Shown here: piece after piece, positions 1 through 64,000 of the stretch | How positions within the stretch are numbered: position 1 is the stretch's first letter | Layout of the letters: each line of letters starts with the position of its first letter | Assembly: GCA_950097015.1 (NCBI GenBank) | Contig: CATNEN010000028.1 | Location: 310,001-374,000, forward strand | Direction of reading: 5' to 3' | Length of the DNA stretch: 64,000 nt | From: Macrostomum hystrix | Lineage: Eukaryota > Animalia > Platyhelminthes | Translations under genes and position numbers: made by a program | The notes under the pieces: generated by a model | Told to the model about the DNA's origin: nothing | Databases searched by the model: none | The model's input: the letters and a program-made list of their open reading frames with translations, nothing else

Positions 1-470
1 GTCCTTCAGACAGTGTGCTGTTATCCCCTGGTCCTTCAGACAGTGGGCTGTTATCCCCTGATCCTTCAGACAGTGGGCTGTTATCCCCTGATCCTTCAGA
101 CTGTGGGCTGTTATCCTCTGATCCTTCAGACTGTGGGCTGTTATCCCCTGATCCTTCAGACTGTGGGCTGTTATCCCCTGATCCTTCAGACTGTGGGCTG
201 TTATCCCCTGATCCTTCAGACTGTGGGCTGTTATCCCCTGATCCTTTAGACTGTGGGCTGTTATCCCCTGATCCTTCAGACTGTGGGCTGTTATCCCCTG
301 ATCCTCAGACTGTGGGCTGTTATCCCCTGATCCTTCAGACTGTGGGCTGTTATCCCCTGATCCTTCAGACTGTGGGCTGTTATCCCCTGATCCTTCAGAC
401 TGTGGGCTGTTATCCCCTGATCCTTCAGACTGTGGGCTGTTATCCCCTGATCCTTCAGACTGTGGGCTGT
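1..470. repeat. 30-nt minisatellite ATCCTTCAGACTGTGGGCTGTTATCCCCTG (Galpha-o intron 1)
   Basis: Direct periodicity of 30. Confidence 0.97.
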
Positions 471-592
471 TATCATTCCATGGCTTGATTCCTCAGCTGT
501 TGAGTGACTCAGGAAACATGCTATTACATAAATTTCTCAGTGAGTTCACGCGATTCACCTTTTATCTCCCTTTCAACTCCGATCTATTTCAG

Positions 593-3473
<2,881 letters not shown>

Positions 3474-4798
3474 GACGGCGTCAGGCCGGCTGATTCGACT
3501 GTTTTGGGAACATTTGGAGAGACCATTTTAAGTTGTCAACCTGCCACACTACATGTTATTGTATTATTCTCTACTTAGAATCTCATCTCTTAAAAGCTTT
3601 CTTTGTTTTGTCATAATAAGACTCAGTTATTGGATTCAAAGATTTACTGTAGCTATTGGGAAATTTGTTTTTAACTAATTGTAGACATTGTAGAATGTGC
3701 TAACTTGTTCGAGACATTCTCCAACCTAGTCTAGCAAGGCGGTGATCTAGTCAAATATGTTAGACAGAATTGATACCAATACATTTCTTAAACTGGAACG
3801 CACGTTTAGTTTTCTTAACAAACCTTCTCAGAGTTGAGAAGGCAGGTCCAGTGCATTGTCAGCCAGTTTTACTATTTTTTATTAGTATTTTTCTCCAGAG
3901 CAAATCTCTGATCACCCCTACTCTATCTCTCGTCAAGACCCGTTTTTGTTGTGCACGTTGTCAACCGTTATAAGTGAGGTTTACACTCGTAAAATATCTC
4001 AATTTGTGATTTTATAAATAATCTAGTCAAAGAGTAGTATAAAATGCAAAAAGTTTTTTTAAAGTCTTTATCTTCTAGCTTTTGTTATAATTTGGATTTG
4101 CTGAATGACACACGCAAACGAAATTGACTGCTTATGCTAAACAAATTGAAAAAAAATGGTATATTACATGTTGCATGACAGTTAAACCAACTTATCGTAT
4201 TTAGTTCTTGTTTCTGTTTGTTTGTTTTTTTGTCTCCTTATTCTCATTTTGCTTCTTCGTGATTGATGTCGAGTGCGCTTCAAGACGGTGTTCACGCAAT
4301 TATTTCAAATTATTTGATATTAACAATTTGCTTACATTACTCAAACTTTTATATGCTAATTTATTACATATAAGTATATTAGCTGTGCGATGAGATTCAT
4401 GAGAGCATGTTGTTATGCCTTTTCACTTGTCTCAATCTGTTGTTTTAATTACCATATTTTATATATTATATGTTTTTCATATTTATGTGCGTATTTTTGT
4501 TCTAGGCTTTTCAGTTTTACCAAAAAAACTATTAATGGATACACGTGGCAATGCTTTCTGTGTATCCGTGTCTGCACATTTGTTATAGCTGTAATCATTT
4601 TTAAATGCTTTTTTTATATCTCCCAATTGGTATTAATTGGTTAGTTCTTAAGTTACTTAATTAAAAATGCACTTAAAAGTCTAACTTTACGAGTCAAAAA
4701 CTTACTATCGAAAAGCTAGTATTTTTATATTTATTAGTTACATTATGTTACTAATGGCAACAATTGAAACAAAAAAAACATTTTTTTACATCGCTTGA

Positions 4799-4804
4799 AA
4801 TAAA
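4799..4804 (+). terminator. Candidate polyadenylation signal of Galpha-o
   Basis: First canonical AATAAA that I found downstream of the stop at 3473, after a U-rich 3'UTR-like region. Confidence 0.35.
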
Positions 4805-5305
4805 GTTAATAATAACGCAGTCATCTGTTCTCTAATGTGACTGGTTACATATTTATAAGAAACAAAAAAAGTACATAGCTGCTTTGAGATTGCATTTTTC
4901 ATATTTTCCCCATTTGAAAAATTTTGTTTATCACATCGGTTTGCGCTTTCACTGACTACTATCAGTAGAATATTGCGAAAAAAAACTAACAAAACGCAGA
5001 GAAATATTAAAATGTCATCAACTCAATTGCAGCAGCTCAATTGCGTGTGGATTTAATCAGTATTTGCATTTCATTGTCTCTTTGGTTTAAACTCTGTGAT
5101 TTAAGTTTTCTAAATTATTAACTATTGCATGTCCGTCTGCCTGCTCTACTTACTGGAAGTTTAATAATTGCGAAAAAAAAATCTATTTCGCAAACGCGAC
5201 CTTAGTCAGTTTTCACACAGATTGTTTCATTAAATAGCAGAAATAATTTGCAATTATGGAAGTAGTTCTAGTCCGCGTTCAGGCGATTCCGATCAGGCAA
5301 TCGGG

Positions 5306-7714
5306 TCACAGCAGGGTGTCAAAGCACCCCAGCTCCCTGTCCAGATCGCGGCCTCGCTGGCAGGCCAGCACGAATTCTTGGAAGTTGACGAACCCGTCCC
5401 TGTCCAAGTCCATGGCTTCGAAGATGCGCTCGGCGTGCAGCTGGGCGTCGCAGGGATTTACCTTGGGCCACACTGCGTCACTGAGCATCGCGTAGATTGC
5501 ACTGACCAGCTGCACCATCTCCCGCTTGCTGATGAGACCGTCTTTGTCTGAGTCGTACAGGCGAAAAGCCCAGTCCAGCTTCTCCATGGTGCTGCCCTTG
5601 CAGATCACCGACAAGCCCTGCGAGGTGGCGGGACTCTAGCACTGCCTCCATACAGCTACTCTTCTCGTCATTGAGCCACTCTCCCCGCCATTGAGCCACT
5701 CTCCCCGCCATTGAGCCACTCTCCCCGCCATCCACCCACTCTCCCCGCGATCCAGTCACTCTCCCCGCCATTGAGCCACTCTCCCCGCCATCCACCCACT
5801 CTCCCCGCCATTGAGCCACTCTCCCCGCCATCCACCCACTCTCCCCGCGATCCAGTCACTCTCCCCGCCATCCAGCCACTCTCCCCGCCATCCAGCCACT
5901 CTCCCCGCCATCCACCCACTCTCCCCGCCATCCAGCCACTCTCCCCGCCATTGAGCCACTCTCCCCGCCATCCACCCACTCTCCCCGCCATTGAGCCACT
6001 CTCCCCGCCATCCACCCACTCTCCCCGCGATCCAGTCACTCTCCCCGCCATTGAGCCACTCTCCCCGCCATCCACCCACTCTCCCCGCCATTGAGCCACT
6101 CTCCCCACCATCCACCCACTCTCCCCGCGATCCAGTCACTCTCCCCGCCATCCAGCCACTCTCCCCGCCATCCACCCACACTCCCCGCCATCCAGCCACT
6201 CTCCCCGCCATCCACCCACTCTCCCCGCTATCCAGCCACTCTCTCTACCATCCAGCCACTCTCCTCACCATCTAGCCACTCTCTCTAACATCCAGCCACT
6301 CTCTCTACCATCCAGCCACTCTCTCTACCATCCAGCCACTCTCTCTACCATCCAGCCACTCTCACTACCATCCAGCCACTCTCCTCACCATCTAGCCACT
6401 CTCTCTAACATCCAGCCACTCTCTCTACTATCCAGCCACTCTCTCTACCATCCAGCCACTCTCCTCACCATCTAGCCACTCTCTCTAACATCCAGCCACT
6501 CTCTCTACCATCCAGCCACTCTCTCTACCATCCAGCCACTCTCCTCACCATCTAGCCACTCTCACTACCATCCAGCCACTCTCTCTACCATCCAGCCACT
6601 CTCCCCGCCATCCAGCCACTCTCTCTACCATCCAGCCACTCTCACTACCATCCAGCCACTCTCCTCACCATCTAGCCACTCTCTCTACCATCCAGCCACT
6701 CTCTCTACCATCCAGCCACTCTCTCTACCATCCAGCCACTCTCCTCACCATCTAGCCACTCTCTCTAACATCCAGCCACTCTCTCTACCATCCAGCCACT
6801 CTCTCTACCATCCAGCCACTCTCCTCACCATCCAGCCACTCTCTCTACCACCCAGCCACTCTAACATCCAGCCACTCTCCTCACCATCCAGCCACTCTCC
6901 TCACCATCTAGCCACTCTCTCTAACATCCAGCCACTCTCTCTACCATCCAGCCACTCTCTCTACCATCCAGCCACTCTCCTCACCATCTAGCCACTCTCT
7001 CTACCATCCAGCCACTCTCTCTACCATCCAGCCACTCTCCTCACCATCTAGCCACTCTCTCTAACATCCAGCCACTCTCCTCACCATCTAGCCACTCTCT
7101 CTAACATCCAGCCACTCTCTCTACCATCCAGCCACTCTCTCTACCATCCAGCCACTCTCCTCACCATCCAGCCACTCTCTCTACCACCCAGCCACTCTAA
7201 CATCCAGCCACTCTCCTCACCATCCAGCCACTCTCCTCACCATCCAGCCACTCTCTCTACCACCCAGCCACTCTCTCTACCACCCAGCCACTCTCTCCAC
7301 CATCCATCCAGTTTCTCCAGCACCTTAGAGCTTGCTCACCTGAATGACGGTCTCAAATGTGAGGCAGCCCCTGCCGCTAGGGTCGAAGCTGTTAAACACC
7401 AGGTCGGCGTAGGCTGACGCGTCACCCAGTGGGAAGAACTGCGAGAAGATCTCGCGGAACGCGGCCCGATGCACCAGGCCGGAGGGGCATTCGTTCTTGA
7501 AGCCGCGGTACATCAGCTGCAGCTCCTGCTTGCTGAAGCTAGTCCGCTGGCTGAGGCTGGACAGGCTGGCTGGGCGGTGATGTCGGGCTGCTCGCATGCC
7601 ACCGGAGGCTGCGACGGCAGCGGCGGCCGCTACTCCAGCGTTGGCATCGGCTGACCGACCTGTGTTTGTGTCGTTATTGGCGGACTGTTTAAGAATCGAC
7701 AATTTCTCTTTCAT
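5306..7714 (-). CDS. KCNIP: Kv channel-interacting protein (KChIP, neuronal calcium sensor family), about 228 aa from the first ATG; N-terminus may extend further
   Basis: Exons 7714-7340 and 5617-5306 are joined by a phase-0 GT-AG intron (..TFETVIQ|GLSVICKG..). Motifs: HRPASL..FSKQELQLMYRGFKNECPSG (KChIP hallmark), FSQFFPLGDA, EKLDWAFRLYD; EF3 DSDKDGLISKRE and EF4 DLDRDGFVNFQE. Confidence 0.93.
5675..7310. repeat. 20-nt minisatellite CCATCCAGCCACTCTCCCCG and variants (fills the KChIP intron)
   Basis: Period 20 with a gradient of variants. Confidence 0.97.
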
Positions 7715-8074
7715 GCTTAGAATGGCGGTGCGCAGTGAGAGAGAGAGTGAGAACCAGTGTTCTCCACTGAAAGTTTATCCTACTTTATACTATGCTCCTA
7801 TTGAATGAATTATTAATTTGACAATGTTTCAATCGAGGCCGGATTTGGGAAAAACGATGCGTAATTCCCTGGCGATTAAATCATGTCCTGCTTTTCCCCA
7901 CCAGGGTAAAGTGTCCTGTGAGCTGTCCATCAATCCAACGCCGAGTGTTTGCCTCGCACTCTTAGCCTGAACCTCTTTGCCACTGGGATAAAAATGTAAC
8001 TGTAGATATAATGTAAAAAAAGTAAGCCCTTCTATCATAATAATCCCCATTGTTCTCTGCAAGCATACTAGCTC

Positions 8075-8803
8075 AAAATAATCCCCATTCTGTTAGCATC
8101 CCAATCCCAAATAATCCCCATTCTGTTAGCATCCCAATCCCTGATAATCCCATTCTTTTAGCATCCCAATCCCTGATAATCCCCATTCTGTTAGCATCCC
8201 AATCCCAAATAATCCCCATTCTGTTAGCATCCCAATCCCTGATAATCCCATTCTGTTAGCATCCCAATCCCAAATAATCCCCATTCTGTTAGCATCCCAA
8301 TCCCTGATAATCCCATTCTGTTAGCATCCCAATCCCAAATAATCCCCATTCTGTTAGCATCCCAATCCCAAATAATCCCCATTCTGTTAGCATCCCAATC
8401 CCTGATAATCCCATTCTGTTAGCATCCCAATCCCTGATAATCTCCATTCTGTTAGCATCCCAATCCCTGATAATCCCATTCTGTTAGCATCCCAATCCCT
8501 GATAATCCCATTCTGTTAGCATCCCAATCCCAAATAATCCCCATTCTGTTAGCATCCCAATCCCAAATAATCCCCATTCTGTTAGCATCCCAATCCCAAA
8601 TAATCCCCATTCTGTTAGCATCCCAATCCCAAATAATCCCCATTCTGTTAGCATCCCAATCCCAAATAATCCCCATTCTGTTAGCATCCCAATCCCAAAT
8701 AATCCCCATTCTGTTAGCATCCCAATCCCAAATAATCCCCATTCTGTTAGCATCCCAATCCCTGATAATCCCATTCTGTTAGCATCCCAATCCCAAATAA
8801 TCC
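8075..8803. repeat. 32/33-nt minisatellite ATAATCCCCATTCTGTTAGCATCCCAATCCCAA
   Basis: Direct periodicity. Confidence 0.96.
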
Positions 8804-8810
8804 CGCTCAC

Positions 8811-9077
8811 AGAGGCCGCAGTGATGGCACAGCATCCGCAGGCAGCGAAGACAATCGCAGCAGAGACGACCCAAACTCGAATCCCGGCCCAGACTGTGCA
8901 GCTGGGCCTGCTCTGCCCTGCACTTTCCGCTGACTGCGTCGCCGACTCTTCCGCCGTAGCAGCCGCGCTGGGTGATGCTGGCCCCTGTTGGTCGTCCAGA
9001 GTTCGATTCCGACATGACTGCGGTCGGAGCCGTTAGCATTCGACTTGAGATCCGCTGCTCACTGAGGTCGCTCTGAC
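8811..9077 (-). other. Candidate upstream exon of KChIP
   Basis: Unique GC-rich island between two arrays, ending in a minus-strand donor CT|GTGAGC at 8810. One frame without ATG joins in phase to an acceptor TTTCAG at 7767. Confidence 0.35.
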
Positions 9078-9094
9078 CTGACATGAGGAATTTT

Positions 9095-10690
9095 ATGTCT
9101 GTCATGAGAATGTCCTGTCTGTCATGAGAATGTCCTGTCTGTCATGAGGAATGTCCTGTCTGTCATGAGAATGTCCTGTCTGTCATGAGAATGTCCTGTC
9201 TGTCATGAGGAATGTCCTGTCTGTCATGAGAATGTCCTGTCTGTCATGAGAATGTCCTGTCTGTCATGAGGAATTTCCTGTCTGTCATGAGAATGTCCTG
9301 TCTGTCGTGAGATTATCATTTCCAGCATGAGGAATGTCATTTCCAGCAGGAGGAATGTCATTTCCAGCAAGAGGAATGTCATTTCCAGCATGAGGAATGT
9401 CATTTCCAGCATAAGGAATGTCATTTCCAGCATGAGGAATGTCATTTCCAGCATGAGGAATGTCATTTCCAGCATGAGGAATGTCATTTCCAGCAATGAG
9501 GAATGTCATTTCCAGCATGATATTATCATTTCCAGCATGATACTTTCATTTCCAGCATGATACTATCATTTCCAGCATGATATTATCATTTCCAGCATGA
9601 GGAATGTCATTTCCAGCATGAGGAATGTCATTTCCAGCATGAGGAATGTCATTTCCAGCATGAGGAATGTCATTTCCAGCATGAGGAATGTCATTTCCAG
9701 CATGAGGAATGTCATTTCCAGCATGATATTATCATTTCCAGCATGATACTATCATTTCCAGCATGATACTATCATTTCCAGCATGATATTATCATTTCCA
9801 GCATGATACTATCATTTCCAGCATGATATTGTCATTTCCAGCATGAGGAATGTCATTTCCAGCATGATATTATCATTTCCAGCATGATACTATCATTTCC
9901 AGCATGCTATTATCATTTCCAGCATGAGGAATGTCATTTCCAGCATGAGGAATGTCATTTCCAGCATGAGGAATGTCATTTCCAGCATGATATTATCATT
10001 TCCAGCATGAGGAATGTCATTTCCAGCATGATATTATCATTTCCAGCATGATACTTTCATTTCCAGCATGATACTATCATTTCCAGCATGATATTATCAT
10101 TTCCAGCATGATACTATCATTTCCAGCATGATACTATCATTTCCAGCATGATATTATCATTTCCAGCATGAGGAATGTCATTTCCAGCATGAGGAATGTC
10201 ATTTCCAGCATGATATTATCATTTCCAGCATGATATTATCATTTCCAGCATGATATTATCATTTCCAGCATGATACTATCATTTCCAGCATGATATTATC
10301 ATTTCCAGCATGAGGAATGCATTTCCAGCATGAGGAATGTCATTTCCAGCATGAGGAATGTCATTTCCAGCATGATATTATCATTTCCAGCATGATATTA
10401 TCATTTCCAGCATGATATTATCATTTCCAGCATGATATTATCATTTCCAGCATGATATTATCATTTCCAGCATGATATTATCATTTCCAGCATGATATTA
10501 TCATTTCCAGCATGATATTATCATTTCCAGCATGATATTATCATTTCCAGCATGATATTATCATTTCCAGCATGATATTATCATTTCTAGCATGATATTA
10601 TCATTTCCAGCATGAGGAATGTTATTTCCAGCATGAGGAATGTTATTTCCAGCATGAGGAATGTTTTTTCCAGCATGAGGAATGTCCTGT
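9095..10690. repeat. Compound 20/21-nt minisatellite (CATGAGGAATGTCCTGTCTGT, then CATTTCCAGCATGAGGAATGT / CATGATATTAT variants)
   Basis: Direct periodicity; the unit switches near 9310. Confidence 0.96.
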
Positions 10691-11097
10691 CAGATTTAAT
10701 TGTTCATCATTCACGGCCAATATCATAGGAGATGTAATTTCGTCAGGCGCATTGTTTTGGATTCGTCTGAGTGTCAGTGCAGATGACGTTTGCTTTATTG
10801 ATTGATTCTCGCCCACGTGAGCAAACGCAATATCCCCACCCCAATACTGTCGCCCAGTGAATCTGATTTGCATTTAAATGCTAATCGACAGTCAGTCTGA
10901 AATTCGAATAAAAATAGTATGTACCGAAATTTCACCCCCTGCTGTTTTCGCTCAACGTTGCTTTCCGATTCAATGTGAAAGCAAGCGGATTAATACCTTG
11001 CGATAACTGAAATATTGCTAATTTGAATGATCCTAATACGAAATAATGTAAACTTACTTTCATACTTTATAGTTCTAATTTCAAATAAAATAAACAT

Positions 11098-13355
11098 CTT
11101 ACCTGAAATCCTACTTGCCTCACCTGAAATCCCACTGCCTCACCTGAAACCCAACTTGCCTCACCTGAAATCCCACTGCCTCACCTTAAATCCCACTGCC
11201 TCACCTGAAACCCAACTTGCCTCACCTGAAACCCAACTTGCCACACCTGAAATCCCACTGCCTCACCTGATATCCCACTGCCTCACCTGAAACCCAACTT
11301 GCCTCACCTGAAACCCAACTTGCCTCACCTGAAACCCAACTTGCCTCACCTGATATCCCACTGCCTCACCTGAAACCCAACTTGCCTCACCTGAAACCCA
11401 ACTTGCCTCACCTGAAACCCAACTTGCCACACCTGAAACCCAACTTGCCACACCTGAAATCCCACGGCCTCACCTGAAATCCCACGGCCTCACCTGAAAT
11501 CCCACTGCCTCACCTGAAATCCCACTGCCTCACCTTAAATCCCACTGCCTCACCTGAAACCCAACTTGCCTCACCTGAAACCCAACTTGCCTCACCTGAA
11601 ACCCAACTTGCCACACCTGAAACCCAACTTGCCACACCTGAAATCCCACGGCCTCACCTGAAATCCCACGGCCTCACCTGAAATCCCACTGCCTCACCTG
11701 AAATCCCACGGCCTCACCTGAAATCCCACTGCCTCACCTGAAATCCCACGGCCTCACCTGAAATCCCACTGCCTCACCTGAAATCCCACTGCCTCACCGG
11801 AAGCAACACTGCTCCACCTGAAATTCTATTCTCAAACTTGCAATCCCGATTGTCTCACCTGAAATCCCATTGTCAAACTTGCAATCCCGATTGTCTCACC
11901 TGAAATCCCATTGTCAAACTTGCAATCCCGATTGTCTCACCTGAAATCCCATTGTCAAACTTGCAATCCCGATTGTCTCACCGGAAATCCCATTGTCAAA
12001 CTTGCAATCCCGATTGTCTCACCTGAAATCCCATTGTCAAACTTGCAATCCCGATTGTCTCACCGGAAATCCCATTGTCAAACTTGCAATCCCGATTGTC
12101 TCACCTGAAATCCCATTGTCAAACTTGCAATCCCGATTGTCTCACCTGAAATCCCATTGTCAAACTTGCAATCCCGATTGTCTCACCTGAAATCCCATTG
12201 TCAAACTTGCAATCCTGATTGTCTCACCTGAAATCCCATTGTCAAACTTGCAATCCCGATTGTCTCACCTGAAATCCCATTGTCAAACTTGCAATCCCGA
12301 TTGTCTCACCGGAAATCCCATTGTCAAACTTGCAATCCCGATTGTCTCACCTGAAATCCCATTGTCAAACTTGCAATCCCGATTGTCTCACCTGAAATCC
12401 CATTGTCAAACTTGCAATCCCGATTGTCTCACCTGAAATCCCATTGTCAAACTTGCAATCCCGATTGTCTCACCGGAAATCCCATTGTCAAACTTGCAAT
12501 CCCGATTGTCTCACCTGAAATCCCATTGTCAAACTTGCAATCCCGATTGTCTCACCTGAAATCCCATTGACAAACTTGCAATCCCGATTGTCTCAACGGA
12601 AATCCCATTGTCAAACTTGCAATCCCGATTGTCTCACCTGAAATCCCATTGTCAAACTTGCAATCCCGATTGTCTCACCGGAAATCCCATTGTCAAACTT
12701 GCAATCCGGATTGTCTCACCTGAAATCCCATTGTCAAACTTGCAATCCCGATTGTCTCACCTGAAATCCCATTGTCAAACTTGCAATCCCGATTGTCTCA
12801 CCTGAAATCCCATTGTCAAACTTGCAATCCCGATTGTCTCACCGGAAATCCCATTGTCAAACTTGCAATCCCGATTGTCTCACCTGAAATCCCATTGACA
12901 AACTTGCAATCCTGATTGTCTCACCGGAAATCCCATTGTCAAACTTGCTATCCCGATTGTTTCACCGGAAATCCCATTGACAAACTTGCAATCCCGATTG
13001 TCTCACCTGAAATCCCATTGTCAAACTTGCAATCCCGATTGTCTCATCTGAAATCCCATTGTCAAACTTGCAATCCCGATTGTCTCACCTGAAATCCCAT
13101 TGTCAAACTTGCAATCCCGATTGTCTCACCTGAAATCCCATTTCTAAACTTGCAATCCCGATTGTCTCACCTGAAATCCCATTGTCAAACTTGCAATCCC
13201 GATTGTCTCACCTGAAATCCCATTGTCAAACTTGCAATCTCGATTGTCTCACCGGAAATCCCATTGTCAAACTTGCAATCCCGATTGTCTCACCTGAAAT
13301 CCCATTGACAAACTTGCAATCCCGATTGTTTCACCGGAAATCCCATTGTCAAACG
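11098..13355. repeat. Compound array: 20/21-nt units (11098-11810) then 41-nt unit CACCTGAAATCCCATTGTCAAACTTGCAATCCCGATTGTCT (11811-13355)
   Basis: Direct periodicity. Confidence 0.96.
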
Positions 13356-13807
13356 TGTATTTCCCAATGCCTAACCTGGAATCCTCAGCTATCTTCGATC
13401 CCTATCCGATCCGATCTCACATTTTCATAGAATCTCAGAAATTTCATACTCAATGGCTGAATACTTTCTCCCATATGCAAGCATAAATAATTTACCGCAC
13501 CGTTTTCCATCTCCGAAAAGTAAAATCCTGTGGGATAAATTTTCCAAACTGACAACACAGAGCTGTGAGCGATTTTGCCGTCGCAAAATTTTATTAAATC
13601 GAGAACTGCTTTGCCCGATGGCGCTCGTCATAAAATGTGTGCCTCTCTGTGACTTCTGACACTATAAACCTATTCAGCTCATTGCTGCCACACATCATGA
13701 AAACCGCTCATACTGTGCGTGCCAAGTCCTAAATTGTTTTTACTATTTTAAATTTTTATGAGTCGTAAAAGGTCGATAAACATTCTACTGTCACCCTAAA
13801 ATATCCA

Positions 13808-14910
13808 TCTGTCACTCTGTACCAATTCCCCTGTCACTCTATACCAATTCCTCTGTCACTCTATACCAATTCCTCTGTCACTCTATACCAATTCCTCTGT
13901 CACTCTATACCAATTCCTCTGTCACTCTTTACCAATTCCTCTGTCACTCTATACCAATTCCTCTGTCACTCTTTACCAATTTCTCTGTCACTCTATACCA
14001 ATTCCTCTGTCACTCTATACCAATTCCTCTGTCACTCTATATCAATTCCTCTGTCACTCTTTACCAATTCCTCTGTCACTCTATACCAATTCCCCTGTCA
14101 CTCTGTACCAATTCCTCTGTCACTCTTTACCAATTCCTCTGTCACTCCATACCAATTCCCCTGTCACTCTGTACCAATTCCTCTGTCACTCTTTACCAAT
14201 TCCTCTGTCACTCTTCCTCTGTCACTCCATACCAATTCCTCTGTCACTCTTCCTCTGTCACTCCATACCAATTCCTCTGTCACTCTTCCTCTGTCACTCC
14301 AAACCAATTCCTCTGTCACTCTATACCAATTCCTCTGTCACTCTTCCTCTGTCACTCCATACCTATTCCTCTGTCACTCTTCCTCTGTCACTCCATACCT
14401 ATTTCTCTGTCACTCTTCCTCTGTCACTCTATACCAATTCCTCTGTCACTCCATGCCAATTTCTCTGTCACTCCATACCAATTCCTCTGTCACTCTTCCT
14501 CTGTCACTCCATACCAATTCCTCTGTCACTCTTCCTCTGTCACTCCATACCAATTCCTCTGTCACTCTTCCTCTGTCACTCCATACCAATTCCTCTGTCA
14601 CTCTATACCAATTCCTCTGTCACTCTTCCTTTGTCACTCCATACCTATTCCTCTGTCACTCTTCCTCTGTCACTCCATACCTATTTCTCTGTCACTCTTC
14701 CTCTGTCACTCCATACCAATTCCCCTGTCACTCTATACCAATTCCTCTGTCACTCTATACCAATTCCTCTGTCACTCTTTACCAATTCCTCTGTCACTCC
14801 ATACCAATTCCTCTGTCACTCTTTACCAATTTCTCTGTCACTCCATACCAATTCCTCTGTCACTCTTCCTCTGTCACTTTGACAATCCCTCTGTCACTCT
14901 GACAATCCCT
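13808..14910. repeat. 22-nt (CTGTCACTCTATACCAATTCCT) and 14-nt mixed minisatellite
   Basis: Period 22; 36-nt composite in the 3' part. Confidence 0.95.
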
Positions 14911-15299
14911 ATGTCCCTCTATTTAGTGGGGATTCTAGGAAAGGCATTGTAAAACGACTCACCTGCTCAGCTATCTTGGATTTATCTTTGGCAATTGGCT
15001 TTTTCTATTCAAATATTGGCAGCTTGTCTGTATTTGACCAGGAGCCTCGACTGATTTTAATCCTCTCGCCGGCTGTCTCAACCCCATCTCCTATGTCCCC
15101 TGTTGTCAGCCAATCTTTTTTCTACCAAAGCAGACAGCCCCCGACCGATTCTACGGGTGGAAGCATGCAGAATTCAGTAAAAGGCTGAGTGCCACATGGT
15201 CGGAAACTTTCCTGACTACCCTCATTCTGCTAGGAGAGGCGATGGTCTAAGAAAATATTGAAACTGAAATGAAAAACCGCAAGGCGAAGGAGAAGGAGA

Positions 15300-18200
15300 T
15301 GGTGGAGATGGAGAAAGACGATCTAGAAAGAGAGATGGAAGACAGGAGAGAGAAATGCTAGACAGAGAGATGGTAGACAGGATAGAGATGGTAGACAGGA
15401 TAGAGATGGTAGACAGGAGAGAGATGGTAGAGAGGAGAGAGAGATGGTAGACAGGAGAGAGATGGTAGACAGGAGAGAGATGGTAGACAGGAGAGAGATG
15501 GTAGAGAGGAGAGAGAGATGGTAGACAGGAGAGAGATGGTAGACAGGAGAGAGATGGTAGACAGGAGAGAGATGGTAGACAGGAGAGAGATGGTAAACAG
15601 GAGAGAGAGATGGAAGACAGGAGAGAGAAATGCTAGACAGAGAGATGGTAGACAGGATAGAGATGGTAGACAGGAGAGAGATGGTAGAGAGGAGAGAGAT
15701 GGTAGAGAGGGGAGAGATGGTAGAGAGGACAGAGATGGTAGACAGGAGAGAGATGGTAGACAGGAGAGAGATGGTAGACAGGAGAGAGATGGTAGACATG
15801 AGAGAGATGGTAGACAGGAGAGAGATGGTAGACAGGAGAGAGATGGTAGACAGGAGAGAGATAGTAGACAGGAGAGAGATGGTAGACAGGAGAGAGATAG
15901 TAGACAAGAGAGAGATGGTAGAGAGGAGAGAGAGATGGCAGACAGGAGAGAGATGGTAAACAGGAGAGAGAGATGGAAGACAGGAGGGAGATGGAAGACA
16001 GGAGAGAGAAATGCTAGACAGAGAGATGGTAGACAGGAGAGAGATGGTAGACAGGAGAGAGATGGTAGACAGGAGAGAGATGGTAGACAGGAGAGAGATG
16101 GTAGACAGGAGAGAGATGGTAAACAGGAGAGAGAGATGGTAGACAGGAGAGAGATGGTAGACAGGAGAGAGATGGTAGACAGGAGAGAGATAGTAGACAG
16201 GAGAGAGATGGTAGACAGGAGAGAGATAGTAGACAAGAGAGAGATGGTAGAGAGGAGAGAGAGATGGCAGACAGGATAGAGATGGTAGAAAGGAGAGAGA
16301 GATGGCAGACAGGATAGAGATGGTAAACAGGAGAGAGAGATGGAAGACAGGAGGGAGATGGAAGACAGGAGAGAGAAATGCTAGACAGAGAGATGGTAGA
16401 CAGGAGAGAGATGGTAAACAGGAGAGAGAGATGGTAGACAGGAGAGAGATGGTAGACAGGAGAGAGATGGTAGACAGGAGAGAGATAGTAGACAGGAGAG
16501 AGATGGTAGACAGGAGAGAGATAGTAGACAAGAGAGAGATGGTAGAGAGGAGAGAGAGATGGCAGACAGGAGAGAGATGGTAGACAGGAGAGAGATGGTA
16601 GACAGGAGAGAGATGGTAAACAGGAGAGAGAGATGGTAGACAGGAGAGAGATGGTAGACAGGAGAGAGATGGTAGACAGGAGAGAGAGATGGAAGACAGG
16701 AGCGAGAGATGGAAGACAGGATAGAGATGGTAGACAGGAGAGAGAGATGGTAGACAGGAGAGAGATGGTAGACAGGAGAGAGAGATGGTAGACAGGAGAG
16801 AGAGATGGAAGACAGGAGAGAGAAATGCTAGACAGAGAGATGGTAGACAGGAGAGAGATGGTAGACAGGATAGAGATGGTAGACAGGATAGAGATGGTAG
16901 ACAGGAGAGAGATGGTAGACAGGAGAGAGAGATGGTAGACAGGAGAGAGATGGTAGACAGGAGAGAGATGGTAGACAGGAGAGAGATGGTAGAGAGGAGA
17001 GAGAGATGGTAGACAGGAGAGAGATGGTAGACAGGAGAGAGATGGAAGACAGGAGAGAGAAATGCTAGACAGAGAGATGGTAGACAGGATAGAGATGGTA
17101 GACAGGAGAGAGATGGTAGAGAGGAGAGAGATGGTAGAGAGGGGAGAGATGGTAGAGAGGACAGAGATGGTAGACAGGAGAGAGATGGTAGACAGGAGAG
17201 AGATGGTAGACAGGAGAGAGATGGTAGACATGAGAGAGATGGTAGACAGGAGAGAGATGGTAGACAGGAGAGAGATGGTAGACAGGAGAGAGATAGTAGA
17301 CAGGAGAGAGATGGTAGACAGGAGAGAGATAGTAGACAAGAGAGAGATGGTAGAGAGGAGAGAGAGATGGCAGACAGGAGAGAGATGGTAAACAGGAGAG
17401 AGAGATGGAAGACAGGAGGGAGATGGAAGACAGGAGAGAGAAATGCTAGACAGAGAGATGGTAGACAGGAGAGAGATGGTAGACAGGAGAGAGATGGTAG
17501 ACAGGAGAGAGATGGTAGACAGGAGAGAGATGGTAGACAGGAGAGAGATGGTAAACAGGAGAGAGAGATGGTAGACAGGAGAGAGATGGTAGACAGGAGA
17601 GAGATGGTAGACAGGAGAGAGATAGTAGACAGGAGAGAGATGGTAGACAGGAGAGAGATAGTAGACAAGAGAGAGATGGTAGAGAGGAGAGAGAGATGGC
17701 AGACAGGATAGAGATGGTAGAAAGGAGAGAGAGATGGCAGACAGGATAGAGATGGTAAACAGGAGAGAGAGATGGAAGACAGGAGGGAGATGGAAGACAG
17801 GAGAGAGAAATGCTAGACAGAGAGATGGTAGACAGGAGAGAGATGGTAAACAGGAGAGAGAGATGGTAGACAGGAGAGAGATGGTAGACAGGAGAGAGAT
17901 GGTAGACAGGAGAGAGATAGTAGACAGGAGAGAGATGGTAGACAGGAGAGAGATAGTAGACAAGAGAGAGATGGTAGAGAGGAGAGAGATGGTAGACAGG
18001 AGAGAGATGGTAGACAGGATAGAGATGGTAGACAGGAGAGAGATGGTAAACAGGAGAGAGAGATGGTAGACAGGAGAGAGATGGTAGACAGGAGAGAGAT
18101 GGTAGACAGGAGAGAGAGATGGAAGACAGGAGCGAGAGATGGAAGACAGGATAGAGATGGTAGACAGGAGAGAGAGATGGTAGACAGGAGAGAGATGGTA

Positions 18201-19925
18201 GACAGGAGAGAGAGATGGTAGACAGGAGAGAGAGATGGAAGACAGGAGAGAGAAATGCTAGACAGAGAGATGGTAGACAGGAGAGAGATGGTAGACAGGA
18301 TAGAGATGGTAGACAGGATAGAGATGGTAGACAGGAGAGAGATGGTAGACAGGAGAGAGAGATGGTAGACAGGAGAGAGATGGTAGACAGGAGAGAGATG
18401 GTAGACAGGAGAGAGATGGTAGAGAGGAGAGAGAGATGGTAGACAGGAGAGAGATGGTAGACAGGAGAGAGATGGTAGACAGGAGAGAGATGGTAGACAG
18501 GAGAGAGATGGTAAACAGGAGAGAGAGATGGAAGACAGGAGAGAGAAATGCTAGACAGAGAGATGGTAGACAGGAGAGAGATGGTAGACAGGAGAGAGAT
18601 GGTAGACAGGAGAGAGATGGTAGACAGGATAGAGATGGTAGACAGGATAGAGATGGTAGACAGGAGAGAGATGGTAGAGAGGAGAGAGAGATGGTAGACA
18701 GGAGAGAAATGGTAGACAGGAGAGAGATGGTAGACAGGAGAGAGAGATGGAAGACAGGAGCGAGAGATGGAAGACAGGAGCGAGAGATGGAAGACAGGAT
18801 AGAGATGGTAGACAGGAGAGAGAGATGGTAGACTGGAGAGAGATGGTAGACAGGAGAGAGAGATGGTAGACAGGAGAGAGAGATGCAAGACAGGAGAGAG
18901 AAATGCTAGACAGAGAGATGGTAGACAGGAGAGAGATGGTAGACAGGATAGAGATGGTAGACAGGATAGAGATGGTAGACAGGAGAGAGATGGTAGACAG
19001 GAGAGAGATGGTAGACAGGAGAGAGATGGTAGACAGGAGAGAGATGGTAAACAGGAGAGAGAGATGGAAGACAGGAGAGAGAAATGCTAGACAGAGAGAT
19101 GGTAGACAGGATAGAGAAGGTAGACAGGAGAGAGATGGTAGACAGGAGAGAGATGGTAGACAGTATAGAGATGGTAGACAGGAGATAGAGATGGAAGACA
19201 GGAGCGAGAGATGGTAGACAGGAGAGAGATGGTAGACAGGAGAGAGAGATGGAAGACAGGAGCGAGAGATGGTAGACAGGAGAGAGAGATGGTAGACAGG
19301 AGAGAGAGATGGAAGACAGGAGAGAGAGATGGAAGACAGAAGAGAGAGATAGTGGACAGGAGAGAGAGATGGTAGACAGGAGAGAGAGATGGTAGACAGG
19401 AGAGAGAGATGGAAGACAGGAGCGAGAGATGGTAGACAGGAGAGAGAGAGAGATGGTAGACAGGAGAGAGAGATGGTAGACAGGAGAGAGAGATGGAAGA
19501 CAGGAGCGAGAGATGGTAGACAGGAGAGAGAGAGAGATGGTAGACAGGAGAGAGAGATGGTAGACAGGAGAGAGATGGTAGACAGGAGAGAGATGGTAGA
19601 CAGGAGAGAGATGGTAAACAGGAGAGAGAGATGGAAGACAGGAGAGAGAAATGCTAGACAGAGAGATGGTAGACAGGAGAGAGACATGGTAGACAGGAGA
19701 GAGAGATGGTAGACAGGAGAGAGATGGTAGACAGGAGAGAGAGATGGTAGAAAGGAGAGAGAGATGGAAGACAGGAGAGAGAGATGTAGACAGTAGAGAG
19801 ATGGTAGACAGGAGAGAGATGGTAGACAGGAGAGAGAGATGGTAGAGAGGAGAGAGAGATGGAAGACAGGAGAGAGAGATGTAGACAGTAGAGAGATGGA
19901 AGACAGGAGAGAGAGATGTTAGACT
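15300..19925. repeat. 18/20-nt purine-rich minisatellite GATGGTAGACAGGAGAGA with ~1.43-kb higher-order duplication
   Basis: Direct periodicity; identical translated blocks at offsets of 1430-1432. Confidence 0.97.
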
Positions 19926-20334
19926 AGATATGAGGCACAATATCCGTTGTGTGTCCAGGTAAATCCCTTCGGTTTTTGTTTGCACTTTTGCTGCAAGCGA
20001 AAATCAAGATCGTTTTGTTCGGTGTTGGAGCACGTCTGCCTGTGATTTCATCCAGAGATTAATTTTTTTTTTTCGCTAAGCAATGCCAGGGAAGAAATTC
20101 GTTTTCCGTCCTTCTGAAATTTTAAATTTCCGTTTCTTCAATTCGCTTATATCCCCTCAGAAAAGCTGTTTCAATCGCGCTCACTTTATTCAAAGCGCCC
20201 AAAACACTGGCCTCAATGAGCTGCAGTTTTCATTTATAATAATATTTATACCAGTTTTTTAGTTCAACCGCGTTTCCCCTAAAAAATCTCCCCGTTGTCA
20301 TAAAAAGCTGTTTTTTCTTGAATTAAAGCCATCC

Positions 20335-21235
20335 AAGCAACTGACACTCCAGCTGACAATCCTACTGACAACCCCAGCTGACTCTCCTACTGACAACCCC
20401 AGCTGCCACTCCTACTGACAACCCCAGCTGACACCCCTACTGACATCTCCAGCTGCCACTCCTACTGACAACCCCAGCTGACACTCGTACTGACACCCCA
20501 GCTGACACTCCTACTTACAACCCCAGCTGACACTTCTACTGACGCCCCAGCTGACACTTCCACTGACACCCCAGCTGACACTTCTACTGACGTCTCCAGC
20601 TGAAACTTCTACTGACACCCCAGCTGACACTTCTACTGACGTCTCCAGCTGACACTTCTACTGACACCCCAGCTGACACTTCTACTGACGTCTCCAGCTG
20701 ACACTCCTACTTACAACCCCAGCTGAAACTTCTACTGACGTCTCCAGCTGACACTCCTACTTACAACCCCAGCTGAAACTTCTACTGACACCCCAGCTGA
20801 CACTTCTACTGACGTCTCCAGCTGACACTTCTACTGACAACCCCAGCTGACAATCCTACTGACACCCGCCGCTGACACTCGTACTGGCATCTCCAGCTGA
20901 CACTTCTACTGACGTCTCCAGCTGACACTTCTACTGACAACCCCAGCTGACACTTCTACTGACACCCCAGCTGACACTTCTACTGACACCCCAGCTGACA
21001 CTTCTACTGACACCCCAGCTGACACTTCTACTGACACCTCAGCTGACACTTCTACTGACACCCCAGCTGACACTTCTACTGACACCCCAGCTGACACTTC
21101 TACTGACGTCTCCAGCTGACACTCCTACTTACAACTCCAGCTGACACTTCTACTGACGTCTCCAGCTGACACTTCTACTGACACCACAGCTGACACTTCT
21201 ACTGTCAACCCCAGCTGACACTCTAACTGACATTT
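20335..21235. repeat. 24-nt minisatellite CTTCTACTGACACCCCAGCTGACA
   Basis: Direct periodicity. Confidence 0.95.
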
Positions 21236-21837
21236 CTAATCATCTGGTCACTCTCATTTAATTTAATCGCAAATTTATATTTGAGTTTGTATGTCACCAG
21301 TTTTTTTAATCTATTAACCGCCGTGCAATTCAAAAAGCTGGAACATAAAGCTTAATTAATATTGAGAAATACCGCATGAAAAAATAGTTTGTTCTTGCGT
21401 CGGGCACAGATTGATCAGGTGAACTTTTTGTGAATTGGTGAGAGAGAAAGAGAGAGAAAGAGAGAGAGGAAAGGAGAGATTTCGCACACGGAAAGCACCC
21501 TACCCCATTATCGATCGTTTCCGTGCTAAAATCCCTTACCTTTACAATTTCTGTTTCTCTCTGTTTCGTCCTCTAAAAGAATTCGTCACTTGCTGTTCAG
21601 TGACACCCCACTTATAAAACATACACACAGAAATTTGATCCAGAATAGTTAATTTAATTTGACAGTTTTGTTACATTTTTACTTTTTTTAGACTCCACTT
21701 TAAAGGACTGGCTAAAACATACTCGACATTCCAACTGCTGGCTTGTAGTTAAGAGATATTTTTTGGATATTCGGGTAATTTTCATAAAAATTTAACTAGA
21801 CAGATCTGGCACATTTAACCAACGGATTCATTTCTCA

Positions 21838-24800
21838 ATGGGTAACGACAATTCCAAACAGTTTATGTCCGACTTTCAGAACAAAAAAGTTACGCACGAG
21901 TTTCGGACCTTTTTTGGTGAGCGCGAATTTGAAAATTGAGAAAATTTCTAAGAAATAGCTTCTTTTCATTACGTATCTATTCTTATTTCTTTGTAGATTT
22001 TAACAAAGATGGCTCGCTCACTGAGAAAGACTTTGTTGAGGCTAAAGAGGTTTGCATTGTGAATCTATCATTGACTGCCATTTGAAATCATAAAAGTGTG
22101 ATTTTGCAGTGTATTTGCATTTTTCCCAGCCATTTCGAATCCCAAGACTGCCATTTTGAGTTCTAAGACTGCCATTTTGAGTTCTAAGACTGCCATTTTG
22201 AGTTCTAAGACTGCCATTTTGAGTTCTAAGACTGCCATTTTGAGTTCTAAGAAGACTGCCATTTTGAGTTCTAAGACTGCCATTTTGAGTTCTAAGACTG
22301 CCATTTTGAGTTCTAAGACTGCCATTTCGAATCCCAAGACTGCCATTTTGAGTTCTAAGACTGCCATTTTGAGTTCTAAGACTGCCATTTCGAATCCCAA
22401 GACTGCCATTTCGAATCCTAAGACTGCCATTTTGATTTCTAAGACTGCCATTTCGGATTTAATGACTGCCATTTCGAATCCCAAGACTGCCATTTTGTGT
22501 GTTTAGCGGCCAGGTTCAGGTTCTTGGCTATTTTCTCAATCCTTTAGAAAATTTGCCAAATGAGCGGCTGGAAGCCCAGCATGCCGCAGTACGGCCACAT
22601 GGAGACTCTATTCAATGAGGTCTGGCAGAATTTGCACAAAAGCGCCAACGAGAACGGCGACGAGGAGATCTCTGAGGAGGAATGGGCAAGTTCGCGGGTT
22701 CGAATCTTGATAGAATATAACTACTATGAGTAGTTTCTTTCTAAAGAAAGTTCATTGTATGTATCCGTTTTTCGATACATATCGGAGATTAAAATATTAC
22801 AAACACCGACATTCTCCCCCTCAATCGGTTGCCAGTGCGCCATGTGGGACTCGCTGTTCGAGAAGATGGCCCGGGATCGAATCCTGGCCGAGAAGGAAAA
22901 GCGAGACTTTCAACTTGAATTGCCTGGCTGGCTGCATCGCTATTTTGAGTACAAATTCAACTTGCTGGACAGGACCCGTGAGACTCACTAATCACTCTAC
23001 TTCAATCTGATCACTCTACTTCAATCTGATCACTCTACTTCAATCTGATCACTCTACTTCAATCTGATCACTCTACTTCAATCTGATCACCCTACTTCAA
23101 TCTGATCACTCTACTCCAATCTGATCACTCTACTCCAATCTGATCACTCTACTTCAATCTGATCACTCTACTCCAATCTGATCACTCTACTCCAATCTGA
23201 TCACTCTACTCCAATCTGATCACTCTACTCCAATCTGATCACTCTACTCCAATCTGATCACTCTACTCCAATCTGATCACTCTACTTCAATCTGATCACT
23301 CTACTTAAAGCTGATCACTCTACTTCAATCTGATCACTCTACTTCAATCTGATCACTCTACTTAAATCTGATCACTCTACTTCAATCTGATCACTCTACT
23401 TCAATCTGATCACTCTACTTAAAGCTGATCACTCTACTTCAATCTGATCACTCTACTTCAATCTGATCACTCTACTTAAATCTGATCACTCTACTTCAAT
23501 CTGATCACTCTACTTAAAGCTGATCACTCTACTCCAATCTGATCACTCTACTTCAATCTGATCACTCTACTTCACTCTGATCACCCTACTTCAATCTGAT
23601 CACTCTACTTCAATCTGATCACTCTACTCCAATCTGATAACTCTACTTCACTCTGATCACCCTACTTCAATCTGATCACTCTACTTCAATCTGATCACTC
23701 TACTTCAATCTGATCACTCTACTTCAATCTGATCACTCTACTCCAATCTGATAACTCTACTTCACTCTGATCACCCTACTTCAATCTGATCACTCTACTT
23801 CAATCTGATCACCCTACTTCAATCTGATCACTCTACTTCAATCTGATCACTCTACTTCAATCTGATCACTCTACTTAAAGCTGATCACTCTACTTCAATC
23901 TGATCACTCTACTTCAATCTGATCACTCTACTTCAATCTGATCACTCTACTCCAATCTGATAACTCTACTTCACTCTGATCACTCTACTTCAATCTGATC
24001 ATCTACTCCAATCTGATCACTCTACTCCAATCTGATAACTCTACTTCACTCTGATCACTCTACTTCAATCTGATCACTCTACTCCAATCTGATAACTCTA
24101 CTTCAATCTGATCACTCTACTTCAATCTGATAACTCTACTTCAATCTGATCACTCTACTCCAATCTGATAACTCTACTTCAATCTGATCACTCTACTTCA
24201 ATCTGATCACTCTACTTCAATCTGATCACTCTACTCCAATCTGATAACTCTACTTCAATCTGATCATCTACTCCAATCTGATCACTCTACTCCAATCTGA
24301 TAACTCTACTTCAATCTGATCACTCTACTCCAATCTGATAACTCTACTTCAATCTGATCACTCTACTTCAATCTGATAACTCTACTTCAATCTGATCATC
24401 TACTCCAATCTGATCACTCTACTCCAATCTGATCACTCTACTTCAATCTGATCACTCTACTCCAATCTGATAACTCTACTTCAATCTGATCACTCTACTT
24501 CAATCTGATCACTCTACTTCAATCTGATCACTCTACTCCAATCTGATAACTCTACTTCAATCTGATCATCTACTCCAATCTGATCACTCTACTCCAATCT
24601 GATAACTCTACTTCAATCTGATCACTCTACTCCAATCTGATAACTCTACTTCAATCTGATCACTCTACTCCAATCTGATAACTCTACTTCAATCTGATCA
24701 TCTACTCCAATCTGATCACTCTACTCCAATCTGATCACTCTACTTCAATCTGATCACTCTACTCCAATCTGATCACTCTACTTGAATCTGATCCATTTAC

Positions 24801-25180
24801 TCTGATCACTCTTCTCAGGTGACGGTGAAGTCGACATTGAGGAGTACGAGTACGTGATGCAGGACTTTGGCGTGAAGCCAAAAGAGGCACGCTTGGCCTT
24901 CAAGAGATTCACTGAGGTGAGCTAATATAACTTAATTATTGATTCCGGGTAATTTTTGTCGGTCAATTCTTATAACTCTTTTTTATATTGCCTGTCCAAC
25001 CCGATCGCATCCTAGGGAAACACCAGGAAGCTGGACAGGGCCTGTTATCTTGAGCTGTGTGAGCAGTACTTCATCTCGGACGATCCCGAGCATCCGGGAA
25101 ATTTCATCAGCGGCAAGCTGGACTGGGACGACTTGGATGTGAAGTACGCTCCGAGAATTGAGGAGAATAAAATGTGCTGA
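21838..25180 (+). CDS. Calexcitin / sarcoplasmic calcium-binding protein (SCP)-like EF-hand protein, 224 aa
   Basis: Exons 21838-21916, 21997-22049, 22548-22685, 22836-22977, 24819-24916, 25016-25180 total 675 nt in frame. Sequence resembles calexcitin/Scp2 throughout (SDFQNKK..FFDFNKDG, KIC..GW, EEEWCAMWD, LPGWL, YFISDDPEHPGNFISG). EF loops: DFNKDGSLTEKD, NENGDEEISEEE, DRTRDGEVDIEE. A possible 5'UTR intron lies at 21419-21691. Confidence 0.9.
22128..22497. repeat. 21-nt minisatellite GACTGCCATTTTGAGTTCTAA (calexcitin-like intron 2)
   Basis: Direct periodicity. Confidence 0.95.
22990..24812. repeat. 19-nt minisatellite TCACTCTACTTCAATCTGA (calexcitin-like intron 4)
   Basis: Period 19. Confidence 0.97.
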
Positions 25181-25319
25181 GCGCAGTTCGAGTATTCGTC
25201 ATTAAAGTTCCATTTGCAGATGCAAAACTTTCTTGACAACATAAAAAATTTACTCCACAAAAACTACTGATCTTTTTACGTTCAAATTTTTATGACAAAA
25301 CAAAGATTCATTTATCCTG

Positions 25320-26185
25320 TGGGATTCTAGTGAGATCTGGTGGGATTTATCTCTGACTTTAGAAGGATTCATCTAGGATTCTTTAATGATTAATCTCGGA
25401 TTCTAGAAGGATTCATCTAGGATTCTGAAAGGATTTATCTCTAACTCTAGAAGGATTCATATTGGTTCTAGTAGGATTGATCCCGGATTCTAGTAGGATT
25501 GATACCGGATTCTAGTAGGATTGATCTCGGATTCTAGTAGGATTGATCCCGGATTCTAGTAGGATTGATCTCGGATTTTAATAGGATTGATACCGGATTC
25601 TAGTAGGATTGATCCCGGTTCTAGTAGGATTGATCCCGGCTTCTAGTAGGATTGATACCGGATTCTAGTAGGATTGATCTCGGATTCTAATAGGATTGAT
25701 ACCGGATTCTAATAGGATTGATCACGGATTCTAATAGGATTGATACCGGATTCTAATAGGATTGATCACGGATTCTAGTAGGTTTGATTCCGGATTCTAG
25801 TAGGATTGATCCCGGATTCTAGTAGGATTGATCCCGGTTTTAGTAGGATTGATCCCGGGTTCTAGTAGGATTGATACCGGATTCTAGTAGGATTGATCTC
25901 GGATTCTAATAGGATTGATACCGGATTCTAATAGGATTGATCACGGATTCTAATAGGATTGATACCGGATTCCAATAGGATTGATCACGGATTCTAATAG
26001 GATTGATACCGGATTCTAATAGGATTGATACCGGATTCTAATAGGATTGATACCGGATTCTAATAGGATTGATACCGGATTCTACTCGTAGTAGGATTGA
26101 TCCCGGATTCTAATGGGATTGATACCGGATTCTAGCAGGATTGATCTCGGATTCTAGAGGGATTGATCCCGGATTCCAGTGTGAT
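25320..26185. repeat. 22-nt minisatellite GGATTCTAGTAGGATTGATACC, block 1
   Basis: Period 22. Confidence 0.95.
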
Positions 26186-27084
26186 TTAGTTCAGATTCCT
26201 GAGGTAAGATTAATACCGAATAAATTGCGAATAAAAAAATCTACTGCTGCTTAATCGCTGACTTCCCGTACCGATGACTTGTTTAGCTTAGATTTAAAGT
26301 GTGATTTCAGTGCAATTTTTACATAATCCGTGCAAATATTTTCCTCATGACAATTTAATTGTACTCGCTAATTAATCAAGTCACAATACTTAGTTTCTGC
26401 TTCCTGAAATTATTCAAATAGCGTCATACGCTGTTGTTATTGACATTTTGCTATTAAATAATTTAGGAATTATTGAAAAAAAGTTTAAAATATCCTCTGT
26501 TATTTATACTTGCTTGTATTTTTTTCGGGTAAGAAAAATTTTTTGTTATTATCGTAGAACGATTTTCCTAGAAAACTGCAATAATTTTTTCCAAGAATCT
26601 GAAAATAAGATGCGGTTACTTGAACAAGTGAGTTTAAAGCACCTTCAAATGTATGAAATCGATAATGTATAAGCAGAATATAATTTTTATTTACATAATT
26701 CTTTAAGACCGATCTGAGCACACTAAACATTCACAGAGCTAAAGTAATATGACAATAGAAAACTGATCAATGGTACTTTTCATTTCTTCAAGAAGAAAAA
26801 TGCACTTGTGCATTGGCAGTGGAATGCCAAATGGTTAAAAATTCCATTTTTTCCGTTTTTTCTTTCCAAATCAGCTGGAAGACATAAGTCGACATGTCGC
26901 TGGTCGAAGGCTTACAGAAACACAATAAGTAACAATGCTTTGACTGCGTCTGGGGGGAGGCACAGCAGTAATAATTCAATAATTCAACAGTCAAACCCAA
27001 TGTCCCAAACTGCCTACTGCAAGGGCTATCGTATGCCTATGTACGAAGTAGTTAAAAATGCAAAGTTGGTATAAGAAAAATAAT

Positions 27085-28460
27085 GGATTCTACAGGGATA
27101 TATTCCGGATTGTACCAGGATTGATCCGGGATTCTAGTAGGATTGATACCGGATTCTAGTAGGATTGATACCGGATTCTAGTAGGATTGATCCCGGATTC
27201 TAGTAGGATTGATACCGGGTCCTTGTAGGATTGATCTCGGATTCTAGTAGGATTGATCTCGGATTCTAGAGGGATTGATCCCGGATTCTAGTAGGATTGA
27301 TCCCGGATTCTGGTAGGATTGATCCCGGATTCTAGTAGGATTGATACCGGATTCTAGAGGGATTGATACCGGATTCTAGTAGGATTGATACCGGATTCTA
27401 GAGGGATTGATACCGGATTCTAGTAGGATTGATCTCGGATTCTAGAGGGATTGATACCGGTTTCTAGTAGGATTGATACCGGATTCTAGTAGGATTGATA
27501 ACTGGATTCTAGTAGGATTGATCCCGGGATTCTAGTAGGATTGATACCGGATTCTAGTAGGATTGATACCGGATTCTAGTAGGATTGATTCCGGATTCTA
27601 ATAGGATTGATACCGGATTCTTATAGGATTGATCCAGGATTCTAGTAGGATTGATACCGGATTCTAGTAGGATTGATACAGGATTCTAGTAGGATTGATC
27701 CCGGATTCTAGTAGGATTGATCCCGGATTCTAGTAGGATTGATTCCGGATTCTAGTAGGATTGATACCGGATTCTAGTAGGATTGATACCGGATTCTTAT
27801 AGGATTGATCCCGGATTCTAGTAGGATTGATACCGGATTCTAGTAGGATTGATCCCGGATTCTAGTAGGATTGACACCGGATTCTAGTAGGATTGATCCC
27901 GGATTCTAGTAGGATTGATTCCGGATTCTAGTAGGATTGATACCGGATTCTAGTAGGATTGATACCGGATTCTAGTAGGATTGACACCGGATTCTAGTAG
28001 GATTGATACAGGATTCTATTAGGATTGATACCGGATTCTAGTAGGATTGATCTCTGATTCTACTGGGATATATCCAGGATTCTAGTAGGATTGATACCGG
28101 ATTCTAGTAGGATTGATACCGGATTCTAGTAGGATTGATAACGGATTCTAGTAGGATTGATCTCTGATTCTAGTAGGATTGATACCGGATTCTAGTAGGA
28201 TTGATCTCGGATTCTAGTAGGATTGATCCCGGATTCTAGTAGGATTGATACCGGATTCTAGTAGGATTGATCTCTGCTTCTACTGGGATATATCCCGGAT
28301 TCTAGTAGGATTGATACCGGATTCTAGTAGGATTGATCTCTGATTCTACTGGGATATATCCCGGATTCTAGTAGGATTGATACCGGATTCTAATGGGATT
28401 GATACTGGATTCTACTTGGGACTGATCCCGGGTTCTACTGGGATTTAAACTGGATTCTAG
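27085..28460. repeat. Same 22-nt minisatellite, block 2
   Basis: Period 22, same orientation as block 1. Confidence 0.95.
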
Positions 28461-28627
28461 TGAAATTGATACTGTATCTGGGCAGCATTTATAATGGAGT
28501 ATTGCGATTCTACTCCAGGATTTTAGTTGCATTGTTCTGAGAACACTAGTAAACACTTGAAGTATGAAAGCACAAAGTAAACACTTCATGAATCCCTAAT
28601 TAAATCTAAATGGGCAGAAAGGCGATA

Positions 28628-28960
28628 TCGTGCCTGCTCTCTCCTACCCGCTCTCTCCTACCCGCTCTCTCCTACCCGCTCTCTCCTACCCGCTCTCTCC
28701 TACCCGCTCTCTCCTACCCGCTCTCTCCTACCCGCTCTCTCCTACCCGCTCTCTCCTACCCGCTCTCTCCTACCCGCTCTCTCCCACCCGCCCTCTCCCA
28801 CTCGCTCTCTCTTATCCGCTCTCTCCTACTCGCTCTCTCCTACCCGCTCTTTCTTATCCGCTCTCTCCTACCCGCTCTCTCCTACCCGCTCTCTCCTACC
28901 CGCTCTCTCCCACCCGCCCTCTCCCACTCGCTCTCTCTTATCCGCTCTCTCCCACCCGTT
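28628..28960. repeat. 14-nt CT-rich minisatellite CTCTCTCCTACCCG
   Basis: Period 14. Confidence 0.93.
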
Positions 28961-29249
28961 CTCAAAATCTACTCTCAATCTTTTTGCGCATACCAGCCCT
29001 CTCTAGTCTCTCTCTCCCTGTCTGTCTGGTCCAATTTTTCTGCAGCAGCGGCATTATTGATCGGCATTGACTGAACAGCGCAAGCCCCAGAGGGCTGAAA
29101 GAAGACTCAAGCAGGGCTGGTCAGTCTGTCCGCTCCCAGCAAACAATTTTGGGAAGACTCCATTGACGCTATTCGACTTTTTCTCTGAGAAGCACCGGAG
29201 GGGGAAAGAGAGCCGTGCGAGCAATGACTATGGGAAGAAATTTTACAAT

Positions 29250-29323
29250 CCAATGAAGACTTCCCATCCCATCCAGATCCCCAGCCAATGGGGCGGCTCA
29301 GCTCCCCGACTCAAGCAGCCAAT
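29250..29323 (+). promoter_or_regulatory. Candidate Onecut promoter: three CCAAT boxes and a GC box
   Basis: CCAAT at 29250, 29285 and 29319 (spacing 35 and 34 bp), two in AGCCAATGGG context; GGGGCGG at 29290; about 370 bp upstream of the ATG. Confidence 0.45.
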
Positions 29324-29694
29324 GGGAAGCGGATTTCCATTCCTCCTCATCTCCCACCCCAATTTCTAAAGGCGAAAATCCAGCCGCTTAATCCCAAACA
29401 CCCGGGACTAAACTCGCCCAACTCGCCAGTTATTCGTCAATCCTTGTCTCCGAGGCCGCAGTGGGATAAATAAAATCAATTGCAACCCTGTTACCCTTCC
29501 ATTTGTTAAAGACCGACCGATAAACAGAATAGAAAGGGAGATTTTCCTTACCGATAAATCGAATCGAACTCGGCCCGAACTAACGAGAATATCCCTCTAT
29601 CGGCGCTTTGCTTTGGAATCCGTGCGGATTCTGTTATTGACAGTGGGGGAGAAATTTAATAAGAAATCGAAACCGCAGACCGACAGAAATTGAA

Positions 29695-30126
29695 ATGCTT
29701 GAGTCGTCGGACTTCCGACCCGACTCGTACCAGATCAATGGCCGGCTGAGCCCACCCTACGGCATGAGTGTCAATTACGCAGCGGCGCTGGGACCCCTGA
29801 CTGGCCTGCCGACTGCCTCGATCGGCGGCGGAGGCGGCGGCATCGACAAGTTCAGCAACCAGACTGCGGCGCACGCGTCAAGCAGCGGAGGCGGCGGAGG
29901 CGGAGGCTACAGCTTCCTGCACCAGCACGCGGGGGGTCACTGCGGCGGCTACGGCATGCACGACATCAAGCCGTTCAACAGTCTGGAGATGAAGTCCTTC
30001 TCTAGCGGCATGCCATCCTCTGAGCTCAACAAGTATTTGAGCATACCGGGACCCATGGGACCCGCGCTGTCGCACGCCCAGAATCACATGAGCGCTTACA
30101 TGGCCTCCAGCGCCTCATCGTACCAG

Positions 30127-30170
<44 letters not shown>

Positions 30171-30703
30171 ACAGCAGCAGCAGCAGCAGCTAAGCGGCTA
30201 CTATGGCCAGGAGTCGGATCACAAATCGTCCGAGATGAAGCCGCCGCCAGTTTTGTCTTCGGGCTATGCCCAGTTCAGGGGCATTCCGCCTGACTCGCCG
30301 ATGTCACATCTGCACTATTCAAGCTTCGGTGGCGGCGGCGGAGGCGGTGGAGGCGGTGGCGGCAACTCCAACGGAGGCGGCGGCGGTGGCGGCGGCGGAG
30401 GCGGAGGCAGCGGCGGAGGCGGCGGAGGATCTCATCAGGTTTCATCTGGAACCTCGGCCGAGATGGAAGAGATCAACACGAAGGATCTGGCGCACCGCAT
30501 TAGTGCGGAGCTGAAGCGTTACAGCATTCCGCAGGCGGTGTTCGCCCAGCGCGTGCTGTGCCGCAGCCAGGGCACCCTGTCTGATCTACTTCGCAATCCC
30601 AAGCCTTGGAGCAAGCTCAAATCGGGCCGGGAGACATTTCGCCGAATGTGGAAGTGGCTGCAGGAGCCGGAATTTCAGCGTATGTCGGCACTCAGGCTGG
30701 CTG
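29695..30703 (+). CDS. ONECUT: Onecut transcription factor, coding exon 1 (poly-Q/poly-G N-terminal region and CUT domain)
   Basis: CUT domain EEINTKDLAHRISAELKRYSIPQAVFAQRVLCRSQGTLSDLLRNPKPWSKLKSGRETFRRMWKWLQEPEFQRMSALRLA. Phase-1 donor G|GTGAGT at 30704, the conserved Onecut intron position. Confidence 0.96.
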
Positions 30704-30764
30704 GTGAGTGAGGGTTGATTCTTGGAACCCAGGCCTGATTAGTGTCTTCAAATAGGCATAAACC

Positions 30765-30985
30765 CTCACTCTCCTATCCGCTCTCTCCCTCACTCTCCCA
30801 TCCGCTCTCTCCCTCACTCTCCTATCCGCTCTCTCCCTCACTCTCCTATCCGTATCCGCTCTCTCCCTCACTCTCCTATCCGTATCCGCTCTCTCCCTCA
30901 CTCTCCAATCCGCTCTCTCCCTCACTCTCCTATCCACTCTCTCCCTCACTCTCCTATCCGCTCTCTCCATCACTTTCACTCTCCA
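30765..30985. repeat. 24-nt CT-rich minisatellite CTCTCTCCCTCACTCTCCTATCCG
   Basis: Direct periodicity. Confidence 0.9.
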
Positions 30986-32124
30986 ACGCCCTCCCATCGG
31001 CTGTCTACCTCGCTATTTTGACGCAGACATAGCTATAGACCAGTGCAACAGTTGACATCGATGACAACACGCCCTGAATATGGCTCCGCATTTTCCCTAT
31101 TTATGCCTTCCTTCATCATTCATCTTCGTAGGCCCGCGCGCGTACTCAATGAAACACCCGTGCAGGCGTCAAGTTCTATAGACTCATCCCTTTATTCCAA
31201 ATTTGTTCTTTGTCTTAAAATTTTTTCTGCTGCTGCAGCTGAACCTGAATGCTACCTGTAGAATTCCCCCCCCTGTTTAAGCTGTGGCCCCCAAAAGCAT
31301 GTGTCTTTCATGTTGCGCTTTAGGCTGACTATAAAGTAAAGAACAAGAAGGGATTAGAAAAGTGGGATGGGATGACGGAGACACTGGTGTGTTTTATGGG
31401 AGAATGGCAGAGAGTTGAGAAAGACAGACAGACTATATAGAGGCTGCGGATTCCGGGTAGAGAAAATCTTGAAGACAACACATCTACACACACACACGCT
31501 CACACAGTGTGAGAAGGCAGGCTCATTGCCAGAGAGAGAGAGAGTGCAGCGAGATTTGCTCAACGATGCTGAGTCTATTAGGAGTCGCCACTATGTGGAA
31601 CATTTATTGCAGTTTAAGGAAAGGAGGTGGGACCTTGTGGGTGTGTATGTTTTTGGCAAACAGCTGATGAGGGTGGGAAGGCTTTATTTAATAGAAGGTG
31701 TTATATTTCTGCAGCATCCCCACTTGCTTTCGGGCCCATTCAATGGCCTGACGACACACACACGCACACACACACACACACCCACATACACGGCATAGTT
31801 CAAACTATTTGTTCTAACACTTGTGTCAACTATTCCCACTTCAGTACAGTTGGGCTAATCATATATATATATTAATGCAAGACGGGCAAAGAATATGAAA
31901 AAAGGGTATAAAAGCAACAATGCCTACTCATTCTGTTGCCCTAATGCTGTTGTATAGTATTTAGTGAGGCCTATTAAACTAGTCGGTGTGCTTAGGGACA
32001 GCGTCTTCCCCACACCTGTCAGTTAGTCATTCATTGCTTGGTGGTCCTGAAAATTTTCTCTCTCACGTACACAAGAAATCTTATTTTAAACTTTCCGTCA
32101 AAACCTATTTTTGTATCTCCGGCG

Positions 32125-32240
32125 TGACCTCAACTTGCACACCTGTGTGTGTGCTCAGGAGTCAGCGAAATGTGCAGAATTGGTTCCTCGCTGGCTGCGG
32201 GTCTAGTGTCGCCAAATAATGCACCATTGCCCACCTAAAA
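32125..32240 (+). mobile_element. SINE family B 3' fragment in Onecut intron
   Basis: CACACCTGTGT..GTGCTCAGGAGTCAGC..GCTGGCTGCGGGTCTAGTGTC is shared with the other two copies. Confidence 0.65.
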
Positions 32241-32804
32241 TGTTATAATTCTGCGATCAGCAGTTTAAGAGAGGCTGCAAAATGATTTTCCCTGCCTTGA
32301 GGGGGATAATATTCTCATCGTAATATTTACATGCAAGCGATTTGCCTTTGGGCGAAAAAAGTAGACCCAACTAGACACCAAGTCATTGGCGGCACCTTTG
32401 GGTCTCATAGTCATGAGCACTCTCTCTCTGCCCCAATCCTCACGATGCCTCTCCTGGTCTTCCCCTTGGTTGCCTCCCAACTCCCGACTGTGAGGAGAGA
32501 CGGCAGAGGGGGTAGCTATATAGTCGATGACCCACTTGAAATCGGTGACAATGTTTGCTCCGATGGTCGGGCATGAAGATGAAGATAGGCTCTCTGTTGG
32601 CCTGGCCCAAACCGATGCACTGCAGGAGATACCTAACTCGCATGCCTTCTCAGATCTTACTAACATGGGTCCTCTACAGGAGAGTGTCTGCAAGCCAACC
32701 ACACTGTCAGCCCATATGCGCTTAACCATTTCTGTGTGCTCCGCATTCTATGCGCCCTGTGCTCTGTGCTCCATCTACTAGCTCCGATCTCCTTTCTCAC
32801 CTCC

Positions 32805-33300
32805 CCCCTCTCCTCTCTCACCTCTCCTCTCTCCTCTCTCACCTCTCCCCTCTCCTCTCTCACCTCTCCTCTCTCCTCTTTCGTCTCTCCTCTCTCCTCT
32901 CTCACCTCTCCCCTCTCCTCTCTCACCTCTCCTCTCTCCTCTCTCGTCTCTCCCCTCTCCTCTCTCACCTCTCTCTCACCGCGTCTGGAGTTGCCTTGGT
33001 TCGAATCCTGATTTCAATTTTTTCGATACATATCGGAATCGATTCCAACATTTGATTTTTGAAATTCAATGGGCAGTGTCCTCTCTCCTCTCTCCCGCTC
33101 TCTCTCTCCCTCTCTCCCTCTCCCCTCTCCTCTCTCACCTCTCCTCTCTCCTCTCTCGTCTCTCCCCTCTCCTCTCTCACCTCTCCCTTCTCCTCTCTCG
33201 TCTCTCCCCTCTCCTCTCTCACCTCCCCTCTCCTCTCTCCCCTCTCCTTTACCCCATCTAGTCTCTCCCCTCCACTCTCCTGTGTCCTCTCTGGTCTTCA
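32805..33300. repeat. CT-rich low-complexity array interrupted by the 32980-33106 element
   Basis: Same CTCCTCTCTCGTCTCTCCC units on both sides of the insertion. Confidence 0.88.
32980..33106 (+). mobile_element. 5'-truncated copy of the hammerhead-carrying element, inside a CT-rich array in the Onecut intron
   Basis: About 5 differences from the reverse complement of 44706-44833; starts at CGCGTC|TGG; B-box at 32998-33008. Confidence 0.7.
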
Positions 33301-34849
33301 CCCTCCACTCCTAAATCTCCCTTTCTTCCTCTTGTTCCCTCTGTTCAATAAAAATCTATCAATCAATCAAATAATGAGTCTATTTATCATCAATATTCGA
33401 CTTTATTCACAGCGGACTAAAATTCTGACACATGCTGATCTTGAATAATTATATTATAAAAAGCAGCAGGGCTAGCCAAAAATAGAATAATTATGAAATA
33501 AGAAAATAAAATTGACAAAGAGGAAGATAGATATACTGAAGTCAGTTCGAAAAACTGGCCCACTTTCTAATAATTTTATCTGTGAGTTCAGTCCGACCCT
33601 GCCAGTCACTGTATCTCCCGCTTTCCTCTCCGAGATAAGCACCTTCGTCAACCCCCACCCCTTGGGATCTGTAGATTTTGGGATATGTCTTTAGAGAGCT
33701 ACAGAGATGGGGGAGAGTAGGAACCAAAGTGAGGATGAAAAGTTTCGGGTCCGTGGCGTCAAGCCAGGCGTGACAGCTCGGTGGAGGGGAGCGGGTCCGG
33801 CCCCCCCAGAGGAGAGTTATAACAAAAATTGACTTAATCTATAACGCATCTCGGTTCTTAACAATTTTCACATTCTTCTGTTTATATACGATTATAAATA
33901 AATATAAATATAAATATATATGAAATTGAGCGAAAAAATTGCTAAGGACACAAAATATTGGTCCGTCTCTTCAAGATCTGCCCCAAGTCTTGCTTAGTAA
34001 CTCGACTGAATAAGCCACACACACACACACAGAGACAGAGAGTAGCTTAAAGTCAAATTCAAAAAGTAAAGTATTATAAACCGCCCAACACCTGCTTTTA
34101 ACTCAACTGTGTCTCTCTCTGTCTTTTCCTCACCCCTATCACCTCTTTATCCCCTCTCTCCTTCTCGCTCTGTCTCCAGTTTTAGCATAGACCAACAATT
34201 TCAACCGGGGTGGGGTGGGGAGTCAACTAAAAGCGAACTGCATTTTTTGTGTTTCTGGGCGCTTGTAGAGGTTAAAAAGTAACCCTGATCATAGCCGCAA
34301 TTCCATATGTATTTGCATATATAATATAATATGTATAGTTGAAAATCGCTTCGCTGTTTAGACATGTTACCAAAGCTACCCCTGCAGTAACCTAAGGTGA
34401 ACATTCTACATTTTCTTCTCATTCACTTTATGGACTCTCTGAGCACTGCTCAATCCACATTGCGAAACGTAGTTGGGAGCAAAATAAAATTATACATTTC
34501 GCTTTTAGCTATTTTTGTGCTGGCATAATTTTTGCTACTACTAGTGGAAGGCAGGCTCTGTGGTGTAGTGGGTTGAGGTTGGTTTTTTGAAATTATAACG
34601 CAACAGTCGAGTGACCGTTCCAAGACGACCCTGCTGATCAAATAGGCAGCGCTTGGGTGTGTGTGCGTGTGCCTGTATATGCGCATGTACACCAGAGTGA
34701 CTGAATATATTTCACTCATTGCTTCGTGGCATTGCTAGCAGATAATTAATTGTATAACTGCTTGACAGCATTTAGTTAACCGATTAGCTACTAATGAAGT
34801 GAATAAGATTCGAAGCGTGTGATCTTTTTAATAATTTATGTCGACACCT

Positions 34850-35705
34850 AACCCCTGGTTCTTCAGGTAGAGTAATTATCTATAAAAACTCCTGGTTCTT
34901 CAGGTAGAGTAATTATCTATGAACACCCCTGGTTCTTCAGGTAGAGTAATTATCTATGAACACCCCTGGTTCTTCAGGTAGAGTAATTATCTATAAAAAC
35001 TCCTGGTTCTTCAGGTAGAGTAATTATCTATGAACACCCCTGGTTCTTCAGGTAGAGTAATTATCTATGAACACCCCTGGTTCTTCAGGTAGAGTAATTA
35101 TCTATGAACACCCCTGGTTCTTCAGGTAGAGTAATTATCTATGAACACCCCTGGTTCTTCAGGTAGAGTAATTATCTATGAACACCCCTGGTTCTTCAGG
35201 TAGAGTAATTATCTATGAACACCCCTGGTTCTTCAGGTAGAGTAATTATCTATGAACACCCCTGGTTCTTCAGGTAGAGTAATTATCTATGAACACCCCT
35301 GGTTCTTCAGGTAGAGTAATTATCTATGAACACCCCTGGTTCTTCAGGTAGAGTAATTATCTATGAACACCCCTGGTTCTTCAGGTAGAGTAATTATCTA
35401 TAAAAACCCCTGGTTCTTCAGGTAGAGTAATTATCTATGAACACCCCTGGTTCTTCAGGTAGAGTAATTATCTAAGAACACCCCTGGTTCTTCAGGTAGA
35501 GTAATTATCTATGAACACTCCTGGTTCTTCAGGTAGAGTAATTATCTATGAAACCCCTGATTCTTCAGGTAGAGTAATTATCTATGAAACCCCTGATTCT
35601 TCAGGTAGTGTCATTATCTATGGAATCCCTGGTTCCTATTCTTCAAGTGATAACATCATTAAACACCTGGTTCTTCAGCGGGGCGATAATTATCATTAAC
35701 CCTCA
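34850..35705. repeat. 37-nt minisatellite CCCCTGGTTCTTCAGGTAGAGTAATTATCTATGAACA (Onecut intron)
   Basis: Period 37. Confidence 0.96.
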
Positions 35706-37674
35706 AATCTTCAGGTGTCTAAATTGCATCAATTCAAACAAACTGAACCGTGGGAAGGTTTTGGGGAAAAATAAAATTGAAACTCAAATCTATTTTAGAT
35801 TTTTATGAAGGCATATGCATTGAAAAATAAGCTTTTTCCTAGCTCAGAAGAATCAATTGCTTCTTCATCGGGGCCAGCGGGAGTCATTTCGAGATGATTA
35901 AAAAAGAGAGAGACAAAATTCTCTTCAACAGAGAGTCGACCAGATTTGCTTGATTATAGCCTTCGTGAACAAGCGGTCGCTGATTGCTCCCTGCCAGAGG
36001 TGCCCGCCCACCACCACTCTGCAGACAGGAGCCTTTTGAAATGCTCAACTTCAGCACGGACTCTGCGTCCACATTCTTGCGCAGCTTTTTGTTTAGTGCC
36101 TCCGACTCAATCATTTTCTGCCAGCCAGCAGCGGAAGATGTTGAGGCCAGAAGAGGCTGGAAGAGGATTAGAAAGAGAAAAAAACGTTTCTCTTTTCTTT
36201 TGGACAACTTTTTCAGCGTTGAAGAGGCAGACGAGAAGGACATGCTCAACAGTGGCTAATTGCCGACATTCTCATGCAGACAATTAGACAGAAAATAGGA
36301 AAACTATGATCAACTAGGGAAGGCTTCGCTTTGACTTTTCCTAGAAACTTCGCATGAAGGATGGGTTGGTGGCTTACTGCGCTATTGGTAGAGCGAAAAT
36401 ACCAGAGTATTGTATATATTATATAAAGTATAGTTAAACTGCCTGAATAAAGCTTTTTTTTTAAAAAAGCATCCATGCGAGAAGGTGAATAATTTATCCT
36501 TGAGTTGCAGATTCCGCTTTGGCAGGTGAATATGCCGTGTGAGGGGAAGAAATTACTGACAGAAAAAAACATGAGAACTGCCGAACAACTCGACTAAAAT
36601 TTATACTAGCTTCGTCGGCAGGTAAATTGGGATTTCTAGTCTAGCTTTTTAGCGACACTCCTAAATCATCTCTTCCTAATTCCTAAGCAAAATAGTTAAA
36701 CAGGTGCATTGGAATTGCTTGGAATTTCCTATACTTCAAAACTGTAAGATTATCCCCTTGTTTTTGGCGAAAGAATTTTCCCGTTATCCGTCCCTCGCAT
36801 ATCATAGAACAAAAATCGCTTGGGATTCGGCCTTTAAAAACTAAATATAATTTCCCAACGGAGTCTAAGCCTATAGCCTATAGCTCCAAACTGCTTGGCA
36901 GCCATTTTGTGAATAGAGCCAGTTTTTCGCACACAGATTACACGCAAGACCGAAGACAAGGGACTAAGACCAGGAAAGAGAGGAGTTTCTCTGAACTGAA
37001 CTAGAGTTTACTAGACCAACAAGAAGAGGAAAGGCATGAACAGATTTTGGGCCAGACTGTCTGTCTGCGTCCCTCTCTGTCCCTCCTTCTTGTTCAAGGA
37101 CCCTCTCGACAGGACTAGCCAGAGCCTAGAACCTGCCAGTGCTCAAACTGCCTTCCAAAGAGCTCACCAAAAACTCCCTAAGATTAGGGACTGCAGAAGA
37201 ACAAGGGGGCTGGGCGCTTGGTGTGAGAGATGATGCGACACACATAGCTGCTGGTGCGCGGGGTGTATTGAAGGCGAAGGAAAGATGTGATTTGCTGCTC
37301 CGAGTCTGCAGCAGACTTTCGGTTCCCATGCTTCTTCAGAAATAACCCACACCCTACAGCTCCAGCTTCTCCTATTCATCGCTCTCTTTCTTTCTGTCAA
37401 ACTTGGCGCCTGAGCTGATCTGGCTCGCGAGACCGAGTGTTCCAGGTGCAATTTTCCCTTGCCCGCGCATTGCGATTCCTTGCTTTTCCCAATGCGTTGT
37501 TTCACAAATGGTTTACTGTGAAACAGTCAGTTGGAGGTCGGTCATCTATACGATGGTGGCGTCAGCCTCAATACAATGGCCCAATTGAAAACAAATTTGA
37601 TAATGGAGCAGAAAAATCTCTGAAATTATTACGTGACCATGCGTAGAGAATCTGCAGCTGAATATGAGTAGACA

Positions 37675-37945
37675 TTTTCTTAGAATCGCTGATAATAACT
37701 AGAAGAGATTTCTTAGAATCGCTGATAATAACTAAAAATGATTTCTCAGAATCGTAGATAATAAATAAAAGAGACTTCTTAGAAACGCTAATAATAACTA
37801 GAAGAGATTTCTTAAGAATCGTAGATAATAACTAAAAATGATTTCTCAGAATCGTAGATAATGAATAAAAGAGACTTCTTAGAAACGCTAATTATAACTA
37901 AAATACATTTTCTTAGAATCTAAGATTGCGTAAAATATTTTTCTT
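37675..37945. repeat. Diverged ~33-nt AT-rich minisatellite TTCTTAGAATCG..ATAATAACTA
   Basis: About 8 imperfect copies. Confidence 0.8.
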
Positions 37946-38170
37946 AGAATCTTAGTTTATGACGGAGTCGATTTTTTAAATGTCTCACTTCGTGAAAACC
38001 AGCAGATATTTTCTTAGAACCACAAAGGTTTCGAGGCACGCCACAAGAAATCCTAAACGTCAAAAGTCAGGTCAGATTATAGGCTTTCCAATTGGATTTC
38101 AATTTCTAATACCGGAACAAAAAAGTGCCATTCATTTCTCGGACGTCTCTAGGCGTCTCCGCCGTTGCAG

Positions 38171-38991
38171 CCTGCAAGCGCAAGGAAGACGACGCCGTCG
38201 CGTCGGCCGCAGCAGCCGCGGCAGCAGCCGCCGCCGCCGCCGCCGGAGTCTGCGGCATGGCGGGTGTCAATCACGGCCACGGCAACCACGCCATGATGGG
38301 CATCAAATCGTCCGGAGCTGGCGGCGGCGGAGGCGGTGGCGGCGGCGGCGGTGGCGGCGGCTCCGAGTCAAAGCCGCCCAAGAAGCCGCGCCTCGTGTTT
38401 ACGGACATTCAGCGCCGAACTCTGCACGCCATCTTCAAGGAGACGAAACGGCCAAGCAAGGAAATGCAGGCCACAATAGCCCAGCAGCTGGGTCTCGAGG
38501 TTTCCACAGTGGCGAATTTTTTCATGAACGCTCGCCGTCGCTCGCTGGACAAATGGCAGGAGGACAAGGACGGCCGCACCGGCAGCACCGACTCGCTGCT
38601 CTTCGACGATCAACGCTCCGAGGCGTCTTGTTTGGAAAGCGACGATCCGGCCGCAGCCGCGGCCGCCGCTGCTGCCGCCGCCGCCGCAGCAGCCGCCGCG
38701 GCAGCCGTCATCGGGCCGCATTCGGGCCATCCGCATCATCAGCACCATCATCATCAGCAACAGCAGCAGCAGCATCATCAGCACCATCAGCAGCACCATC
38801 AGCAGCATCAGCATCATCACCAGCATCAGCACCAGCACCAGCACCAGCTCCAGCAGCATCATATGCTGTCGTCGGGTACTGCGGGTCCGGCTCTGTCCTC
38901 GGCCAACCTGCCCTCGCCGCTGCCCATCGCTCTGCCGTTGAATTTGAACTCCTCCGCTGCTTCTTCGCCTCTGGTTGGCGGGTCGGCGTGA
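38171..38991 (+). CDS. ONECUT: Onecut transcription factor, coding exon 2 (linker, atypical homeodomain, poly-A/His-Gln tail); joined protein 609 aa
   Basis: Acceptor TTGCAG ends at 38170; the splice restores LRLA-A-CKRKE. Homeodomain KKPRLVFTDIQRRTLHAIFKETKRPSKEMQ..TVANFFMNARRRS has the Onecut-specific F48/M50. Confidence 0.96.
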
Positions 38992-39121
38992 CAATTATGA
39001 AGCACCACGGAAAATTTTAAATGTTGCTCTTATTTACTTTTTAAAATACTGTTGCTGCTAAACTCGAGAAGGGAGGCAGAGACGGACGGGGAATCGGGAA
39101 ATTGGTAATTGCTATTTAAGG

Positions 39122-39127
39122 AATAAA
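39122..39127 (+). terminator. Candidate polyadenylation signal of Onecut
   Basis: AATAAA 130 nt after the stop codon. Confidence 0.3.
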
Positions 39128-39204
39128 AAAAAATATTTAAGTTTTCTAAGGTATACTGTCTTTTAGAAGGTTTTCAGTTGGAAAATATGTTGCCTAAAAG
39201 ATAG

Positions 39205-39520
39205 CGTAATAGAGGTTGACTAATAGAAGGTTGCCTAATAGAAGGTTGCCTAATAGAAGGTTGCCTAATAGAAGGTTGCGTAATAGAAGGTTGCCTAATA
39301 GAAGGTTGCCTAATAGAAGGTTGCCTAATAGAAGGTTGCCTAATAGAAGGTTGCCTAATAGAAGGTTGCCTAATAGAAGGTTGCCTAATAGAAGGTTGCC
39401 TAATAGAAGGTTGCCTAATAGAAGGTTGCCTAATAGAAGGTTGCCTAATAGAAGGTTGCCTAATAGAAGGTTGCCTAATAGAAGGTTGCCTAATAGAAGG
39501 TTGCCTAATAGAATGTTGCC
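39205..39520. repeat. 15-nt minisatellite TAGAAGGTTGCCTAA
   Basis: Near-perfect period 15. Confidence 0.97.
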
Positions 39521-39861
39521 CAACGGAAGGTAAAGTTAGTTGTGATTGCCACTTTTAATCTCTCAACCTCTCCTTGTCCTTCGCAATGTTCCTTCAAATT
39601 CAAAGATAAATTTGCTTCAAATCTATTATAGGAGTGAAACAAAAAGAATTTCTGCGAATGACACTATCTTATATTTTGAAAGATTTTTTTGTTTGACTCC
39701 AAGCAGTTTTTCAATTCACGTGTACAGAATTTTTCGGAAAATTGTATAATATCAACCTATGAACTATATAGATATAGATGGCGTATATTAAAGTGCATTG
39801 TGATGTTTTTGTTCAAAAAGTTTTCAAAGAAAGCAACCTCAACTAAAGTTATAGTTTTTGC

Positions 39862-40125
39862 AGGAGGGCTGCGGGCAGTGGCATATCATTCGGTGACACT
39901 GGACCTGCAGCCAGCGAGGAGGCAATTCTGCCCATTCCGCTGACTCCTGAGCACACTCGCACACAGTTACTGTACGCAGGCACACACTCAACACAGGTGT
40001 GTACATCTGCCTTGACTTTCTCATCGTCGGGCAGTGTACACTCAATAAATGTGGCCTCGCCGTGGAATCGAACTTAGGGACCTCGGTGCAAGAGGCAAAC
40101 GCGTTATCCGCTCTGCCACCAACCC
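39862..40125 (-). mobile_element. SINE family B copy
   Basis: Reverse complement has GGTGGCAGAGCGG..GTTCGATTCCACGGCGAGGCC and the same 3' stem. Confidence 0.75.
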
Positions 40126-41011
40126 CTATTATATTATTATCATTATAATTATATTATTATATAGTTATAGCTTATTCATGAATTGAATTTTCGCACCAAA
40201 TCCCATTGCTTACTATCTGTCGCAGTTTTTTTTCTATAAACTAAAAGTTATTTATTTTTGTTGTTCATAATTTCCATATCGTGCAGTTTCTGCTTGCCTA
40301 TTGGAACAGTTTTCGTCGAAGCATCGAAATTGCCCACTAAATAGCTTTAATTATAATCCTAAATGTTGTTTAAATTTTAATATCTTAGTCAATCGTAATC
40401 CCAACGCTCTCCCTAACTGTACCCAAATGAGCAGTGAAAATTGACTAGAAATATCTACTTGTCCGCCTAATTACATTGAGCTTCTAAGTCCCAGTATTAG
40501 TTGCAACGCTCGCAAGCGAAATTAATTATTTGTACACAGACTTTTATTGCTTTTTCAATATTCCTAGCACTACCGATTTCTTTTGTTAGCTGTTGTTGTT
40601 GATTTTTTGTTCTCGTTGCTATCCAAATCACTGAGCATTGATCAGTGATTTGGGATCTGAAATCACCTTGATTTGCACCGCGATCATTATGGATTTGCTT
40701 TTTATTGAAAAATGTGTCTCTCTGTTTTCTCGGAATTAGCTTATCTGAATGGAATAAATTCATTGAGCTTTGAGGGTGGCCCCAGTGACTGATTATGAAA
40801 CCTAATGTAGAAAGCTCACTCACTCACTCACTCTATGATGCATATATTATCAGCTGCAAAATCAACTGTCCACTTCCTGCGTTTTTATTTTCACTGCAGA
40901 ATATTCAGCTTTGAGATCATATAAATTGTCAAGGAAATTCATGGCCCACTTCAGATAGTTATTCATACTCATTACACAGCTTCACGCGAACTGCCGAATG
41001 TGCTTTTGAGA

Positions 41012-42750
41012 TGCTCCACTCTCCCACTCTCCCTCTCCTACTCTCCCACTCTCCCTCTCCTACTCTCCCTCTCCTACTCTCCCACTCTCCCTCTCCTACT
41101 CTCCCTCTCCTACTCTCCCACTCTCCCTCTCCTACTCTCCCACTCTCCCTCTCCTACTCTCCCTCTCCTACTCTCCCACTCTCCCTCTCCTACTCTCCCA
41201 CTCTCCCTCTCCTACTCTCCCTCTCCTACTCTCCCACTCTCCCTCTCCTACTCTCCCACTCTCCCTCTCCTACTCTCCCTCTCCTACTCTCCCACTCTTT
41301 CTCTCCCACTCTCCCACTCTCCCTCTCCCACTCTCTCTCTCTCCCTCTCCTACTCTCCCACTCTCCCTCTCCTACTCTCCCACTCTCCCTCTCCTACTCT
41401 CCCTCTCCTACTCTCCCTCTCCTACTCTCCTACTCTCCCTCTCCCACTCTCCCTCTCTCCCTCTCCTACTCTCCCACTCTCCCTCTCCTACTCTCCCACT
41501 CTCCCTCTCCTACTCTCCCTCTCCTACTCTCCCACTCTTTCTCTCCCACTCTCCCACTCTCCCTCTCCCACTCTCCCTCTCTCCCTCTCCTACTCTCCCA
41601 CTCTCCCTCTCCCACTCTCCCTCTCTCCCTCTCCTACTCTCCCACTCTCCCTCTCCTACTCTCCCACTCTCCCTCTCCTACTCTCCCACTCTCCCTCTCC
41701 TACTCTCCCTCTCCTACTCTCCCTCTCCCACTCTCCCACTCTCCCTCTCCCACTCTCCCTCTCTCCCTCTCCTACTCTCCCACTCTCCCTATCCTACTCT
41801 CCCTCTCCTACTCTCCCTCTCCCACTCTCCCACTCTCCCTCTCCTACTCTCCCTCTCCTACTCTCCCTCTCTCCCTCTCCTACTCTCCCACTCTCCCTCT
41901 CCTACTCTCCCACTCTCCCTCTCCTACTCTCCCTCTCCTACTCTCCCACTCTCCCTCTCCTACTCTCCCACTCTCCCTCTCCTACTCTCCCTCTCCTACT
42001 CTCCCCACTCTCCCTCTCCTACTCTCCCACTCTCCCTCTCCTACTCTCCCTCTCCTACTCTCCCACTCTCCCTCTCCTACTCTCCCACTCTCCCTCTCCT
42101 ACTCTCCCTCTCCTACTCTCCCACTCTTTCTCTCCCACTCTCCCACTCTCCCTCTCCCACTCTCTCTCTCTCCCTCTCCTACTCTCCCACTCTCCCTCTC
42201 CTACTCTCCCACTCTCCCTCTCCTACTCTCCCTCTCCTACTCTCCCTCTCCTACTCTCCTACTCTCCCTCTCCCACTCTCCCTCTCTCCCTCTCCTACTC
42301 TCCCACTCTCCCTCTCCTACTCTCCCACTCTCCCTCTCCTACTCTCCCTCTCCTACTCTCCCACTCTTTCTCTCCCACTCTCCCACTCTCCCACTCTTTC
42401 TCTCCCACTCTCCCACTCTCCCTCTCCTACTCTCGGTCTCCTACTCTCCCTCTCTCCCACTCTCCCTCTCCTACTCTCCCACTCTCCCACTCTCCCTCTC
42501 CCACTCTCCTTCTCCTACTCTCCCACTCTTTCTCTCCCACTCTCCCACTCTCCCTCTCCAACTCTCGGTCTCCTACTCTCCCTCTCTCCCACTCTCCCAC
42601 TCCTACTCTCCCACTCTCCCACTCTCCCTCTCTTACTCTCACACTCTCCCTCTCCTACTCTCCCACTCTCCCTCTCCTACTCTCCCACTCTCCCTCCCCT
42701 ACCCTCCCACTCTCCCTCTCCCACTCTCCCTCTCCTACTCTCACACTCTC
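41012..42750. repeat. Polypyrimidine array (CTCTCCCT/CTCCTA/CTCCCA units)
   Basis: Almost exclusively C/T with periodic A. Confidence 0.96.
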
Positions 42751-44705
42751 AGTCTCATTTTCCCAGTTGTACCCTCGCATCGGGACTACCATTCCGTGAG
42801 TCACAATCTCATCTCGAGATTTCCGCAGCGGGTTTTGCTCGAGTGCTGAGAGTCAGTTATCAGTGTCAGAAACGCTGATATGTCTCACGCGGCCATCCGT
42901 GATGGTCGTGTCGAACAGAATTTTCGGATGCTTGGCAGCAAAGTTGCTTCATATTTAGACGCAATACTTAGTCGCCTGTCTCTCTCTGCCAACAAATTCA
43001 TCAGAGGAAGGCCCAAGGTTCTCCAGTGTGCCAACAGAAGTGCCGCTTCATTAGTGAAGTACCGCCAGCTCAACCACCCCCAACCACAGTTGCATGCCTG
43101 TCTATCGAAATCGTAGTTCTATTTTTTGTCAAGATTCTATCCTTTATACCACAGTATGACCAAATAGGTCTGATCGAATTAGAGTTACAATTTGCGGCTG
43201 CACTGTCACTGAATCTTCGTCTAATACACCAAACTGGAGTGTAATTTGGCTTTTGAAAATAGTCTGCACGTAACACGCCAGCTGTCAATCTTGCTAGAAA
43301 TTACACTCCATCTTTTCTAAAACCCGCGTCCCAACGCCACTCCTACTCCCACTGAGACCAGGTCAGTCGAGAAATAGGGCCCGTCACACTAATTCCCCGA
43401 GCAGTAGACCAGACTAGTATGCAAATCAGATTGGCTTGAAAATGTGATTAACACAATTATAAGTTGTGTAAAACATTGGGCCGACATTGGGGCTTCGGCT
43501 AATCACAAACTCGCAGAGTCCATCTAACTCTAGTCTGGTGTCTAACCCGCCTTCACTTACGCGGCGCAAGTTGGCTGTTTCTATCTAACAAACACTTCGG
43601 CGTCAGCGCCTGTCCCAGCCTGAATCTCAATGAGTCTCAAAGACCGATTGCTCAACTCCCAGCTAAAGAAGGTTTTCCTTGGCTCAGTGCTCACTGGGCA
43701 CAGAGCTAGTAGTGTAATAATAAAACTAATTTTTACTAACGAATCAATCGATTTAGACGGCGGGTCGACAACGAGCTGCGCATGCTGATCAAAGCTACAT
43801 TGAGGAGACTGCGTTTGCTGCTTAGCCTGACCCGGACTGTGTTGGCGAGATCACTGAGATTAACTACTAATTCTAAATATATTCATGGCCGTCTGATGAA
43901 CAATAGGGAGAGTGGGAGAGTGGGAGAGGGAGAGTGGGAGAGGGAGAGTGGGAGAGGGAGAGTGGGAGAGGGAGAGTGGGAGAGGGAGAGTGGGAGAGGG
44001 AGAGTGGGAGAGTAGGAGAAGGAGAGTGGGAGAGGGAGAGTGGGAGAGTAGGAGAAGGATAGTGGGAGAGGGAGAGTGGGAGAGGGAGAGTGGGAGAGGG
44101 AGAGTGGGAGAGTAGGAGAAGGAGAGTGGGAGAGGGAGAGTGGGAGAGGGAGAGTAGGAGAGGGAGAGTAAGAGAGGGAGCTAGTGGGAGAGGGAGAGTA
44201 GGAGAGGGAGAGTAAGAGAGGGAGCTAGTGGGAGAGGGAAAGTAGGAGAGGGAGATTGGGAGAGGGATTGGGAGAGTGAGAGCGGGAGAGGGAGAGTGGG
44301 AGAGGGAGAGTAGGAGAGGGAGAGTGTGAGAGTAAGAGAGTAGGAGAGCGAGAGTGGGAGTGGGAGAGTAGGAGAGCGAGAGTAGGAGTGGGAGAGTAGG
44401 AGAGCGAGAGTGGGAGTGGGAGAGTAGGAGAGGGAGAGTGGGAGAGTGGGATAGGGAGAGTAGGAGAGGGAGAGTAAGAGAGGGAGCTAGTGGGAGAGGG
44501 AAAGTAGGAGAGGGAGATTGGGAGAGGGATTGGGAGAGTGAGAGCGGGAGAGGGAGAGTGGGAGAGGGAGAGTAGGAGAGGGAGAGTGTGAGAGTAAGAG
44601 AGTAGGAGAGCGAGAGTGGGAGTGGGAGAGTAGGAGAGCGAGAGTGGGAGTGGGAGAGTAGGAGAGGGAGAGTGGGAGAGTGTGAGAGGGAGAGTGTGAG
44701 AGTGG

Positions 44706-44899
44706 GAGAGAGAGCGGGAGAGAGGAGAGAGGACACTGCCCTTTGAATTTCAAAAATCTAATGTTTGGAATCGATTCCGATATGTATCGAAAAAATTGAA
44801 ATCAGGATTCGAACCAAGGCAAGTCCAGACGCGTTTCGCTCTTATTGGAGCTCATCAGTAGAGTCTAGCCTAGCGCTCTAGCCATTAGGCTATAGGCGC
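44706..44899 (-). mobile_element. tRNA-derived (Pol III) hammerhead-carrying SINE/retrozyme-like element, most complete copy, followed by a CT-rich tail
   Basis: A-box-like TAGCCTAATGG (44892-44882), hammerhead, B-box GGTTCGAATCC (44815-44805), AT-rich body, then a CT-rich array. About 125 nt are near-identical to 32980-33106 in opposite orientation. Confidence 0.65.
44824..44868 (-). ncRNA. Minimal type I hammerhead ribozyme motif
   Basis: Minus strand reads TCTA-CTGATGA-GCTC-CAATAA-GAGC-GAAA-CGCG-TC|TGGA. It has the complete catalytic core (CUGAUGA, GAAA, UH=UC), a 4-bp stem II, a stem I TCTA/TGGA, and a palindromic helix III ACGCGT. Predicted cleavage falls between 44828 and 44827. Confidence 0.82.
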
Positions 44900-47154
44900 T
44901 TGTTCAAATCCAGCTTTCAATCTCAACATATCGTAATCGATTCGGCAGCGCCCCGCAACTCAATCCATACTCACTCAACTCCGTGGCACTGACTCGGTCG
45001 TACGAGACGCCGGTGCTGGCCTCAGAAAGAGGGAGAGAGGGAGAGAGAGAGCGGGAGAGGGAGAGTAGGAGAGGGAGAGTAAGAGAGGGAGAGTGGGAGA
45101 GGGAAAGTAGGAGAGGGAGAGTCGGAGAGGGAGAGTAGGGGAGGGAGAGTGGGAGAGTGGTAGAGGGAGAGTAGGAGAGTAGGAGAAGGAGAGTGGGAGA
45201 GGGAGAGTGGGAGAGGGATATAGGAGAGGGAGAGTGGGAGAGGGAGAGTAGGAGAGGGAGAGTCGGAGAGGGAGATTCTGTACTCATAAATTGCAATGCA
45301 ATGAAGCCCTGGCCAGCCATGGAATAGAGTGGCAGTGATTGTCGCACCGCCATTGTGTCTAATCAAGTCAGCGCCGTGGACACAATTAGAAGCAAAATGA
45401 TGAACTAAGTGGAATCGGACGCTGAGCTAAGTTTGAGTAGGGTTTGAGCACATCCGCTGGGGTGGGTTGGTTGGGGAACTAACAGTGAAACACTGGTAGC
45501 TCACACAGGTGAGTGATAATTAGTGTGCACGGGCAAGATGGCCTAGCTTTGGTTGGTATGCTTGAGTCACTTCAACCTGTAGGAAAAAGTTTTCCAAGCT
45601 TCTCTCCAGCCCCCTCAACAGTTTTTCTCATTGTTTCTTCGTTTGAAACCAGATATGGTCAGCCCAGTCAGGCAGTCAGTCAGGTCCCAATGTTCTCCCA
45701 ATGCCTATCTACACTCAGCAGTCAGTCTAATGCTTAACTAAAAGCATCTCAAGACGTAAGCTAAGTTTTCTTCAATTAAACTTCATTATGATGAAAAAAA
45801 CGAAATAAAAGACGCGATTGGAGTTCTCGATTTTCAAAATTCTTTTTTTCGTGAGCGCTTCTTTAACTAAGAAATCGGAGCAAAAATGTGCAACTATTAA
45901 GGACGTAAATGTATTTTGTCCATAATTCAATAGCTCGGAAATAATAATTTACTTTCCTTTGGAGAGGGAGAGTAGAAGAGGGAGAGCGGGAGAGGGAGAG
46001 TAGAAGAGGGAGAGTAGGAGAGGGAGAGTAGGAGAGGGAGAGTGGGATAGGGAGAGTGGGAGAGAGAGAGTGGGAGAGGGAGAGCGGGAGAGGGAGAGCG
46101 GGAGAGGGAGAGCGGGAGAGGGAGAGCGGGAGAGGGAGAGTAGAAGAGGGAGAGTAGGAGAGGGAGAGTAGGAGAGGGAGAGTGGGATAGGGAGAGTGGG
46201 AGAGGGAGAGTAGAAGAGGGAGAGTGGGAGAGGGAGAGTGGGAGAGGGAGAGCGGGAGAGGGAGAGTTGGAGAGGGAGAGTGGGAGAGAGAGAGTGGGAG
46301 AGGGAGAGCGGGAGAGGGAGAGTAGAAGAGGGAGAGCGGGAGAGGGAGAGTAGAAGAGGGAGAGTAGGAGAGGGAGAGTAGGAGAGGGAGAGTGGGAGAG
46401 GGAGAGTGGGAGAGTGAGAGTGGGAGAGGGAGAGTAGAGGAGAGAGAGTAGGAGAGGAAACAAAAGAAGCGATTGTAGTTATCGACTTTCAAATTTCATT
46501 TTCTTCTGTTCTTTTTTAACTACGAGATCGGAGCAAAAATGTGCACCAATTATGGACGTACGGGCGTACAAGTTTTGTGTCCACAAATCAATAGTTCTGA
46601 AATAATTATTTAACTTTCTTTGGAGGCCTCTAGCTCATGAAGTTGAAAGCAAATCTATTTTTCGCTCATTAGACTCGGTGACTCGAAGCCTGGCCTGAAG
46701 CTACGAGAAACTATTTTGATGCCTGATGGAGCTCAAGTCGGGGGTCTGGTTGGAATTTTAATTATTAACGAGCTGCCGAAGGCAAATTTTGAGACGGGCT
46801 GCTGCTGCTGCTGCTGCCATTGTTGTTGTCGTTGCGCAAGATGACGCCGAACGCGTGGCAATATGGGGATAAATATCCCCCATACCCCTGTTGCCTTTCT
46901 ATTCCCCCTCTCCACTGGAGAAATCTGCATGCCTTCCACCGCCCCCGAGGCGACTTTGAGCTGCCGAGACCGGACTGACAGCTGAAAGATCAGGGAAGCT
47001 TTACCCGCAGGGCCTCTACTGGGAGATTGAGAAGGTGCTGGTGCTGTTCTCCGGCTAACATTTACAGAGCAGCGAAATTAAGCCGGTTGTGCAACCATGG
47101 TCTCCATGGGGACAGGGCTTGTGTGAGTGATGTCAGTCTTTGTCCATGTAGACT

Positions 47155-47190
47155 AGGCTCTGTACAGCTGTTCAGTCCATGGACTGGGAT
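47155..47190 (-). mobile_element. SINE family A fragment
   Basis: TGTACAGCTGTTCAGTCCATGGACTGGG matches the other copies. Confidence 0.55.
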
Positions 47191-48184
47191 ATTATAATAC
47201 TAATTTGTAAGTTTTTTATCTCGCGAAATAAGTCTCTGGTGAGACTCTGGTGTGTAGCTAAAATAAGAATAATTATGTTTGCATTTGATTGACAAGTGGT
47301 TATGAAACTGGTGCTAATAAAACTGGTCATTAAAAACCCTGCCAAAAATGTTTTGTTTAACTGACATTCGGCTTAGGCAATTATTCTCCTATTTGAGAAA
47401 CTAAATAGGCTATTCTTTCACTCTAGGCGTGAAGTGTCCGCCTTCATTTAACTTGACTCACCCCTCCTGTCCTGCAACCCCATCAATTTTGGCATTCTCT
47501 GGCTACAGAATTATTGCTGCAAAAGCAATTTATAGAAAAAACACGACTTAATAAGGCCTTGCCTTATAGCTAGTGAAGGCTTTGTCAGGCGTGACCAAAT
47601 TCTCCCCCACCCCATTCATGCATCGCCTCGTCTCACTTACTCAGGGATTAGCTCCCTGCTGATCTCCCCAGTCAGTCATTCAGCCTGCAAAGTTTCTATT
47701 TTTTGAGCCAAGAAAAGGAAGCCAGAAAAAGAAGAAGAAAAACGTGTTTCTGACTTGCTCAAACTACCCCTCAAACCCCTCTCTAGTTTAGCAGCAGCAG
47801 CAGCAACAGCAGTTTGAGAACTGCACTCAACAGTTCCGCGACCTGCTTCCTTTGTGGTGACGACGGCGTAGCCTGAGTCTGCTCAGCCGGGGCCTCCGCC
47901 TGTAGCTTCATCCTGTCCCAGAGTCATACTGCTCAACCAGCGAGCAAACAATAGAAGACGGACTTTGCGGCGCTCTGCTTCCTTAGTCTCTTGCCCGCAC
48001 CAGCTGGCGAGACTGCAGGGGCAGGCCTGGCCGTGCCGTGAGACTTCGGCGGCCGGAATTAGCCGCGTGTGGAACTGCCAGCATGCCGAGATTATCCGGA
48101 TTTAAATGGTAAATGGAAAAGTTTGCGCCGAAAGTTCAAATCCGAAATTAATATTTGCAATGAAGTTCAATTAGCTCTTTAAAA

Positions 48185-49000
48185 TGCTTCTGGATACGAT
48201 TCTTGCTGCGATTCTAGCGACGATTCCTGCTAGGATTCTAGCTGCGTTTCCTGCTCCGATTCTAGCTCCGATTCCTGCTGCGATTCTAGATAAGATTTCT
48301 TCTGCGATTCTAGCTGCGTTTCCTGCTCTGATTGTAGCTACGATTTCTTCTGCTATTCCAGCGACGATTCCTGATGCGATTCTAGCTCTGATTCCTGCTT
48401 CGATTCTAGATAGAATTTCTTCTGCGATTCTAGATAAGATTTCTTCTGCGATTCTAGATAAAATTTCTTCGGCGATTCTAGATAAGATTTATTCTGCGAT
48501 TCTAGCGACGATTCCTGATGCGATTCTAGCTCTGATTCCTGATGCGATTCTAGCTCTGATTCCTGCTTCGATTCTAGATAAGATTTCTTCTGCGATTCTA
48601 GATAAGATTTCTTCTGCGATTCTAGATAAGATTTCTTCTGCGATTCTAGATAAGATTTCTTCTGCGATTCTAGCGACGATTCCTGGTGCAATTCTAGCTA
48701 CGATTCCAGCTCCGATTCTGGCTACGCTTCTATGTGTGGTTCTGTATACGATTCCTTCTCCAATCTAGTAAGAATTCTTTGATTCTGGCTACGTTTCTTG
48801 GTGGGATTCTAGATACGATTCCTTCTCCATCTCTAGTAAGATTCCTTCTGCGATTCTATATACGATTTCTGCTGCAATTCTGGCTACGTTTCCTGCTGTG
48901 ATTTTAGATAGGTTTTCTGATATGTTTTCCTGTAGCTCCGATTCTAGCTATGATTCCTGCTGCGATTCTAACTGCGATTTCACCTGCATACTATGCTGGA
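48185..49000. repeat. Degenerate 24-nt minisatellite TTCTTCTGCGATTCTAGATAAGAT
   Basis: Recurring GATTCTAG core; explains the repetitive 194-aa ORF. Confidence 0.85.
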
Positions 49001-49989
49001 TTATAGCTGCATTACCTGCATTGATTTATAAATCCTACAAGACACTGATAGTTTGACCAAAACTCGCAACTTTGTTACGAAAGTTTCTATCAGAAATTAA
49101 TTCCAACCGAAGATCTACAAAGAGAATACTCCAGCCAAGCTCAACTCCGAAAATGGGAGTGGGGGAGTAAAAGACGATTTAAACAGGGGATAAAAGCCTT
49201 TACACAGTCTCATCCCCCAACGAGGGAGGATACATCGGCGAGGATTATGAGATTCCGAGGCCCTCGGGCGTCGACAACTCAAAGGATTATTTGGAGCCGG
49301 TGGAGTCTGGGGCTGCAGCTGCGAGATGGGAGGTAGGAATATTCATTTCTTGAATAAAATGGCAGAAGACCCATGAGTAGAAGAAGAGATTTGCCAAAAA
49401 AGAGACACACGCCCGTTGGGTCGCGGAAAGATATGTCTGGAAAACTCAGAATTGTATTGAATTTCTTCATTCTGCTCCGTTCCGTCTGTCTCGAGTTTAG
49501 TTTCTTTTCAGAGCTCTCTTGCGTAGTGAGGGATGATGCTTAACTCAAAGTTTACTCGAGCATAAAGGGCCGAAAAAAACTGGCTCAACGGGTTAGAGGA
49601 AGACAAACTGGGTCCAAATCCCATGCTCAGCAACACGATATTGTTGACACCCGCTGTGCTAGCCAGTCTCTCTTAAATCTTAACTGAAACTTGCCAACTT
49701 CAGAGACAATTGGGACGAATCGGAGAAACGAGAAAGAGACAGAGAAGGGAAGTACAGGGTTATCCAGTGTCAAATATAGCCCAGTTATCTTTATATCTGA
49801 GCTGCTGAGTTATTGAGTTTTGTTAGCTTATAAAAACTGGAAGTCATTTAATAATGTGAGTTAATAACACAATCAATCAATCATTTAATTATTTGTTCAA
49901 AATATTTACTGAACTTTTCTAGTTAATCAATAAAAACTATAAATCAATCAATTGATCAACAATGTAATTCCATATAATTATCTAATATA

Positions 49990-50440
49990 TGACACCTGCC
50001 CTTATTGGGTCAGGTGTGCAGCCGACAGCACAGCCGCAGCTATTGCGCGGCGCATCTGAAGGCTGCGTACGGCTGTCCAGTCCATGGACCGGATGGACGC
50101 CATACCCACCCTAAATTACCCCAACTGATGCTGGTACCCAGAATCTAAAACTCACAACGGGGTTGTAGCTTAGTAATTGAAGGTCGGGGGTTCGATTCTT
50201 GGCTTCACTGGACCCTATAGTTGATTACACCTGCCTCAATTGGGTCAGATGTGCTGCCGACGGCACAGCTGTTCAGTCCATGGACTGGGAAGACGCCACA
50301 CCCACCCTCAATTACCCCAGCTGATGCTTATAACCCATTTAACAGCTGGGTGAAATGAAGCGATGCAGAGTAAAGTGTCTTGCTATAGGACACAAATTGT
50401 TCCAGTCTAGTCGGGAATCGAACCCCCGACCTTTAAATCA
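49990..50440 (-). mobile_element. Two tandem SINE family A copies (3' fragment 49990-50140; longer copy 50227-50440), with an opposite-strand head fragment near 50165-50210
   Basis: Shared blocks with 2506-2712; B-box at 50424-50413; terminal hairpin ACACCTG-CCC..GGG-CAGGTGT near 49992-50017. Confidence 0.7.
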
Positions 50441-51114
50441 ACAATCTATCTATCAGTCAATCAATTCATTAACAAATTAATCAAACTTCAAGCTTTGCTG
50501 CCATCAGCCGGTATTCTAGTTAAAAATTTTCGCAGAAAAAGTTACTGGTTGTTATTTTAAATTCTAACCACTTCACATATACACACAAAACAACTGATAA
50601 AAATAGACTCAAGTGTGTCTCCTTCACTTATTCGATTGCAGCACAAAAAATGCTCATAACTAGATCAGCCCACTCAGAAAAAAGGACTCACTTTGCGATG
50701 TTAATTAAATTAATAATTAATCCACATCGACCTCGGAGACACAAAAATGAGCAGAAAGTGTGCTCAGCTTGTGTGTTTGAACGAAAAATTATAACCGACG
50801 CCACCGACTATTCACCATCGATGCTTGGAGAGAATGAGTGAGGAGTGAAGTGTGAGAATGACTTGAGTCCAACTCCAATGGAATGTAAGCTGCCCTTGTT
50901 ATCCTTTAATCAAGTGGTCCAGCAATGTTGACCTTCAGCAGCTAACAGACTGTTTCCTAGTCCGGTGTAAAGTTGAGGATATTTCTTTCATGGCCAGCCT
51001 TTTCTAGGAAAAAAACGGGTTGGAATTATCAAAGATTTGCCTGAAATACATTTTCCCCACCTTAGATATCCCATATTTTAAAGATTTTTTTATTTAGAGA
51101 GTGATAATATAATA

Positions 51115-51415
51115 GGGAGTCGGTGGCAGAGCGGCTAACACGTTTGCCTCTCGCACCAAGGTCCCTGAGCTCGATTCCACGGCGAGGCCACATTCATTTG
51201 GGGCGCAGCCGCGGAGAGAAGGCTTGGGGGGCTTGTCGTGCAATTTAGGCCCTTGTGGGCCAACCTCCAAGGCACAGTGAGAGTGTACACTGCCTGAGGA
51301 TGAGAAAGTCAGGGCAGATGTACACACCTGTGTACACAGCTGGCTGCGGGTCTAGTGTCACCAAATGATGTGCCATTACCCGCAGCCCTCCTTAAATAAT
51401 AATTATTATGATAAA
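51115..51415 (+). mobile_element. tRNA-derived SINE family B, near full length
   Basis: A-box TGGCAGAGCGG, B-box-like GCTCGATTCC, internal hairpin, 3' stem GCTGCGGGT/ACCCGCAGC, TAA-rich tail. Homologous to 39862-40125 (-) and 32125-32240 (+). Confidence 0.75.
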
Positions 51416-52857
51416 ATAAAAGAATAGAAATTTCACCTCGCCACACTGGGACTGTATTGATTCTGACGCCGAACTCAATCACTTTATTGGAACTAATTTT
51501 TGCATTAGGCACAGATTCGAACTCCCGACTCACCATTCGAAAGTTCGAAACTCAACAAGCTCCCTGCGGCATAGGCGCTTTCTCTTTACTAAGAATTTTT
51601 TTCAGAAACGGTAAACGCCCCAAAAACACGGGCGCCAAACGATGCGAAATTAGAAAAACAACGCGTGCGCCTCATTGGAGAACAAAGCCGGAAGACCAGA
51701 GAGAGAGAAAGAATCACAGTTGAACAGTAATGCTCAGTCTGCACTGCATGCATCTCGCAATGCTTTACCGAGCTCAATCTCCCCCCCCCTATTCTTGGAA
51801 TAGGGTCCGCTGCAGAGAACCGATCGATGCCTCCTTGCTGCATCCGACAGACCCACCCAGCCCGCCAGTGTATCGGTTTTCATTTCCAGACTCACATTTC
51901 TGTCCTATCTATCGATATCAGCCAAGGGATTGACGAGGGAGAGCAAGGCAAGAAATAACTTTCGATTTGCTAAAAAGCCAAAAAGTCTATGGAAGAATCT
52001 CGACCCAATTTTTTTTCATATTCTTGTGTCTCCTTTATTCGGAGATTTCCTTTGATTTCCCCTGGCAGAGCGGCGAGTCACAAAAATGGCGACTGAAGGT
52101 TTCGGAATGAGACGGGGACAAACGAGATCCTCCGACAACAAAGATCCCTTGTGTGGTGTTTTTAAGTTTTTTCGATAAATCGAGCCGCAGCCATCCACCC
52201 CCCCAACCCACAGTTACCACGGGGATTATTGTCCCAGGGACTAACGATTCCCGTTAACTGCTTTCCCCTCTCTTCCATTCCCCCTTCTCTCTGTGTGTGT
52301 TCCCAATGCCCCTAGCGGGGAGGGCTACTGCGGCCTGTTCGATGCTGCTGCTGCTGCTGCCGCCGCCGCCGCCGCGGCCGCCGCAACCGCTAGCACAGGG
52401 CAGGGTTTTAAAGAACTAATATAGGATTTCAATTTTATCGAATTGCTTCCACCCACCCCGCTGGCGGTCCCACCCCCGGCCCGCGCAGTGTTGGCAGCAC
52501 TATATGTAACCGGTAGGGTTTTACCGCCGGGACCCCTGCGGACGAGAGACCGTCTTCTGCTTCTTTTCTAGGAAATCACGCAGTTGCCAACGCCGCGAAC
52601 AAAGCTGGCAAAGCTGAAATGGCGCCGACTCGTTTGAGCAGCGAAGACAAAACGCCACTGTGAAAGGTAGATAAAAACTCATGCATTGACATTTACATTT
52701 CCTAAACATACATTTTTCGATACATATCGGCTAAACTTTATAATCGAGGTCATAATTATATATATTATCAACGGCAGTATAGGAATAATTGTCACAGTGA
52801 TAAATTGGTAAAATTACAAAGACTTAAAAAATTATAATACCTTCGTACTTTTTAGCA

Positions 52858-53038
52858 ACAGGTCGGGAGTTCGAGTCTCATCGGAGTCCCACGGGGGGGA
52901 CCATTTGTGTCCAAGTGAGCAAGACACTCAAATCCATAATGCAAAAGTTCACCTAGTTCATCAGCTTGGGTAGAAGTTAAGAATGAATGTAGCGGTCTCC
53001 CCAGTCCGTGGACTGAACAGTTGAACGCAGCCTTGGGA
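52858..53038 (+). mobile_element. SINE family A copy
   Basis: GGTCGGGAGTTCGAG head, TGTGTCC..GCAAGACACT body, CAGTCCGTGGACTG at 53002-53015. Confidence 0.65.
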
Positions 53039-53699
53039 ATCACCGTTGTGGCTGCTGCTTTGCCACCGGCCCAACTGGACTGGTTGTCAGTTCTATCTAT
53101 CTATATGCGAATGATCAAGGTCAAGATTAGGATGATAAAATCAGGATCCTACTGGGGTCAAGCGTAGAGTTATGTCCTTACTCATCCCAGTATGCATTTC
53201 CTAGAAAACTATTGGCAGCTCTGATCCTCGCAGGCATTTCTCGCGTTAATTTTGAGGCTCCAGGAATACAACACGCCCAACTATATCTCGGCAGCTTCAC
53301 ATCCCCCTAGCTTAAGCTACCCCCCAATGGAATTATTAAAATTTTCTTCAAACAGCTTCTGCCCCTTCTCATCAGCTCTAGGCCAGTGAGAAGGGGGAGT
53401 TTGGCCTGGGCCTAATCCATCCGTGTCTTCACGCGGCCGCCAATTAAACAGAACAGGAGCTGATAACTATGCATTTGCAGGCTGGCGGCATATTGATAAA
53501 TTAGCTGGGCAAATAGGAACTCTAACACACCAGCAGAGAATTTGGTAGGAAAACTTGTCAGTCAGAATAACTGCTCAAACCAATAGCTCTGCTGAGCTGG
53601 CAAAAATAGCCCTTCGATCCATACGAGCAGCTGCCAGTGCTGCTCCTCCGCTGCCCATTCCAGCGAAACCTTCGTCTTCAATCTTCTCCGACTTTCTGT

Positions 53700-56600
53700 A
53701 TCTAGAATCTAGATTTAGCAGTCCATTTGTCGAATAACCGTGTCTAGATTCAGTAGTCCAGTTCTCAAATACTCGTGTCTAGATTCAGCAGTCCAGTTCT
53801 CAAATACCCGTGTCTAGATTTAGCAGTCCAGTTCTCAAATACCCGTGTCTAGATTTAGCAGTCCAGTTCTTAAATACCCGTGTCTAGATTCAGTAGTCCA
53901 GTTCTTAAATAACCGTGTCTAGATTTAGCAGTCCAGTTCTCAAATAACCGTGTCTAGATTTAGCAGTCCAGTTCTCAAATACCCGTGTCTAGATTTAGCA
54001 GTCCAGTTCTCAAATACCCGTGTCTAGATTTAGCAGTCCAGTTCTCAAATACCCGTGTCTAGATTCAGCAGTCCAGTTCTCAAATACCCGTGTCTAGATT
54101 TAGCAGTCCAGTTCTTAAATACCCGTGTCTAGATTCAGTAGTCCAGTTCTTAAATAACCGTGTCTAGATTTAGCAGTCCAGTTCTCAAATAACCGTGTCT
54201 AGATTTAGCAGTCCAGTTCTTAAATACCCGTGTCTAGATTTAGCAGTCCAGTTCTCAAATACCCGTGTCTAGATTTAGCAGTCCATTTGTCGAATAACCG
54301 TGTCTAGATTTAGCAGTCCAGTTCTCAAATACCCGTGTCTAGATTCAGCAGTCCAGTTCTCAAATACCCGTGTCTAGATTCAGCAGTCCAGTTCTTAAAT
54401 ACCCGTGTCTAGATTCAGTAGTCCAGTTCTTAAATAACCGTGTCTAGATTTAGCAGTCCAGTTCTCAAATAACCGTGTCTAGATTTAGCAGTCCAGTTCT
54501 TAAATACCCGTGTCTAGATTTAGCAGTCCAGTTCTCAAATACCCGTGTCTAGATTTAGCAGTCCAGTTCTCAAATACCCGTGTCTAGATTTAGCAGTCCA
54601 GTTCTTAAATACCCGTGTCTAGATTTAGCAGTCCAGTTCTCAAATACCCGTGTCTAGATTTAGCAGTCCAGTTCTTAAATACCCGTGTCTAGATTTAGCA
54701 GTCCAGTTCTTAAATACCCGTGTCTAGATTTAGCAGTCCAGTTCTCAAATACCCGTGTCTAGATTTAGCAGTCCAGTTCTTAAATACCCGTGTCTAGATT
54801 TAGCAGTCCAGTTCTCAAATACCCGTGTCTAGATTTAGCAGTCCAGTTCTCAAATACCCGTGTCTAGATTTAGCAGTCCAGTTCTTAAATACCCGTGTCT
54901 AGATTTAGCAGTCCAGTTCTTAAATAACCGTGTCTAGATTTAGCAGTCCAGTTCTTAAATAACCGTGTCTAGATTCAGTAGTCCAGTTCTTAAATAACAG
55001 TGTCTAGATTCAGTAGTCCAGTTCTTAAATAACCGTGTCTAGATTCAGTAGTCCAGTTCTTAAATACCCGTGTCTAGATTCAGTAGTCCAGTTCTTAAAT
55101 AACCGTGTCTAGATTCAGTAGTCCAGTTCTTAAATACCCGTGTCTAGATTTAGCAGTCCAGTTCTCAAATACCCGTGTCTAGATTCAGTAGTCCAGTTCT
55201 TAAATAACCGTGTCTAGATTTAGCAGTCCAGTTCTCAAATAACCGTGTCTAGATTTAGCAGTCCAGTTCTTAAATACCCGTGTCTAGATTTAGCAGTCCA
55301 GTTCTCAAATACCCGTGTCTAGATTTAGCAGTCCAGTTCTCAAATACCCGTGTCTAGATTTAGCAGTCCAGTTCTTAAATACCCGTGTCTAGATTTAGCA
55401 GTCCAGTTCTTAAATACCCGTGTCTAGATTTAGCAGTCCAGTTCTCAAATACCCGTGTCTAGATTTAGCAGTCCAGTTCTTAAATACCCGTGTCTAGATT
55501 TAGCAGTCCAGTTCTCAAATACCCGTGTCTAGATTTAGCAGTCCAGTTCTCAAATACCCGTGTCTAGATTTAGCAGTCCAGTTCTTAAATACCCGTGTCT
55601 AGATTTAGCAGTCCAGTTCTTAAATAACCGTGTCTAGATTTAGCAGTCCAGTTCTTAAATAACCGTGTCTAGATTCAGTAGTCCAGTTCTTAAATAACAG
55701 TGTCTAGATTCAGTAGTCCAGTTCTTAAATAACCGTGTCTAGATTCAGTAGTCCAGTTCTTAAATACCCGTGTCTAGATTCAGTAGTCCAGTTCTTAAAT
55801 AACCGTGTCTAGATTCAGTAGTCCAGTTCTTAAATACCCGTGTCTAGATTTAGCAGTCCAGTTCTCAAATACCCGTGTCTAGATTTAGCAGTCCAGTTCT
55901 CAAATACCCGTGTCTAGATTTAGCAGTCCAGTTCTCAAATACCCGTGTCTAGATTTAGCAGTCCATTTCTCAAATACCCGTGTCTAGATTTAGCAGTCCA
56001 GTTCTCAAATACCCGTGTCTAGATTCAGTAGTCCAGTTCTTAAATAACAGTGTCTAGATTCAGTAGTCCAGTTCTTAAATAACCGTGTCTAGATTCAGTA
56101 GTCCAGTTCTTAAATACCCGTGTCTAGATTCAGTAGTCCAGTTCTTAAATAACCGTGTCTAGATTCAGTAGTCCAGTTCTTAAATAACCGTGTCTAGATT
56201 CAGTAGTCCAGTTCTTAAATACCCGTGTCTAGATTCAGTAGTCCAGTTCTTAAATAACCGTGTCTAGATTTAGCAGTCCATTTCTCAAATACCCGTGTCT
56301 AGATTTAGCAGTCCAGTTCTCAAATACCCGTGTCTAGATTTAGCAGTCCATTTCTCAAATACCCGTGTCTAGATTTAGCAGTCCAGTTCTCAAATACCCG
56401 TGTCTAGATTTAGCAGTCCAGTTCTTAAATACCCGTGTCTAGATTTAGCAGTCCAGTTCTCAAATACCCGTGTCTAGATTTAGCAGTCCAGTTCTCAAAT
56501 ACCCGTGTCTAGATTTAGCAGTCCAGTTCTTAAATACCCGTGTCTAGATTTAGCAGTCCAGTTCTTAAATAACCGTGTCTAGATTTAGCAGTCCAGTTCT

Positions 56601-57735
56601 TAAATAACCGTGTCTAGATTCAGTAGTCCAGTTCTTAAATAACAGTGTCTAGATTCAGTAGTCCAGTTCTTAAATAACCGTGTCTAGATTCAGTAGTCCA
56701 GTTCTTAAATACCCGTGTCTAGATTCAGTAGTCCAGTTCTTAAATAACCGTGTCTAGATTCAGTAGTCCAGTTCTTAAATACCCGTGTCTAGATTTAGCA
56801 GTCCAGTTCTCAAATACCCGTGTCTAGATTTAGCAGTCCAGTTCTCAAATACCCGTGTCTAGATTTAGCAGTCCAGTTCTCAAATACCCGTGTCTAGATT
56901 TAGCAGTCCATTTCTCAAATACCCGTGTCTAGATTTAGCAGTCCAGTTCTCAAATACCCGTGTCTAGATTCAGTAGTCCAGTTCTTAAATAACAGTGTCT
57001 AGATTCAGTAGTCCAGTTCTTAAATAACCGTGTCTAGATTCAGTAGTCCAGTTCTTAAATACCCGTGTCTAGATTCAGTAGTCCAGTTCTTAAATAACCG
57101 TGTCTAGATTCAGTAGTCCAGTTCTTAAATAACCGTGTCTAGATTCAGTAGTCCAGTTCTTAAATACCCGTGTCTAGATTCAGTAGTCCAGTTCTTAAAT
57201 AACCGTGTCTAGATTTAGCAGTCCAGTTCTTAAATACCCGTGTCTAGATTCAGTAGTCCAGTTCTTAAATAACCGTGTCTAGATTTAGCAGTCCATTTCT
57301 CAAATACCCGTGTCTAGATTTAGCAGTCCAGTTCTCAAATACCCGTGTCTAGATTTAGCAGTCCATTTCTCAAATACCCGTGTCTAGATTTAGCAGTCCA
57401 TTTCTCAAATACCCGTGTCTAGATTTAGCAGTCCAGTTCTCAAATACCCGTGTCTAGATTTAGCAGTCCAGTTCTCAAATACCCGTGTCTAGATTTAGCA
57501 GTCCAGTTCTCAAATACCCGTGTCTAGATTTAGCAGTCCATTTCTCAAATACCCGTGTCTAGATTTAGCAGTCCATTTCTCAAATACCCGTGTCTAGATT
57601 TAGCAGTCCATTTCTCAAATACCCGTGTCTAGATTTAGCAGTCCATTTCTCAAATACCCGTGTCTAGATTTAGCAGTCCAGTTCTCAAATAGCCGTGTCT
57701 AGATTTAGCAGTCCAGCTCTCAAATACCCGTGTCT
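53700..57735. repeat. 35-nt satellite TCTAGATTTAGCAGTCCAGTTCTCAAATACCCGTG, about 115 copies
   Basis: Strict period of 35. Confidence 0.98.
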
Positions 57736-58444
57736 AAATTTATTAGTCTATTTATCAGTAGAAGCTTCAGAAAGCTAAAAACAAATTTACATTTTTGCAT
57801 CTCATTGTGTTGAAGTCTTTGATCTATGTGGCAAGTGAACTGTGAAGATTAAAATCAAAAGAAAATTTGCTTCAAGAAGCAGCTGACAGGCATTCACACC
57901 ATTTTGTTGACTACATTTGCGATGCTCAAGATGAAGCAGGTGAAAATTGTGAGGCATGGACTTGCCTGCACTCGAATCTCTATCACCAGAAGTGTTTAGC
58001 CCTGCCATGCAGCAAGCCACGAAAAAATCCCAATTAATTCCCAAAAACGGCCCCACCAAGAGGGCATTCCAATCTGTCCCTATTCTTTGATTTTTTGCCT
58101 TCTCAAAAGAAGTTTTTCTTCAGCAACCTTATCAAGAATTCCGGCACGCGGATTGTTTCGGGAGAACAATGAGCTGAACTGATGCATGGGATTAACACTG
58201 GCTGCCATCGAAAGCTTCCAAAAATGATTTTCTCCCTGCCACTTCACTTTTATTGAATGCCAAACTGGTTTGGTTGGGACTGACCACCAGTCAGGCCATT
58301 TTTCTGTTGTTTAACCAATTCAAAACTTTCGCACACCAGAGAGAGCGAAAGGCCACTTCACCTTCCTCACCTGCCAAGTACTCAAACTGCCGATTTTGAG
58401 CAAAAGAAGCCCGATATTGATTGATTTGATATGAGAATGTCTAC

Positions 58445-59095
58445 TTTCAGTTCCCAGGCTCTGATAATCTCAACGCTATCTTCTGAACTTGTCGATCATC
58501 TCAACTCTACTCTCTTCTCGACTTGTCGATAATCTCATACCTACTCCTTTCTGAACTTGTCGATAATCTCATACCTACTCCTTTCTGAACTTGTCGATAA
58601 TCTCATACCTACTCCTTTCTGAACTTGTCGATAATCTCATACCTACTCCTTTCTGAACTTGTCGATAATCTCATACCTACTCCTTTCTGAAATTGTCGAT
58701 AATCTCCCCCCTAATCTCTTTTCGACTTTTTGAAAATCTCAAATACCTACTCTCTTCTGAACTTGTCGATAATCTCACCTCTACTCTCTTCTCGAGTTTA
58801 CGATAATCTCACCTAATCTCTTCTAGAATTGTCGATAATCTCATCCCTAATCTCTACTTGAATTGTCGATAATCTCACCCTTAATCTCATCTGAACTTGT
58901 CGATAATCTCACCTCTACCCTCTTCTCGAGTTTAAGATGATCTCACCTAATCTCTACTCGACTTGTCGATAATCTCACCCCTAATCTCATCTGAACTTGT
59001 CGATAATCTCACCTCTAGCCTCTTCTCGAGTTTAAGATAATCTCATCCCTAATCTCTACTCGACTTGTCGATAATCTAACTCCTACTCTTTTTCG
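58445..59095. repeat. ~34-nt minisatellite TTCTGAACTTGTCGATAATCTCATACCTACTCCT
   Basis: Period 34 in the core, diverged at the edges. Confidence 0.9.
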
Positions 59096-60439
59096 ACCTG
59101 TCACTGTAATAAGAGCAAAATATAATATTCGATGATATTCTCACCTACTCTAACCAAATGTATTGACAGTTACAAGATTAACAAAAACGTCTTCTCGAAA
59201 ATTATATCGATCTCAACTTTACTTTCATACTCAGTCTTTGTTTAGAGTATTCAATTTTTAGGATATTTTATTACTAATTCCCAGCCAAATGTTAGTTTCC
59301 TTATGCCATTAGTGATTTGAGCACACATTATGAGAAACAAAGAACAGCGACTAATCCGCGGCGTTAATTAAGAACTCATAGGTCAGGTGGGCCAAGTTAA
59401 ACGTGAGGCGATGCCACAATGCCACACGACACGCGCCAACAGAACCAGATGGAACGAAGGTCCAAGTTTTCTCATCGCATTCATCCGGCTTTCCAAGAAC
59501 TCTGGGTCTGGCCATAGACAAAAATTCCAGCGATTTAATTAGGCTTGAAATTTATAAATAAAAATTTTCGACTAAAGCAGCAGCCCAGCGCCAAAAGATC
59601 TTTCTAAGATACTCGGACCAGACTCAAAGAAAATAAACTCAAAATAGACAAACAGAAAGAAGTGGCATCGCAACCCCGCCTTATTTCAGGTCTGTAGCGT
59701 GTGTTACAATTAGACTGCTGCTGCTGTTGCTACTGAAGAAGAAGTGAAGAAGCGCCAGCAAAAAAATAGGCAGGAGAAAAAATCTATCGCCACTCCCAGC
59801 AAACTTTCCCCGAACAGCAGCTCTACAGAAGAAGAGGAGAAACAAGAGCTCAAAGTTGAGTCGAAATCAGCGTGGGAACCTAGGGCCCGCGTAGCATAGC
59901 TATAGAGCCGGCAGCAGCAGCAGCAGCAGCAATGGAGAAAAGGGAAATGGAGAATGGAGAATGAAACAGAGGGAGAGTGGCGGGTGTCGGTGGGCGAGCG
60001 AAGAATTGGGGAAAATAGAGGATTTGTGATGGGGAAGAAATCAATGAAAATCTGGGGTGGGGGGCTATAGGAGGCCGCTCGCTCATTATCCCAACACGCT
60101 AATGGGAAAACTAAGAGAAATTAATGATTATCGATACTTCACGGAGACCTGCCCGCCGCTTTCCATTATTTAAGCTTTAGCGAGGGCGAAATTTGGTTTA
60201 GCCAACAGCAATTATTTCAGCCCGGCTGACCCAGTCCGGCGACTAGCAGCGAGTTATCATATACTCAATCGATTTTTTTGGAGCAAGGGCACCTTGTGCT
60301 CACCACCTGGATGACAGCGAGAGTTCGGCTTGAAAACAAAAAATCACAAACATATTTTCCTGTCCTCAATGTCGATCTCCAATTGAGGATCTTGCAGAGT
60401 GTTACCATTCGTTTTACTGTTTCTTCCATCATAAATGTA

Positions 60440-60730
60440 AATCCCAAATAGAAATTCCACAAGTAGATTCGACAGTTTGAAATCCCAGGAGCCTTCGATC
60501 CCAAATAGAAATCCCATTCTTGGATTCGACAGTTTGAAATCCCAGGAGCCTTCGATCCCAAATAAAAATCCCACAAGCAGATTTGAAAGTTTGAAATCCC
60601 GGGAAACTTTGATCCAAAATAGAAATCCCACAAGATTTGACAGTTTGAAATCCCAGGAAACTTCGATCCCAAATAGAAATCCCACAAGTGGATTCGACAG
60701 TTTGAAATCCCAGAAGCCTGCGATCCCAAA
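60440..60730. repeat. 57-nt tandem repeat, about 5 copies
   Basis: GA(C/A)AGTTTG at 60471, 60528, 60585, 60639, 60696. Confidence 0.9.
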
Positions 60731-61317
60731 TGATAGCGCCACCTTTCGTTTAAACAGTTTTAAATCTGTTTAAAACTTGGATCCTGCGATTACTAAATCC
60801 CAACAGGAAATTTCTCCCATATTCTACCATATCTACATAGGTTTCTGACGCAAGCAAGTGACGATACTTTGCGTGCTAATGAGACTACTTACACTGACGC
60901 AGTAGTAGCATAATTCGCATTTTGAAGCCTAAAGATAGCAAAAAATATTTTAAATAAGGGAGTATTATGTTAAAAACCATTGTGAAATTGATAGGAAAAA
61001 ATCGGTGCAAAAACAGGCCCACTGAAAATTTGTATTTATTTTGTTAAACCTGTTCAATTTTTGCCTGTTGTGTTTGCCAACTTGCTTGATTGGCAATGAA
61101 ACAATTACAAAATTACAAAACAACAGTTTTTAGGAGAATAATAAATAAAAGGAAATATGACCTATGTATGTTCACGCCACCAATTAGAATGCAACGAAGC
61201 AAGCAATGACACTGGGTTAGAAAAAAAGCAGATACAATGAAAAATGCAAGATAGAACTTAAAAAGTGAACGGAAATTGTGAAGCAGCAATGCAGAATAAT
61301 TGCAAATTAAAAACTAG

Positions 61318-62040
61318 ACTCGCACTGGAGAGTGACAATGGCATTAGACAGACACACTGGAGAGTGACAATGGCATTAGACAGACACACTGGAGAGTGAC
61401 AATGGCATTAGACAGACACACTGGAGAGTGACAATGGCATTAGACCAGGGGTGGGCAAACTTATTTGCTGGCGGGCCAAAGAGAGAGCCTAAAAGACGAC
61501 AGCGGGCCGCATTGACTGTATAAATATGAGATAGGGGAGAGATGAGACACAGGAAAGATGGGACACGAGAGAGATGAGACACGGGAGAGATAAGACAGGG
61601 AAGAGATTAGACACGGGAGAGATTAGACACGGGAGAGATTAGACAGGGAAGAGATTAGACACGGGAGAAATTAGACACGGGAGAGACTAGACACGGGAGA
61701 GATTATATACGAGAGCGATGAGACACGGGAGAGATTAGACACGGGAGAGATAAGACAGGGAAGAGATTAGATACGAGAGCGATGAGACACGGGAGATATT
61801 AGACACGGGAGAGATAAGACAGGGAAGAGATTAGATACGAGAGCGATGAGACACGGGAGATATTAGACACGAGAGAGTTGAAACAGGACATGTCAGATGT
61901 CAGAAGGGGCAACGGGCCGGATTTGGGAGCTTCGAGGGCCGCATCTGGCCCGCGGGCCGGAGTTTGCCCACCCCTGCATTAGACAGACACACTGGATAGT
62001 GACAATTGCATTAGACAGACACACTGGAGAGTGACAATGA
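61318..62040. repeat. 32-nt minisatellite CATTAGACAGACACACTGGAGAGTGACAATGG interrupted by the hAT MITE
   Basis: CATTAGAC at 61342, 61374, 61406, 61438; the array resumes at 61977. Confidence 0.92.
61446..61976. mobile_element. Non-autonomous hAT (Charlie-like) MITE, 531 bp
   Basis: Perfect 16-bp TIRs CAGGGGTGGGCAAACT / AGTTTGCCCACCCCTG; 8-bp TSD CATTAGAC at 61438-61445 and 61977-61984; subterminal GGCCCGCGGGCC palindrome; no ORF. Confidence 0.93.
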
Positions 62041-62824
62041 CAATATCATGACAAAAACGACAAAAACGAAGAGAAATGTTTGGAAACAGACCTGGTACAA
62101 TTTGTTTTGTTGCTAACAGCTAACAGACCTAAAATAGTTTAAAATTTCAATGATGAAGGCGTTGGTGATAAAAGCACAATAAGCGGTAAAGTAGAAAAAT
62201 TTAAAAAGATAATTAACGCAAGATTAAAATAGAGGCCATCAAATAAAAGTGGATCATAATTGAAATAGGAAAATTTGTGCCATTCAAGAAACCAATTAAC
62301 AATGTGCTAAAAGCAAATGACCGGCATACCTCTATACAGGTTGACAACTAGACAGAGACCATGATTAGAGCTATTAGGTTGTGTTGAGTGATGCTAATTT
62401 AGTGCAGTATGCGGCAAAGCAACTAAACTACTAGTTGGTAAAAGGCTGCTTTTAGAAGCGAAAATAGAAAATAAAGAAACAAAATAACAAAGAAAATAAC
62501 TTAACAGAGCAATTCAGAACAAATAACAAACACACAAGAGCAGCAGAGAATAACAAATTACATTCATAAAGTCATCCTGCATTGAAATTCCTGATAACAT
62601 TTTTATTTTATACTAGCTGTATAAGATATGACACTCCTTAATATTGACCATTCTCAAAGTACACGAATGGTTGGCGAGATTGTACTAGAGACGGGTCAGG
62701 GTTACGTACATACTGACGCATACCCTATGTCGGCGATTCTCTCGCGTAGAAAATAATCGACGACTTTACTGTCTAGGGCAAAAAAAATCTGCGATTCTCT
62801 CAGCTAAAAAATACGAGTAGAAGA

Positions 62825-63990
62825 AGTCAAGAAAATCGACGATTCTCACATGTAGAGAAAAACGACGATTCTCACGGGTAGAAAAATCGACGATTCTCAG
62901 ATGTAGAAAAATCGAAGATTTTCACAGGTACAAAAATCGACGATTCTCACATGTAGAAAAATCGACGATTCTGCCATGTAGAAAAATCGACGATTCTGCC
63001 ATGTAGAAAAATCGACGATTCTGCCATGTAGAAAAATCGACGATTCTGCCATGTAGAAAAATCGACGATTCTTACATGTAGAAAAATCGACGATTATCAC
63101 ATGTAGAAAAATCTACGATTCTCACATATAGAAAAATCGACGATTTTGACATGTAGAAAAATCGACGATTCTCACAGGTAGATAAATCGACGATTCTGAC
63201 ATGTAGAAAAATCGACGATTCTCACGGGTAGATAAATCGACGATTCTCACAGGTAGATAAATCGACGATTCTGACATGTAGAAAAATCGACGATTCTCAC
63301 GGGTAGATAAATCGACGATTCTCACAGGTAGATAAATCGACGATTCTGACATGTAGAAAAATCGACGATTCTCACGGGTAGATAAATCGACGATTCTCAC
63401 AAGTAGATAAATCGACGATTCTGACATGTAGAAAAATCGACGATTCTCACGGGTAGATAAATCGACGATTCTCACAGGTAGATAAATCGACGATTCTCAC
63501 AGGTACAAAAATCGACGATTCTCACATGTAGAAAAATCGACTTTTCTCACAGGTAGATAAATAGACGATTCTCATATGTAGAAAAATCGACGATTCACAC
63601 ATGTAGAAAAATCGACGATTCTCACATGTAGAAAAATCGACTTTTCTCACAGGTAGATAAATAGACGATTCTCATATGTAGAAAAATCGACGATTCCCAC
63701 ATGTAGAAAAATCGACGATTCTGACATGTAGAAAAATCGACGATTCTCACAGGTAGAAAAATCGACGATTTTGACATGTAGAAAAATAGACGATTCTCAC
63801 AGGTAGATAAATCGACGATTTTGACATGTAGAAAAATCGACGATTCTGACATGTAGAAAAATCGACGATTCTCACAGGTACAAAAATCGACGATTCTCAC
63901 ACGTAGAAAACGGTAAAAAATATAGTATTTTCTTAGTTATAAAAAGCGACGATTCTATAGGGTAGAAAATAATCGGCGACTCTCACAAGT
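62825..63990. repeat. 25-nt minisatellite AAAAATCGACGATTCTCACATGTAG with local 75-nt trimeric higher order
   Basis: Period 25; translated 25-aa repeat at 63122-63475. Confidence 0.95.
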
Positions 63991-64000
63991 AAAAAATCGG

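Follow-up and report, generated by a model that had tools for sequence, protein, structure and literature searches.

A Predicted Type I Hammerhead Ribozyme between A-Box-Like and B-Box Motifs in a Young, High-Copy Repeat of the Flatworm Macrostomum hystrix

Introduction

Repeats that carry hammerhead ribozymes have been known for decades in flukes, newts, and crickets, and were later found in many other animals. Hammerheads have also been put to use by design: Cotten and Birnstiel are said to have placed one in the anticodon arm of a tRNA gene in 1989, for expression by RNA polymerase III (Pol III). Among the natural repeats, Sm-alpha of Schistosoma consists of a promoter followed by a hammerhead and is transcribed by Pol III, with the promoter lying at the 3′ end of the cleaved multimers (PMC6765202, a review), and tRNAscan-SE calls many of its copies tRNA-Gln or pseudogenes (PMC2770079). 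The canonical metazoan type I motif has a helix I of ~6 bp, a helix II of 4 bp, and a helix III of 1–2 bp with a palindromic loop of 2–4 nt; such motifs are for the most part active as a pair of units, and in vitro cleavage by minimal dimer-type hammerheads is poor (PMC4209133).

A second group of related elements, the non-LTR retrozymes of animals, is built of tandem units of 170–400 nt with type I hammerheads and gives rise to circular RNAs (PMC7229834), and within the families of animal retrozymes, units often occur as solo monomers (preprint 10.64898/2026.07.22.740005). The terms “Pol III,” “A box,” and “SINE” do not occur in the account of these elements in PMC7229834, which reports no internal promoter boxes. 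The polymerase that transcribes retrozymes is unassigned, and read-through by Pol I, II, or III has been proposed (PMC7761336). Here we analyze a window of 64,000 nucleotides from a single contig of Macrostomum hystrix, in which a hammerhead motif lies between sequences that resemble the internal promoter boxes of a tRNA gene.

Results

A hammerhead motif lies between A- and B-box-like sequences

Read on the minus strand, positions 44899–44790 of the window lead from an A-box-like motif through a complete type I hammerhead and a perfect B box to a run of six T residues (T6) (Table 1). The initial annotation of the locus had read the two boxes and the hammerhead from the letters alone, and every letter that it quoted is correct, as is the spacing of 77 nt that it gave between the A and B boxes. 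Its central claim, that a hammerhead core is embedded between A- and B-box-like motifs, is likewise borne out by the sequence, in which T6 follows the B box at the place of a tRNA gene's terminator. The A box agrees with the classical consensus at 10 of 11 positions. Because the ribozyme sits between the two boxes, cleavage would split them onto two pieces of RNA, and the layout thus fits the earlier proposal that self-cleavage parts the A box from the B box.

The pattern of the hammerhead core occurs once in the window, against an expectation of 0.01. The A-box pattern TRGCNNARTGG, expected 1.5 times per window, is present only at this locus apart from an unrelated 20-bp minisatellite; this minisatellite accounts for the array of A-box matches at 5688–6098, which was considered as a related element and rejected. 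Exact matches to the B-box pattern number three, vs. 0.23 expected, and two of the three lie inside element copies. The joint presence of an A box, a B box, and a T-run in the order of a tRNA gene lies far beyond chance.

Table 1. Features of the repeat unit and its surroundings, in window coordinates
Feature	Positions	Strand	Evidence or remark
Copy 1 of the repeat unit, ~297 nt of unique sequence	44731–45027	−	Inserted in a GA/CT-rich 14-bp minisatellite; flanking arrays and k-mer depth
Minisatellite arrays on either side of copy 1	43905–44729 and 45028–45275
CT-rich stretch directly upstream of copy 1	45028–45059	−	Matches the distal tail of copy 2 (33090–33121) at 100% identity
5′ hairpin domain of the unit	44947–45012	−	In minimum free energy (MFE) and centroid structures
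Outer inverted repeat, 5′ arm	44926–44943	−	Pairs with 44768–44785; 18 nt, 94% complementary
Inner inverted repeat, 5′ arm	44902–44921	−	Pairs with 44795–44814, including the B box; 20 nt, 85% complementary
Hairpin A (“acceptor plus D-arm”-like), holds the A-box-like TAGCCTAATGG	44872–44900	−	Predicted extended hairpin, AGCGC/GCGCU and UAGCC/GGCUA
GCGCCTA	44899–44893	−	Sequence; TA next
A-box-like TAGCCTAATGG	44892–44882	−	Sequence and A-box pattern match
Type I hammerhead ribozyme	44817–44871	−	Rfam HH9 match, core pattern, pair list and energies
Helix I, 5′ strand, 13 nt, ends in UCUA	44871–44859	−	Sequence
CUGAUGA core	44858–44852	−	Sequence
Helix II GCUC/GAGC, loop CAAUAA	44851–44848 and 44841–44838 (whole 44851–44838)	−	Sequence
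GAAA	44837–44834	−	Sequence
Palindromic mini helix III ACGCGU	44834–44829	−	Sequence
C17 and predicted cut site	C44828; C44828|U44827	−	Sequence
Helix I, 3′ strand	44827–44817	−	Pair list
UGGACUUGCCU	Between C44828 and the B box	−	Sequence
B box GGTTCGAATCC	44815–44805	−	Exact match to GGTTCGANNCC; within the highest-depth segment
T6 run, Pol III terminator-like	44795–44790	−	10 nt past the B box; present in copy 2 too
Outer inverted repeat, 3′ arm, in the CGATA/ATCGAT-rich 3′ module	44768–44785	−	Inverted-repeat search and copy comparison
CT-rich tail common to copy 2	44698–44730	−	~27 nt identical after GGGCAGTGTCC, then diverging
Copy 2, 5′-truncated, including a 40-nt CT-rich tail	32980–33121	+	95.5–96.7% identity to 44833–44700

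The ribozyme has an intact core and a putative dimer-type helix III

All invariant positions of the hammerhead core are intact (C3-U4-G5-A6-N7-G8-A9, G12-A13-A14, A15.1-U16.1, and C17 at the cut site), helix II is closed by G10.1-C11.1, and the GUC site is preserved. Helix III consists of an A-U and a C-G pair around a loop of 2 nt, a form in which closure within one molecule is impossible, just as had been claimed for this palindromic helix. Self-pairing of ACGCGU between two molecules is predicted to yield −7.5 kcal/mol before the cost of initiation. This architecture matches that published for the canonical metazoan type I hammerhead (PMC4209133), the class to which the earlier assignment as a dimer-type ribozyme points, and on its sequence we classify the motif as a probable dimer-type member of that class.

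The initial annotation had also proposed a search with the Rfam model Hammerhead_1 (RF00163). In sensitive mode, Rfam returned a significant match to Hammerhead_HH9 of 32.8 bits over 44873–44809, with E = 2.4e-6 for a 701-nt segment. Across the window as a whole, this match has E = 2.2e-4, and no other Rfam match there reaches E < 0.1. The score is nevertheless below the HH9 gathering score of 52, and those of the other hammerhead models are lower still, so that the default Rfam search of the locus is blank. HH9 stays under its threshold because helix III has two pairs only and the spacing in helix I differs.

The window copy differs from the rest of its family at one position of helix I. At 44823, all other contigs covering the site, from three runs, carry the complementary base: the family RNA has G and the window copy has C. 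The G restores pair 1.5–2.5, where the window copy has a C-C mismatch, and helix I of the family comprises 7 + 4 bp (11 bp) with a 2-nt bulge. For the family sequence, the hammerhead fold is predicted at −15.5 kcal/mol vs. −16.9 kcal/mol for the MFE structure, in which helices I and II are present; the corresponding values for the window copy are −9.3 and −12.7 kcal/mol. By these models, the window copy is probably weakened by the mismatch in helix I.

The same calculations bear on an on/off switch that had been proposed for the ribozyme, in which 44868–44863 would pair with 44830–44825 and mask the cut site. The 6-bp pairing does exist. In the family sequence, however, it is predicted at −10.1 kcal/mol, a deficit of 5.4 kcal/mol against the hammerhead fold, and because the masking pairing is the weaker of the two, a conformational switch was rejected as a property of the family. 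Only in the mutated window copy, where the masking form is also predicted at −10.1 kcal/mol, are the two forms about equal.

The cassette is internal to a longer repeat unit

The stretch from the A box to T6, here termed the cassette, is part of a unit of ~297 nt plus a 40-nt tail, which has stop codons in all frames and in which the A box begins ~135 nt from the 5′ end. A protein-based search with a 45-aa frame that runs across the element gave no candidate for a further copy. The upstream part belongs to the repeat: in the DNA run X5, which comes from the same organism, contigs without any difference from the locus bridge 44875–44960 (depth 2,647) and 44931–44995 (depth 2,080). The initial annotation had regarded the boxes as the tRNA-like Pol III head of a SINE/retrozyme-like family. 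At the level of motifs the A and B boxes stand, but the cassette is internal: with its A box ~135 nt from the 5′ end, it does not form the head of a SINE.

The second copy in the window lies in an intron of a onecut gene, between the CUT and homeobox exons and in sense orientation; the best full-length matches to this onecut show ~38–41% identity, Limulus being one example. It begins at CGCGUC|UGGAG, 5 nt before the cut site, and retains T6, a further ~60 nt of unique sequence past T6 (corresponding to 44789–44731), and the CT-rich tail, at 95–97% identity. Because this copy is conserved beyond T6, the RNA that was copied was not a Pol III transcript terminated there. Two further pieces, at 22769 and 52714, were considered as element copies and rejected, since they have only the 17-nt motif TTTTCGATACATATCGG in common with the unit. 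Between the minisatellite blocks of the window, no relics of the element were found.

The family is young and present in many copies

Our picture of the family derives from contigs of public runs aligned to the locus, together with the two window copies, which were read directly. In X5, the summed k-mer depth is ~10,000 over the ribozyme and the A box and 2,800–11,000 over the upstream 130 nt, and it peaks at 35,000–44,000 over 44808–44837, with ~42,000–44,000 at the B box; the B-box segment of highest depth is common to other repeat families and is the genome's most repeated piece. Contigs with private variants have depths of 57–88. If such variant contigs are assumed to represent single loci, there would be about a hundred or more copies bearing the ribozyme and several hundred of the short stretch that takes in the cut site and the B box. 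The element is thus a high-copy family, and the earlier claim that it is repeated is upheld by k-mer depths in the thousands and by the 5′-truncated copy.

The family is also young: 36 of the 49 X5 contigs are at least 95% alike, and a single variant reaches at least 10% of the depth. Because the copies are so alike, covariation is not visible among them. Other copies have loose ends at 44942 and 44960, upstream of which their sequence is different, and one contig has a different head, with an ordinary T-arm-like GGGGTTCGATTCCC, joined to the common 3′ part at 44831. Copies that agree at the 3′ end but start at various 5′ points, together with a 3′ module present in more than one family, are what reverse transcription primed from the 3′ end leaves behind, here seen in small numbers of copies.

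Contigs nearly identical to the unit are present in libraries of two related organisms, and these libraries are guessed to be RNA. One contig of 157 nt, from a library so guessed, ends at the last T of the T6 run and starts 40 nt upstream of the start expected for a Pol III transcript. Its ends were considered as ends of an RNA and rejected as such: both fall at sites where copies differ, so that the ends of the contig carry no information on those of an RNA. In four runs we found neither joints nor circular forms, which assembled contigs drop. Both copies in the window are solo, with no tandem copies there, and a search of metagenome and viral contigs for patterns of the ribozyme and of the 3′ module gave no further copies.

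Both window copies are associated with CT-rich arrays

In the orientation of the element, both window copies sit in CT-rich arrays. The 15-mer CTCCCGCTCTCTCTC has exact matches in the window at 33092, 44706, and 45043 only, the three element ends. Copy 1 is flanked by minisatellite sequence, and a direct repeat of 17–19 nt can be read equally as a target duplication, as a tandem remnant, or as tail.

The identity between the 32 nt upstream of copy 1 and the distal tail of copy 2 is the only hint of a tandem arrangement at this locus. Judged from the sequence, it would fit a tandem or circular retrozyme-like ancestor with a unit of ~337 nt; it would fit equally an insertion of copy 1 into the tail of an earlier copy, or a site-specific insertion with a long duplication.

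The predicted RNA is strongly folded and departs from a tRNA

The fold of the copy 1 unit is predicted at −105 kcal/mol vs. −81.5 kcal/mol for shuffled sequences (z = −4.24), and the 157-nt core gives z = −4.10. Two nested imperfect inverted repeats, amounting to ~45 bp per side in total, underlie this fold: the B-box segment 44814–44795 pairs with its inverted copy at 44921–44902, and the outer arms 44785–44768 and 44943–44926 extend the stem. The RNA is predicted to adopt the shape of a rod that includes a three-way junction; its parts are this long closing stem, the “acceptor plus D-arm” hairpin, and the hammerhead arm, which is closed by AGGC/GCCU, together with a separate 5′ hairpin.

Likeness to a tRNA ends at the promoter boxes. 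The hairpin that holds the A box is predicted as an extended hairpin and not as the D arm of a tRNA, and in sequence the would-be T stem and acceptor stem are unpaired. ARAGORN made no credible tRNA call on the locus at default settings, with introns allowed, or at lowered thresholds, and made none on 552 constructs from which the ribozyme was excised at varied borders, at default or 90% thresholds. The Rfam tRNA model gave no match with E ≤ 10 around the locus and none with E ≤ 0.5 anywhere in the window. With no ARAGORN or Rfam match and no cloverleaf, identity as a tRNA was rejected; most likely, the boxes were inherited from a tRNA-derived SINE or from a tRNA gene.

Discussion

The present analysis makes it probable, in our judgment, that the locus represents a solo copy, slightly decayed, of a hammerhead retroelement: a young, non-coding family of high copy number, ~300 nt long plus a CT-rich tail, which contains a cassette derived from a tRNA gene and spread from RNAs longer than that cassette. 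We observed directly the anatomy of the sequence, the depth at which the family is present, the statistics of its fold, and a truncated copy, and we infer transcription, cleavage, and the route of copying along the following lines. The element would be of the kind of Sm-alpha or of the animal non-LTR retrozymes, and in its middle the cassette would be laid out like a tRNA gene, with an A box, the ribozyme in the place of the anticodon arm, a B box, and T6; the stem of the anticodon arm would continue as helix I. Transcription in the sense of the hammerhead would produce an RNA longer than the cassette, whether by read-through, from an upstream promoter, or by Pol III running past T6. This RNA would fold into the rod with its three-way junction and would be cut between C44828 and U44827, with helix III forming through ACGCGU only between two molecules or between two tandem units; alternatively, a monomer with its long helix I might cleave weakly. 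The products would bear a 2′,3′-cyclic phosphate and a 5′-OH. Reverse transcription from the common 3′ end would then give rise to 5′-truncated copies.

A second proposal, along the lines of the initial annotation, is that the cassette is itself a compact Pol III gene, on which TFIIIC binds the A and B boxes, transcription starts ~10 nt upstream of GCGCCTA and stops at T6, and the resulting RNA of ~115 nt dimerizes via ACGCGU and self-cleaves so that one half holds the A box and the other the B box; the surrounding 180 nt of the unit would be a carrier. In their order, and roughly in their distances, the A box, the perfect B box 77 nt on, and T6 10 nt later correspond to a tRNA gene that contains an intron. 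T6 is retained in copy 2, the 157-nt contig from the library guessed to be RNA stops at the last T of T6, and Sm-alpha is itself reported to be transcribed by Pol III (PMC6765202). However, the unit reaches ~135 nt upstream of such a transcript and continues downstream of it for ~60 nt of unique sequence and the CT-rich tail, whereas the contig starts 40 nt too far upstream and has ends that may be breaks in the assembly graph. A cloverleaf is lacking, and a stem ties up the B box, albeit in longer RNAs only. As a model of expression the compact gene is possible; it leaves the extent of the repeat unexplained, and as an account of the locus we regard it as doubtful.

Two other readings appear very improbable to us. 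In one of them, the repeat is a MITE, a unit of 176 bp (44768–44943) within 18-bp inverted repeats that carries the ribozyme and the boxes as passengers. The two nested imperfect inverted repeats, with their ~45 bp per side, are what such an element would offer, but homology between copies and high depth run well past both arms, no duplication abuts the arms, and copy 2 is truncated on one side only, at a point inside the unit, and keeps its 3′ end. The other reading takes the hammerhead and the boxes for inactive look-alikes, produced by chance or decay, in a repeat that spreads for unrelated reasons. It can draw on the Rfam score under the gathering threshold, on the lack of covariation, on the helix I mismatch of the window copy, and on the poor in vitro cleavage published for minimal dimer-type hammerheads (PMC4209133). 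Against these stand the intactness of every invariant core position, of the G10.1-C11.1 pair, and of the GUC site, a helix II that equals the HH9 consensus but for one loop base, the uninterrupted 11 bp of the family helix I, and a chance expectation of 0.01 per window. The reading that we prefer remains that of a retroelement copied from RNAs longer than its cassette.

The closest described systems are Sm-alpha and Sj-alpha of Schistosoma, with which the element shares a high copy number, the lack of coding capacity, a relation to tRNA, Pol III-type boxes, and a type I hammerhead with a short helix III. The published helix II and loop of the Sm-alpha ribozyme reportedly read GUCC-CAAAUA-GGAC, close to GCUC-CAAUAA-GAGC here. 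The two are set apart by the place of the ribozyme as described, which is between the boxes here, whereas both boxes are upstream of it in Sm-alpha; the initial annotation had placed the Sm-alpha ribozyme downstream of the tRNA part, and this agrees with the review (PMC6765202). In contrast to Sm-alpha, moreover, the unit is recognized by no tRNA finder, its cassette lies inside a larger unit that has inverted repeats, and its copies sit in CT/GA minisatellites.

With the animal non-LTR retrozymes the element has in common a canonical type I hammerhead, a unit of ~300–340 nt, the absence of coding sequence, and a predicted RNA that is strongly self-paired, whereas neither the tandem arrangement nor the circular RNAs of those elements were seen here. 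The core is the same as that of Rfam HH9 (RF02275) and of the canonical metazoan type I hammerhead (PMC4209133), helix I carries a bulge, and helix II and its loop are one loop base off the HH9 consensus. HH9, however, has a helix III closed by 3–4 bp and is a conserved intronic element, whereas helix III takes the palindromic mini form here, and because 32.8 bits fall short of the gathering score of 52, the element is not a member of the HH9 family. In its layout (A box, ribozyme at the place of the anticodon arm, B box, and T-run), it also resembles engineered tRNA–ribozyme genes as they are said to be built; unlike the element, which is natural and has its own cut site, those are artificial, reportedly form a cloverleaf, and cut in trans.

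A search of literature that covers the field in part, and is no proof of novelty, brought up no natural hammerhead placed between an A box and a B box, nor one in an anticodon loop. Repeats that bear ribozymes are already known; for their placement between tRNA-gene-like boxes, we found no description in that literature. One extension, which we put forward as speculative and consider unlikely, is that the cassette is a working natural “tRNA–ribozyme gene.” The boxes would drive Pol III through a hammerhead that takes the place of the anticodon loop, the promoter would be split around the cut site, and the halves of the RNA would enter the tRNA-splicing ligase pathway, which circularizes retrozyme RNAs. 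If true, this would name a promoter for animal retrozyme-like elements.

If, on the other hand, the boxes are mere relics, then the family is a further hammerhead repeat confined to its lineage, whose link to CT/GA minisatellites is unusual. As read here, the family would be a natural counterpart of the engineered tRNA–ribozyme expression units. For animal hammerhead repeats, the cassette provides a concrete and easily tested promoter hypothesis.

Genomic context of the hammerhead element

The high-copy repeat that carries a hammerhead ribozyme between A-box- and B-box-like motifs is present twice in the window. Copy 1 breaks up the GA-rich block of a ~4-kb minisatellite (periods of 14, 22, 36, and 58 bp) arranged as two blocks in opposite orientation, while copy 2 lies in sense orientation in the intron separating the CUT-domain and homeobox exons of a onecut/HNF6-type gene.

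Other SINE-like fragments in the window combine a T-arm-like GGTTCGATTCC or GAGTTCGAGTC with a following GTGTCC...AGCAAGACAC core, and in one contig from run X5, a DNA run of the same organism, the T-arm-like head of such repeats is fused to the 3′ module of the hammerhead element. The A-box consensus is also matched eight times, by happenstance, by a 20-bp minisatellite adjoining an EF-hand-type coding exon (~5350-5650). Weak Pfam matches were obtained to LED-repeat in two of the long open frames (E values of 7e-10 and 4.5e-8, neither of which reached the cut-off) and to DUF3432 in the frame holding a 24-bp tandem repeat.

Features of the window by position
Feature	Position	Strand	Remark
20-bp minisatellite	5660-6200	-	AGTGGCTCAATGGCGGGGAG and variants
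Long open frames	15323-19985	-	overlapping
17-mer TTTTCGATACATATCGG	22769-22785	+	exact; surroundings otherwise unrelated to element
CUT-domain exon	30433-30705	+	onecut/HNF6-type
17-mer TTTTCGATACATATCGG	33020-33036	+	exact; in copy 2
Homeobox exon	38365-38565	+	onecut/HNF6-type
Minisatellite	41014-42756		CT-rich on +
Minisatellite	43905-44729, 45028-45275, 45961-46457		GA-rich on +
17-mer TTTTCGATACATATCGG	44777-44793	-	exact; in copy 1
24-bp tandem repeat	48188-48907	+	~30 copies, inside open frame
SINE-like fragment	50300-50430	-	
17-mer TTTTCGATACATATCGG	52714-52730	+	exact; surroundings otherwise unrelated to element
SINE-like fragment	52860-52990	+	

The 17-mer TTTTCGATACATATCGG has four exact matches in the window, against zero expected. 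It contains the inverted arms CGATA/TATCG and therefore may be a protein-binding site or part of another repeat.
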